Assembly: GCA_030295235.1 (NCBI GenBank)
Contig: AP026150.1
Location: 558,001-622,000 of the forward strand
Reading direction: 5' to 3'
Source: Fistulifera solaris
Taxonomy: Eukaryota
DNA: 64,000 bases
In this document: piece after piece, positions 1 to 64,000 of the stretch
Position numbering within the stretch: position 1 is the first letter of the stretch
Layout of the letters: each line of letters begins with the position of its first letter
The notes under the pieces: model-generated
Databases searched by the model: none
Told to the model about the DNA's origin: nothing
Seen by the model: only the letters and a program-made list of their open reading frames with translations
Position numbers and translations under genes: made by a program

Positions 1-32
1 GCGTTGGGACAAAAAAAGAGACACGAAGAAGA

Positions 33-2035
33 ATGTTATTGCGACAAGATAAAAATTACTTTGCGGCCAAAGTAATTGCTTCGGTAGCGTGTTGTTTAAT
101 CGTTTTGGTGATCATTTTGACCGCAGGATTTGGTTCCGGGGCCTTTCGAAAAGACGAACAAAGCAGTGCCGTAGCTCCTCCGCCGACGATGCCGATAACC
201 ATTGCACCGACCGTGTCCCCACCCGCCGAAACCCCGGTGGCACCTTCCGTGGACAACAACAATTCCACGGTCAATCGCCCTTCGGTATTGCAAGATCTCT
301 TACGGTCATCCAGTTATAATCCCGACGCGTTCACTGATGTTCAGAGCGCCGAATCACTGGCAGCCAATTGGCTCATTGTCTCGGATCCATTGCAATTGGA
401 TCCAACGAAAGATCAATTTCGTATTCAACAAAGATACGCCTTGTTGACTCAGTATTTTGCTGCCGATGGCTCGTGGAGCAATGAAGAAGGCTGGTTGACA
501 GCGGAAGATGAATGCACTTGGTACGGTGTCCAGTGTGCCCAGGATGCTGGAGGCACTCGGAATGCCGTCGTTGCGATCAATTTCGCCGTCAACAATGTTG
601 GCACGATTACACCGGATATTGCCATGTTGACGAATGTGACAACATTGAACCTGACGGGTAATCCTTGGGAGGGTGGTTTCCCTACAGCTATCACGAATAT
701 GCCACAGCTCCGCAGTCTCGACTTGGAAAACTTGGGTCTCACGGACGACATATCGTCCGTGGATTTCTCCGTGTTTTCCAACATGGAAGTGCTTCGCTTG
801 CGAGGAAACTTTTACAGGGAACATTAAATTCGTTTTACTCCATGATCAATCTCGTGGAAGTGCAAGCCTCCGGTGGCAACAATCTTACTCTGGCAATCAA
901 CTCGAGTATTGCCAATTTGGCAAAATTGCAAATTTTGAATCTGAATGGATGTTCCATTACCGGCGGATTGGTGGCGGAATTGGGTGCGCTGACCGCCTTG
1001 ACCACCATCGACCTCGGGCGGGCGGCACCGTCTAACACAGTCGGTTTGACGGGGCCCATTCCAGCCAGTATTAATCAACTGACACAACTCACCACACTCG
1101 ACTTGTCCAGTAATCTATTGACGGGAGCGATTCCGGACATGACAGGCGTACCCTTACAGATCCTGCGTCTGAGTAACAATAATTTTGGCCAAGCTGCGAT
1201 TCCGGATTCGATTTACACTTTGACAGGTCTCGTTGACTTGAATATGGCCAATTGCAAGCTTATTGGTAGTATTGGCACCGGCATCGGTAGTTTAACATCA
1301 CTCCGAATATTGGCGCTTGATGCAAACTTTCTCAGTGGTGCTCTACCGGACGCAATGGACCAACTGCTGCAACTGCAAAGCTTGACTTTGCGCTTGAACA
1401 TGTTCGAAACGGCTATACCCGCTTCTTGGACAAGTCTTGTCAATCTTCAAATACTTGACCTACAGAACAGCAGAATCACTGGGCCTATTCCCAGCACTGT
1501 GGGCAGCATGGCAAGTCTGCGTGAACTACGCTTGTCCGAAAATCGAATCACCGGTGCGATTCCTGGTTCGCTCACGCAGCTGGTGTTGTTGGAGGAATTG
1601 GAGCTGCATACGAATGCACTGACAGGTGGAATTCCATTCGATATTGGGTCTCTCGTCAATCTCCGCATTTTAAGACTTCATGACAACACTCGCGCCGTGA
1701 TTCCTGGTTCCGGGCTGGTGGGCCAACTCCCTACGTCGCTCGGCAGCTTGACCAACTTGCTCGAGTTTGAAATCTATGACAATTTCATGAGCGGTCCACT
1801 GCCGTGGGAGATGGGAAGTCTAGTAAAGCTTCAGCTTTTGGATGTTGAATTCAATCTATTCACTGGTTTGGTACCCGATTCTTTTGCGGGACTGTCGTCT
1901 CTGCAAAGTTTTTATCTTTCAGGAAACAACTTTACCGCCGGCGCCCTACTACCCGAGTCTCTATGTTCCATTCCGAATCTGGACTTGGTATCCGACTGCG
2001 ACGTGACGAATTCCTGTAGTCGATGTCCCAGCTAA
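33..2035 (+). CDS. Membrane-anchored leucine-rich-repeat (receptor-like, L-domain) protein
   Basis: N-terminal TM helix, Pro/Thr linker, QRYAL...W...ECTWYGVQC cap, then many plant-type LxxLxxLxLxxNxLxGxIP repeats. ORFs 33..827 and 665..2035 join via a frameshift near 810-820. The true start may lie upstream of the window. Confidence 0.88.
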
Positions 2036-2663
2036 TCTCCTTATTTCTGCAAAAGTATTTGTACCATCTCTTGTAATGCATCCTGGAAAGCTTCTGATTC
2101 CAGCACAATTTGTTTTCAATTCCATTAATAATGCTAATCAATGCGCGCAGTAAGAACACACTATTTAGAAATTAAGCTCGAGTCGACCATAGAATGAATA
2201 GTGTTATCTGAAGGTCTGGGTTTGGTTGTGTTAAATGTATACCTTTCTCTGAATCTAAAAGATTGCGGACAAAAAGTAGCCAACAAATTTTGGTATTCCT
2301 TGCCGCTGCTGTGAAATGGTAAAAAAAGTTTCACATTGCTAGGTCAATCATCTGGGCATTATGGATGGATTTTGTACAGTGATATGTATAGTCAACACTT
2401 TGGTCCTGTACGAAATGAGCAATGAGTGTACAACATCAAATAAATAGATCTAGACATGAGCTCATGAACATTTGATTGTCAATATTGTAGGTATTAGGAT
2501 ATCATATCAATTGACAGCCAAAAAAATGCACCAGTCTGTACATGTGTTTGTCACAGCTTTCTCACGTGCTTACCACTTTAGTTGCATCAGAATCTGACAA
2601 GACAAGCCATTTAAAAGGCAATGCAAGTTGGTGAAACAAGTAGAGCAAATACATTCTCATTTG

Positions 2664-3906
2664 TCAGCCCTTGAATAAGCCAGGCATTTCAACCTCATCT
2701 TCCTCTGCCTCACTCTCATCTGCATTACCGACAACGTAACCTTCTGACGTTGGCGCGTTGCGGGCTTCCTGTAACCGATTGTTGAAGTAGCCAACGACAA
2801 TTGCCAGCAGCATCAGTCCCAAGAAGGGCTGATAGGCTAACCAAGTAATGGCAATCACCACCACTTCAATCATGAGGGCAATTGGGAGCATGACGCAAGG
2901 GTCTGCAGTACCAATAATAACACGCACCAAGGGGATGCAGGTGCCAACAAAAAGAAAAGGGTTGCGCCAGGATAAGCAGAGCGGAAAAGGTAATCAGGAT
3001 TCCGACCATTCGATTCTTCCATGCTTGGAAAATGATAGTCCCCTGAGCATTATCGTACATATCAAACGCAGACAAGCTCCCGCGCTCAAAGAGCAGTATG
3101 GGATAGCCAGACCGAAAGGTTTGATATGGTGCCAATGTGTTTCCCACTTGAGCAGCAATGATGGAAACTGTTTGCGGCGAAGTTACTATTTGATAAGTAA
3201 TTCGTAGATCTCCAACTTGAGGAGATGAGGGATCATCTCCATAGTAGAATCCGTTTGAACCATACACCTGCATTCGATTGCGTATTGTTTCATTTGGAAT
3301 ATGTTCAACACTCACACCCTCTTCCATATCCTCAAACCAATTGAACTTTTGAATGATTGCATCGTTATTGCTTAGAACATAGGCTCCTAGTTGAATTGGC
3401 GTTGCTACAAACTGCTCGGATGTAAAGAGCATAGCGGTAGGGTTTTCATGGCCCTCAGGATCATGAAACTCATCCGATGGGTGCAACATTGTCTGCCATC
3501 CCTGAGTGTAGGTGAATACTGTGCCTCCTGCATCATTGCTTGAAGAAGACACCTCTTCGATCCATTGATACATTTCCACATGGCGCGCTAACCGAAGCGC
3601 TTGCGAGGGTGTGACACCCAAAACAATGTCATGAGCCGACTTTATGGCCACTGCATCTCCTGTGATATGCACCGGTGTTCCTTCCCGACTAGGATCTATT
3701 TCATTCATCATGGTAACTCCAAAAGAGACAGTATGTCGTTTTCCTGAATCAAGAGATTGATGTTGCGCAACAACATTTACTTCATTCCATATCAGTAGAC
3801 ATAGTGCGGACACCAGAACAAGCATCCCCGCCCCTGCTCGGACCGCAAAGATCAGAGCTTGATTTCCAAATGACTGGTGCACGCTGCCGGGAAACATACG
3901 CGCCAT
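2664..3906 (-). CDS. TMEM43 / DUF1625 family membrane protein
   Basis: LIWNE, LARHVEMYQWIE, GHENP, PQVGDLRI, VSIIAAQ and C-terminal IAITWLAYQP segments resemble TMEM43. Frameshift in the A-run near 2950. Confidence 0.8.
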
Positions 3907-4839
3907 TTGACAGGATAAGCTGCGACGTGTCTTTAAAGCCTATATATACAAGTAAGAAAGAGATTGTGACGGAGACGGAATGAAAACACTTCTTGCCTCG
4001 ACACTTTTTTTTTTCTCCTTTCGGCGCCTTTTTGCGTTGTTTTCTGTGATAAAAAGATTCAAACCGGTACTCATCTGCAGCCGACGACTCTCTCGGGACT
4101 GACTAAGACTCGGGATCTGTCTCATCACGAATGAACTCAAAGTAGCTAATGTTGTGCAACAAGACTTGCTTTTTAAAGATCATTGTCATCCTCCAGAAAT
4201 CAGACCAAGGCATAGATTTTATCTTATTTCTTTTGCCATCTGTCTTAGGCGGTAAAATAGAGGATCATGAATTGGAACTGAAAGACAAACAAACCACAAT
4301 TCTGAAAATCCCCATCTCATATAATCTTCCACGGCTGGATTCTTCAAACGAAATACAGGATAAGCTGAGTTCTTGAGTTGAACATTACAAACCTATAACC
4401 TGCAGCATTATATGGGAAATGCCGGCATTCTGTCCGTAATTCCGCTTTTGCGTGACGCGGAACGATACTCGTGACTGACTCCACACCTATGCCGCTTTGG
4501 ACAGTTTCCAGAATTATTGCCCGTCACGAACACGCAACAACTTTTGGATGCAGTCTAAGGTGCGCAGTATAAGTAACATAGTCCTAATTTTTTCATTTGC
4601 GTTTGCGCATTTTTTATTGCGCTGCTTGCGCGGCGGCACACTGTTGCCGCGTTTCTTCGTCGTCCGTTCCGTTGCCTCATCACAATGACCTACGCATTAT
4701 TTCCTTTCACAAACAAGAACCGTACCTGATAGTTAGTTAGTTTTGAAAGCTACAACAGCAGACTACGGAGTATTTGACTGTGCTGTTACGGTTTCCCATT
4801 TGTTTTTTGAATATCAAGATTTCGTTTTAAAGAAGGAGA

Positions 4840-7047
4840 ATGAAAATTCTTATTCGTCTTTTTATTTTGACAGCTCTTCTTTCGATCTCGTTCGCCGTCG
4901 AGCCGAAAAAGCTTCCTTCCTCGACGATTCTCAAGCAGGCTGGTTTAAAGGAAAATACTATTAAAAAGATCGAGACCGGAAAGCGATTGAATCGTACGGA
5001 ACGAAAAGAAATCAAAGATGCCGAGAAAGCCCGCTACATTGAACTCCGCAATGCCGGAGCCGATGAAGTCAGCAACACGGAAGAATCGATCGCTTTGCGC
5101 AATTACAAATTGAAGAATAAGAAGCGTAAGGGCCTCATTCGTAAGCGAGAAGCTACTTTGGCCGATATCTTGTTTCCGGGTGTTGCCGCGCAAGATTACG
5201 TCGTCGGAGAGCCCATTGCGGTCTACACGGACGTCGTCGAATCGCGGAAACGCCCGGTTCCCTATGACTATTATGACTTGCCCGGTTGCTCGCCTCCGAT
5301 TGAGCCGGAATTTCGCAAAAGGTCCGCATGCGCAAAAATCTTGGAATGCGTTTGCAAGGCCGTGATCTCAAGGTCGCGCCTTTTGATTTCCGGGTCAAGA
5401 AGAACATGGGGTGCACTCCCATGTGCTCGCACACTTTGGACTCCAAGAAGATGCGCTGGATGCGTCGGCTCATTGCCGCGCAGTATCGAGTGCAATTGGA
5501 GTTGGATCAACTTCCGGTTCTCATGCGCAGTAAGGATTACAACTACGCCGTCCGCGGTTACCCCCTCGGTTTCATCGCACCCGAAAACTTTCACGGTTTG
5601 CGTCCGGGCGAGTATTATCTTTTAATCATTTGCGCTTTGTTGTAACGTACCACGAAGATCCGGCGGAATTCACGGGTGTCCGTATTACAGGATTTGATGT
5701 ACATCCCGTGTCGGTCAAGCACCAATTTGCGGAAGGACAAGTCCCCGATGTGACCGGTGGGCGGCAAGTGCCTCCGCTGACGACTTGCAACGGTCTCGTC
5801 GACAACGACCCGGCCATGTACTTGGAATTGAAAACACAGGGAAGTGGATTACGAGTAGTGTATTCCTATGAAGTCGAATGGATCGAGTCCGAGTTGCCCT
5901 GGAGTGATCGTTGGGATGTATATTTGATTGGAACACCGGACGACGAGCTGCATTACTTCAGCATCGTCAACTCGTTGATGATTGTTCTTTTTCTGACAGG
6001 AGCCATCAGTACCATCATGATTCGGACGCTCAAGAAAGACATTGCAACTTACAGTGAGATGGACGCACTAGAAGATGGCATGGAAGAGACCGGTTGGAAG
6101 TTGGTCCACGGAGATGTGTTCCGCCCGCCACAATTTAACCCCATGCTTTTGTGTGTGCTGGTGGGAAATGGTGGACAGATTGGCGCCGCATTTGGTCTAA
6201 GTATGCTGGCGGGTGTTCTCAAAATGCTCAATCCCATGCAGAAGGGTCAAACTTTGACGTGTCTTATTATTCTTTACGTCTTGTGCGGAAGCGTGTCGGG
6301 ATACACCAGTGCTCGCTTGTACAAGTACATGGATGGAAAACGTTGGAAAATAAACATCATTTTGACTGCTGTGGGATTACCCGGAATTCTCGTGTCGATC
6401 TTCATTTTTCTGAATATCTGGTTGAGCTTCGCTGGGGCCGCCACTGCTGTCAGCATTTTCACTATCATCAAGCTATTTCTTCTGTGGGCGCTCGTTTCCA
6501 CACCGCTTGTTTTCCTTGGAGGTTTTATTGGATTCAAGGTCGATCGAATTGAAGTCCCTTGCAAGGTCAATCAGATTGCTCGGGTAGTACCTTTGGTACC
6601 GTGGCACGTGCAATCACACGCCACTTTTTCATGGGTGGTATCTTGCCGTTTGGAAGTGTTTGCATCGAATTGGCCTTCATCATGAGCGCCTTGTGGCTTC
6701 ACCAGATCTATTACGTCTTGGGTTTCCTGCTTATTGTTTGGCTCATTCTAGTCGCAACATGCGCTCAAGTCTCTATAGTCCTCACCTATTTACAACTATG
6801 TGCTGAAGATCACCGCTGGTGGTGGAACTCGTTCCTGCAATGTTCTTCTGCGGGTTTATACCTTTTCCTTTACAGCTTATACTTTTTGGTCAGCCGTCTG
6901 GAAATGGTTGGAGTGCTGCCGGTCGTTATATATTTGACCTACATGGGCATGATTAGTTTGTGTTTTGGTTTGGTTTGCGGCAGCGTGGGATTTTTATCCG
7001 CATTCTGGTTCACCAAAACGATCTATTCGGCAGTCAAGATCGATTAA
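4840..7047 (+). CDS. Nonaspanin / transmembrane 9 superfamily (EMP70) protein
   Basis: Signal peptide, PYDYYDLP, WSDRWDVYL, LHYFSIVNS, EETGWKLVHGDVFRPP, GGILPFG, EDHRWWW and C-terminal IYSAVKID. Homopolymer frameshifts near 5320, 5623 and 6628. Confidence 0.95.
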
Positions 7048-7328
7048 AACAAGCACTTAATATTACTTAATGAAACATATTTGTTCCGGCGATGCTATCT
7101 GATTTTCCTAATCCCTAAACAAATCATTGTGTGCTTAGAACCTTTCGAGGAAATGTGTCGTGTGAGAAACTCACCCATCGGAAGCGAGAGTGAAGAAGCG
7201 CTGCAATGTGCAGTAGCAATGAATTGGCCTACCATGCGAAATCTTATTTGTTTAGCCAATTCTCTTCGTGATAGCTGCTGTTGCACGATTCATGATAATT
7301 TAAAGTCAGTCCATTCCGCGGCTAAAGG

Positions 7329-9177
7329 CTAATTTGATTGTCTGTCGGAGACTTCCCTTTCTTCCTCCGTGTGTGGCTCGACGCGTTCAGGATTCCTTTG
7401 CTTTTGTTTAAATAAGGCAATGCGTTGCAAAAGAGAAAGATTTTCAGTTCGAGAGGATGCTGCAGCGGTACTACAGCCGGTCGTCGAGCTTATGTCTTCA
7501 TCGCATATAACGTGTGTTTCGTTCGGTTGCTGCTGTTCCAATTTTAGTTGCTCCAACAACTCTTCTTCTCGACAAACTTGCTCATTCTGCTCCAAAATAA
7601 TCTGTGCGACTTGCTCTTGTGTCCATATTCTTTCTCGCTGATTGAATAAAGTCAAATAGCGATGCAGCTCCTCGTCTAAACTCGATGTATTCGGAATACG
7701 ATTTTTGTTCGATACAAGTTCCTCATAGATGACACGAAGCTGCTGCGCTTGGTCACAGGGACTTCCGGATCGAATGGCCTGTATTGTACTCTTAACATTC
7801 CTCGCTTCTAATACCATTAAAGTAGCTGACATAGCACCACCCGCAAATCGCATCGCTCGTGCTCCACGCATGAGATTCATAGATGTTCGTGTCATCCACC
7901 GAGCTCCTTGACTTCCGGCTTGACTGCTCATTTCAGCACTCACCGCCGTACATCGCCCCAAGGAAGTCAATCCAGCAGCACTGAGCATGACACTTTTCTT
8001 TTGGTCAAGTGCTTGCTGGAACTCGGGGTCCGAAAAATGACTATACGCACTTGGATCGTCCTGGTAGAAATCCGACCGCACGTGCTCGCGCATCATCGCA
8101 TCGCGCAGTATTCCCGTAATGTGCAAAATATTCCACAACATGCTGTGCAGTGCCAGAATGCGTTTGGCCAGTTGTTGTGGTTCCGAATAATAATGCATCG
8201 CATCCGAACCGGTTTGAACCGCCGTGGATCCTCCTCCAAACAAAAGACTCGCCACGAGTAACGGTGGACCAACGGGTGTCAAAATGGTCGCTGCCGCCGC
8301 AATCCCCAATGCCCCCGATACTATTCCTACACTGGAACTGCCCAAGCCAATTTTGTTTAGGAGTTGCTTGGAGTGCTCCAATTGTTCCGCAACAGTGGGA
8401 ATGTACTGTGACGAGTAGGTCAATAACAGGACGACTCGGTCATATATATCCAATAAATGATCCAAAGATTGCTTTCGCTGGTCGTGATGCGGCTCTGTCA
8501 AAAAATCAATGACAAATTGCAACCCAAACAAGTGTTGACATTCGAGACAGACTGTTACACCTTCTGCCGAAAAGTCGGGAGATGCATGTTGTTTACAGAC
8601 GGGAGTTCCACAAATGAGACAGGAAGGTGATTTCGGTCGCTTCCATTCACTGTGAATGAACTTGGAAATACGCGGAAAGCGACTTGTTGTTGTTGTTGTT
8701 GCTGTTGTCGTATCTGTAGATGCTGATGGAACTATTTCCTTTTCGTTGTAATCTTTCGTTTCATCGTCATCTTTTTGTTTTTCTACCACTGTTGGCTCGA
8801 CTGACGATGATCCTCTTATGCTGACACAGTCTTTGACTGTTTTTTTCTTGCTGTTGCTGCTGCTGCTGCAATTGCAACGCCCATTTTGAAAGACGAGGAA
8901 AGCGCGCCACATTCGAAGTGCCGAATTTCTCGGAAAGTAAACATGTCGTACAACAGGCATCGTCATACAATACGCCATTCGCATTGCATTGCAACTCCAA
9001 ATTCAGTTTACGCATAGTTTCGAGTGCTTCATAAGCGCTGTTGATGTCCTGCGTCTCGTTAGTACGATTGTCGGTGTTAATGCGATTCGATGATGATGAT
9101 GATAAGGAAGTCATAACATCGTCCTCATCATGATCATGCTGCTCCTGTCGCTGCTGCTGGGTATCGCTTGTCGTCAT
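7329..9177 (-). CDS. Protein with FYVE-like zinc finger and apolipoprotein-L-like helical/TM region
   Basis: ORF 8767..9177 joins 7329..8984 at the T-run near 8840-8846. Cys pattern CTTC...CLICGTPVCKQH...CLEC, followed by a hydrophobic hairpin GSSSVGIVSGALGIAAAATILTPVGPPLLVASLLFGGG. Confidence 0.6.
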
Positions 9178-9226
9178 TTTCGATGCTTGATTTTGTAGAG
9201 TTAGAAAGAATGCCTACGTGACGAGA

Positions 9227-9246
9227 ATATATATATATATATATAT
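9227..9246. repeat. (TA)n microsatellite
   Basis: About 10 TA units visible directly upstream of the 7329..9177 gene. Confidence 0.9.
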
Positions 9247-9682
9247 TGCTTGCCCTGCTATGAAAATAACGAAGGAATGATCATGCTCTTATGGCTTCCG
9301 AATGAATGGAAACTACCAGGTATTATTGCGCGAGGAGGACGATGAGTCGTGATTGCGTGGAGGCATGTTGTATGTCCGGGTGCACCCACGTCGATAAATT
9401 TCACTACGAGAGCTACGTGAAATAACGTAGACATTCGAAGCCAGCGCTGCATCTAATGAATCTAGTTTTAAGTAATGATGCCATTTCGATGTCGATTATC
9501 GTTCATTGTCATGAAAGAATCATGCCCATGCCGGAGAAAGCGACAATGGTGTCCATGCACAATAGAGCACAAAATTTGGTAGAGCAAATCGTTTTGGATC
9601 TTCACTCTATATCCGGGTACCCCCACTTCGATCGTCCATTCGTTTTTTATTTATTTATTTCGTCGTTTCGACACATCATCAC

Positions 9683-9737
9683 ATTCATTCATTTCATTTC
9701 ATTTTAATTTATTTCATTTCATTTCATTTCATTTCAT
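9683..9737. repeat. (ATTTC)n imperfect pentanucleotide microsatellite
   Basis: Repeated atttc units just upstream of the ATG at 9756. Confidence 0.85.
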
Positions 9738-9755
9738 AGTCTAACAATACTTCGT

Positions 9756-11435
9756 ATGATGAAACGTCGCCGTGTTCATCAAAGACTTCTCTTCTTCGTT
9801 ATATTGTGTTGTTGTGTTGTTCTGCATCATGCCTTTCTTCTACAGAAGCTATCACAACAACATTCACAAAGCAGTCTTTTGGGGAGACAAACGCCGATGA
9901 CAGCGACAGCCGATCAAGGGAAAGATACTTCCATTATGAACTCATTTCTTACAGAATTACAAGCCTCAATTCAACAACAAACTTTCTCATCCATTACACT
10001 CTATGGACCCTCCAAGACGACTTTGAAAAAGATTACCGATAACGAAAAAACCCGTGGTTGTTTAATTCGTATCACCGGCCGTCTGATTCAAAGCAAATAT
10101 AGTAGTAAAAACGGCAACAAAAAGACTACTTGTCCTTCAACTCAATGTCAAGTCACTTACAAGTATCATTTGGCGACCGACATTGTCAAGAATTGGCCTT
10201 TATCGAGTGTGCCACAATCGATTCAATCCTTATTGCTATGGACGACTTCTACGTCGAAAAGTGACAGCGACGGCAACAAAAGTTCTCTTCTTCTCGATCC
10301 AAGTGTTGTCGTCCCGTCGGAATGGGGGACTCCGACACCGCAACAATCGCAACTCAGATTACATACCGCCACGTTGGAAACTACAACCGCACGATATCAA
10401 TTGGATTTGCGAACCAATACTTTATCGCGTCACGAAATCACCAGCACTGCTGCAACCCATACTCCGCAACCGCACGATCGCTCCAAAGCCGTACCCGTGT
10501 CTACCGAGGCACCCATGTGGCAAGCTTTGGGTATATTGAATGAGCAAGGCAAACCGCGTCTCAACATGGCTTCCAAATACAAACAATGTCAAACCTTTGT
10601 ACAATTGTTGGCGCAGCGTATACCGTTCGGGTCCGAAACGTCATCTTCGACGATGCCGAAGAAGATTTTGGTGACGGACATGGGTTGTGGAAGAGGTTAT
10701 TTGACATTTGCCTTGCATCATTACCTGTCGGAACAGCAAGAAAAACACGACGGTTCATTTACTGTGCATTCTGTCGGAATGGATGTTCGACCCAAGTTAG
10801 TTCAAGAAATTCAAGGCATTGCGGATGGTTTGGGACCACCGTTTGATACGTTGCAGTTCATGACGAGCACGATTGAAGATTATACCTCCACCATGAGAAC
10901 ATCTGACCACGGTGAAGACTATCAGATTTTGATGGCGTTGCACGCGTGTGATACCGCCACTGACGATGCTTTGTGGGCAGGAATTCAACAAGAAATGGAT
11001 TTATTGGTGGTCGCACCCTGTTGTCATCGACAAATTCGACCTCAATTGGACTCGTATCATGCACAACAAAAGCAACACGCTCTGTCGGATGTGTGGCAAT
11101 ACAATATTTATCGGGAACGACACGCGGAAAGTGTGACGGATACCTTGCGGGCTTTGTTGTTGGAATGGGCTGGCTATCAAGTGCAAGTCTTTGAATTCAT
11201 TGGTGGTGAACATACGAGCAAGAATGTCATGATCACGGCAGTACGGACTACTGCGGCTACTAGAAGGAAGAATGCTGGTGAGTTGGAGCAACGCATTCAA
11301 TCCTTGGCATCGTTTCATGGAATTCATCAGCACACACTGGCGCAGCATTTGGGCTTAGCGTTACAACTAGTACCTGGACAAGACGTTAACAACGAGACGG
11401 TGAAGAAACGATCGAAATATGGATTGCCGCAATAA
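9756..11435 (+). CDS. SAM-dependent methyltransferase (Methyltransf_32-like) with N-terminal signal peptide
   Basis: Motifs PHDRSK, KYKQ, DMGCGRGYLTF, ALHACDTATDDAL, APCCH, DTLRALLLE and FEFIGGEHTSKNVMI. Intronless intact ORF. Confidence 0.85.
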   Translation: MMKRRRVHQRLLFFVILCCCVVLHHAFLLQKLSQQHSQSSLLGRQTPMTATADQGKDTSIMNSFLTELQASIQQQTFSSITLYGPSKTTLKKITDNEKTRGCLIRITGRLIQSKYSSKNGNKKTTCPSTQCQVTYKYHLATDIVKNWPLSSVPQSIQSLLLWTTSTSKSDSDGNKSSLLLDPSVVVPSEWGTPTPQQSQLRLHTATLETTTARYQLDLRTNTLSRHEITSTAATHTPQPHDRSKAVPVSTEAPMWQALGILNEQGKPRLNMASKYKQCQTFVQLLAQRIPFGSETSSSTMPKKILVTDMGCGRGYLTFALHHYLSEQQEKHDGSFTVHSVGMDVRPKLVQEIQGIADGLGPPFDTLQFMTSTIEDYTSTMRTSDHGEDYQILMALHACDTATDDALWAGIQQEMDLLVVAPCCHRQIRPQLDSYHAQQKQHALSDVWQYNIYRERHAESVTDTLRALLLEWAGYQVQVFEFIGGEHTSKNVMITAVRTTAATRRKNAGELEQRIQSLASFHGIHQHTLAQHLGLALQLVPGQDVNNETVKKRSKYGLPQ

Positions 11436-11617
11436 AATGCGAGCTGTAGCAATAATTCTAACGCACGTAATTTCAATCATGCTGGCTCGACTCGATATTT
11501 ATCAATACGAATACGTTACGCACTACAATCTGGTTCCTCCCAGTCATGACGAAATAAACGTGGTTCATTCCCTTCTCTTCCTCTGTTGAAAGACCTCACT
11601 GTTGACGCTTTTTTCCT

Positions 11618-12061
11618 CTATTGCTCGACGACAACCGGGGCAAAGTACTGCGGAAATTTGGCTTGCACCATCAACATGCGATTGTATGTCTCCAAATCCG
11701 TATCGGTCGATAATTCTCGAGTCACAAAAAAGCTGAAAGGGGAGAAAGGTAGATAGAATGAAGCAAAAAAAAGTGAGCGGAAAGAAACGAAGCCCATTGC
11801 AGTTTTCATTCGACGCACCGCAACTTCTTGAGGACTATTGACCTGCCCAATGACTTCAACAACCATTTCCGAAGACAAATCAATCGGTAAATCACCATGT
11901 TCGGTCGACAAATGAATCATTCCTCCGTCGGCGCATTGCATTTGTACGATACTACCGACCGGACTCGCAATCTTGCCGACGACGCTCACAATCATGTCAA
12001 CGTGTTGACCGAGTGTAGCCGCGTTGACGCGGGGATAATAGCCGTCCGGTTGTGCTGCCAT
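11618..12061 (-). CDS. RPA3: Replication protein A 14 kDa subunit
   Basis: PRVNA...VSVVGK...ADGG...VVEVIG...DLETYN OB-fold pattern. A likely intron at about 11733..11818 is read through by the ORF track; exact boundaries are uncertain. Confidence 0.8.
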   Translation of the reverse strand: MAAQPDGYYPRVNAATLGQHVDMIVSVVGKIASPVGSIVQMQCADGGMIHLSTEHGDLPIDLSSEMVVEVIGQVNSPQEVAVRRMKTAMGFVSFRSLFFASFYLPFSPFSFFVTRELSTDTDLETYNRMLMVQAKFPQYFAPVVVEQ

Positions 12062-12695
12062 TTTGTTGTTAGTGCGCTGTTGTGTTTTAAACGCCGTTAG
12101 AATCAGCTTCGAGGAGAAGTGAAGGAATGCAGCACAACAATAGAGGCGCCCGTCATTTGTTTTTTGCCACCAATAACGAATAAGGGCGCCAAAAAGGAAG
12201 CGGAGCTGAGGCTATTTCTCTATACACAAATAGTGTTCCATGTTTTGACTATAGCAAATTCTTACCACTTTGTCAACATGACTCCAATTATTAGCAGTCT
12301 TGAGGGGCACGTTATCATAAGCTTAGCTCTAATCTTAATCGATGGAATCTGATTGGTGCCTTCGAGCCGCATTGTGCATTGTGCATTGTGTTTCTATGAA
12401 ATCAAACTTGAAGATGATCAACATCCAAACACGATTACACACTATGTTGCTGTCGTGCTGGCTAGTCACGGTTGTAGTAGGGTGATTGATTCTTCTCAAA
12501 CACTAGAAACCTCCCACACTTCATCGCAAAGTTCCGTCATCAAGAGGCTAGACATGCGTTTTATTTCGTCCATGAAAATCACGACGACAGCAACTTTTCA
12601 TGTCTAATTCCATGACAAAATGATGCACGAGTCGAGACCTTTCAGCCCAGCAGTACCTTCTATAAAGTACATCGTAGCTCGATTCTTGAGTTGCT

Positions 12696-13649
12696 TTATC
12701 CTAAGTTCTCCATACAAATCAAATCGACGCGGATTAAGTCGACGGCAATATCCCGTGATTTTTCTTTGTGAAATTTGTACACTTGTGGCAAATCAAATTG
12801 CATTTCAGCTACGACATGGAAGGAATATCCCCACGCCGTGACTTGTTGTTGCAAGAACGCTCTCGTCGATGTCTTATGAAACGAATATACCGTCCGTCGA
12901 GCCAAACGACAAGCCGTACGTAAAAATCTCAAATCCATGCCAGCATTTTGTTTCGTCCCAAAGGGTGGATTGGTTAATACAGTATCGACGCAACGCGAAT
13001 GGAGAGGGACGCCATCTTTATCCTGAGCAATAAGTTGTCGTGTTTCCAATGTCGATGCTTGAATCATATTGCCTTTCGGAGGAAAGCGACGTTTATTGTT
13101 GCTTTTGTTACTATTCTTTGTTGTTGTAGATGATGATGGTGATGATGATGAAATGACCGATGCCACTTGAGCATGGATCCACTCGACAGCTGTCTCCAAT
13201 TCCATTTCTTCGACATTTTCTTTCGCTAATTGCAAGGCATCTGAATCGCAATCTAACGCCAACACGAGATCCGTCTCGATGAGAGCACAACCCAGTGTCA
13301 ACATGCCTGTACCACAACCCAAATCCAAAGCTGTCGTTCCTGGGCCCAAATCGCCGCGCTCCAAGGCCGTCAGTATCACCGAGGCCGTTAATGAAGGACT
13401 GGTCGGATACTGTTCCAGCGTAATCTAGAGTATACAAGGAACGAGCAGCACGCATGAGGAAACACATTGTAAGAGTATCATGAAAGAAGGACTTTCTCAT
13501 CAAACGAAGCGACATAAAAGAAGCGTACGATTGATCATTGATAATGATTGTCATCGAACATCGAACACTTTTTTTCCCTTGCTTACCTTAGGATCCGGAA
13601 ATTCTCGCTGAATGCTCGATAGTGCGGATTCTAAGTGTTTGCGCTTCAT
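12696..13649 (-). CDS. METTL5: METTL5-like rRNA N6-adenosine methyltransferase
   Basis: Exon 1 (13649..13587) encodes MKRKHLESALSSIQREFPDPK. A GT-AG intron spans 13586..13425. Exon 2 encodes ITLEQYPT, DLGCGTG, TNPPFG, YSFHKTSTR and YKFHKEKSRDIAVD. Confidence 0.92.
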
Positions 13650-14352
13650 TTGTTATTAAAAATCATACAAATAAAGACTCAACTGTTGCATTTGTTACGG
13701 TGTTGTTATTATGGTCGTCGCTATTTCATTATTTCTCGTCACCTCGAAAATCGTTGGTGGATCTGTTGTATCGCGAATCAATCGCGACACTTGTGATTCT
13801 CCACTATCGGCCCTAATGTAGGCGACCTTTCACGACGACTGCAAATTTGTCATGAGTCATCTTTCACCATTCATCATCCATTTTTCGGGTAGATTTGACT
13901 GCAATGACATGAAACCAGAAACCAACATCGATCATTGGCAATACAATTAACGATACTCACAATCGATTTGCAGTCGAAACGTAGAAATGCGCAAAGATAC
14001 AACGCTTCATATGTCTACGTGAAATTAACGTAGGACCCGTAGTAACTTTATCGATCTAGGTAGCATACGGAAATTCTCGGATTCGACATCATCAATTCTC
14101 GGGTCCAACAGCGACAACCTCATTTTCATCGTAACGTTCCTCAACAAAGCTTCATAGACAACGTATGCAAAAATCGACATGAATTGGAACGCCTTACATG
14201 AAAAAAGAACACAGATGCAATGTTCTTGCGAAATGTCTAACATTCGATGTGCACGTTTCATTAGCTCATTAGCAAGCTTGCCCAAGTGCCAGGAAACCAA
14301 TTTCGAATCCGTAACGGTTTCTTATCAAAAGTAATTGGCATCCATAGGAAGA

Positions 14353-17300
14353 CTAAACGTCCTTGGTACTTACGGTCGAGTAAAATCGTTTCATGGAGTC
14401 ACTCAACCGACGTAGACTTTCCGAATTTAGTTCACGTTCCAACTGCAAGCGATCAATGGCTTCGGCTCGCTTGATTTCGGATCGTTCCAGCGCAGCAGCC
14501 AGCGACACGATTTGCTGACGTAATGTCTTGACATCATCACTGGTGCTTTCTGTGGCATCATTTAAAGTCTGCGCAATCGATTTGTCTTTCGATAAGGACT
14601 CGAGTTGCCCCATTTCCTTTGTAAGGCGATCCACTTCTGCTTCCCTCGCCGCTAAACGGGCACTTGTCGTTTCCAATGACCGCTCCAAAGACTCTACTTG
14701 TTCCCTTAGGTCAGGAACATTCTGGGCAGCTGCCAAATTCCGCTTTACGCGCTTCAATTCACGTTCGATCATTTCGTACTTTTGCTCCCATTCTGTGACG
14801 CGATGAATCACTTGATTCAAGGCTTGGCGCTTTTGAGACAGCTCGTTCTCTAGCTGCTGGTGTGTAGTCGAATCGACCATTCCTTCTAGCTTCTTTTTCG
14901 CCGACAGCAATTCCTGGCTCTTGGATGCCAGAAGGCGTTCTTTTCCATCAGCACCGCCTCCAATTCTAGTACACGATGTTCAAGGTCGCCCGTATTCGAG
15001 TCTTGCGCTATAGTGTTGCGTAACCGTTCCTGAAGTAGTTGCGTCTCTCTTTCAAGATGGTTGCGCGCCTCGGTCACTTGTTCACACTGAGCCTGTAGAT
15101 CTTTGATTTGACCCAGCATTTTCAAGTTTTCAAGACGCAGCTGTTCATCGATACCAGCATTCGAGTGCAGCACGGTCAACTGTTCCGAGAGTGAATCTCT
15201 CTCTTTAGCTGCGCATTCCAACTGAAAAATCAAAGATTCCTTTTCTCTCACAAGTTCATTGAATGACACTGACGCCGCTTGAAGTTCGCGATGCAAGTGT
15301 TCAATTCCTTCCGCCTTATCGTTGTCCACAGCAATGCTTGATTTTGAACAACTAATGGACTCCATCTCAGATTGAAGCGTAAAAAGCTGATCTTCGGTTC
15401 CGTCCAGTTGCTCCTTGATCAAGGCAAATTGAACCAGCAACTCTTCATTTTCTTCGGTGAGAGCATCTCTGTCATTGATAGCTTGTGTTAAGCGACGTTG
15501 ACATTCACCGAGCGTAGCATCCGTCTCGACGATTCGGTTAGCTAGTTCATCACGCTCCGACTTGAAAGCGTCTCTTTCGCTAGAAGAGGCTGACAATTGA
15601 TTCAGCGTTTCGCCAAGTTCTGCCTGTAGCGCATCTAAACGACTCTGCTGTTCTTGTTTTGTGTGATCCATTTTCTTCAGCGTCTTTCCTAGTTCGGCTA
15701 AATGGTGTGTAGTCGTGTCTTTTTGTTTCTGTAGATTATCCTTCTCATCAGAAATACGCTTGATCTCCCTGCTTAACAATTCAATCTGACTTTCAAGGTT
15801 ATCACAGTTGACTTTCTCCTGTGCGGAACTCTTTCTGAGCGACTCAACCTCCGCCTGCAGTGCTTTATTTTCCATTTGTAGTCGTAACAGACCGTCATGC
15901 AGCTCTGAGCTTTGTAGGGTTGCGACTTCCGATGAATTGTTCAAGTTTATTATCTCATTGTCCCTTTTCACGATAGTTTCTTTCAGTAGCAATATTTCGT
16001 TTTTGAGCGATTCGAGCTCCTCCTTTGCTTGGAATTCTGCGGCCTTGGAGTTTTCTCCACTCGTCTCAACAAAATTCTGCAGAGACCTCAGAGCTATATT
16101 GTTAGAAGTCAGCGTTTTCTGTAAGCGGTCGCGTTCTTCGGATAAGCTAGTGACCTCTTTAGCGAGGAACTCGGCCTTTTCTTTATACTGCTTCAGTTCA
16201 GCAACTTGCTCCAAAAGCGCGGGTCTTTCCTCGTCTCTGGCAGCGACTGCATTCTCGAGTGCACGACAATCTGCGGTTCTCTGTTCGACAATAATGTTTT
16301 GCTGCTGCAGCTCGTGTTCATGACGTCTCTGTTGCTCATTCAACTGCCTTAATAGTTCTTCTCGTGCATGGCGTAGTTTTTGAAATTCGGCCTCGCGTGC
16401 TTGTTCGCTACGACGTGATTCAGCTTTGACTTCTTCCATCATCATTGCGGATGCTCTAGCTTCTTCTTGCTGCGCCTCTTGCACGTTTTGAAGTTCTGCC
16501 TGTAACTTTTCGCATTCAGCTTCTTTCATCGTCAACCGATCTAAGATAATAGTCTCGTGTCTCCTCTGCTCCTTGGTCATTTCCAGTTCTGTCTGCAACC
16601 CACGGTTCTGCTCCGATAAATTAGAGCACGTCCCCTCAAGCTCTGTGATATGCCTTTGGAGCCTTCGGATTTCACTGTCTAAATGGAATGTCCCGTCAGA
16701 ACCATGGGAAAGAAAGGCACGATCACCCGTCCCATGATTGGAATGAGTTGGCGATGAACCATCTTGTACTGTTATTGAAGGAAAGAGAGGGCCAGGACTT
16801 TGCGGTAACGATGTTTCAAATCCACCTCTTCTATGAGGCGTTGACGGTGGAGTATCAGCATCAGCAAACGACTTGCTCGTTCCGTCTTGTTCTCGGTGTA
16901 AATTCAAAATGTTCGACGGCTCTTCATCCACGGCAGGAATGGAATATGTGTCATTCGTAATGGAAGTATCAAATCGGACCGACATACGCTCTTGATCGGA
17001 GGCTATGGATTGACTAGAACTGCGTAAAGCTCCTCGAAGGAAGGCATTCGTTACAAGAGCAGCTTTATCAGACATACAAGCCTCCGACCCGTCGAAATCG
17101 ATCTCATCTTCCCAACCGTCTCCGTCGTCACAGCTTCCATTCTCTGATACAGTGGCTAGCGCGTCAACTGTCGATCCACCTTGTGAAGGTGCGGAGGAAA
17201 CCCCCGATGTTGGAAGATGATCAACTACTGGACCGTACTTGCTATCGTCCTCTTCATCATCCTCTGATAATTGTGAACGGGCAACAGTGCCAACAGAGTC

Positions 17301-20300
17301 AACTTTAAGAAGATCCTTCTGATCAGGTAGCTGGTCGACAACAACCTTAGTCTCCAAAGGGGGGTTCTGAAGGCGCTTCAGAGGCGTCTTCTTTGCTCAT
17401 GGCTCGGCATTCGGAAGCTGTGACCTGAGTAGCCATAGAAGCATGAGATAAACCCGGCGATAAGACAGTCGGGGTAGCATCGACAACAGGACCAAACTCG
17501 TCTTCCCTAGGATCAACCTGGAGTTGCGACTGGGCACCAATAGTCAATTCGGATGCAGCATCCCGTGCAATCTGCGCAACTACCGAATCCGGTGCAGGAA
17601 TAAAGTCTACAAGTTGCTCCTCTTCAGTCTGGTCAACCGGCTCGTCGATTCCCGATTGGGGATTGGGAGCCGCTTCTGCCGACGTTCCAGCATCGTTCTG
17701 TCCCCAGCTATCATCTTCACCTTCTGTACCGTCGGCATCGTCTAAATCTTCTGCCACCACGGAAGGTGCGAACGCGATAGTCGAAGCGGCACCGGAAGGG
17801 TGCTCAGGAGTCCCAGGAAGTGGTTGAATTGGGGTAACATCGACCACTAGGCCAAAATGAGATACTCCTTCTTGAGTAGTGTCATCGACAACAGATAATA
17901 TCTCTGACGGATCTGCAGCCACACCAGTCGACGCATCTCCGTACCTGGACGCATCGCCGTACCGTGAATCCGATCGAGGAGGTACATGATCAACCAGCTG
18001 ATCTTCTTCTGATCGCAACGGTCCTGGCATTTCCTCGTCAACAATCGTTTCGTCACCGACTAACGACCCCTCGATAACAGTGTCCTCACCCTCTAAAGTA
18101 GCCTCATCCTCTTCGCCAAGCTGGACTAAAACGGAATCTGAGCGAAGATTCATCGGAGCAGGAGTCAGCGGCGTGTAGTCAACCACATTACCGTAAACAA
18201 CCTTTTCGCCAGTGCTGTCAACATCTCCATCTTCTTTTGTCAAGCCTTCTGAACCTGTCACATCGACGGAAGCTTCGCGAACAAGTGATGACACAGGTCC
18301 TATTTCGGATGGTGTTTGATCAACTACTACAATTTCGTCACCGGCAATTGTAGAGCTTGGTTCTTCCCCATCATGACCACTCTCTTGATCTTCCAAAACC
18401 GGATCCTCCTGATCCCAGCCACTGGCACCTCCAATGGTAGAATCATAGCAACTGTCGTCTTCAAAATCCTTTTTAAAGTGAACAGCAAGAGAATTGGCCC
18501 CTGAATCGGACACAGAAGGCCTCGGAGTTTCAGGCAATACGTCAACAACGGGCCCGTAGTTCATTTCATTCTCGTCGTCATACACTTCTTCTTCCACTGA
18601 CATTTCTGTGTTGCGGGTTACATCTGCCCCAGCTGCTAGTGCAGCTACGGATGGATCCAGCTCCGTGTCATTTTCCGCTGGCATCTCCGATGGCGTATGA
18701 TCTACAAGATGGGAGTGCATGGTGAGTTCGGAAGAGAATGTGGTTATTTTCTTCCGAGAGCTCTTGCGGTCTACGCCCGTTGAAGCGGTTTTCTCACTCT
18801 CTTCGTCATCTAGAATGTTGTCATCCTCCCAACCACGTGGAGAAGCAACATCAGACGCTACTCGTTCACCAATTGTTGAATCCCCGTAATAGCTCTCGTC
18901 CATTCTGTCATCTTCCTCAAAGTCTCCTTTCAGCGCTGAAGCATGAACATCCATTGAACAATTACCCGAATACGAAACTGAACGATTTGGGGTCCGTGGT
19001 AAATGATCAACAATAAAACCAAAATTGATTTCATTTTCATCATCGTATACCTCTTCATCCTCACCGTTGCCTGTATCTCTTGTAAGATCCTCCTCGGCAG
19101 CAAGGACTTTAACAGACGGGTCTAATACAGAGTCGGTTCCATCCCCTGGCAGCTCCGAAGGAGTGTGATCTACAACGTAGATCTGAGTTGTAAGTTGCGA
19201 AGAAAACGTAGCCGTCTTCTTTTCAGGACGTTTTGTTTCCAAAGTCATGGTTGTATTTCCCATTTCTTCTCCCTCGTCCTGATCTTCATGATCATCATCG
19301 ACAAGAATATCATCGTCATCATCCCAACCGCTATTTGTGCCGCCAGCCACTATTGAATCTCCATTCAGTGTGTCGTCCATTTCTTCATCTTCTCGTATAT
19401 CTTGTTCAAGAGCTTCGGCATGAACAGCCAGTGAACCGGTAAAAGGAGCCGGTGGGAGGTCATCCAAGGAACAAAGAGATTCTTTTCGAGACGAAGCAAC
19501 AGGTGTCAAATCAACCACCAGCCCAAAGGCATGTCTACTATTTTGTGGATCGCAGTCCACAAATTCATCTTGGGCCGCAATGGAGTCTATCTCAGGAGCG
19601 AGCACATCCACAGAGGCGTCGGTAGACGGCTGCGGCTTTATCTGAGATGGAGTGTGATCGACGACAGTGGGTTCCTTTGGTTCTTCAGGCTCATCAATGA
19701 GAACCGAGAGGTCGTCTTCATCGTCGGCCCATCCGCTAGTCTCTCCGATTGTCCCGTCTCCATCATTACCTTGCACCGCCAACGAGTCTCCCCGGACCAG
19801 AGGAATTGCAGGCGTTCGCGGCAAGTTATCTACTAAGGGAGCAAAATTGATTTCGTCTTCATCGTCATAAACATCTTGCTCTTCTTCAATAAGGCGATCG
19901 TTTGGATCACCCACCGGGCCCGTATCACGAGTTCTATCATCAGCAGCGGCCAAAACAGCCAAAGAAACGTCCGAAGCCTGAATCAAGTGCTCTCCGCTTA
20001 AAGGGACGTGATCTACTACCATTGTTAAAGGATACACTGTTTGCTGAAAGCCGGCACCAGTCTCCCCATCGTAAGTAGCATGTCTAGATCCAATCTTCTC
20101 TTCTGCAACCTGATCCGTGGGCCCCGAAAGATCTAAAGCGAAATCATCGTCATTCCACCCATCATTGGTGTCAGTTGGTTCGTGTGGAGATTCTTCGTCG
20201 CGAAGAGGCCCAAGTACCACCTCGGTGTGTTGGGCAGCCGGAAGTTCCGTTTGCAACACCATTTGAGATCCGGAAAGATTCAACGAGTCATCTTCCTCAT

Positions 20301-20790
20301 TCCACCCGTCATTTACATTGATTGACTCTTGTAAACTCACATCTTTCATCGGTTGCGGAACGTCTGGTTGTCTCGACGAACACGAAACATCGAAGGCTTC
20401 CTCTTCATTTCCCCATCCTTGCTCCTCGGGTGCTGTGATTTGTGTAGCCGGCATCTCGTCGTGCAAATCCGGAATTCCCTCCCAGTAGTTTTGTTGTGTG
20501 TCTACCTGATCAAGAACTTGATCTAGTTCGTCGTCATTCTCCGCCCAGCCATCCTCTTCATACTCCTCATCGTAATCATCTTCGTTCGGTTGTGTCACTT
20601 CCGCGAGGAATTGCGTCAGTCGTCCGCTCAATCGATTGACACCGGCGGCAAGACGTGCCGAAGGGGGTATCATATTCCTATTATAGTCCTCTGCTTCCTC
20701 TTCATTCGCGCGCTCGCTTTCGGAGTATTCTTTTTCTTCCTCTTCTCCCCAACCATCCGGTTGTGTGGCACGCAATAAATTTGACCACAT
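14353..20790 (-). CDS. Very large (~2100 aa) protein: acidic repeat-rich N-half and long coiled-coil C-half (golgin/tether-like)
   Basis: Three abutting same-strand ORFs (17347..20790, 14886..17357, 14353..14910). The VVDxxP repeat continues across the ~17360 junction and the heptad pattern continues across the ~14900-14945 junction, so these are probably indel-split parts of one gene. Confidence 0.7.
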
Positions 20791-21721
20791 TGTGATTTCA
20801 GCGAAGCGACTACGGAGTGACTGAAAGGATTCTGAAGAGTCTTTTCGTCGAACAAGCAGCTTCTCTTGTCAGACCTTGTCAGAGAAACAAAATAAGAATG
20901 AAAAGTCAATGAAATAGAGGCTTTTTGTTGATGCAAATAATAGCAAAATACAACATCAACAACAACAACGAGCGACCAAAAACGCGATCCTCTCTGCGAT
21001 CTCGTCTCCTTGTCCCTTGCCTCTCGCCGTGACCGCGAGACTACAATCAATGTGACAGTAAATCGAAAGGGATCCGTTACGAACACGTACATTTTCAACG
21101 GATGGCACTGGCACTGACGACTCAGGGACAACACGGCAAAAACCAAAACCGCCTTCTACCACATTCTTTTAATCCGCTAGAAACGGAAGATTATTTGCTT
21201 ATCATGCCAAGGCAAGTGTCGACATTTCTTTCAACGCAAGAAAATGGAGGCAATTTTTTGTAATGTATCAAAAGTCTACGTCTAACTCAAGTAGAATCTC
21301 GTAGGGAAATTTATCAATGTAGGTGGCACCCGGAACGTATCGAATTCGGTCTCATCAATTATTCCCGGGTCCGACAACAACAAGATTCGTCGATACATCC
21401 CGCAACAAAGCTTTATAGAATCCGTTAACAAGAATTGGCATGAATTGGGACATCAAGCATGAAAAAGACAACATATGCAATGCTGCAAATGTCTACGTGA
21501 AACCCACATCGGCCCTCGTAGAAAAATTAATCGACGATATCTTTGCCGCGATTGTCGGTATCGTCGCTTTTCACAAACGTAGCAACTTAACTTGTGTTAG
21601 TTTAGTTTTTGCAGCTTTTTGAACACTAGTTTGCTTCTGTCAGTTAGCATACTGAAACAATATGTTCTATTCGTTACAAGATGTAATAATGTATAAGTCA
21701 GAATCATGGTGTCCCCAGAGT

Positions 21722-23075
21722 TTATGGATCAAATGGACAAACCGGTAAGTTGCTTTCGTCCTCTTCTTCTTCAATATGAAAGCAGATTACGTCGTCTGGA
21801 TTGTCGGGCTCGAGCTCGTCATCAAATTGGTAATGTAAGTCACTTTGTTTGGGTACGTCTTCGTATACGTCTTTTTCCGCCGCATTGTCTGTGGTTGGGG
21901 GCGGCGGATGCTCCGATCCTCGCCAATCGAGTTCCAAGCCTTCCATGTCACTTTGTTCTTGATACAACTCTTCGGAAATGCGACCGGAAAAGGGCGTGAT
22001 GGAGGGCCTTACAACCCTTGAACTGACGGGCAGGTTCATTTGTGATGATACAGTCAACGTTGAAGAGAATATGGAAAGTCTCGATCCTGTTCGATTGCAG
22101 TGACTTTGGTGGTCGCTTCCTTCTGACTGTTTTATTCCTGATTGTGTCGTGCAGCACACCGAACATCCCAGCCACGAAAACAACACCTGGACTGCCAATT
22201 GAATATCTGGTTTACGTAGGGAGAGCATTGCCGTCAAAAATACCTGAAAGAACGCCAGTAATATAGCCGACCAAGTCGCCCAAGCGTTGCGGATAAAGAG
22301 CAGCAGAATAGAAGGTGCAATTATACATGCGTAGCAAATAGCGATTCGAAAAAAGAATACAGTGATTGTTCGCCTTTGCCCTTTCTTCGGAAGCAGTTTG
22401 TTGCGTCGAGTTTTCCAGACTAACCACCCTACGTAAGAAAACGGAATCAAGCAGGAAATAGGGATCAGAGCCAGCCACAGGAAGAGTAGCGATTTTTGAT
22501 CGTGGTTGATCGGTATGCACAAAACGTCGTTTTGCATGACAGGTTCAATCGGAAAGCTCGGATATCCGAAGGACGAACACGTCGCAATCACCGCCGCCCA
22601 TGAATACACAAATAATGCATTCCGTGTGGCTCTCTTTCGTGTTGGAGGTAAATAGCGCAAACAACACATACTACTGCAGAGCATAAAGTGTAACTCGTAA
22701 CCGATGACAGCAAAAAGCCAACACGTTGATGTCACGTGCCATATCAACATAAATGACTCGAACCGACAGAGGCGTAAGGAAAAGTTCCCGTTAGATGCAT
22801 TGATGACAGAAAGAATTGCAAAAGTGATGGAGACGGCACCATTTGGAAGAAGCAAGGCTAGAAGGTAGCTCTACAATAAACACTATTAGTGAGCGAATGA
22901 AAAAGAATACCGATTGACAAGCGTATCAACTTGTCAACTTACGTTGAAAGGACTACTGCGCGCTTTCCGGGAAAGGAGGATTGCCAAGGCAATTATCAAA
23001 GTCAGGGTTCCGTATATTATTGTGAGGGGCTGTCGCCGCCGATGATAATATGACTTGAAGGAAATACGAGTCCAT
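21722..23075 (-). CDS. Seven-transmembrane (GPCR-like) protein
   Basis: Exon ...IIALAILLSRKARSSPFN ends at a gtaagt donor (~22941), and after a tag acceptor (~22871) continues SYLLALLLPN. About seven hydrophobic segments and a Ser/acidic tail. The 5' start is uncertain. Confidence 0.65.
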
Positions 23076-25218
23076 CACTGTCGCTCTTTATCGATTGCAG
23101 TCAACCTTGGCAGGGATCGAGGCCTCAGAGAAGAAACAAGAAGAAGAATAGAGAATCAATTTTGGCTAATACCGGCTCCATGCATTATCATGCTGTGCAG
23201 TTTGCGGCGTCTAGCTCGTCGATCAACAAAGACGGGTTTGATAGAAACGAAAAAGCCTCGGTGGAGGTGGCAGGGGCAAGCGGCACCCAATCCCAGAGTT
23301 CTTGTACAATCCATACTATACTAGAATCATCTTTCTCGCCAAACGTGTCTTTCATAATTCCGAATAGTTCTTTTTGAACCATAATCGTAAAACACTACTG
23401 TCAAAAAATCTTGTCTGTTGTCAACAAATGAATAATGTTTGAGACCTCACATCAGGTTACAATAAAACAATAACGGTTTCGATTTCGGAGTAACAAATAA
23501 TTGGTTGCAACATGACGTCATAAACTGGATACAGCATACCTGGTACCTGGTACTGGTACAGCTTTTCTACAGAGAAGCCATTCAACATTCAACCTTCAAA
23601 AAATCCTTTTGGTGGTTCCTTTATGATCTTCTGTGTTCAAGCTTCAAGCAGGCAGCCACAAAGAGTACCGCACTGTTCCACTGACCGCTGTGCAGTCTTT
23701 TGGTCGGGTCATGTGAAACGTCCAATCGCTGTGCAGGAATCGGCTGGAAAAGGGAATCCGTAAAAAAATCCGTTCACTTTTCGACGGAAGGAAGAATGAT
23801 CCTTTCTCTTAATAGTCTATTGAAGTTCACGTCTTGCTGGAAAGCGGGTAATAAGTTGATTCTTACGAAAGAGAGAGCAGGCAAGGACAAGGTTGGATAG
23901 GTCAACTCCAATCTTCAGAGCAAGAGCAACAGTTCGGAATTGATCATGGATCGTAAATGATGATGAAGCAATACGAGAAGCCTCAAGTTAGCGGACAGAC
24001 AAGAGATAAAGTGGGAAGAAGCAGGCGAGAAATTGGCAAAGTAAACTCTTGAGCAATTTTTCTTGGGACAAGCGAATAACTTTACTCCGCAATATTCTAA
24101 TTATTAAATCCTAGTCTAGGTTCATTAGAGATTCCAATAGAGAGCAAAACTACGCGAATTCAGCCGAGACTGTAAGTCCAGAGTGACGAAGTAAAGTTTG
24201 TTGCTTTTGTAGCAGCGAAGTAGGTCAAGTGTCTGGGCAGTGCGAATGGGGTCACAATTCCTCTTTAGCAGACGACAAGGGAGTGAAAGCCGACTCGTGT
24301 TGAGCATCCTCAGTTAGCATTGTCTACAGTCGCAGGATAGTAGTGAAAGGGATCTTTTACTAACGAAATGTCACTAAAAGCATCGACCTAGTTTTTCGTG
24401 TTTGGCCTCTCCCTGCTCCCTGGGTTGATACTTGATACCTTTTCTAAAGCTGGTGCGACATTATCGAGATTTGGCAAAGGATATCGTTCCACTGTAACGA
24501 AAGTGCAGCGTGGTTGTAGAAAGAGTACCTACCTCTACACGATCCTTCGCAGTCGACGCATCAAGTCAAGCGATGTTTGATCGAGGCCGTTTTAATGACA
24601 ACAACGAACTTGAAACACACCACCTGTTGCGTCAAACAACCTCCAACACGTTTCGAAAGAACAAATCTTTCTTCGTCTATCATCGCAATCATTGATCGTT
24701 CCCAATGACGAATTGCTGTTTAGGAAATTACTGTAAAAGCCCTTCGAATAAGCCGTAAGTACTTGTGACACGCTGTTGTTGTGAAAAGCTAATTTGCAAC
24801 GAATGTTTTCTTTTAAGAATCATCATTTACCTCAACTTTTCGTGAACAGAACCTTGATTTGCGGTCTCTGTCGCAAACAGGTACACTCGGTTGTATTGGG
24901 ATGTTCCATCGGTCCAGGTAAGTCAAGCAAGAGTGCAGCAAAGAGAAAGAGAGAGGTCCAGATAAACATCATCGCTTGGCTTTCATTTGTCACACTATCC
25001 ATCCGTACATTTTCTCACACGATGTGATCTCGCCTTCCGCTTGCTCGACTCATTTCCTTTTACTTTCAAAAGCATGCGAACTGCCTCCCCATCATCATGT
25101 TTATCAGCGAACCTTACTACCCTTCGGCGACCCCGGTCGCCTTTCGTCTTCCGCGTACATTTGCTTGGCATGCAGTGATAATGCGACCAAAAACATTGTT
25201 CCCCTTTCGACGACGGTC

Positions 25219-26632
25219 ATGGCGCTGCCGGATCTTTCGTTGACACACGGGAATCACAACGATGAAGACGATGGTGATACTGACGATGCCGCTGACTTAT
25301 TACTAAAGAAAGACTTGGCTTCGACATTATCACGTCGTCGTTACACGCTAGAAGACAAATACGACGTCGTTACGAAAGTCAAAGATGATGGAACTAACAA
25401 GAAAGAAATAGCGGAACAGTTTGGTATCAACAAAGCCACGCTGAATGCGTGGTTGAGGCAGAAAAAGTCGATCATTAAACAATGCAAAGGCGTTCAAGAA
25501 CGACAACGCTTTTCGTATCAACAAAAACACGAAATCCTCTCCAAAAATCAAGCATGACAAATCCAACAAGAAGGAAATTATGGACGCCTTTGGTATCAAG
25601 AAGCATACACTCAATACGTGGTTGCGGCATCGCACGGACATTGCCCGGACGAGTGAAGAGCTGCCAGCCCGGAAAGCAAATTATCACAGTGCCATTTGGA
25701 GGATACATGAAGGCGTCGACGCCTTTTTCGCAGAAAATCAAATGCGACAAGGGAAGGATCGCATCAATATTACGGGATACGTATTGGGCGTACACGCCAA
25801 CAAAGTCAAAGAGGAACTGCTCGAACGACACGCCAATAAAGAGATTGTATTGGACGAGCAGGAAGTCAAGCATTTGATGAAATTCAAAGGAAGTGATTCA
25901 TGGGGCAGAAAATACGCCAAAGCAAAAGGATGGCGTGGACCCGAGTTCCGGAAAGGCGGTCGTGATGTAGATGTCGATGAGAATCCTCATTCGAGCAGTA
26001 GTATTTTGATCCATCATCACCAGCATCATCCGATGGAAGATACGTCCGACAGTTTAGAGCAACACACGACCCATCATCCGCATCATCATCACCGACAGCA
26101 GCATGGTGGCTTGAGTGCTAGTACTATAGACAGTACGAATATGAACCTCAGCAACATGGATAACGGCCACAAATCGGACGAGTCGTACGGGTACCATTTG
26201 TATGCACACAATTTACAGCAAATGACGGCGAGCCATCATCTGACAATGGCCCAAGCTAGTAGTATCGACCCACTCAACAATCTGCAGCATGCTCATATGC
26301 ATCATCAACAGCAACTACATTCGTCTAATGAAAACGCAATGTCCCAAGCGAATATGCTGGCGCAGCATCAGCAGCAGCAAGTTCTCCAACAGCAAATACA
26401 ACAGCAGCAGCTCCACCACCAGACACTACAGCAGCAGCAACAAACGATGCAACATCATATTCAACAATTGGGGGAACAGCACACGATCGATCGCAATACT
26501 CTCGTTGGCCACGATCCTAATCTTGCCATGGGTATGTCACAGCAACAGTCTCTTCAAGAACAACCATCGCATCTTCACAGCGATTTGTCTTCCAACGTGC
26601 CCGATCCTCGGTCATACAACACATATGTGTAA
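25219..26632 (+). CDS. CENP-B/pogo-type HTH DNA-binding protein with His/Gln-rich tail
   Basis: Two psq-like HTH repeats (KKEIAEQFGINKATLNAWLRQ and KKEIMDAFGIKKHTLNTWLRH), a Tc5-like HTH ending FKGSDSWGRKY, then poly-H/poly-Q. Frameshift in the A-run near 25545. Confidence 0.75.
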
Positions 26633-27391
26633 CTACTTAGTCACTGAGACTGTAGAAGTTTCAGTGAACATGACCACGTAATTTTTACTGCCCGTCTGAC
26701 CATCTAAACGGGCGCCACGATGCCAAAATGACAAAAAAAAGCCCAATAGCGAGACCCTCACAACTCATCAACTCCATCCGCTTGCGCTATTGGTCCAATA
26801 TTGTGCTTGTTTAACGTCCAGGCTACGTTTACGGATCTAAAAACACACAAAAAATGAAAGGGAGCAAAAACGTGGATTGCGTCGAATTGAGGGGGAAGGT
26901 AGTACAAACAGCAATGGAAAGAATCACTGTTATGAACCAATATTTAGCGCCGCAGTTATTTTCAGACTTACTATCCGGGACTGAAATTAGATGAGTCGGG
27001 TTACGGAAGCCTAACACACTTCGTTGACGCAATTCAATTAATCCAGGGGACTAGATCAAGATCCTATTGTCAAATTATTGCTGTTGAATCATCCTCTCAA
27101 TTTATTTTTTCAAGGACCTTGGTATTGTCGGTGCAGTAAGGAAGGAGTGTATGTCCATCGCCTCCTAGAAAACACAACAACGTTGACTATTTCGTAAACA
27201 GTTTGTAACTGGTTGTTCTCATCATCTCCGGACTCAACTGCCTTTCAGTCCCGGTGCTGGTGCGAGATAGTGAGTCCAAGCAATAACAAAGGTGCGCAAA
27301 TGAGAAACGCGAAACGCTTTATTAGCACCGCATTTTGCGCTTTCCTTATAATCTTACTATTGATTTTTGTTCGTGTTGCTAGCTTTTCACC

Positions 27392-27724
27392 ATGCAAATC
27401 TCAAGCATCTTTGCCGGCTATTGGCTTCTGATGTTCATGGCAGAGTGCACATTTGCCTTCGTGATTCCCATTCAACATTCGTCTCGATTGAATACCTCAT
27501 TGAATTGGTTCGGAACAAACAATAACAAGAAAGATTCTAGTTCGAAACAGAAGAAAAAACCTATTACAAAAGATAATGACATCAACAACAGTGGTCCTCC
27601 GCCCTTTATCTTTTTGTACGGAAAACCACAGCACGATTGGTCTACGGGGAAACCGATTAGTGAGGACTCGTGGGTCAACAAGAAACGAGCCAATTGGCTT
27701 GTCAAGCCCAAAAAGGACAAGTGA
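27392..27724 (+). CDS. Small hypothetical protein with probable bipartite plastid presequence
   Basis: Signal peptide ending TFA-FVIP, transit-like SSRLNTSLN, and a Lys-rich mature part with FLYGKPQHDWSTGK. Confidence 0.6.
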   Translation: MQISSIFAGYWLLMFMAECTFAFVIPIQHSSRLNTSLNWFGTNNNKKDSSSKQKKKPITKDNDINNSGPPPFIFLYGKPQHDWSTGKPISEDSWVNKKRANWLVKPKKDK

Positions 27725-27786
27725 ATAGGGCTAGTGACAGGTTAAATATATTGTATGAGCGCGTTGATTGATTCAGTATCCGTTAT

Positions 27787-29403
27787 TCATTTCTTATCTT
27801 CATCATACGTTCCAGCCCGCCCATGATCGACTTGATTCCTATGCGCAAACGCTTTCGATTCAATGACACCCGACTGGAAGTCATCCAAGAACTGCGCCCG
27901 ATCCACCGTCCTCGCTTTGCGTAAATTCTCTGCCTTGATCTCTCGTGCTTGATGCTGCGCTCCCAGCGCTGCTGCCACTACTTCGCTGCCACCGACACCC
28001 CACACTTCCAAACTATCCAACTCAAAAATCGCTGTCCATCGGGCAGTAGCTGCCCGTGCGCAAATGTCATATCCCGCGAACCGGCGATGCATTGTTCGAA
28101 GGATTCTGGAAAAAACAGACGAGGTTCTGTGGTGGTGCCACCGAATCCGATACCGTGCGCTTGTTGATCGTAGCCTTTGCTGCGCGCGTACGAATTGCAG
28201 TACATGAAATTGCGGTCCGAACCAGAAGGCCGGAATATGCTAGTACGAGGTGCGACTTGAAAGAGGAAGCAATCCGTATTGCCGTAAAAGTCTTTCGATT
28301 CCTTCCAGGGGGATGCGGTAAAGGCTCCCAAAATACTACCTTTTTGCCAGTCGTGCGCGCTAAAAGTAATGTCGGGCCCGAGTATCCCAGCAAGGCGTTC
28401 TGGAGACGATTAAACGAGAGTCCGTCTTGTGTGGAAGTGTACAAACAGTAATAGCTACCGCCCAATGCCGGAGACAAGCAACCAAAGGTAAAGAGCAGAG
28501 ATGAAGTAGGGTGTTGAAAGAATGAACTGGGCTTGGAATCGTCTGTAACCCAGGGAAATTCGTAGGTCGTTCGTCCTGTCGAGCTGTGTGACATTCCGGG
28601 AAACAAAATGGTATGAAACAAGGTCGGTAGAATCGAAGCAAAGATGGGTGCCACGGCTTCCGACCATTCCAGAATATCCTCGAACGTTACCGAAAAATCG
28701 TCTTCATCATTCTTCGTGCTGTCTGGCTGAACATAAGTCAACCGCTTCTTCCCTTGTTCCACAATGGATTGTGCCAAGGCTAGAAGCGTTGCGTCGTGTT
28801 GTTGTGTGTATTCCACTATAGGTATAGAAGCATGATTGCCTTGCAAATATTCGGACGCCAAGGCCAATCGATACCCCAATCGAATGAATTCCGTTGCTTG
28901 TATAGTTGTTTCATTGTGGTCTGCCTGGCAACTTCGAAACATGACTTGCAAGGCTGCTCTCGAACCTCGACGTGATGCATTCGAAAGTCCCTCAAAGAAA
29001 GCCTCCAAGTCAGCACGCGATGTCGAACTCTCCGGTGGTTGCGTTCCGTAAGCATTTTGTGATGCCGTAAACACAGCTTGATACAATCGATTCCCAAAGT
29101 CAACCGGCAATACCTCCCGTTCCAGTTGCGCGATTTTTTCACATACTCCTCAAGTGTCATTTGTTGTTGCGAGGAGTCATCTTCTTTTGCTTCTGTATTC
29201 CGTACCTTACTACGACGAGTCCAACATTCTCCTGCCCAGTCTTGTAGAAAGGTTGTTTTGGACGGCTGACGCTGCCACGCTTGATAGCAGCGATACAAAT
29301 GCCACAATTCGGCGTCCCCGAACGGACAGCGTTCGCCCAAGAATTGCACATCCAGTTGTTCGGGTGTTTGTGAATGATTTGCTGTGCTGGACGAGACACC
29401 CAT
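27787..29403 (-). CDS. TLDc-domain protein, probably N-myristoylated
   Basis: MGVSSS start, LYTSTQDGLSFNRL, GYSGPTLL, GAFTASPW, FYGNTDCFLF, GIGFGG and FELDSLEVWGVGG. Split by several indels. Confidence 0.88.
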
Positions 29404-30327
29404 TTGTCTATAAAGAGAAGGGGCTATTCCGCTCAAGAAACAGATGCAAGTGAATTATTTTTTCCTTTCATAAGGTTGTTTTCTTTTACGATACGGTGCA
29501 TCGTTCGCGAAATACATAGAATTCCAGCCTCCCAGATTTTCTGGGGACGTGAAAACACCGCCCATTTTTGACACAGCGGTTCAGAATTTCCGTCTGCCTC
29601 AAATAATGGCAAATGGATCCACTATGGTCGAAAGTCTAGTATCGCGACAATGTTGCCTGCCATTCTTTCGTTCAGCAAAATTTCTTGAGCTCAATTTGTC
29701 GTTGTTGCAATAAAATAGGCTTTAGCAGCGTTTGCATTACACGTCACTATATTTTACGATGAACGGGCCTGCGTAATGTTGTCTTCCGTACCAGGTACTT
29801 ACTATGCACCGAAGTGTTGTCTGTTTTTCGCCACGACTGCATTTCAGTCATGAGTCCTTGCTCAATATTTTTTGTCCGTGCCAGCTTTTCAGCTTTCAGC
29901 TCCATTTTGCTAGTTTGGAATCGCAATAACGATGGAGGCTTTCGATACATTATTTTGCACGAAAATGTTTGATTGATGACTGAAATGGCAGTCGTGAAAA
30001 AGGTCGCCTTCACTAATCAGTCCTTTTAAAAGTCCTTTGTGTACTAATCGATCAACTATCAATTAGCCGCAGGAACGAGCAACGAGCAGACCGCACCTAA
30101 AAACCACCCCCCATACCCCGTACCCGGCAAGCCTTTATTCTTTCGCATTCGTTTTCCGCTGCAGTGTTTAGCAAGTCGAGAAGTAAAGGACTACGTAGCA
30201 GCAACGACATTCGCATTGAATACCCACTAAATTGTTTATTACTTTGCAATTCGAAAACTAAGAGAATTAGGAGGCGTTCATTACGGCGAGAAAAGCGATT
30301 TCTTTTACAGCAAGCACACGCACAACA

Positions 30328-31057
30328 ATGGCCCATCATTTGGCTCGCATTCACGGGACGGAAGAAGACAAAGTCAATTGTCCTTTCTATTTCAAAATTG
30401 GTGCTTGTCGACACTCCGATCGCTGCAGTCGCTTACATCACAAACCTCAATTCTCACAAACACTCCTCGTCAAGCATTTGTATCAACATCCCGTTCGACA
30501 AGCGGAACTGCAACAAGCTGTCGGGCAACCCGCTGCCGCCATTCCGGAAGAACAGGCTGTAGAAGAGTTTTTTGCTTCTTTGAAGACATGTTTATGGAAT
30601 TTAGTAAATTTGGACGCATTGAAGAAATGCACATTGTTGATAATCTGGGCGATCATCTGATTGGCCACGTGTACGTCAAATTCAGTGACGAGGAAGACGC
30701 GAGTGATGCCTTGGCCGTCATGAATGGGCGTTACTACGACGGAAGACAAATGCAAGTGGAATTCTCGCCTGTGACAGACTTTCGGGAAGCGCGTTGTCGA
30801 GATTATGACGATGATGTATGTGCTCGAGGAGGCTTTTGTAATTTTTGCACTCCAAACCCGTGCCGATGTGCCTGATTCGGTCGCTGGAAGAAGATGCGGA
30901 ACATGATCGTGAGCATGAAGAACGAGACAAGAAGCACAAGAGTAAGAAACGCAAGAAAGATCACGAATCACGGCATCATCATCGGAAGCGTTCCCGCCAT
31001 AGTCGAAGTCGCAGCCGCGATCGAAGTCGGTCCGAAGATGGCCGTAGTAGTGACTAG
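30328..31057 (+). CDS. U2AF1: Splicing factor U2AF small subunit
   Basis: MAHHLARIHGTEEDKVNCPFYFKIGACRH, UHM segment DNLGDHLIGHVYVKF, SPVTDFREARC, second CCCH finger and RS tail. T-run indels near 30570 and 30845. Confidence 0.96.
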
Positions 31058-31409
31058 TTGCTGTAAAACTGTATGAAGCGCTTACATGTACTTATGGATT
31101 TTGTGTAAAATTGAGATTTTGTCTGGAATAATTGGTACTTTGAGAGAGGATGAATTCCGCAAAGCTTGAAGCTTAGCTTTCAGTGCCGCACAGACACGAA
31201 GGTGCCGAAAGTCTTCAACAAAGTCGTCTGGTTTCGTCCGCAGCACTTTGTTTTTTGGTCTAATGACTGACGTACGCACTAAGAAAGTCTACGTAGCCCA
31301 ACGACCCTACGATTGTTGGCGCAACAGGCATCTTTGCAGGAAAAGGAGAACAACGAACCTTGCTATCAACAACAAAATTGCATTGCATCCCATCTCTCTT
31401 TGTAAAATC

Positions 31410-31977
31410 ATGATGAAGCAAACTGCTCTTTTCGTTGCTCTGTTGGCCTCTGTTTCGGCTTTCGCTCCCGCTAGCAGGTGTGTTGATGATTGTTTACTTG
31501 TCCGTTCGGTTCGAAAGGATTTTGTATTTTAGAAAGTGGAGGGAGACTTCCTTTGTAGCGCTGTTTGAACGCCAAGCATAAAATATGGCTTAAGAATCTC
31601 ATCACGGTATTTTCTTGCGCTGATAGTTGTGATGAAGCTGGGCTGTTCTCGAGTACGGAGAATAGATACAAATGAAAAAAAATCAACTAACGTTTCGTTT
31701 ACTACGTTTCGCATCAACGTGTTCTTCTCTTTTGCATTGTCGTCATTTAATCTTTATATGTCTATTTCTCACTGGTTGTTTCTTGTTCATTTTTTGTGAA
31801 ATCAGATTCGGTGTCAGCACAAAGTTGGCCGCCGAGTGGAAGCCTGCGGACGGTGCCAAGTGGGAAGAGACTGACTTTGAGAAGGAAATCACAAAGCTTG
31901 AGAAAGAAGCCGAAGAACGCATGGACAAGAAGATCGAGGAATTGAAATCCAAAATTCAAGCTACTGGTGCCAAGTAA
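31410..31977 (+). CDS. Small plastid-targeted helical protein (~79 aa precursor), function unknown
   Basis: Exon 1 (31410..31477) encodes MMKQTALFVALLASVSAFAPAS, an ASAFAP motif. GT-AG intron 31478..31805. Exon 2 encodes FGVSTKLAAEWKPADG...ATGAK in frame. Confidence 0.85.
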
Positions 31978-33098
31978 ATAAGCAACTTTTTATGTAATAG
32001 AAAGGAAACTTTGGACACACAAGCGGAAGGATATGTTTTCTCTGCTTTGTGAATAGTCGTACGAGCGCTTGTTTCATTTGTGTTTATGCGTGAAAATGTC
32101 GCAATTGAATGTAGCAGCGTTTTACTTGATCATCTAGATTCCTTTTCACACCCTAGCTTGGAGTTGATAGTAATGCGCTGGCCTGATCTAGATATTCTCC
32201 AATAGAAATGGCTTTTCGGAAATACGACTTGAAAGTGGAACTTTCGGCGTCGATAAGATCGCGCGACAATCAATTCCTACATATATTTATAATTAGTTTC
32301 GAATATTGTTTAATTTACAAGGTGTTTTTTTTGCTCAGGAACCCCGAAGCTGTTTTCTCCTTTTCTCAATCAAAGTCAAATAAGTTTGGCGCACATACAA
32401 TGAAAATTCACAAAAGCTAAACTGGTGTAAATTGGCTTTGATGTGAAGACCAGTACAAGTATAGACCTACAATCTGTCCAAAATCATTTGGTTTTCGGTG
32501 GACCTAGACGCCAAAAACAATATATTATTGAGTCATGAGTCATGACTCGACACAATGCTCGAGAATTCCTTTGGAGACTGGAGACTTGACATGTATCTTT
32601 TTGACCATTAAAGATGGTCTACGTGTCGTTATTCTTATTGCCTTGATTTAAATGAATATGTAGCTCTACTGCGGACAAGTTCATTGTTTGTAGTGCACCA
32701 TGTCTCGGTAACTCGCGTCGAAAAATGGTGGATTCCCTAATTTACTATACACTTGCCACGACTGGGAAAAACAGTTGAATCATGAGCCCGAACCATTGTC
32801 GAGCGTCGATGATTTGACAGGACCGCGCGCATTTAGCGCACCATAAGATCGGAAACGAGGCTTCCGTTTTTGTACAGCGCACGTACAAGTAGTACAGTAC
32901 GCTTTCAACGTCACATTTTAACCGTGAAGACTCGGACGAGCACCTTTTTCTGTTCCGTCATTCAAGCATCAGCATCGCTGATCTTCACAGAACATCGGAG
33001 CAGATCCTTAGATTCATTCATTTCTTTGCTGTGTCAAGCTTCACCCGTCGTTTCTCTGCGATCGCCTCACAAAAAGGAAAGAAAAGACTGCTGCAAAG

Positions 33099-35309
33099 AT
33101 GAGATATTTCCCGAACATCATCATCAAATTGGGCTTGGAGGATCATCCGGAAGGTACGATTCACTTGTGTGTCACCTGGAGAAGCACGAGTCGCGGTTCT
33201 AGACCAGTTTTCGTGTGCTTCTTATTACCGAAATCTTTCTCATGTTCTGCATCCCCTTGCGTTGCTGATAGGCAAAGCGTTGTTTCGTAGAATTACTCCA
33301 AGACAACTCCGAGAGAACAGCGGAGATGAACCTCTCGCTTATCTTAAGAAGCAGGCTGTTTTGCTCTTTCAGAAAGCATTTGAAGATACCGATGTCAATC
33401 TGGCTTGCTTTAATGTTTCTCTCACGTACAAGGACATGGATGGAGATCATATGATCATTCATAATCCGGAAGATCTAACGGCGGCGTTGAAGGAATATGC
33501 GGAAGCGGGCAAAATCAAGATGTTCGCGCAAGTGCGAGACAAGCCCTTGGCACCGAATACTGCCAGCTCTTCTCCCTCCGTGCACACTTCGACGCAAACC
33601 ACCAATATTACAACGGATCAGGAATCTCTGAATGTCACGGATGCTGTGGAGCATGTTGTGGGGGCGATTGCATCTGCCACGATCATGGCAGCCAATCAAG
33701 TCACTCGTTCTCTGCGCGATATTAAGCGGGCGGAACGCAAGATCATTCAACCGATTCGGGTGGCGACCGTGATGCGTGGTAGCTGCAAGCCAAATGCGTC
33801 CAAAAGACAACGAAACCTTCCCCTGTTTATCGCAAGGAGGAGGAGAAGGTCGAGGAGAAAATCTCGTCTGACGAGGTTTCCCCGCAGCTAGTGGAAGAAA
33901 AAGCCTCAAGCCCCTTCGAGAACGTGGAAAGTGAAAGGAACACCGCCGAGAACGACGAAGCATCGGAGAAGAAGCCAGGTTTAACGTTACAGGAGGATTG
34001 CGCCGTTCCGGAAAAGACCAGCGACGAACCACTTTTCATCCACGGGCGTCACACATGCGACGGTTGTTTGTCCACGCCCATTGTAGGAAAGCGTTTTCAT
34101 GCGATACCCGACTATGATCTCTGTGAGACCTGCTTCAAGAACTACAGCGGGGATCGTGAGTTTGCTGAAGTTGAACTTGGTATGTTAACTATTGCATTTC
34201 CCGTTGTCGACGTACAACGCGTTGCGGTCGTGTCTAACGTGTTTCGCTTTCGTTTAGATCAAGATCGGTTGTTTCAAGATCGCTGGACGACACGTTGGGA
34301 TCAGTTTCGTCGAAAGGGCTGCGCATTTGTATGCAAACCATTACCCAAGAGCCCTCCTCAAACGTCGCCTACCTGTCCCTTCCCACAGAGTGGCGACAGA
34401 AATGAACTGGAGCATGATCTCGCTCTTGAAGAAGCAGTTCGTCGAAGTCTTGACGTTTTGAAAAAAGAACCAATGGAAGTGGAAGTCAAGCCCAGTGAAT
34501 TCATCGTAGAGGAAGTTTTACGCCGCAGTGACGAGGAAGCCGAAGCAGAAGAAGCAGCGGCGGTTGAGAAAGCTATCCAGATGAGCATGGAGGAAGTCAA
34601 CAAGTCGGTTACTGCAGACACACCGATTTCCGCCCGTAGTTTAGCATCAAAGTCGTCCTTTGCGCAAGATGCAGCTGGCTGCGGTGATATCGCGAATGAT
34701 CTTGGCGAAGCTTTGGATAAAATCGCAAATGAAATCGATGAAATGACTTTGACGTTGGGACGTCCCGATGAAGAAAAGGAAGCTGATGACGTTGATAGTT
34801 ACATGGAGGAAGAGAGCTCGAAAGCCATTGATGATGCTTCTTTGGACGGAGAAAAGGGTGCTACAATTATTGAAGGTTCGGATACTGCGTTGACGCGTGA
34901 ATGGAGTGATGCGGGGAGCAGGAATAGCTGGCACGTGGTAAATAGTGACGAGGATGGCGTCGTGGTGGATGCGAACGCAGCTTTAGGTCGTGCCGCGCAA
35001 ATGATCGGATCAGCGTTGTTCAACAGCGATATGGAACGGTCCGCGCCTACTGCACCTTATGAATCAGTTGCCTCCGTCTCTTCTGTTCCAGCCACGGTCC
35101 ACTTGGATAGGACAGTGCCAACTACCGTCGTTCCCGATCAGTTGGAGCGTTGGGCTTTGCAGCTCACCCAACTACATGAGCTTGGCTTTCTAAACGACCA
35201 AGTTAACGTGGAAACCATCGAGCGCCTTGCTGCTGCCAACATTGGGGTGAACTCTACTGATGAGGTCTCTGTTCAGCAGGTTATTGACGAAATGATGAAA
35301 GACTGGTAA
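33099..35309 (+). CDS. NBR1/p62-like selective autophagy receptor (PB1, ZZ, LIR, UBA-like)
   Basis: PB1 OPCA motif LTYKDMDGDHMII, ZZ finger HTCDGC...DYDLCETC, LIR-like SWHVV, and UBA-like WALQLTQLHELGF. Introns 33154..33271 and 34180..34257, plus a frameshift near 33830. Confidence 0.82.
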
Positions 35310-35714
35310 CCTTAGGATGAAAATGCATTAAAAAAACGAGAAAACGACCTATTGCTGGAACTGTAGGTCTTGAACGCTCCTTTGCCCTTCCAAGGTAGTT
35401 TATGTATTTGGTTTAGCTTCGTTGACCCCTCGTCGCTTATCGGCTCCCGCCTACCGTTTCCTAATATAATCGATAACCGTTAGTAGGATTGACTTGTCGT
35501 TATCTAGATTGCTGATGGATGAATTGCCTAATGAAATAAGTCTGTTGTCTTTGTAAATTGCAAAATGTTTACTGTAACACGAAGAGTGGACTTGTTTTTT
35601 TGCGACTCAACTCAGTTCCAGTCCCGGTATTTGACAACATTATTGTAGCATAAATCGCATGTTTTTTATTGTCTGTGTTGCTTCCATCACATTATCATAT
35701 CTTCTCTTTACTTA

Positions 35715-36650
35715 ATGCTGAATCCGGGTTCATCTTCACGAGCATCGGCAATGCGGTTACAGCATCCATTGCAGAAAGTCTCTCAAACGAGTCGAGAGTC
35801 ATGGCAATTGACTCGAGCGTGCTGGAAGTCATCGCCGTCTTCGTCGTTATCAGCGCTGTCATCGGATCGCTTTAAAGCAATCCTCTTGGAACAGGCTCAA
35901 TTGAACAATCGAGTTGCTGCACGAATTCTCTTATTGGAAAAGGAGTGGAGTTTGTTGAAATATCACGGCGCCTCGAAATATTTACAGCAAAAATGGAGCA
36001 GTCGAAGAGCGTTACCTAGTGCTAATCACAGCAATCAACAACCGAATGCCGAACAACGAAGCAATAAAAACAAGGAAGTCCTCACTGAAACGGCACAAAT
36101 AGCATTCATGATTACATCGCGAATGAAACAGCAATTACGGGAGGAATTGGGGTACAACGAAACGCTTTTAAAAGACATGACGCCATTACAGGCAAGTTTG
36201 GTATTGCAAAATCAAATCATTGCTGACAACTATAACGACGAGCTCCCTCAACTTGAGGAAGATTATCATAAACAGCAAGAGCTCAAGAGAAAAGAGGAAG
36301 GGGATCTACGGGTGCGAATAGAGCAACGTGAAGCAGAAGGAAACCAAGTCGAACCTGTAAATGAGTCGCCTCGTTCCACTTACACGGATTCATCCCATTC
36401 AAAGCAAGTACCTCCCCAAACACCCTTCTTACAGCATTCATCCGTCTCCAGTGTCAATCAATCTACAGGAGGCAACAAAGTTATATGGTACGAGGTGATT
36501 CAAACTCAACCTGATGGCGAAGAACAAAAGATGGGACTGTACAAATGTACGGAAGAGGCACAAGAAGGGATCGATGCCTTGCAATACATTGCAGAAAGAC
36601 GGAAAGAGAAGAAAGATGTGAAGTTTTCTATTCGCCCTAGTCTTCGCTGA
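35715..36650 (+). CDS. Hypothetical protein
   Basis: 311-aa intact ORF with a globular-looking segment (FMITSRMKQQLREELGY...MTPLQA) and a coiled coil. No family recognised. Confidence 0.55.
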   Translation: MLNPGSSSRASAMRLQHPLQKVSQTSRESWQLTRACWKSSPSSSLSALSSDRFKAILLEQAQLNNRVAARILLLEKEWSLLKYHGASKYLQQKWSSRRALPSANHSNQQPNAEQRSNKNKEVLTETAQIAFMITSRMKQQLREELGYNETLLKDMTPLQASLVLQNQIIADNYNDELPQLEEDYHKQQELKRKEEGDLRVRIEQREAEGNQVEPVNESPRSTYTDSSHSKQVPPQTPFLQHSSVSSVNQSTGGNKVIWYEVIQTQPDGEEQKMGLYKCTEEAQEGIDALQYIAERRKEKKDVKFSIRPSLR

Positions 36651-37084
36651 AAACGAACCAGTCCTGATAAAGAGGAATTGGGCGCGTAACGTGTTTTATA
36701 TGCTTGAAAGGTGCATAAAACTAGACAAAATGCGTAAACGCATTTCGGCGAATCTAGAGTGTTTTGGCGAGCTAAGCATAATGATCAAATTTCAACTGAT
36801 AAAAACATGTATAGGTTTGGTCGCTTTACTATACAACAAAAAATTATTATAAAAAGTCGTCACAAGTGAACAGAAAAGAACACGACTGCAGTACGAGCTG
36901 ACGAGGTCAAAGGACGCTTAAAGTCTCGGGATCACACACCTGCCGACTCCGATTCCAACTTCTCCTTCTCGCTTCACCTTATCACATTATCGTAATTATG
37001 CCATGCGATTACAAACCCACAAACACTTTCCCATTTTACTCGCAATGAAAGTGGTGTGCTACTCTTGTTACTTTACATACGTCA

Positions 37085-38961
37085 ATGAAACAGGCAACAG
37101 ATAAATTTGATCGCGATGATCCGTGGCATCAAGTGTTGCTGTTAGTCTTTTACGGATCAGTCAGCATGCTCTGGTTCTATTCTATTTCAAGATGGACAAA
37201 CTTAATCAACTCGCTGCAAGTCATCTACAACGATTGGGGCAGGACGCCTCTCGATCCTGTTCCAGGTCAATACGCGGAGGAACCCGTTGTGACGGTTCAA
37301 ATTGCTACCTACAATGAGGGCACCGTCGTTGGAGATTCTATTGCGAGAGCGTGTGCGCTCGATTGGCCCCGAGACAAGCTCTTCATTCAAGTTTGTGACG
37401 ACTCGACCGAGAAAGAGAGTATCGCGATCATCGAGAACTTGATAATGAGCTGGAGAGAAAAAGGTTTTAATGTCGAGCGCTTATTTCGACATGATCGAAT
37501 CGGCTATAAGGCGGGGAATCTTCAGCACAACTTTCAGTTCATCAAAGGAGATTACGTTGCATATCTGGATGCCGATCACATGGTAGAGCCTCAGTTTCTT
37601 CGCCGAACTATTCCTCACTTTTACGACGAGAGCGGAAAGGCAAAGACTCATATTGGGCTCGTACAAACACCCTGGTGCTACTACAACACACATCAGAATC
37701 TTCTCACAGAATGTGGTGAGTTGTCGCGCTCTTTCAACTCCTGGAAGGCTTGATAATAATTCTCACGTTTGATTGTTTCTCATTAGACGCTCTCGGGCTC
37801 GACATTCACCATGTTATTGAACAGGTCGGTCGATGTCGCTCGTATGATCTTTTTGGATTCAATGGCACGGGTGGAGTATGGAATAAACAAGCGGTTGAAG
37901 ACGCGGGTGGGTTTTCATGCGACACAGTCACAGAGGACTTGCTGCTGTCTTACAAGGCCTATCTTGCGGGTTACGTCTTCATGTACATACGTGACGCTCC
38001 CCAGGCTCTCGAAGTCCCAAGTTGCATTCTCGCACATGTACAGCAAAAACAACGGTGGACCAAGGGATGCTTGCAGGTACTGCGGATGCATTACAAAGAG
38101 ATCTTATGTTGCAAACAAACTTCAGTTGCTGTCAAGCTGGAGGCTTTCATGCATCTGAGCGGCCCACTTCAACTGATTGCTGCAGTGACGGCTTTGCTAA
38201 GCTGTCCCTATCTCGTTTTTAATGGAGTAGACTCTATCCTGGTCAAAGTCGTTTCTATCTTTGCTCTGATAGAGCCTTTTGTCGCTGCACTCCACGCCAT
38301 TGTATCGAAAGTCCCAGGCGAAAACGGGCACTACAAACACTGGTCGTCGAAAGTTGCGCGCACTCTGACAATTTTCCCTCATGTTGCCCTCCGATGCGGG
38401 ATGGCTCCATTTGAAGCCAAGGCGGCAGTAGAAGGAGTATTCTCGAACGATGCTACCTTCCACACTACCCCAAAGGAGGGCAGCGATTCCTCAAATTCAA
38501 ATGCAACGAAAGCCAAGAAACTCGCCCGAGCAACAGGAGACGACATTGCCGCTACTGTAGGGCTTGTTTTAGCCATTCTACAGTTCTTCAACATGTTTGA
38601 TCTTGATTTGCGTATGCTGCATTTTCTGACTTTCGATTTTGCTGTTTTTGCGCTGAACATTTTGATGAGCATCGGTCTCTTTATCGTTCCTCTGACGTTT
38701 CTAATTGCAAAGTACCCGTCGGTAGGCCTACGGGCACTCCATTCACTCGCAAAAACACGACATATTGTTCTTACGGTCTCACTGTTTGCATACATAGTCG
38801 GGTACATGACATGCTTTATGTCGGGAGATGAGGTGAGTATGTCAATGTGTTTCGTGCAATGTTCTCTCTTCGCCCAGTCTCATTCAAATTTTTGCAAATA
38901 AATCTAGATTGGTCTCGGATTCGCTGACTCGCAATCCACCAGTAGTATCAGTCGTTATTGA
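37085..38961 (+). CDS. Processive GT2 glycosyltransferase (CSLA/CSLC-like), copy 1, ~576 aa, no sulfotransferase
   Basis: Exons 37085..37715, 37787..38832 and 38908..38961. Motifs VTVQIATYNE, QVCDDST, GYKAGNL, DADH, VQTPW, FNGTGG, TED, QQKQRW and FHTTPK, followed by TM helices. Confidence 0.9.
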
Positions 38962-41110
38962 ATTGTGTTAATCTCCTAAGCATGACGTTCGGTTCGTTGG
39001 TAACCGAGCGCTTCACCGCACAACACTCAGGTTATGCCCTCTAGATTCTCCCGACAGATCACAGCGAGCACAGAGAGTGTCCATTAGTTGGGGTTAGTGA
39101 TGATGCGATGACCGACACCCTTCCTGCTAGAGCGTCAGAGAGCGTACGGTATGAGTTAGCTTGACCAAAAAGGTCTCACTCCAGTCAAAATGAAAATATC
39201 TTCTTGAAAGTTGCGCTACGATCTGCGTTGCACAAGCTCTTTCTCCATTCTTAAGCGCTTTACCAGCTGCTTAAAGCCGTTCGATTTTCAATGCGCACGT
39301 TACATCATGTAGAATGTGGAGTGCTTTTACATACTTGGTGTTCCTGCTCTCGGAGAACCGCAGACCTTCTATCTTCTATGCAAGTTATACGGGTTACGGG
39401 TTGCGGATACCGGTACGGTACCAGGTACCGGTACCGTAGACCTAAATCAATACCAGTACCAGAGATAAGAGTCGAAACTGGTGGTTCATAATTACCAGGA
39501 AGTAAGATTTAATGATGTCCCAGTGACAGTGACAGTGCCAGTGACAAACTTCATTCATCGGGTAACAAGGAATTCGAAAATACTTCTAAAATAATGGCCG
39601 TCGTCGTCAATTGTGATTTAATCACGAATCGAATCATCATCATTATCATTGTTATTGACCGGAGCAGCGCGCTGCCTGCGCGCAAGCGCGCTCGTCAACG
39701 CGAATACCAGGTAAATGTTTGAAAAACGGATGGTTTCAATCCCCGGAAAGTTCACAGTTTTCATTCAGAAAGCATTGAGTCTTGAGTGCCGGAGTTCCCA
39801 CTTTCTTGTCGATAGTATCTTGCATTCCGATTGTCTCAACAGATTACAGTTTGAAATAATGTGAAGTGCTAGAGTGAAAACGTGTAAACTAGGGCGTAAG
39901 AAGTCTATACGGAGTCTCATTATGAATTTGGCGTCTGCTTACGCTCCGTCGAATTTATAAACAAAACGAGTTCCCTTGTCACACAATGACACCTTTATTA
40001 TTGCCTTTTGGCATTCCGATGGGCGGGTTCTTGCTACGCAAGACGCTGGTGGCTCCAAGCTATTTCACTGTACAGTTTCTCAGAAATTGTAGTGATGATG
40101 TATCCGGAACAACCCGGAGCAACTCCTTTTGAGTACCTTTTAGGGCGCACTCAAGTACCCACTCGTGACTTAGCTCATATAAGCCCCTTAAACACAACTG
40201 TGAAAACTGTGCAAGTTTTGTAAGATTTACGCTTCGAATTTCGAAACAGTGAGCCTGCAATCTCGATAGCTTCGGAGTGTTTGATGGTAGGGAATAAATG
40301 GGAAGACAAACCAAGAAGAAAGACAAAAGAGGCTGTGCATTAAATAAATCATAACAAATAAATACTCTACCCAAAGGATATAGAAGAGGTGAAAGCGCAT
40401 TCCAACTCCATATCCAGCGCAGCGATCATCATCAGAGTGAAGCGCGATCAGCATTTGTATATAAAATTGAAATCAAAATGACAAGAGTACCAGACTCATT
40501 CGATCATAGAGATCCCTGGCATCAAGTGTTGCTGTTAGTCTTTTACGGATCAGTCAGCATGCTCTGGTTCTATTCTATTTCAAGATGGACAAACTTAATC
40601 AACTCGCTGCAAGTCATCTACAACGATTGGGGCAGGACGCCTCTCGATCCTGTTCCAGGTGAATACGCGGAGGAACCCGTTGTGACGGTTCAAATTGCTA
40701 CCTACAATGAGGGCACCGTCGTTGGAGATACTATTGCGAGAGCGTGTGCGCTCGATTGGCCCCGAGACAAGCTCTTCATTCAAGTTTGTGACGACTCGAC
40801 CGAGAAAGAGAGTATCGCGATCATCGAGAACTTGATAATGAGCTGGAGAGAAAAAGGTTTTAATGTCGAGCGCTTATTTCGACATGATCGAATCGGCTAT
40901 AAGGCGGGGAATCTTCAGCACAACTTTCAGTTCATCAAAGGAGATTACGTTGCATATCTGGATGCCGATCACATGGTAGAGCCTCAGTTTCTTCGCCGAA
41001 CTATTCCTCACTTTTACGACGAGAGCGGAAAGACAAAGACTCATATTGGGCTCGTACAAACACCCTGGTGCTACTACAACACACATCAGAATCTTCTCAC
41101 AGAATGTGGT
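37124..41110 (+). repeat. Near-identical ~594-bp direct repeat covering exon 1 of both GT2 copies
   Basis: 37124..37717 matches 40517..41110 (offset 3393), with three substitutions noticed by eye. Confidence 0.93.
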
Positions 41111-44100
41111 ATGTCGACGAAATGTTTGTGCTTCTGAATTCAATCGTTTAGAAAGCTTCGATTCGATCTAACATTCTGCTTTTTTTGTAAGATGCGCTCG
41201 GGCTCGACATTCACCACGTTATTGAACAAGTCGGTCGGTGTTGCTCGTATAACATGTTCGGTTTCAATGGTACTGGCGGTGTATGGAGAAAGCAAGCGGT
41301 TGAAGACGCAGGTGGCTTTTCTTGGGATACTGTGACAGAAGACTTGTTGTTATCGTACAAGGCACATCTGGAGGGGTACGAGTTTGTTTACGTGCGAGAT
41401 GCTCCCCAAGCTCTGGAAGTACCCAGTTGCATTCTCGCTCATGTGCAACAGAAACAGCGATGGACCAAAGGGTTCATGCAGGTCCTTAGAATGTACTACA
41501 CCGACATTCTCTTCTCCAAGCAAGCGACCTTTGCAGTCAAGCTGGAGGCGCTTATGCACTTGAGCGGCCCTCTCCAACTTGTTGCTGCTATGACTGCGCT
41601 ACTAGCGTACCCCTACCTCGTTTTCCACAAAATCGATTCCTTTTTGGTCAAGATCGTATCCATCTTGGCTTTGACTGAACCCGTCGCTGCCGCAATCCAC
41701 GCCATCGTATCAAAAATCCCAGGTGAAAACGGGCACTACACGTACTGGCACTCCAAGGTAGCGCGGCTTCTAACAATTCTTCCGTACTTTGCGCTCCGTT
41801 TCGGGATGACTCCTTTTGAGACCAAAGCTATCTTTGAAGGCTTCTTCTCAGACGATGCAACCTTCCACACCACCCCTAAAGAAGGTAGTAACTCCGCAGT
41901 TTCGGCTGTAAAACGCGCCAAGAAAGTAGTGCGAACCGGAGGCGATGACATGGCTGCCGGAGTTGGGCTTTTCCTGGCAATCCATCAATTCATCTACGTC
42001 TTTGCATTCGATATGCACATGCCCTGCCACACTGTATTCGACGTGGTTGTGCGAGCGTTGAATCTTCTCATTTGCATAGGCCTCTTCACTGTATCCATAA
42101 TGTTCTTTCTTTCAAAACACCCATCTTTGGGACAGCGAGCCCTTCACTCGCTAGCCAATACGAGACATGTGTTCCTTTCGGTTGCTCTTCTAGCATACAC
42201 GGTAGGCTACATGACGTGCTTCATGTCCAGCGGCGAGGTAAGTCTTTCTGCAAGTCTCATTCAACTCTTACATTCGATATCTCACAAAATGACATTTGCA
42301 CGTAATTAGATCGATTTTTCAATAACTGAGAAGCACACCATCAATAACACAATGTTTGCAAGTAATAATGATGATGGAATCGTTTCTCCGTCAAAGGCGT
42401 TCGAAGTGATCGACACAATTCGTCCATTGGCATGCCGACCCAAGGTAGCAGCGAAAGCGTTTTCATCTGTGATCGCCCTTGGCCTGCCTCGTACGGGTTC
42501 GACTCTAATGTTCAATTTCCTGACCGAACTCGGAAAGCACTATCCGAACATCGACAACTTGAGCCTGTTCGAGACTTTTGCGCCTGTATCAACGATGCAG
42601 CTTCCCGGTCTGACGCAAATTGTCGACATTCTGAGAAGGAATTGCGACGGGCTGGAGCCTGGCGAAAAGACAATGTTCCAGCAACGATTTGACTTTCAGT
42701 CCGAACAAGAGCTGTACGAGTACCTGCGCAAGGATGGACATCCCGATATCTATGAGCCGCTTATCGCAGCCCATTCCAATAGGTACAAGGATCCGCTGAG
42801 CTGGTTGCATTATGTCGAGAGCGTACCGTCCACCGGAGATTACGGCTACGTGGAGTACAAGGTGTTCGACCACGACATGTTGGAAATCGGCATTAGCTCC
42901 CCCGAGCTGATCGACTCGATGCAATCCCCCAACACAAAGTTCGTCATCAACTACCGCCGCAACCTGCTGGAATCATACGTGTCGCAGAAAATTGCCGAAG
43001 CCAGCGGTAACTGGGTCGGAGCAAAAACGACATCGGATGACGCCATCACGATCAACCGCCAGGAATTCGAAGACTACATCAAAGCCAAGGTAACTTATTT
43101 TCAAGAGATTCGTGAGCATCTAGATGGCAAGAATATCCCGTACTCCGTCTTCGAGTACAACACCCATTTGGGAGCAGAACCTCAGCAACGAGACACGCTT
43201 CGACACTTGCAGAAGCTGCTACGTTTGCGTGTCGATGATACGATCGTCGAAGATATCATGGCCGGACTAAGAAGGAAGAAACAATCGACGGTTCCTGTCA
43301 GGGAGCAGATTCGGAACTGGGACGAAGTCGTGCAGTGGGGACTCGGCAAGGAAAAGGACGAAGATTGGGAAGACTTGTTTGCATCGGTCGATAACAGCAA
43401 GGCGCTTGTGGCATACCAGCCTCCTACGCAGCTTGCGTGCAAAGTCGGCGCCCCGGCGAAACCCATGTCGTCTGTGATCGCCCTTGGCCTGCCTCGTACG
43501 GGTTCGACTTTAATGTTCAATTTCCTGACCGAACTCGGAAAGCACTATCCGAACATCGACAACTTGAGCCTGTTCGAGACTTTTGCGCCTGTATCAACGA
43601 TGCAGCTTCCCGGTCTGACGCAAATTGTCGACATTCTGAGAAGGAATTGCGACGGGCTGGAGCCTGGCGAAAAGACAATGTTCCAGCAACGATTTGACTT
43701 TCAGTCCGAACAAGAGCTGTACGAGTACCTGCGCAAGGATGGACATCCCGATATCTATGAGCCGCTTATCGCAGCCCATTCCAATAGGTACAAGGATCCG
43801 CTGAGCTGGTTGCATTATGTCGAGAGCGTACCGTCCACCGGAGATTACGGCTACGTGGAGTACAAGGTGTTCGACCACGACATGTTGGAAATCGGCATTA
43901 GCTCCCCCGAGCTGATCGACTCGATGCAATCCCCCAACACAAAGTTCGTCATCAACTACCGCCGCAACCTGCTGGAATCATACGTGTCGCAGAAAATTGC
44001 CGAAGCCAGCGGTAACTGGGTCGGAGCAAAAACGACATCGGATGACGCCATCACGATCAACCGCCAGGAATTCGAAGACTACATCAAAGCCAAGGTAACT

Positions 44101-44418
44101 TATTTTCAAGAGATTCGTGAGCATCTAGATGGCAAGAATATCCCGTACTCCGTCTTCGAGTACAACACCCATTTGGGAGCAGAACCTCAGCAACGAGACA
44201 CGCTTCGACACTTGCAGAAGCTGCTACGTTTGCGTGTCGATGATACGATCGTCGAAGATATCATGGCCGGACTAAGAAGGAAGAAACAATCGACGGTTCC
44301 TGTCAGGGAGCAGATTCGGAACTGGGACGAAGTCGTGCAGTGGGGACTCGGCAAGGAAAAGGACGAAGATTGGGAAGATCTTTTTCCTGGCGCTTCGCAG
44401 TCTGTGTCGTTTAGATGA
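40478..44418 (+). CDS. GT2 (CSLA/CSLC-like) synthase fused to two tandem Stf0-like sulfotransferase domains, ~1261 aa
   Basis: Exons 40478..41108, 41192..42237 and 42310..44418 all join in frame. Full D, DxD, TED, QxxRW signature. Each C-terminal repeat has the 5'-PSB loop GLPRTGST and a 3'-PB-like YRRNLLESYVS. Confidence 0.85.
42466..44378 (+). repeat. Near-perfect intragenic direct repeat: 908 bp x2, period 1005 bp
   Basis: 42466..43373 matches 43471..44378. Only one difference noticed by eye (C42505 vs T43510, synonymous). Confidence 0.95.
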
Positions 44419-44644
44419 AACAGGAATATTATAATGTATAAACTCATGACGCTTTTAGCCCGATCGAAAGATTCCGCTAGATTGTTTTGCCAATTCAATA
44501 GATTCTTTTTAATCAGTAATCTATTCCTCTCTGGACGCTTTTAGTTGCTGCCGTTTGACAGTTCGCTGAAACGCAAGAATTTATCACGCCAATGAGAGTT
44601 GAGGTCAACAAGACGCGGCAAACGATAATCGTCATATGTGCTAC

Positions 44645-47410
44645 TTACCGTTCTACGGCTTCAGCGATGCGTGATCGCCACTTAGCGAAATGGTCGTCTC
44701 CGTTTGTTGTTGGAGCATCCTCCATCAGTACGTCGACCAGCCGGAGTAAAACTGGACTTGTGTCTTTACCGGGAGGGGTCAATTCGTAAAAAAATCGGAG
44801 GGGATACACGATAGCTGCTAGCCGCGTCTTTTATCGCAACCGCTAAAGCTGGACTTATGTGAGCCGATTTAGGACTGCGGGTGGTGACAATATGCGCCGC
44901 ATGCAGGACTAAGATTTGATCAGGTGCATCCAAAAACAACAACAGAGGGCGCTTCGATGTCTGATCGTACTCCATGACAGCTTCCTGAACGGCAGAAGAA
45001 GACAAATCCATAACATCCATTATTGGCTCATCCTCCAATTCGAGACAACCAAGATTACTGCTAGGAACGCTGGGTGAACTCTCCCATAATTGTAGACGGG
45101 GTGCAATAGCCCGGGCCAAGACACTAGGAATCATATTCGACATTTGACAAAGCGTTTGTAAACGGTAGTCCAAATGAGTCGGAAAAGACCGCAAGGAATC
45201 GCATTGCGTCAATAAAAACACCATCAGTGGTATCAATGCAAGCTTAGCGTGACCTTGAGCAAGCAACACATCTTTCGGACTTAACCCACCAACACGATCT
45301 AACAAGCGCTCCGCCGCATGAAAATATCCATCTGTCGCAGTTTCCACGTTCTTCTTCTTTTGTTCTTTTTCCAAGATAGCCTGCTCTTCGGCAGATTGGT
45401 ACGCGCATACCAGAAGTGACTGCAGCCACTGTTCCCCCAGCGTAAAATAGTCTTCACTTTCATCTTGCATCGATGAAAGCACTAGTTTATGAAAGAGGAC
45501 AACGGCTAGTGCTTCTGGGTCAAGAGAATCATAAAGATCTTCAACATTGTTAGCAAAGGGCATGCGACGACTTGAAATGCGCATTCGTCTAACGGTAGAA
45601 TGTTCTCCCGTTGCAGCATCCTTCACAATTGTGGTATAGGCAAAGCAGGTCTGTAATACTGGCTTGAGTTGAACTTGTCCGAATCCACTGACGAGCATGC
45701 GTTGCTGTACCGAGGATTTTTCCAACGTCAAGTCGACAGCAAGATTGGTATGCGAATCGCAAACTCCCATACGCCACAACTGACTCGAATCTTCCTCCGG
45801 ACAAATAGGGCCAATCATTCCAGCTTGTGAATAAAGCGACGACAGTTGAGGCCGCGGCTGATGTTGTTTTGAAGGGGCAACAACAGGTTCGGAATCCACC
45901 ATCAAACCAGGGGACAATCGAACGCGCAGTTCAGCCCCAAAGACGCATTTCCAGGGTGCAATCTGGTGTAAATGAGAAGTCATGAAGGAACAATCCACTT
46001 CGCCGTTGGGCTGAATCGGAATATTCACAGGACCATGTGGACATCCACTGTTGGAAAGCAACGCAATGGCCACGGCACATTCAGCTGTTTCGTGACACAA
46101 AAGCAAATCAACTCCCATGGATGCCGATGCACACTGCTTTCCTAGATCAGCATATACCTGATCCCAGTCTCCAAACTCTTCTAAAGCAGATGGCGTCCAT
46201 TTTGCGTTGTGTTGTGTCCTCTGCATCCCATTTGTTGTGTCCCTAGGGACGCCTTCCTCATCTGGTGATATGCCTGATGCTTCCGTCGAATGCATTCCAT
46301 CGGGGACAGAGAAACGTGACCCTAATGGTAGTGTACCATAAACTCGGCCGCCCAAACAGTAAGCGGCGGAATCACGTCTTTGTTCCCAGAAGATGAATTC
46401 CATTTCCATTCCGAGGGTCGACTGGCAAGAAAACACGTCAACTTAGCCCCACAATACGGTAGGGCTCCTTGTGTTGTTGGAGTAGCAGCTGTAGGTGTTG
46501 ACGCTGTTCGAGCTTGTCGTCCAGCAGCTACTGCATTCTCTTCCAAGGCGGACAGTACGACCTGTGTCGTCCAGGCCAAAGGAAAACCCGTCCCTGTAGC
46601 CGAATACTGCTCTAACGACTGCATAGCCGTTTGCATCTGTGCGCGATACTCCGACAAAGGGACACAGGAATTCAAGACGGCTTGCAATAGATCTTGTTGC
46701 GACCTTGTGCAGTCGGCTTGGGAAGACATTTGAATGAAATAAGGGACATTGGAAGTGAGTTGGTAGATCGAGAGTTTCATGATCGATTCGAGTGAGTTGC
46801 TATGTGTACTTTGATTCTCAGCCTCTTCGTTATCGTTCACAGAAGAAGGAGAAACGAGTGTGTGCGCTATTAACAAGCTGATGTGCACATGCGACGGAGC
46901 CTGTTCGAGTACTTGCAATATTGCACAAGATGTGGCCTTCCAGTAATGTGAATTGCGACAGGATCCATCCAGCACAAAGAACCAAAGTGGTGGACACGTT
47001 ATGGCGGGGACACGATAGAGACTCGACGGTGAGGAAGACGAAGACGATATCCGCAAGGGTAAATGAAAGACTTGCCCCGATGTGGATGCCTGCGATTGTT
47101 TGTCCTGTTGTTGCTGATAAGAATCAGAAGAAGACGAGACGCGCCCACACAAATAACATAAAATCATTGACGAAGAACCCAATTGGAAATGAGTCGTTCG
47201 ATTCGGATGTGGTGCTCCACATTGCGAACACTTAAGTATTTGTGTCAGATAACGTGGTTCTTCGTCTTCCTCTGTAATATCATGATTCGTCGGAGGTAAA
47301 GGCGTCAAAGAGACAGCAAACGGTAAATTGGAGTCATCGAGTATTTGTGTATTAACAGGAAAGCGAGCGGTTACGGGTCGTATACTATCATTCCAGAATT
47401 CGCGCGTCAT
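44645..47410 (-). CDS. Divergent Sec23/Sec24-family COPII coat protein
   Basis: NLPFAVSLTP, zinc finger CSQCGA...CYLCG, trunk strand FFVLDGS, MGVDL, AELRVRLSPGL, QTCFAYT...RRMRIS and FLDAPDQILV. Frameshifts near 46410 and 44790. Confidence 0.72.
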
Positions 47411-48461
47411 TACTTAGATTTTGGAAGTAAATAGCGACACAGAAAAGAGAAAACGAGATCAATGAAAGGCATAAGTTTGCTTTTGTAACACAAGAAACAA
47501 TGCCCTCGCTCGCCTTTCGTTCAATCTCAACGGAGCCCTTATCCGCACACCGGTACCTGGTAATGACGAATGACGACTGCCTCGTGAGCACATCCAGTCG
47601 TGAAGAAAGGTCGTCTACATTTCAGCACATAGCAGTTTGACAATTACGAACTATCCGAAACTTTTTTCACGCATATTTTAGTGTTAGTGGAAAAAAAAAT
47701 GCAAATGGCACAACTTTTTTCATTAGCACTTACGCCCGAGTCAAAATTGCATGAAATGTCACTTTTGGTATCACATTTGAAGACGTATTTGTCGCTTTTA
47801 ATCGCTTTCCAATCCCTTAGTACATGACTGAGTCATTTCGCAGCACCTTATCGAATAGGTGCAGCGCACATAAGCTCGTATTTCGATATCTGAACGAAAT
47901 GAACTTAAAATAAGTTGCATTTTCTGAGTAAACCTTGCTCCTTCCGCTCGTAAATGCTTACGCTTACGGATCATTGTCTTGTGTATTTACTATAGGCTGA
48001 ACTGTTTGTTCACAACAGGGACGACTGCCCTTCCGTCATAGATGTTTTAACACGTTTTTGAAGCATAGGTCTACGCAGCTGGTATGAATATGATTGCGCA
48101 GACTGAAACTGAGACTGTTACCGTTCTATTGCTGTACAGTACTGGTATCTTCGTTGTTGTTGAGGATGTGGACTGTTAACGACTAGCGAGTTGAAGAAGT
48201 ATCAGTAGCGAGCATCCATTCAAAGTTAAAAGTCCGAACGCCTGTCAGTCGCTCATTAGCCGCGTGAAATACTTCCACGTGGAAGTGGTTTCGACCGGAG
48301 GAACAAGCGAAATGACGCGTGTGGCGTGCGGACGAGCCAACAAAAGCCGCCGCCGCCTTTCTTCAAACTTAGACGTAGAAAGACAATAAATAATAAGAGA
48401 TCATTGATGGATCGAACACAAGTCGTCCTTTTTATTGTATTCTTTTCCTGTTGCTAGCAAA

Positions 48462-51400
48462 ATGACTTCTCTTCCCGCAAATTTAGACTTTCCCGCAATG
48501 GAGAGTAAAATTTGTGATGAATGGAAACAAAACGATACGTTTCAGACGCAAAATAAACTGAGTTTAGAGCGCAACGATGAGGTGTGTTTTGTTATTTGCT
48601 AATTACTGAGTCTCTTTCCTGATTTAAATGTAGACTTCTTGTCGCTTGGTTCTCCCGTTCCTGTTCTGACAGTGTCTATCCTCCATCCTCTTTCCTCATT
48701 TTCCTCTTAACACACTCACAGCGCTTTACGTTTTACGATGGTCCTCCCTTTGCGACGGGTTTGCCGCATTACGGTCACATTCTCGCCGGCACCATCAAAG
48801 ATACGGTCACGCGTTACGCTGCCATGACGGGGCATTACGTCAGTCGTCGGGCGGGTTGGGATTGTCACGGATTGCCCGTCGAGTACGAAATCGATCAGAT
48901 GCTCAACATTACGCATCGTGATCAAGTACTCGAAATGGGGATTGATAAGTACAACGATACTTGTCGCAGTATTGTTACGCGATACACGGAGGAATGGGAA
49001 ACCACGATCCTTCGTTTGGGACGCTGGATTGATTTTCAGAATGATTACAAGACGATGGACCTAGACTTTATGGAGAGTGTTTGGTGGGTGTTTCGACAGC
49101 TTTTTGACAAGCAACTCGTCTATCAAGGATACAAAGTTATGCCCTACTCGACAGCATGTACAACTCCGCTCAGTAACTTTGAAGCCGGTCTCAATTACAA
49201 GGATGTCAAGGATCCCGCCGTCGTGGTGAGTTTCCCCGTCAAGGAAGGCAATGCTAAGTTCGTCAACGCCAGTCTTCTCGCCTGGACGACGACACCATGG
49301 ACATTGCCTTCCAACTTGGCACTCTGTGTTAACCCGCAGATGGAATATGTACTTCTCACGGACAAGAAGACACAACATAAGTACATTTTGGCGAAATCGA
49401 GATTGCCGCAAATCTACGAAGCCATGAACAACAAGAAAAAGTGGAAACCGGAAATGGCCGATGATTTCTATGAAATTCATGAAAGCTTCCCTGGCACAGA
49501 GTTGGTGGGTCTGCGTTATGAGCCTTTGTTTCAGTTTTTGAATCACCAAATTACTTTCAAGTGATTTCCGACTCGTACGTGACTGACGATGCCGGTACTG
49601 GAGTGGTTCATCAAGCGCCGGCTTTTGGTGAAGACGATTACCGCGTGTGTTTGGCGCACGGAGTCATTCAGAAAGGCTCAGATATTCCTTGCCCGGTCGA
49701 TGCCAATGGAAATTTCACAGATCCAGTCGAACCCGTGAAAGGAGTGCACGTCAAGGCAGCGGATCCTACTCTCATTCAACTCATCAAAGACAAGGGTCGC
49801 TTGGTACAAAAGGCTGTTCTGGATCACAGTTATCCATTTTGCTGGAGATCGGATACTCCACTCATTTACAAAGCCGTTCCCTCGTGGTTTGTCAAAGTTG
49901 AAGAAATCCGTGATCAGGTCGTGGCTTGCAATCAAGAGACCTATTGGGTTCCGAACGAGGTTAAAGAAGGGCGTTTCCACAATTGGCTATCAGACGCACG
50001 TGATTGGGCTGTTTCGCGCAATCGCTTTTGGGGTACGCCGATTCCTATCTGGGCCAATGAAGATTTGTCGGAAGTGGTTTGCATTGGAAGTTTGGACGAA
50101 TTAGAGGAAAAAACGGGGGTCCGTGTAACAGACTTGCATCGAGAAACAGTTGATTCATTGACTATTCCCAGTCAGAAGAATCCTGGAACTGTACTAAGAC
50201 GCGTCGAAGAAGTCTTTGACTGTTGGTTCGAGTCGGGTTCGATGCCATATGCGCAAAGTCATTATCCATTTGAAGATAAAGAGGGGTGGGAAAAGGGCTT
50301 CCCGGCTGATTTTATCGCCGAGGGGTTGGATCAGACTCGTGGTTGGTTCTACACGCTCATGGTTCTCTCGACGGCCCTTTTTGGCAAGCCGGCGTTCAAG
50401 AACAACATCGTAAACGGTATGGTGTTGGCAGCCGACGGACAGAAAATGTCAAAGCGCAAGAAGAATTATCCGGATCCCAACCTCGTCATATCCAAGTACG
50501 GCGCTGACGCCCTTCGTATGTACCTAGTCAATTCACCCGTTGTTCGTGCGGAATCTTTGAAATTCAAAGAGGAAGGTGTATTGGGAGTCGTCAAAGAAGT
50601 CTTTTGCCTCTTTACAATGTGTTTAGATTCTTCTTACAAAACGTGGAACGCTGGGAAACAGAGTCAGGCATCAATTTTGTCCCGGATGCAGTTAAGGTTC
50701 GCTCCACCGAAAACGCCACTGACATTTGGATCGTCGCGGAAACACAGGGGCTCATTCAATATGTACATGCCGAGATGAAAGCCTACCGTTTGTACACAGT
50801 GATGCCCGCTTTGGTCAAATTTGGGACTCAGCTGACGAATTGGTACCTACGCCTCAACCGCGACCGTTTGAAGGGACAAGAAGGCGACGAACAGGCTGAA
50901 TCTGACACCGAGGTGGGGTTGCAAGTTCTCTACGACGTGTTACTGGACGTTTCGACGATGATGGCCCCGTTTACACCGTTCTTGACGGAGTATTTTTACC
51001 AGCATTTGCGTAAATATCAGCCATCCTATGCCGAAGCTGCCAACGGGGGAGGTACATCGAATCCCGTCAAGCCAGGCAAAAGTGACTCTATCCATTTTTT
51101 ACGTCTTCCTGACTACGATGAAACACGGCTCAATCCTAACGCGGTGGAGGCAATGGAGACATTGCAAAACATTGTGGAACAAGGTCGAAACGCACGCGAG
51201 AAGCGTAATCTCAGCCTTAAGTTCCCCATCAAAAGTGTCAAGGTCATTCTTCGAAATCCTCCCGAGCATGTTGTTACAGCGATTACTGGTCCGCTGAAGA
51301 AATACATTTTGAGCGAACTCAATGCTTGGGATCTCACTGTTGTACCAAAAGAAGAGCACCACGACTGGGTTACACTCTCGTTATCGCCAAACTTCAAAGA

Positions 51401-52204
51401 ATTAGGCTCGCGCTTAAAGCAAAAGATGAAGGCTGTAAAAGCAGCGATCACCGCTCTCACGCATGATGTAAGTACTTTTTACCTGATTTATATCTCGGAA
51501 TGCATTTCGTAATTAACACCTTGTTACACCACGTGCCACCGTATTCACAGGAAGCGGTCAAAGTCATTGAAGATGGTTCCATTGAGGTTGAAGGCGAAGT
51601 GCTTAACGCAGAGACAGAGCTGGAGTCAAAGATTGACTTTTCGCGAGCGGGAGAGGAGTGGGAGGCGACGTCAAAGATGGACGGATCACTGGTTGTGGTT
51701 ATTGATTGCACTCAAGACGAGGCAACTCTTTCCTCTGGTATGTCTCGCGAGCTCATGAATGGTATTCAACAACTGAGAAAAGCAGCCGGGCTTGAGCTGA
51801 AGGACGTCGTAGAAGTGTTTTTCACGGAACACGACGATGTAGATGTCGTCGAGAAGGTAGTGGCAAGAAATGTGTCTCTCTTTTCCGCGAAATTTAAAGG
51901 TTCTGTGCCACTTCCTTCGCGATTCGCTCCCAAATGGGCTGTTTCTCTCAAGTGCGATACTGTTGAAGTAGGAGGATCTCGTGTCGACGTCACCATCTGT
52001 CGTCCAGCGGTAGCTGTGAAAGATGATCTGGGCGAAGGACCCGTCAATGTATTGTCTACTTTAGAACCTTCCACACTTGGAAACGGGGAGGCATTTGAAT
52101 GCACTATTGATGGTGAACGCTTGTCTTTGAAGGAAGGGGTTGACTTCTGGAAAAGTAGCGCAGCCAAGGTTCGGAGCATGAAGCTCGTGGACTGGCTTTC
52201 GTAA
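48462..52204 (+). CDS. IARS: Isoleucyl-tRNA synthetase, cytosolic type
   Basis: [60 protein letters not shown] and KMSKR. Introns 48582..48721 and 51468..51551. T-run indels near 49537 and 50603. Confidence 0.97.
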
Positions 52205-52379
52205 TAAGTTAACGAATGAAGGCTGTTATTTTCAAACTTTAATTATAACATCAAATCAATCATCGTAGGAGACTGAGATGCCCGCGGTAACAAGCGGCGA
52301 GCAGCACCTTGCAACGCAGACTTCTATCAAGTAATCGTTACTTGCAATTATTTGCACGTTGCGGCGTATAAACAGTCTT

Positions 52380-53703
52380 TCATCCAATACTTTTCGACAG
52401 GCCAATGGGAGACATGCTCTTTTCTCTCGCCATGCCGATGACTCTCCGCTTGTAGCTACTAAGCTCCAGCACCTTGAATGTACGCCCTGCACATTTTTCT
52501 CGTCTCGCCAGTAACTCTAAATCTCGTTGCATCAACGTTCCATCCTTGTCAACATCCAGTTCACGAAACATCATTCTTAGTTTATCCCATAGTTCTTCAT
52601 CAACCTTTCCCATTGTCTTAAGCATGTATTCAATAAATTCAAGTTCCGTGACATCCCCATCTTTGTCGGTGTCCATTTTTTTGAGGTCGTCTACGGTAAT
52701 TCGACTATCGAACAGCTGCGTTTGTGCCTGTTTAAGTTGCCGATCGATGAATCTATGTGCAATGGTCGCGACAACTTCCGTGACAACCGCTACCGAGAGA
52801 GGTATAAAAACAATACAGAGCCAGCGCGTCCGGTCGGAGACGGGTCGAAAATCCCCGTATCCGAGCGTGAGGGCGGTTTGAAAGGTCCAATACAAGGATT
52901 CAATCGGCGTCCATCCTTCCAGTGTCATCATGGCTACCGTTCCAGTCATCATGATAAGAAAGACTCGACACAATGGCGCAAAGAAAGTTGAATTATTGAG
53001 AAGCCACTCGTGCACAATTTCGTTATCGTCACAAAGAGCGTCCATTTCCATTGAAGCATCGTCGTGTGCCAGTTCATGTATCATTTCGGAGGCGATTTCT
53101 CCATTGCGTTTCTCCCATTTGTTCATTTGGTAGGAAATGTAAGCTTGACCGACTACACCGAGCAGCATACCTGTCATACAAACCCCACAGGCGGCGTATA
53201 ACATCGTAAATACTTTCATTGCGTCCGTCGAAGGATACAGGTCTCCATAGCCTGCAAGAAAAAGAGAATGAGGGTGATAGCGCAGTAAGAACCTGTAGGA
53301 AATAAGTCATACACGAACCTATAGTAGAAAGAGTGACCATGACAAAATAAAGAGAATCCAGAATTCTCCATCCTTCTCCAATCGCATAAATGATAGCTCC
53401 GACATTGATAAAAACGATACTCGCCAGTCCTAATGGTTTGATCACATTTACCGTAAATCTTCTTGCCGATTGTTTTGCCTCATGTAACGATGTTTGTAAG
53501 GACCGAGTCGAAGAACGTTGCTGACTGTAATGTCCATTCAAGACGGCACGTCGCACAATATTCCAGTGTCGTTGCGATCTCGTCAATCCGTCTTGCCCGG
53601 ACATCAAATTGTAGTTGCATTGACTATCATTATTATTTGTTATCTCATTGTATCTTAACGGTAAAATAGGAGGAAGAGGACCTTCCTTGGATTTGAATTG
53701 CAT
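52380..53703 (-). CDS. Two-pore-domain K+ channel with EF hands (TPK/KCO-like)
   Basis: Pore 1 TLSTIG|YGD is split by an intron at ~53252..53317, pore 2 is TLGYGD. EF-hand loops DTDKDGDVTELE and DVDKDGTL. Confidence 0.92.
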
Positions 53704-54429
53704 TCTTATCGCCTTGTTGTGGTTGTTGGTGTTTCGTTCAATGATGTTGTGAAGGAAGAGGCATTTGGAGACGAAGCTGTTCCGTTGAAGACACGACTTA
53801 CTATAATGACGGATCGGGCTCGCCCGGAAACGTGGAAGTCCGGCGGAGATGAAGACCCCGTGTGAACGTGAGCTCCTCAACGGAAAGCACTAAAAGAAAC
53901 CGAGCCGGCCGAACCCCTGGGCATAACAAAAATCAAACCTTTTGTTGCTCCGCTGCTCGCTCCGAGTATTTACAACATCTACAGTAGAGGGAAGGACGTT
54001 AAAATTCTGCATCCCAGTCGCAGTACAAGATTCGACGTAGCGTCCACGACGAGGCAGAATTTTAACGTCCTTTCCATGAAAATTGAACACTTCGTGATGA
54101 TGCATGATGAAATGCTTCAAGACTCAAGACTGGCAACGCCAGAAAAAGAGGCAGCCGGCAGCCCATCATCCAGATAATGCTTGTTCAAGCAGTTCAAGAA
54201 TTTCTTGAACATCGTTGAATTTGCTGAATATCCAACGATATGCTTCCAAAAATATCAGGAAAGCACACAGAATTACTGTATGTCCAAAAATACAGTTTCC
54301 AGAATTTCTGGAAGATGCGCAGAATTTCTGTATGATTAGAAACAAGTTGTCAGAATTTCTGGAAACTGCATTCTGGATTTGAAATTGGACGACAGAAAAC
54401 AGAACAGGGCTATAGCGAGGCTCATGCTA

Positions 54430-54510
54430 CTTCCGTACTTTCCGTTCTTTTACTTCCGTACGAAGTACTTTCGTACTTTCCGTTCTTCTACTTCGGTACG
54501 AAGTACTTTT
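54430..54510. repeat. Imperfect ~40-bp tandem duplication rich in TACTTC/GTACGAAGTA
   Basis: cgtactttccgttcttttacttccgtacgaagtacttt is followed by cgtactttccgttcttctacttcggtacgaagtacttt. Confidence 0.8.
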
Positions 54511-54912
54511 AGTATATCAAATTACAATCCTCGTCACTAGCATCTGTTCATCTTTCATCTGTTCAGCAACAGCAACAGTTCACTCTTCACAGAGACGCAT
54601 GTTTTTCTGAACTTTGAAAATTTTTTTCTGGATGTTGGTTGGTAGAAAAGTTGTGTAAAATCCTACGGTGAAATGCGCGACTTGACAACAGCAGCTGCGT
54701 CTCCCGCGCTAACACCACACAAGCTTGTCGACCCACGGAGACAACAAAGCGTCAAGCTTTCAACATAAAGGAACGTTAATCTGTAGAGCACGTGTAACTT
54801 TTCACGTCTGCTCGACTAGTTGAAGGGTGTTTTTCAATCTCGGTCCTTAATAGGTGAAACGTTCCATTGTTTGGCTTGTTGTGGAGCGAAATAGCCTGGC
54901 AACACACCAAGG

Positions 54913-55627
54913 ATGGAATACGCTAGAGTCGCTGCCTTGATACTCCCACATCTCCCAGTCCTCAGGGAAACTTTCGACTTCTCTGGCAAGAAGACTGTGC
55001 GGAAGGAGATAGAACGGGCAAGAGCCATCAGCCCGATTGGATATGGGACGACCATGATGACATGGAGGACCGAGAGCTGGTTTCTTGCCGTGCGAAATGG
55101 GAGCAATTGGAACATGACACCACAAGGTGAAGGCCCCAAGAACAACTACCGGTGGGGATCTGGCGGCGCGATAAAGGCACTGTGCTCCAAGACGCATCTA
55201 CTCATCTGGAAGTTGGACTCGTGTCTTCAGCTGTACGATGCGCGCCTCTCCTCGATCTCCAGTGACAACCTGATTCGACGATCAGAGATGGTGCCGATTC
55301 CAATGGATCCCACAGACAGGCAAGGCTCCAGGCGCAAAAAAACACAGCTGGGCCCTTGGTGGTCGCTGGATTGACGATAAGCATGCCAATCTGGTCCCAG
55401 ATGCCGATGTGACAGTCACGCTCCATCTTTTGGTGGAAGGGAGCGATGGTGCCTTTGTGGGGCAAACGGAATCTGGAAGAATCAATGCACGCACATTGGC
55501 CTCCCGGCCTTCCTTGGAGGCCCTCTTAAGTGCCATAGGCAATCCCGCCACCATGGATCTTCCAGCTCGATGTCACATCTACTTCTCCACTGAACCCATG
55601 GTTATTGGCCGCAAAACTGTTGGATAG
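54913..55627 (+). CDS. Orphan ORF of ~237 aa, if the A-run near 55336-55342 is an indel
   Basis: ORF 54913..55374 can continue into the frame of 55409..55627 across a homopolymer. No family recognised. Confidence 0.35.
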
Positions 55628-56276
55628 GTTTCTTCTTTTCCCCCGTCTTGCCTGCTCATTCTTGTCGAGGACCCCCCAAAAACAAAACGGTGCAGCCGCT
55701 ACGCTTAGTGACTCAATCATAGGTCGACTTGTTTGCAACTGCCCCAGAGTTCTGTTTTGTCTATAGTAAAGAGAGCCAGCCTACAATGTGACTAGAAACC
55801 AACCGGTACTAAACGTGCGTGCTCGCTCACCTCACTCACTCATTCACTTCGTATATCTTTCGTCCGTCTGTCACCCGAAAAGTCGCCTCGATCCCTGGAA
55901 ATACTTGTACCAGTGTTGCTAAGGGTTAGAAGTTAGAAGGCCTTTTTCGTCGTTCTTTCTAGCGATTTTTGCATCCGATAACGAAAAGCATGAAACGAGA
56001 AAGAAAACGCACTTCATCTCCACTTACCAGGTATGCACTTTAGATATGCCATAGCCACCAAACATTTGTTTACTTTCAAATGACGATGGCTTTACGAGCC
56101 CATACAGTAGATTGAGAAATCATGGCTTCGTCAACGCCGCACATTGATGGAAGTTCAAAAGAAGCTCACAGGCTGCTGCCGACGGCAAATGCGTAGGATG
56201 CAGGCAACAACTTTACGTCCTCAAAGAAAAGACCAAACTATTTTCCCTGTCTCGTAAAGCGCAAGAATATCGCAAA

Positions 56277-57197
56277 GTGCCCATCTCTGTACCCAATCTA
56301 GTCGAGAAAGGACAATGTTTGAAGTGCGCGACCGATCGAACGGTTTCGGTGAGCTCACCATCAAGATCGAAATACTCCTTGTGCTCGCTCAGTTCAATTC
56401 CCGAGCCTCCGCGTCTCGGCGGATCTATAACTATTGTAAAGAAGAAAACGGATAGCGAGAAGACATCTACAAGAGAAAATAATGAGGAAAAGGAGTTGGA
56501 CGACTCGTGTTGCGTGGGGAATGGTGACAATAACGCCATTTACAAAGGAGAATACAAAAATCACATGAGACATGGGGAAGGTGAGCTGTTATGGACCAAC
56601 GGTGATAAGTACAGGGGATCATTTCGTGATAATATGATGGATGGAAAGGGAACTCTGGTATTTGGTGACGAGCGTGGGGAGAATACGTTGGGGAATGGTG
56701 CTGCAATCAAATGCACGGACAGGGGACTCGCACCTACCCCAATGGCGATGTTTTTGTAGGATCCTACCAAAAAGGTTCGCGGGAAGGCGAAGGGCGCTTT
56801 TATTTCACCAGCGGTGATTTGTATTGGGGTGAGTTTCGGAAGAACTTGATGCACGGAGCGGGGCGGTATTACTTTGCAGGTGGCCAATCGTTTGCGGGTA
56901 CATTTGTCAATGGAAAACGCATGGGTAAAGGAAAAATACAGCGCAATGACGGTTCCATTGAAATATATCAATATGTAAATAATTCCCGAGTCGGACAAGG
57001 TGTACGATGGTCCAAGGATCGTACGAAGGCATGGAGGTTATGGAAGAAAGCCAGCGCGTCGCCCAAGAGCACGGGCAGCACCACCGAAGAAAAAAAGAAT
57101 ATCCGTTACAGAAGCAGCTGTTTTAACTCAAGAAATCGATCAAGCATCGAAGGAGATCTTGGCGACTTACGACATTCTGCCCAATCCAGATGTCTGA
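56277..57197 (+). CDS. MORN-repeat protein
   Basis: About six repeats of YxGx(W/F)xxxxxHGxG (YKGEYKNHMRHGEG, YRGSFRDNMMDGKG, YWGEFRKNLMHGAG). Frameshifts near 56680 and 57095. Start uncertain, probably further upstream. Confidence 0.85.
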
Positions 57198-57574
57198 AGA
57201 CACAAAATAGCCGTACATGCTAAATGACTCGAAATCAGTCTTGGCGAATGACACAAAATATGTGGTCCGATACGAAAATTTTTCAATTTGGGAAAAAAAG
57301 CATAAGCTGTGGCACTGATGAATGAGACAATTAGAGAAAAATGTGTCTCTCAATAACAATTGAGTCTCTCGAAAAGAAAAGGGCCTTATTTCCGAGTAAG
57401 GATCAACGGGTAAAGGTTTGTTGAGCTTTGATCTTGCTCCACGGCGCGTCGTTCTCTCTACATACAACACAACAATACTTAATGAATGCTTTATCTGGAG
57501 CATATTTCTATAAATTTACGCTCAGTCAACCTATGTAAAAGTGAAAAGGACCTTGATTTTGTCTTAAAACACAG

Positions 57575-58649
57575 CTAAACGAAAATGACACACAAAAGGA
57601 AAATGCAAAAACACGCGCCGTCAGTCATTCCTGGTCGGCTAGTCTCAGATGTTGGTGACGGTCCTGGAGTTACAACCGGAGATTGCGCGGGAGAGGTCCC
57701 TTCGTTGCTAGCATTTGGTATCGAAGGAGGTGTTTCCATGGGAGCAGGTCCAGGTGCGGAGACAGGCAATGACGGAGCTGGTTCGAGTTGGCTGGCGCCG
57801 TCGGCGACTGTAACGAGCCGAGGGACTGCACGATCAACGCCAATGGCCCATCGATTCTCGGAACAAAATTTCCAATAAGAATGTAGTATTCTACGTTGGC
57901 ATCGGCAATCCATTCTACAGATTTTCTCGTGTTACTTCCGGTGGTAACACATGTGAAGGAGCTGCCATCCCAAGCTTGCACTCCAATAACATTACCAAAG
58001 GACAAGTTATCTCCTGTTGTCGCCTTCAGTACGACTTGTTCTGAAGGAATAGTGGTGGTGTAAGTAAACCACACTCCGAAAGACCCATCTAATGCACAAG
58101 CGTCCTCACTAAAATCCGAAAGTGCTCCATCCAAAGTATATTCACCTGCATAAGGTACATCATCTTGAGTCAATGCAATGGCACCCTCCATTTCATCGTT
58201 CACGGGTGCGTCGTATTCTTCCAATACAACCAAGTATGGCAAATCCCAATATTCGCCTTCATGTCTGTAGAGCAGGATGTAGTACTGGTCACCTGGTGCC
58301 GTTTGCAAAAACTGCTCCTGAAGAAAATAATCCTTTACACAGGTAAGGGAATCGCAAGTTCCTTTGAAGATGATAACTTCTAGAGGGGAGGTAAAAGAAT
58401 CCAAATAATCCAGGGAGATACTTGCAATTACCGATTTGGAAGGCTTGTAAACGAGCCAATGGCCTTGCGGCAAATCTGAAACGCTGCTTGTGCATTTGTC
58501 GACATAATATGATTGATTATCAGTGCCGACAATACTTTCGCTGAATGAAAAAGGAGCCGCAATACTTTGCGCAGTGCTGCAGGATGATTGAGCCTGCACA
58601 ACCGCTGATTTATGAATGGAGAAAATCAGCCAAGTCAAGAGAGGCAGCA
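57575..58649 (-). CDS. Secreted, probably GPI-anchored cell-surface protein with two related beta-rich domains
   Basis: Signal MLPLLTWLIFSIHKSAVVQA, two similar modules (GHWLVY...LTCV...YYILL and GVWFTY...FTCV...YYILI), a Pro/Ser/Thr stalk and a hydrophobic C-terminus. Frameshift near 57840. Confidence 0.7.
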
Positions 58650-59348
58650 TGTGGGTAAAGACACGGCTCGGAGAGAACGAAACACATTTCGGGTTGATCA
58701 TAATCTTCATGATGACGGCAACGGCAAAGATTCGCAATAGTGAGAAAAATTCAAAGTTACAGTCCAGCAAACCGAATGGAAATGGAATGCAGGAACACTT
58801 GAACACGCAGCCAATCCTTTTGATGCCAGGATCGAGGATAACATGATAAAAGATGAAAGATCCATTCTCCATTCCTCCACTCTCCGCTGTAATTGTACAC
58901 TGTACTACCTGCTGCAAACAAAACAATATTCATTGATTAGTGATTACTACTTAATCAATGGCAGGGGGATGTCTCCGTTACAGTACCTGGTGCAGTAGAA
59001 GATAGAAGAGAGAACCACCAAAACAGCTGGCTGCCGGCTGTTATCGTTCCACTCCAAAGTATGTGCAATGAAACGTGACTTATGAAAACTACTTAAACTT
59101 CATAGTTCGAACAAAGTACGGAGTAGTAAGTTATGAAGTCACAGAAACCAGAAGCATTGCGGGAGAGACGTCGTACGGAGTAAGAAAGTACCAGTAGGAA
59201 ATGCATAGCTCAAAAAGCTCAAACGTAACCCGACCTCTATTCGGCACTTATTAGTATTGTGACCCGCGATGATGATTTCATAGCGATAAAGCGAGAAAAA
59301 CCTCGCGAATGGCAAAACACGTGCATGTATGATTCATGTTTTTAAAAG

Positions 59349-60659
59349 ATGAAGCCTTATCAAGTACTGCAATTCCAGCGTCATTTCTTTTCCTTAAATC
59401 TGTTGTTTTTATTCCTGATTCCAGTTGCATGGAGTTTATTGACCTCGACACCACCGCAAAGGGCCCATTCGTTTCGGACGACAAGAAACAGTGCGTTACA
59501 AGACTCCTCGTCCTGCCTACAACTCCATCATTTATGTCGTCAAGAACGCTTTTGTTGGCAGACGAGCACCACTCCAGAGGACGCATGCATCTGTCATGAA
59601 GCAACCATTACTGATCTTTCTGCTTTAAAGGCACCCCCGGATCCTTCATTGAATTCAAAGGATGATTTCTTTCGCAGTTTTCGAGCGACAATTCCAGTAA
59701 AACTGCAATATGCTTTGCGTGATTCTGGTCTTTTACGTCTCCTTGTCGACATTTTGGTCTTTTGGGGGTTCCTTCTCTTTTACAAGCCTATCCAACGGCG
59801 TGGAGGGACTTTATGGCGTTTTCCGGTCGTTCTCCCTCCACTACGAACGAAAATAATATACAATTTCAAAGTGTGCGATACGGAAAGCACCGTTCCCAAC
59901 GTATGGATTTGATACAGTCTGGGGAGCCTGTTGAAAACACTCGCCGAAAGAAATGGGTCGTTTTTGTTCACGGCGGAGCTTGGGGATCAGGATTTCCCCT
60001 GCTCTACCGACTGGTGGCGAACTCCTTTGTATCACAAGGGTACGAAGTGGCAATTGTAGGGTATCGTACGTACCCTGACAGTGTTGTAGATGGTCAGATT
60101 GACGATATTATGCAGGCGCTTGAGTATTTACAACGCACAGATAAGGAAGACGAACGAAACGACAGCATGTTAGACATGACTCTCATTGGCCATTCCTCGG
60201 GTGCTCATATTTGCATGCTGGGTATCCTGCAATCCAAAAATACAAGGCATTCAACGGTTTATAGGAATTTCGGGCGTCTATGATATTCCGCGGCACTATC
60301 AATTCGAGTCGAAACGGGGCGTCGAACGTATTTCGCCGTTGGCTCCCGTATGTGGCGGAAATCTATCCCAATGGAAACAAAATTCGCCGTCGCTACAGAA
60401 GAGTAATTCGCCCACTACACGGAAGAAGCTTCCGCCTATATTCTTAATTCACGGTGAATTCGACTCGACGGTACCTTATACTTCCTCGGTGGGTCTCTAC
60501 CATTCACTGATCCAACAGCAACAAATTAGAGGAAATGAAAATCAAGACCATCTGGTCGATCTGAAAATATTGAAAGGAGTAGAACACTCCGAAACAATTT
60601 TTCATCTCATGTTTGGTGGAGAAACAAGAGACGTTCTGTTAAAGTGGATCAAGAACTAG
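59349..60659 (+). CDS. Alpha/beta hydrolase, isoprenylcysteine methylesterase (ICME)-like
   Basis: VFVHGGAWGSG, YRTYP, GHSSGAH nucleophile elbow, GISGVYDI, HGEFDSTVP and catalytic His in GVEH. Indels near 59765 and 60240. Confidence 0.85.
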
Positions 60660-61102
60660 ATAGATTCTTTAGCCGCAAACCCATATGAGTTAGACCGATG
60701 TAACTTGCGTTATAGCCAGTTGCGTTTGCCCCTGGAATTGCTAAGATACAATCAATATAGCACCGGCTTCTCAAATCATGGTTTTATTTTGTGTCATTCC
60801 GACCCTCTTGCTGACTTTCGGACGAGCATCGCCTTTCACTGTAGTTTTGCGTTATTCACTCGCTTGCAACGTCTGTACCTGGTAGGCGGTCGGGAATTTT
60901 CTGTATGCTAAGAAAGATCTCGCACGCTTCACCATCACCGCGCTCTGCGTGTTCGAGGTTTTATTGCGTCCTTTGACAGCCGCAAAAAGGCGACGAGAAT
61001 CAGGAGTTGTCACAATCTAAATATCAAGAAGACACATCATAAACAATATACTTCATCAATAAGTAACCCTTTCTTTTACCTTATCATTAGTGCAAGGATA
61101 CC

Positions 61103-63443
61103 ATGTCAACCGCGGAAGCCCCATTCGATCGCTGGAAGTTGCAAGACGATGCCTCAATTTCGTACGGATATCTCGGACGTACTGCAGGGAAAGCACCTGC
61201 ATCGACATCGTCTCCGCAGTCGTCTTTTTATCTCACAACAGCTATCAATTACACGAACGGACCCGCTCACATGGGGCATGCTTACGAAGGCGTGACAGCG
61301 GATGTTTTAGTGCGCTTTCATCGTTTGCTGGGCACGGAAAAAGTGTACTTTGTCACCGGAGCCGATGAACACGGTCAAAGATTGCCAACGCCGCGGCGGA
61401 GCAGGGCGTGGAACCCATTGATTTGTGCAACAAATATGTGACAGGCTTTCAAGTTCTCAATCAACGTCTCTTAGTGTCGAACGATGATTATATTCGTACT
61501 ACCAGTCCTCGACACAAGGCAAACGCACGGGCATTGTGGAATCGCATTCAGCACGATATTTACTTGGATACGTATTCGGGATGGTACAACGTTCGGGAAG
61601 AAACTTTTGTTACCGACAATGAAGCCGCATTGTGTGATTACAAGGACCCCGTATCGGGTGTACCTTTGAAACAAGTCAAGGAAGAATCGTATTTCTTCAA
61701 AATGAGTCAATATCAAGAGCAACTCTTGCAATACATTCAAGAAAACCCCAAATTCATTCAACCGGAACAGCACCGCAATCACATTCTTGCGCGTTTGCAA
61801 GCGGATGAATTGCGTGATTTGAGCATTACTCGCACGACATTTTCCTGGGGCATCCAAGTGCCCGAAGGGTTTCATGATCATCACGTCATGTACGTTTGGG
61901 TGGATGCTTTATCCAACTACTTGACGGGAGTCAATGCCTTACAGACAGATCCCGATGCATCTCCTGAACTGGCTAGTTTTTGGCCGGCACAAGTGCACAT
62001 TATTGGAAAAGATATCTTGTGGTTTCATACCGTCATTTGGCCTTGTCTCTTGATGAGTGCGGGTTTGCCGTTGCCACAAACGGTTTTCGCGCACGGCTTT
62101 GTCAATGACAAGGATGGAAAGAAAATGAGCAAGAGTTTGGGAAATGTGGTGGATCCACACGATATGCTGGATCAGTTCACGACAGATACCTTTCGATGGT
62201 ACGTATTTCTACGACAGACTGTTGTCATTTGTTTTTGTTTAAACTCATATTGAATGCTTTTGTTCTCTGCAGGTACTTGTGCAAAGAAGCTCCATACGGC
62301 GGGGAACTGAGTTTCGGTCCTGAGAACTTGCGGGAAATGCACCACGCCGACTTGTGCGATACGTTGGGTAATTTGGTGCACCGCGCTACACATCTGTGTC
62401 AGAAGTACTGCAACGGCGTTATCCCTTCCGTTGCCGCCGTCTCGCCATTACCGATCGACGTTGCCGAATTGATTGCCACATATCAAACGAAAATGAATCA
62501 AATCGAATTACAAGGGGGTGCCATGACCGCCATTCAAGGGTTTCGTGATTTGAATGGGTATTTGCAGGAAGCAGCCCCTTGGAAGTTAAAGGATGCTTTG
62601 GAAGAACAGCAAGTCATTGTTCGAACTACGCTGGAAACTATTTATATCTTAGGGCACTTAATCTTGCCCTTTCTGCCGCAAGGTGGAGCGTTATTGTTCC
62701 AGAAATTGAATACGCCGCCACAAAGTTTAGCAGATTTAAAGCTGGATGGAACGAATTTGAAGGAAGGCAGAGTAATTGAGATTGGTGATGTATTGTATTC
62801 TAAAGTATTGTCGGAAGAAGAGAAATCCGATGCAGCTGCTGCGGCCATGAAAAAGAAAGAGTCGTTTGCCGAGGCACAGCAGCGCAAGAAAGAAGCCAAG
62901 GCGAAGGCTAGAAATCAACAACAGCAGCAAACTGAAGGCGACTCGGATCAGCCCGAGTTCACAAAAATTGACATTCGTGTGGGTCAAATTACAAAGGTTT
63001 GGTACCATGAAAGTGCAGCGAAGCTGTTTTGCGAGGAAATTGACCTAGGGACCGAGAAGCGCCAAGTTGCTTCCGGTCTTCGAGATCATTATACCCTGGA
63101 GGAAATGGAAAACCGCAAAGTATTGGTTGTATGCAACTTGAAAGCAGTAAAGTTACATGAGTTTGTTTCTGAGGGCATGGTGTTGGCAGCCAAAGGGGAA
63201 GACGGCGAGGTGCAATTGATCAGTCCTCCGGAGAATGCCGTCGTCGGTGAACGCGTATTTGTTGAAGGTCTGGAAGGTGAGGCTGTTTCCTCTACACAGG
63301 TGAAGAAGAAAAAGATCTGGGAAGAGGTAGCAAGTGGCTTGAAAACCGGTGAAGGAGGGGTTGCGCAATGGAGTGGGAAGAATATCATGACAAGTGCTGG
63401 CGTTTGTGTGGCAGCCTCTCTCGTGGGTGCCCCGATTTCTTAA
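61103..63443 (+). CDS. MARS: Methionyl-tRNA synthetase with C-terminal EMAPII-like tRNA-binding domain
   Basis: YLTTAINYTNGPAHMGH, GADEHG, YVWVDAL, IIGKDIL and KMSKS. OB domain IDIRVG...VCNLK...SEGMVLAA. Intron 62199..62272 and an A-run indel near 61378. Confidence 0.96.
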
Positions 63444-63903
63444 ATAAAGCGAGTCCGATCGCCGTGCTACGCAAGCGAAATAGAGTTGGATGGTAAATCT
63501 AGCTATTTAGTCGTTCAGCAGTACCTGGTATGGCCGTAGAGTTTGTAGTTGCTGGGAAAAATCATGACTGCTCTCCGTTTCCTGTTGTGCCCAGGCGTTC
63601 ACTCCAAACTAGTGCGCTTCAACTTAGCCAGTCTATCATCTTCCTACCCTGTATTTAAAACGTTTTCGTTTGTACAAGACGTCCTTCCATTTTGTGACGT
63701 CTGACTATAAAGAGGCACGAAAGACACGACCACGTAGAAAAAGACCCATAGGGCCCAACTTCTTACTCTTTTCTCACCTCTCGCATCATCGAGCAGAAAA
63801 CTAAGCAGAGCTGTACAAGTAGTCACTTTTCCTCCTTTCATCCGTTGTTGTTGCTCAGGCGTTTTTGTATCTATTCCTATCGCTTTCTTTGATTACGCTC
63901 ACC

Positions 63904-64000
63904 ATGTTTGTTCTCTTTTCGCTGCTGGTCTTCGTTTCGTCACTAAATAATATCAGCTGTAAGTTCGTCGTGCGTAATTATCAAGATTATCCGATCGCCT
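63904..64000 (+). CDS. Possible first exon of a secreted protein, truncated by the window edge
   Basis: accATG followed by hydrophobic MFVLFSLLVFVSSLNNIS and a gtaagt donor at ~63959. Confidence 0.35.
   Translation, partial: MFVLFSLLVFVSSLNNISCKFVVRNYQDYPIA

Follow-up and report, generated by a model that had tools for sequence, protein, structure and literature searches.

A candidate membrane-bound glycan synthase carrying two sulfotransferase domains in Fistulifera solaris

We found, in a 64,000-nt window of the Fistulifera solaris genome (contig AP026150.1, positions 558,001 to 622,000; coordinates below count from the first letter of the window), a + strand gene whose predicted product carries a processive-type GT2 synthase and two PAPS-sulfotransferase domains in a single chain. 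On balance, we lean towards reading this product as a 1261-aa type-III membrane protein that would polymerise, translocate and sulfate a beta-linked glycan. Our literature search found no published description of an architecture combining GT2 with a double sulfotransferase.

The spliced gene derives from three + strand ORFs (stop to stop, 40355-41137, 41191-42309 and 42310-44418 in the ORF list), which two short GT..AG introns join in frame into a 1261-aa protein. The coding exons, 40478-41108, 41192-42237 and 42310-44418, start at the ATG at 40478 and add up to 3786 nt, that is, 1261 codons and one stop, which is terminal. Exon 1 (40478..41108, 631 nt) codes for the N-terminal TM helix, at aa 17-35, and for the opening half of the GT2 catalytic domain, where DDS and DAD lie; exon 2 (41192..42237, 1046 nt) encodes the second half with TED and QKQRW, along with interface helices, FHTTPK and five TM segments; exon 3 (42310..44418, 2109 nt with the stop) carries a linker that is acidic and contains an NNT sequon, ahead of the two sulfotransferase domains. 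Intron 1 (41109..41191, 83 nt, GTATGT..AAG) is in phase 1 and the predicted intron 2 (42238..42309, 72 nt, GTAAGT..TAG) in phase 0. A single stop, formed by the last three bases of intron 2 (TAG, 42307-42309), separates the GT2 frame from the sulfotransferase frame. A preliminary description had joined the ORFs by these same introns; their coordinates and phases all hold, as do the exon lengths and intron positions by which it had matched the gene to a paralog.

That paralog lies in tandem upstream on the + strand (37085..38961) and is GT2 only. Its exons 1 and 2 (37085-37715 and 37787-38832) have the same lengths, 631 and 1046 nt, and the same intron positions as the focal gene; both of its introns start with the donor GTGAGT, and 17 codons are left after intron 2 (38833-38907), on a putative exon at 38908-38961. 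The paralog keeps the last TM helix of the focal GT2 and has no sulfotransferase; that it manages without one counts against synthesis and sulfation in one pass. Between the two genes, nucleotide identity reaches 97% over exon 1 and 70.5% over exon 2, against 53% in intron 1, 61% in intron 2 and 52% beyond intron 2. With shuffled sequence giving 50.5 +/- 3.8%, identity thus drops close to the shuffled value precisely at each donor, and the second paralog donor (GTGAGT at 38833) sits at the identical codon to that of focal intron 2. The intron-1 junction, TEC|DALGLD, is bridged gap-free and residue for residue in P0023, P0031 and the paralog, which bears out the proposed splice model there. Junction 2 sits in a poorly conserved linker, so that its exact splice site is not fixed by homology; downstream of the donor, the three nearest usable acceptors (exon starts 42310, 42331 and 42334) all enter the sulfotransferase frame, and intron 2 is probably spliced. 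The three sequencing runs containing the stretch look DNA-like: their contigs run through the introns, with no joints reported.

The N-terminal 559 aa resemble a membrane-integrated, processive-type GT2, with BcsA, hyaluronan, CesA and chitin synthases as nearest relatives. All the motifs previously taken as the mark of a processive GT2 were located, DDS at residue 105, DAD at 162, TED at 259 and QKQRW at 297, as was a gating-loop-like FHTTPK at residue 435. Pfam PF00535 matches the exon 1 part (5.6e-13) and PF13632 the exon 2 part (3e-14); BcsA matches the GT2 at 4e-18 and BcsA chains match the exon 2 part at 1e-11. A fold search with the AF2 model of the fused relative P0031 (pLDDT 82.7) returned BcsA first (1e-18), then hyaluronan, CesA and chitin synthases. 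By these matches, this GT2 has the fold of the processive synthase-translocases, and it is probably processive itself. The NCBIfam CelA match (4e-22) is far under the family cutoff (112 against 699 bits), and the focal GT2 is therefore not a cellulose synthase equivalog. Its body is similar in size to plant CSLA glucomannan 4-beta-mannosyltransferases (about 530-580 aa), whose language-model feature clusters are also the nearest (177/256 features common), at a score of 0.85 that falls under the tool threshold of 0.9. This comparison, made by those features alone, leaves the link to CSLA and mannan as only a lead. To our knowledge, CSLAs carry no sulfotransferase. Phaeodactylum walls reportedly have an alpha-1,3-mannan backbone; GT2 enzymes are inverting, and making such a backbone from GDP-Man is thus impossible for them.

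The C-terminal part consists of two predicted PAPS-sulfotransferase folds. An HMM built from the family alignment A1 matches the spliced protein at aa 604-921 (5e-94; 42442..43395, + strand) and at aa 941-1258 (3e-94; 43453..44406, + strand). Domain 1, also covered by an AF2 model, has the 5'-PSB loop LPRTGST, the 3'-PB motif RRNLLESYVS, a Glu (FETF), a Lys (YKVF) and the Cys pair 601/671; domain 2 has the Cys pair 936/1006. As the preliminary description had stated, the PAPS-binding motifs (PRTGST and RRNLLESYVS, there given as RxNxLxxxVS) occur in both copies, and they are conserved across the family: in alignment A1, R47 is kept in 39/40 sequences, G49 in 40/40, S50 in 38/40, E74 in 41/46, K170 in 42/46, and R202 and S211 each in 44/46. 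Each copy has exactly two Cys, and the pair is kept in 20/23 and 27/27 sequences. When the sulfotransferase AF2 model (pLDDT 90) was compared by VIA-align, each of the 50 listed entries proved to be a PAP(S)-binding protein of the sulfotransferase fold; the highest Z was 11.5, for Stf0, with 3-OST-3 at 11.4. The Stf0-like fold claimed earlier is therefore recovered, though NodH ranks ahead by sequence: searched against the PDB, the family profile matches NodH at 5e-11 across both PAPS motifs, then CurM ST, TPST and Stf0. Pfam sees the domain weakly (PF13469, 29 bits). We infer that the C-terminal domains use PAPS.

The two domains form a tandem repeat with a period of 1005 nt. Segments 42466-43373 and 43471-44378 differ by one base, and all 306 of 306 residues are identical. 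The nearest relative, P0001 (94% identical, on another contig), shares both copies and the linker; its copies agree at 305/306 positions, while only 294/306 are shared between the two taxa. Near-identity within each taxon and lower identity between them point to concerted evolution by independent homogenisation, so that on the sequence comparison the duplication is genuine and homogenised.

The chain recurs, as judged by domain matches, in relatives. Searching 1.84 billion representatives by phmmer with the sulfotransferase domain yielded 93 matches. GT2, as assigned by Pfam, is followed by sulfotransferase in one chain in 6/211 gathered proteins (P0023, P0031, P0094, P0095, P0099 and P0106), one of which, P0095, is an NCBI hypothetical protein from a Bacillariaceae MAG; another of the 211, P0117, has the reverse order, with the sulfotransferase domain before GT2. 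In a 50-row tree built from the GT2 part only, a single clade of 13 rows (SH-aLRT 99) contains the six C-terminal fusions together with the focal gene and the paralog, which agrees with the single-chain fusion proposed earlier. Inside this clade the paralog is sister of the focal GT2 (SH-aLRT 100), with branch lengths of 0.21 and 0.042, respectively. Elsewhere, the sulfotransferase domain is found behind plain N-terminal anchors, single or in arrays of 2, 3 and 5 (P0004, P0003, P0002), and paired with a GT25 domain in P0017.

The earlier placement of the sulfotransferases outside the cytosol, after the last TM helix, draws support from a topology argument, which leans on analogy with BcsA. Hydropathy places TM segments in the exon 2 part at aa 330-348, 365-383, 465-483, 499-517 and 537-555. 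The last of them (TM9; 42169..42225, + strand, hydropathy 1.81) is additional to the BcsA-like TM5-8, giving three membrane helices after the cytosolic gating loop against two in BcsA; its equivalent in the P0031 model is H568-598, after H488-513 and H521-549. Of 15 relatives that lack GT2 and have 70 or more residues ahead of the sulfotransferase domain, 13 carry a single strongly hydrophobic N-terminal segment, resembling that of type-II Golgi enzymes. Together, the extra helix, the anchors of the free relatives and the conserved Cys pairs suggest that the sulfotransferases are lumenal, opposite the GT2 site. Loop charges mildly fit this orientation, the positive-inside signal being weak.

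Synthesis from two separate genes is very unlikely. The GT2 mRNA would then retain intron 2 and end at the stop at 42307-42309, or use a short alternative exon, while the sulfotransferases would start from the ATG at 42352, which is in frame 42 nt past the acceptor. The paralog is indeed a viable GT2 terminating at that point, and P0001 is known as a separate 707-aa ORF call alone, which begins inside the equivalent of the intron. However, the 72-nt gap is too small for a promoter, the donor is shared with the paralog and similarity ends right behind it, both domains are joined in seven database proteins, and the focal GT2 is nested in the fused clade. Moreover, an ORF begun at 42352, its first Met, would have no anchor or signal, unlike 13/15 of the longer relatives. 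It is highly improbable, furthermore, that the C-terminal domains are inactive sulfotransferase-like modules binding a sulfated glycan or nucleotide, for instance to hold or measure the chain: identical tandem copies are commoner among binding modules and the Pfam sulfotransferase models scarcely detect the domain, but the PSB loop, the 3'-PB Arg and Ser, the Glu and the Lys are intact in both copies and family-wide, and the high-confidence model resembles active sulfotransferases.

If the fusion is genuine, the GT2 body might still serve mainly as an anchor or scaffold in a Golgi or vesicle membrane, the sulfotransferases modifying other glycans, glycoproteins or small molecules. The occurrence of the domain on plain anchors, in arrays and with GT25 means that it works without this GT2, just as the paralog functions without sulfotransferase. 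Against this, the six C-terminal fusions all fall in one GT2 clade and the catalytic motifs of the focal GT2 are kept, which favours functional coupling over mere anchoring, and a short tether starts directly after the last channel-adjacent helix; we regard the scaffold role as unlikely, though worth keeping in mind. Slightly less probable is that the GT2 makes a short oligosaccharide or a glycolipid head group, in the manner of NodC or ceramide glucosyltransferase, for sulfation by the NodH-like domains; its product would be a sulfated oligosaccharide or sulfoglycolipid, not a wall or EPS polysaccharide. Among solved structures, NodH is the closest to the sulfotransferase by sequence, P0031 matches the NCBIfam models of NodC (7e-8) and PgaC (1.5e-18) and Pfam GT21 (4e-8), and sequence does not reveal chain length. 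Yet the BcsA/CelA matches are stronger (2.6e-32 and 4e-18), BcsA and hyaluronan synthases top the fold search, QxxRW and the FxxTPK gating loop are both present, and NodH is cytoplasmic whereas the domains here appear across the membrane.

The full reading, synthesis and sulfation by one protein, can be set beside known systems. With BcsA (PDB 4hg6, 4p00, 5ej1; sequence E 4e-18, fold E 1e-18), the focal protein shares a GT-A catalytic domain with D, DxD, TED and QxxRW and, as in processive GT2 synthases, interface helices, an FxxTPK-type gating loop and a TM bundle after the catalytic domain. Unlike BcsA, it has a single N-terminal TM helix and no PilZ domain, and it adds a C-terminal TM helix and then two sulfotransferase domains predicted to lie on the far membrane side. 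NodH (PDB 9vki, 'LPS sulfotransferase NodH'), whose profile match spans the PSB loop (RxGS) and the 3'-PB motif (R...S), and Stf0 (PDB 1tex), which has the same fold, are about 13-16% identical to the focal domain. Both sulfate sugars and are soluble, cytoplasmic and bacterial, whereas the focal domain is eukaryotic, duplicated, equipped with a conserved Cys pair, tethered to a membrane synthase and probably lumenal. Modifying partners stand at the exit of processive GT2 synthases in PgaC/PgaB and in alginate Alg8/AlgG. BcsA-BcsG complexes (PDB 9fmz, 9fmv), which appear among the GT2 fold matches, offer the likeness we propose here, a polymer modifier at the exit side of the synthase decorating the emerging chain. 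BcsG, PgaB and AlgG-type modifiers are separate subunits for pEtN addition, deacetylation or epimerisation; the focal modifier, in contrast, is covalently fused, doubled and a sulfotransferase.

We propose that the cytosolic GT2, with its BcsA-like TM channel, would turn a nucleotide sugar into a beta-linked glycan and push the growing chain through a Golgi or secretory membrane, and that the extra TM helix past the channel would bring the polypeptide to the lumenal face. On that side the two NodH/Stf0-type PAPS sulfotransferase domains, identical to each other and held beside the channel exit by a tether of about 45 residues, may sulfate the glycan as it emerges, the acceptor presumably being the enzyme's own product. 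On its domain composition, the protein is a strong candidate for an enzyme that would both build a polysaccharide and sulfate it in a single pass.

On the + strand, the region 40355-44418 reads as three successive stop-to-stop ORFs whose frames are different or interrupted. The preliminary description had joined these ORFs into one coding sequence across two introns, and our reading of the DNA bears out this splice model. Starting from the ATG at 40478 (+), a first intron of 83 nt (phase 1) extends from a GTATGT donor at 41109 to an AAG acceptor ending at 41191 (+), and a second of 72 nt (phase 0) from a GTAAGT donor at 42238 to a TAG acceptor ending at 42309 (+). Joining 40478-41108, 41192-42237 and 42310-44418 gives 3786 nt, that is, 1261 codons with a single terminal stop. 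About 3.4 kb upstream lies a tandem paralog whose exons (37085-37715 and 37787-38832, +) match focal exons 1 and 2 exactly in length (631 and 1046 nt), with introns at the same positions and GTGAGT donors at the same codons. Just 17 codons remain after the second intron of this paralog (38833-38907), so it carries no sulfotransferase. Nucleotide identity between the two genes is 97% in exon 1, 53% in intron 1, 70.5% in exon 2, 61% in intron 2 (shuffled control 50.5 +/- 3.8%, maximum 60%) and 52% after intron 2; conservation therefore ends exactly at both donors. Two homologs from the databases align across the first junction (TEC/DALGLD) with no gap. At the second, the first AG past the donor is just 17 nt away, and each of the three acceptors that follow (exon starts 42310, 42331 and 42334) leads in frame into the 702-codon ORF. 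Contigs from three sequencing runs of one study, none recorded as RNA, cover both introns and showed no splice joints, and it is from the DNA that we infer the splicing of the focal gene.

Two further observations concern sequence variation at this locus. Most 90-nt windows of exon 1 are 98-100% identical between the paralogs (37085-37715 and 40478-41108), and identity in exon 2 (37787-38832 and 41192-42237) drops to 54-61% near its 3' end; this looks like a recent gene-conversion tract ending at or near intron 1. Over 40300-44600, the run contigs comprise exact matches and also copies that diverge by about 6-9% in the stretches coding for the GT2 and the sulfotransferases (in one example, 43 differences in 516 nt); these come from another allele or strain, or from a close species, with the same gene.

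The preliminary description had also proposed that a glycosyltransferase and a sulfotransferase form a single chain, and relatives in the databases corroborate this. Among the proteins gathered, six (P0023, P0031, P0094, P0095, P0099 and P0106) carry GT2 Pfam domains followed by this sulfotransferase in one polypeptide. Their layout is collinear with that of the spliced focal protein, running from the last transmembrane helix across a linker of comparable length to the sulfotransferase domain; in a seventh, P0117 from Chrysophaeum taylorii, the order is reversed and the sulfotransferase is N-terminal to the GT2. We built a GT2-only tree of 50 rows from which the sulfotransferase regions had been removed; its outgroup was bacterial proteins of ~540 aa. 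One clade of 13 rows (SH-aLRT 99) unites all six C-terminal fusions with the focal gene, its paralog and other members represented by calls of 563-868 aa, the branch of the paralog being five-fold longer than that of the focal gene. On the simplest reading, the fusion would be ancestral to this clade, retained in the focal gene and lost in the paralog. We consider this comparison the strongest evidence that the predicted fusion is real. The named GT2 relatives are diatoms (a Bacillariaceae MAG, Nitzschia and Epithemia), and to judge from these sequences several diatoms have this architecture in hypothetical proteins that are unannotated and uncharacterised.

Other modules were found in the same families. 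Within the fused clade, P0099 (1468 aa) has a protein-kinase-like domain as well (PF00069, 2.5e-10), and its N-terminus is signal-like; both lie ahead of the GT2 and the sulfotransferase. P0017 (1969 aa) combines a GT25, a Sulfotransfer_1 domain and a single domain of the present sulfotransferase family. Additional modules of other kinds occur in GT2s from adjacent clades, some of these proteins being named as diatom: a short GH7-like match in P0110 (7.8e-7), LRR repeats in P0136 according to the precomputed Pfam listing, and DUF6492 in P0115 and P0118; P0111 belongs to the same set. Judged by these domain matches, the synthase family seems prone to domain fusions. A metagenome contig of 6.1 kb (L001) has, of a sulfotransferase domain related to P0031, just the C-terminal half, a fragment of 186 aa (3902-4462, +) that overlaps with the beginning of an ORF of 694 aa in convergent orientation (2002-4086, -). 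No GT2 was found upstream of the fragment on this contig, and it may be a gene fragment or part of a gene with introns.

The N-terminal 559 residues belong to the GT2 part. Pfam GT2 families are found on both exons (PF00535, 5.6e-13; PF13632, 3e-14), and PF00535, PF13641 and PF13632 all exceed their Pfam cutoffs. The D, DxD, TED and QxxRW motifs reported in the preliminary description are all present in the spliced protein (DDS 105, DAD 162, TED 259 and QKQRW 297), together with a gating-loop-like FHTTPK motif, and hydropathy reveals five hydrophobic segments after the GT2 domain. By sequence, the nearest proteins of solved structure are the BcsA cellulose synthases; the contiguous homolog P0031 matches them with an E-value of 4e-18, and exon 2 by itself with one of 1e-11. 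Fold was compared through this homolog: an AlphaFold model of P0031 (pLDDT 82.7), computed from an alignment of 43 rows, among them the three focal exon pieces, matched BcsA with an E-value of 1e-18 over ~590-630 columns, followed by hyaluronan synthases, plant CesAs and chitin synthases. The motifs, the sequence matches to BcsA and the fold of P0031 together argue that the N-terminal part is a channel-forming, processive-type GT2, and processive polymerisation by the focal enzyme is predicted from its sequence.

What this synthase makes is less constrained. The top NCBIfam models are CelA, PgaC and NodC, with scores far under the equivalog cutoffs. A UDP-forming cellulose synthase was rejected as an identification, P0031 scoring 112 bits against the CelA equivalog (TIGR03030) versus a cutoff of 699, and focal exons 1 and 2 scoring 78 and 55 bits; by analogy, the focal synthase would resemble BcsA and hyaluronan synthase in its working mode, yet it fails the cellulose-synthase equivalog test. 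In the Atlas, a language-model feature comparison scores 0.85 against two clusters of plant CSLA, a resemblance of lead class. One caution applies to the mannan idea of the preliminary description. The wall mannan of Phaeodactylum is reportedly alpha-1,3-linked and GT2 enzymes are inverting; it is therefore unlikely that the focal enzyme makes that backbone from GDP-Man.

The C-terminal 702 residues gave far weaker signals in routine searches. Pfam returned a weak Sulfotransfer_3 signal at the P-loop (PF13469; the two-copy ORF reaches 29.2 bits, the cutoff being 27, and each single stretch falls below it), and no NCBIfam model matched this part. Word-indexed searches with the sulfotransferase domain found no protein of near length and, at longer lengths, P0001 alone; because these searches nearly failed, we used an exhaustive phmmer search, which recovered 93 relatives. 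Against the PDB, a 46-sequence profile matched NodH (9vki) with an E-value of 5e-11 over both PAPS-binding motifs, then the CurM sulfotransferase, TPST and Stf0. An AF2 model of the domain (pLDDT 90, pTM 0.87) had TPST, the CurM sulfotransferase and Stf0 as its best Foldseek matches. With VIA-align, Z scores were 10.2-11.5 over ~200 residues (11.5 to Stf0 and 11.4 to heparan sulfate 3-OST-3), and among the matches listed 50/50 were PAP(S)-binding sulfotransferase-fold proteins. In the Atlas, the domain adjoins bacterial Sulfotransfer_3/Stf0 clusters (0.96). The 5'-PSB loop, LPRTGST in both copies, aligns with the NodH loop and is conserved in the family alignment (R 39/40, G 40/40, S 38/40); the 3'-PB motif RRNLLESYVS aligns with NodH residues 115-153, with R202 and S211 each conserved in 44/46 sequences. 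The R-x-G-S of the PSB loop, the Arg and Ser of the 3'-PB motif, one Glu and one Lys are present in ~90-100% of the family and in both focal copies. The Stf0-like identity proposed from the motifs thus agrees with both fold and conservation: the domains are assigned by sequence and model to the NodH/Stf0-like clan, and would be expected to use PAPS.

The two sulfotransferase domains form a tandem repeat with a period of 1005 nt, found by a repeat search and a script, as it exceeds the longest period of Tandem Repeats Finder (500). One base differs between 42466-43373 and 43471-44378, and the copies are identical as proteins (306/306). Such near-identity could reflect an artefact of assembly. 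This explanation was ruled out because an independent relative, P0001, a 94%-identical ORF on another contig, has the same two copies with the same copy-specific flanks. The P0001 copies are identical to each other at 305/306 positions and to the focal copies at 294/306, and the 12 differences listed for copy 1 between the focal protein and P0001 are shared by both copies within each taxon. This pattern points to an older duplication whose copies are under concerted evolution. By HMM, five copies were counted in P0002, three in P0003 and two each in P0004, P0056 and P0088, so that tandem arrays are a habit of this sulfotransferase family. The arrays of P0002 (1862 aa), P0003 (1152 aa) and P0004 (869 aa) sit behind one N-terminal hydrophobic anchor, and none of these proteins has a GT2.

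We analysed the likely disposition of the protein in the membrane. Hydropathy places transmembrane segments at 17-35, 330-348, 365-383, 465-483, 499-517 and 537-555. If BcsA is taken as the guide, the two segments that follow QxxRW would correspond to TM5 and TM6, the amphipathic stretch and FHTTPK to the cytosolic IF3 and gating loop, and the following pair (465-483 and 499-517) to TM7 and TM8; the sixth segment (537-555) would be additional and bring the chain across the membrane. The P0031 model has helices in matching order (488-513, 521-549 and 568-598). The loops assigned as cytosolic contain more Lys and Arg, a weak signal; each sulfotransferase copy contains just two Cys, both at positions that the family conserves, and N-x-S/T sequons occur at 571, 642 and 977. 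Among non-GT2 relatives with >= 70 residues before the domain, 13/15 have one strongly hydrophobic N-terminal segment, the same layout as in type-II Golgi sulfotransferases; a free protein starting from the Met at 42352 would be without such an anchor. Taken together, the transmembrane layout with its loop charges, the Cys, the sequons and the anchored relatives favour a cytosolic GT2 and lumenal sulfotransferases. The lumenal placement after the last transmembrane helix suggested in the preliminary description is thereby supported by the segment count, the P0031 helices, the Cys pairs and the anchors of the relatives. With topology and acceptor inferred in this way, the GT2 site would be cytosolic, the glycan would be translocated through the channel and the two tethered lumenal domains would sulfate the chain with imported PAPS. 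BcsA-BcsG complexes are among the fold matches of P0031; in that system a separate periplasmic enzyme decorates nascent cellulose, whereas the focal modifier is fused, doubled and a sulfotransferase.

The window is ordinary eukaryotic nuclear DNA, with genes for tRNA synthetases, EMP70, TMEM43, LRR proteins and an ion channel; short introns interrupt many of these genes. Pfam analysis of 41/75 window ORFs of at least 130 aa detected no PAPS-synthesis, PAPS-transporter or nucleotide-sugar genes nearby. An ORF at 24922-25554 (+) with HTH_Tnp_1 and CENP-B N-terminal DNA-binding matches is possibly a pogo/Tc1-like transposase remnant, and two very long ORFs at 14889-20868 (-), of 836 and 1173 aa, are Pfam-negative at 1e-5.

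Overall, what had been observed at 40478-44418 is confirmed, and its interpretation is supported within the limits of sequence, fold and comparative data: the gene is a candidate sulfated-polysaccharide synthase, and a very testable one. The preliminary description knew of no characterised enzyme of this architecture, and full-text literature outside the subscription journals yielded no account of a sulfotransferase joined to a synthase-type GT2. Diatoms release much sulfated polysaccharide, which shapes marine carbon export and bacterial succession. To our knowledge, no synthase or dedicated sulfotransferase has been identified for any of these polymers. A 2024 survey, in its statement on this group, gives the stramenopile genes for sulfated glycan synthesis as unknown (PMC11468063). 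The number of sulfotransferase heads is one in most relatives and two in the focal protein, and reaches three and five in anchored relatives without a synthase. It is conceivable, if somewhat short of probable, that the focal gene is the first recognisable dedicated algal sulfated-polysaccharide synthase, a self-contained machine that polymerises, translocates and sulfates, in which the number of tethered heads sets sulfation density and gene conversion keeps the heads identical.

A putative channel-forming synthase and lumenal sulfotransferases in a single gene offer a testable entry point, and the GT2 clade together with the sulfotransferase family provides a search marker for diatom genomes and metatranscriptomes. 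If the proposal is true, it would represent a new coupling of polymer modification to secretion, through covalent fusion across the membrane, and one gene could be enough to specify a marine polysaccharide that is recalcitrant and sequesters carbon, because the product would exit the channel already sulfated.
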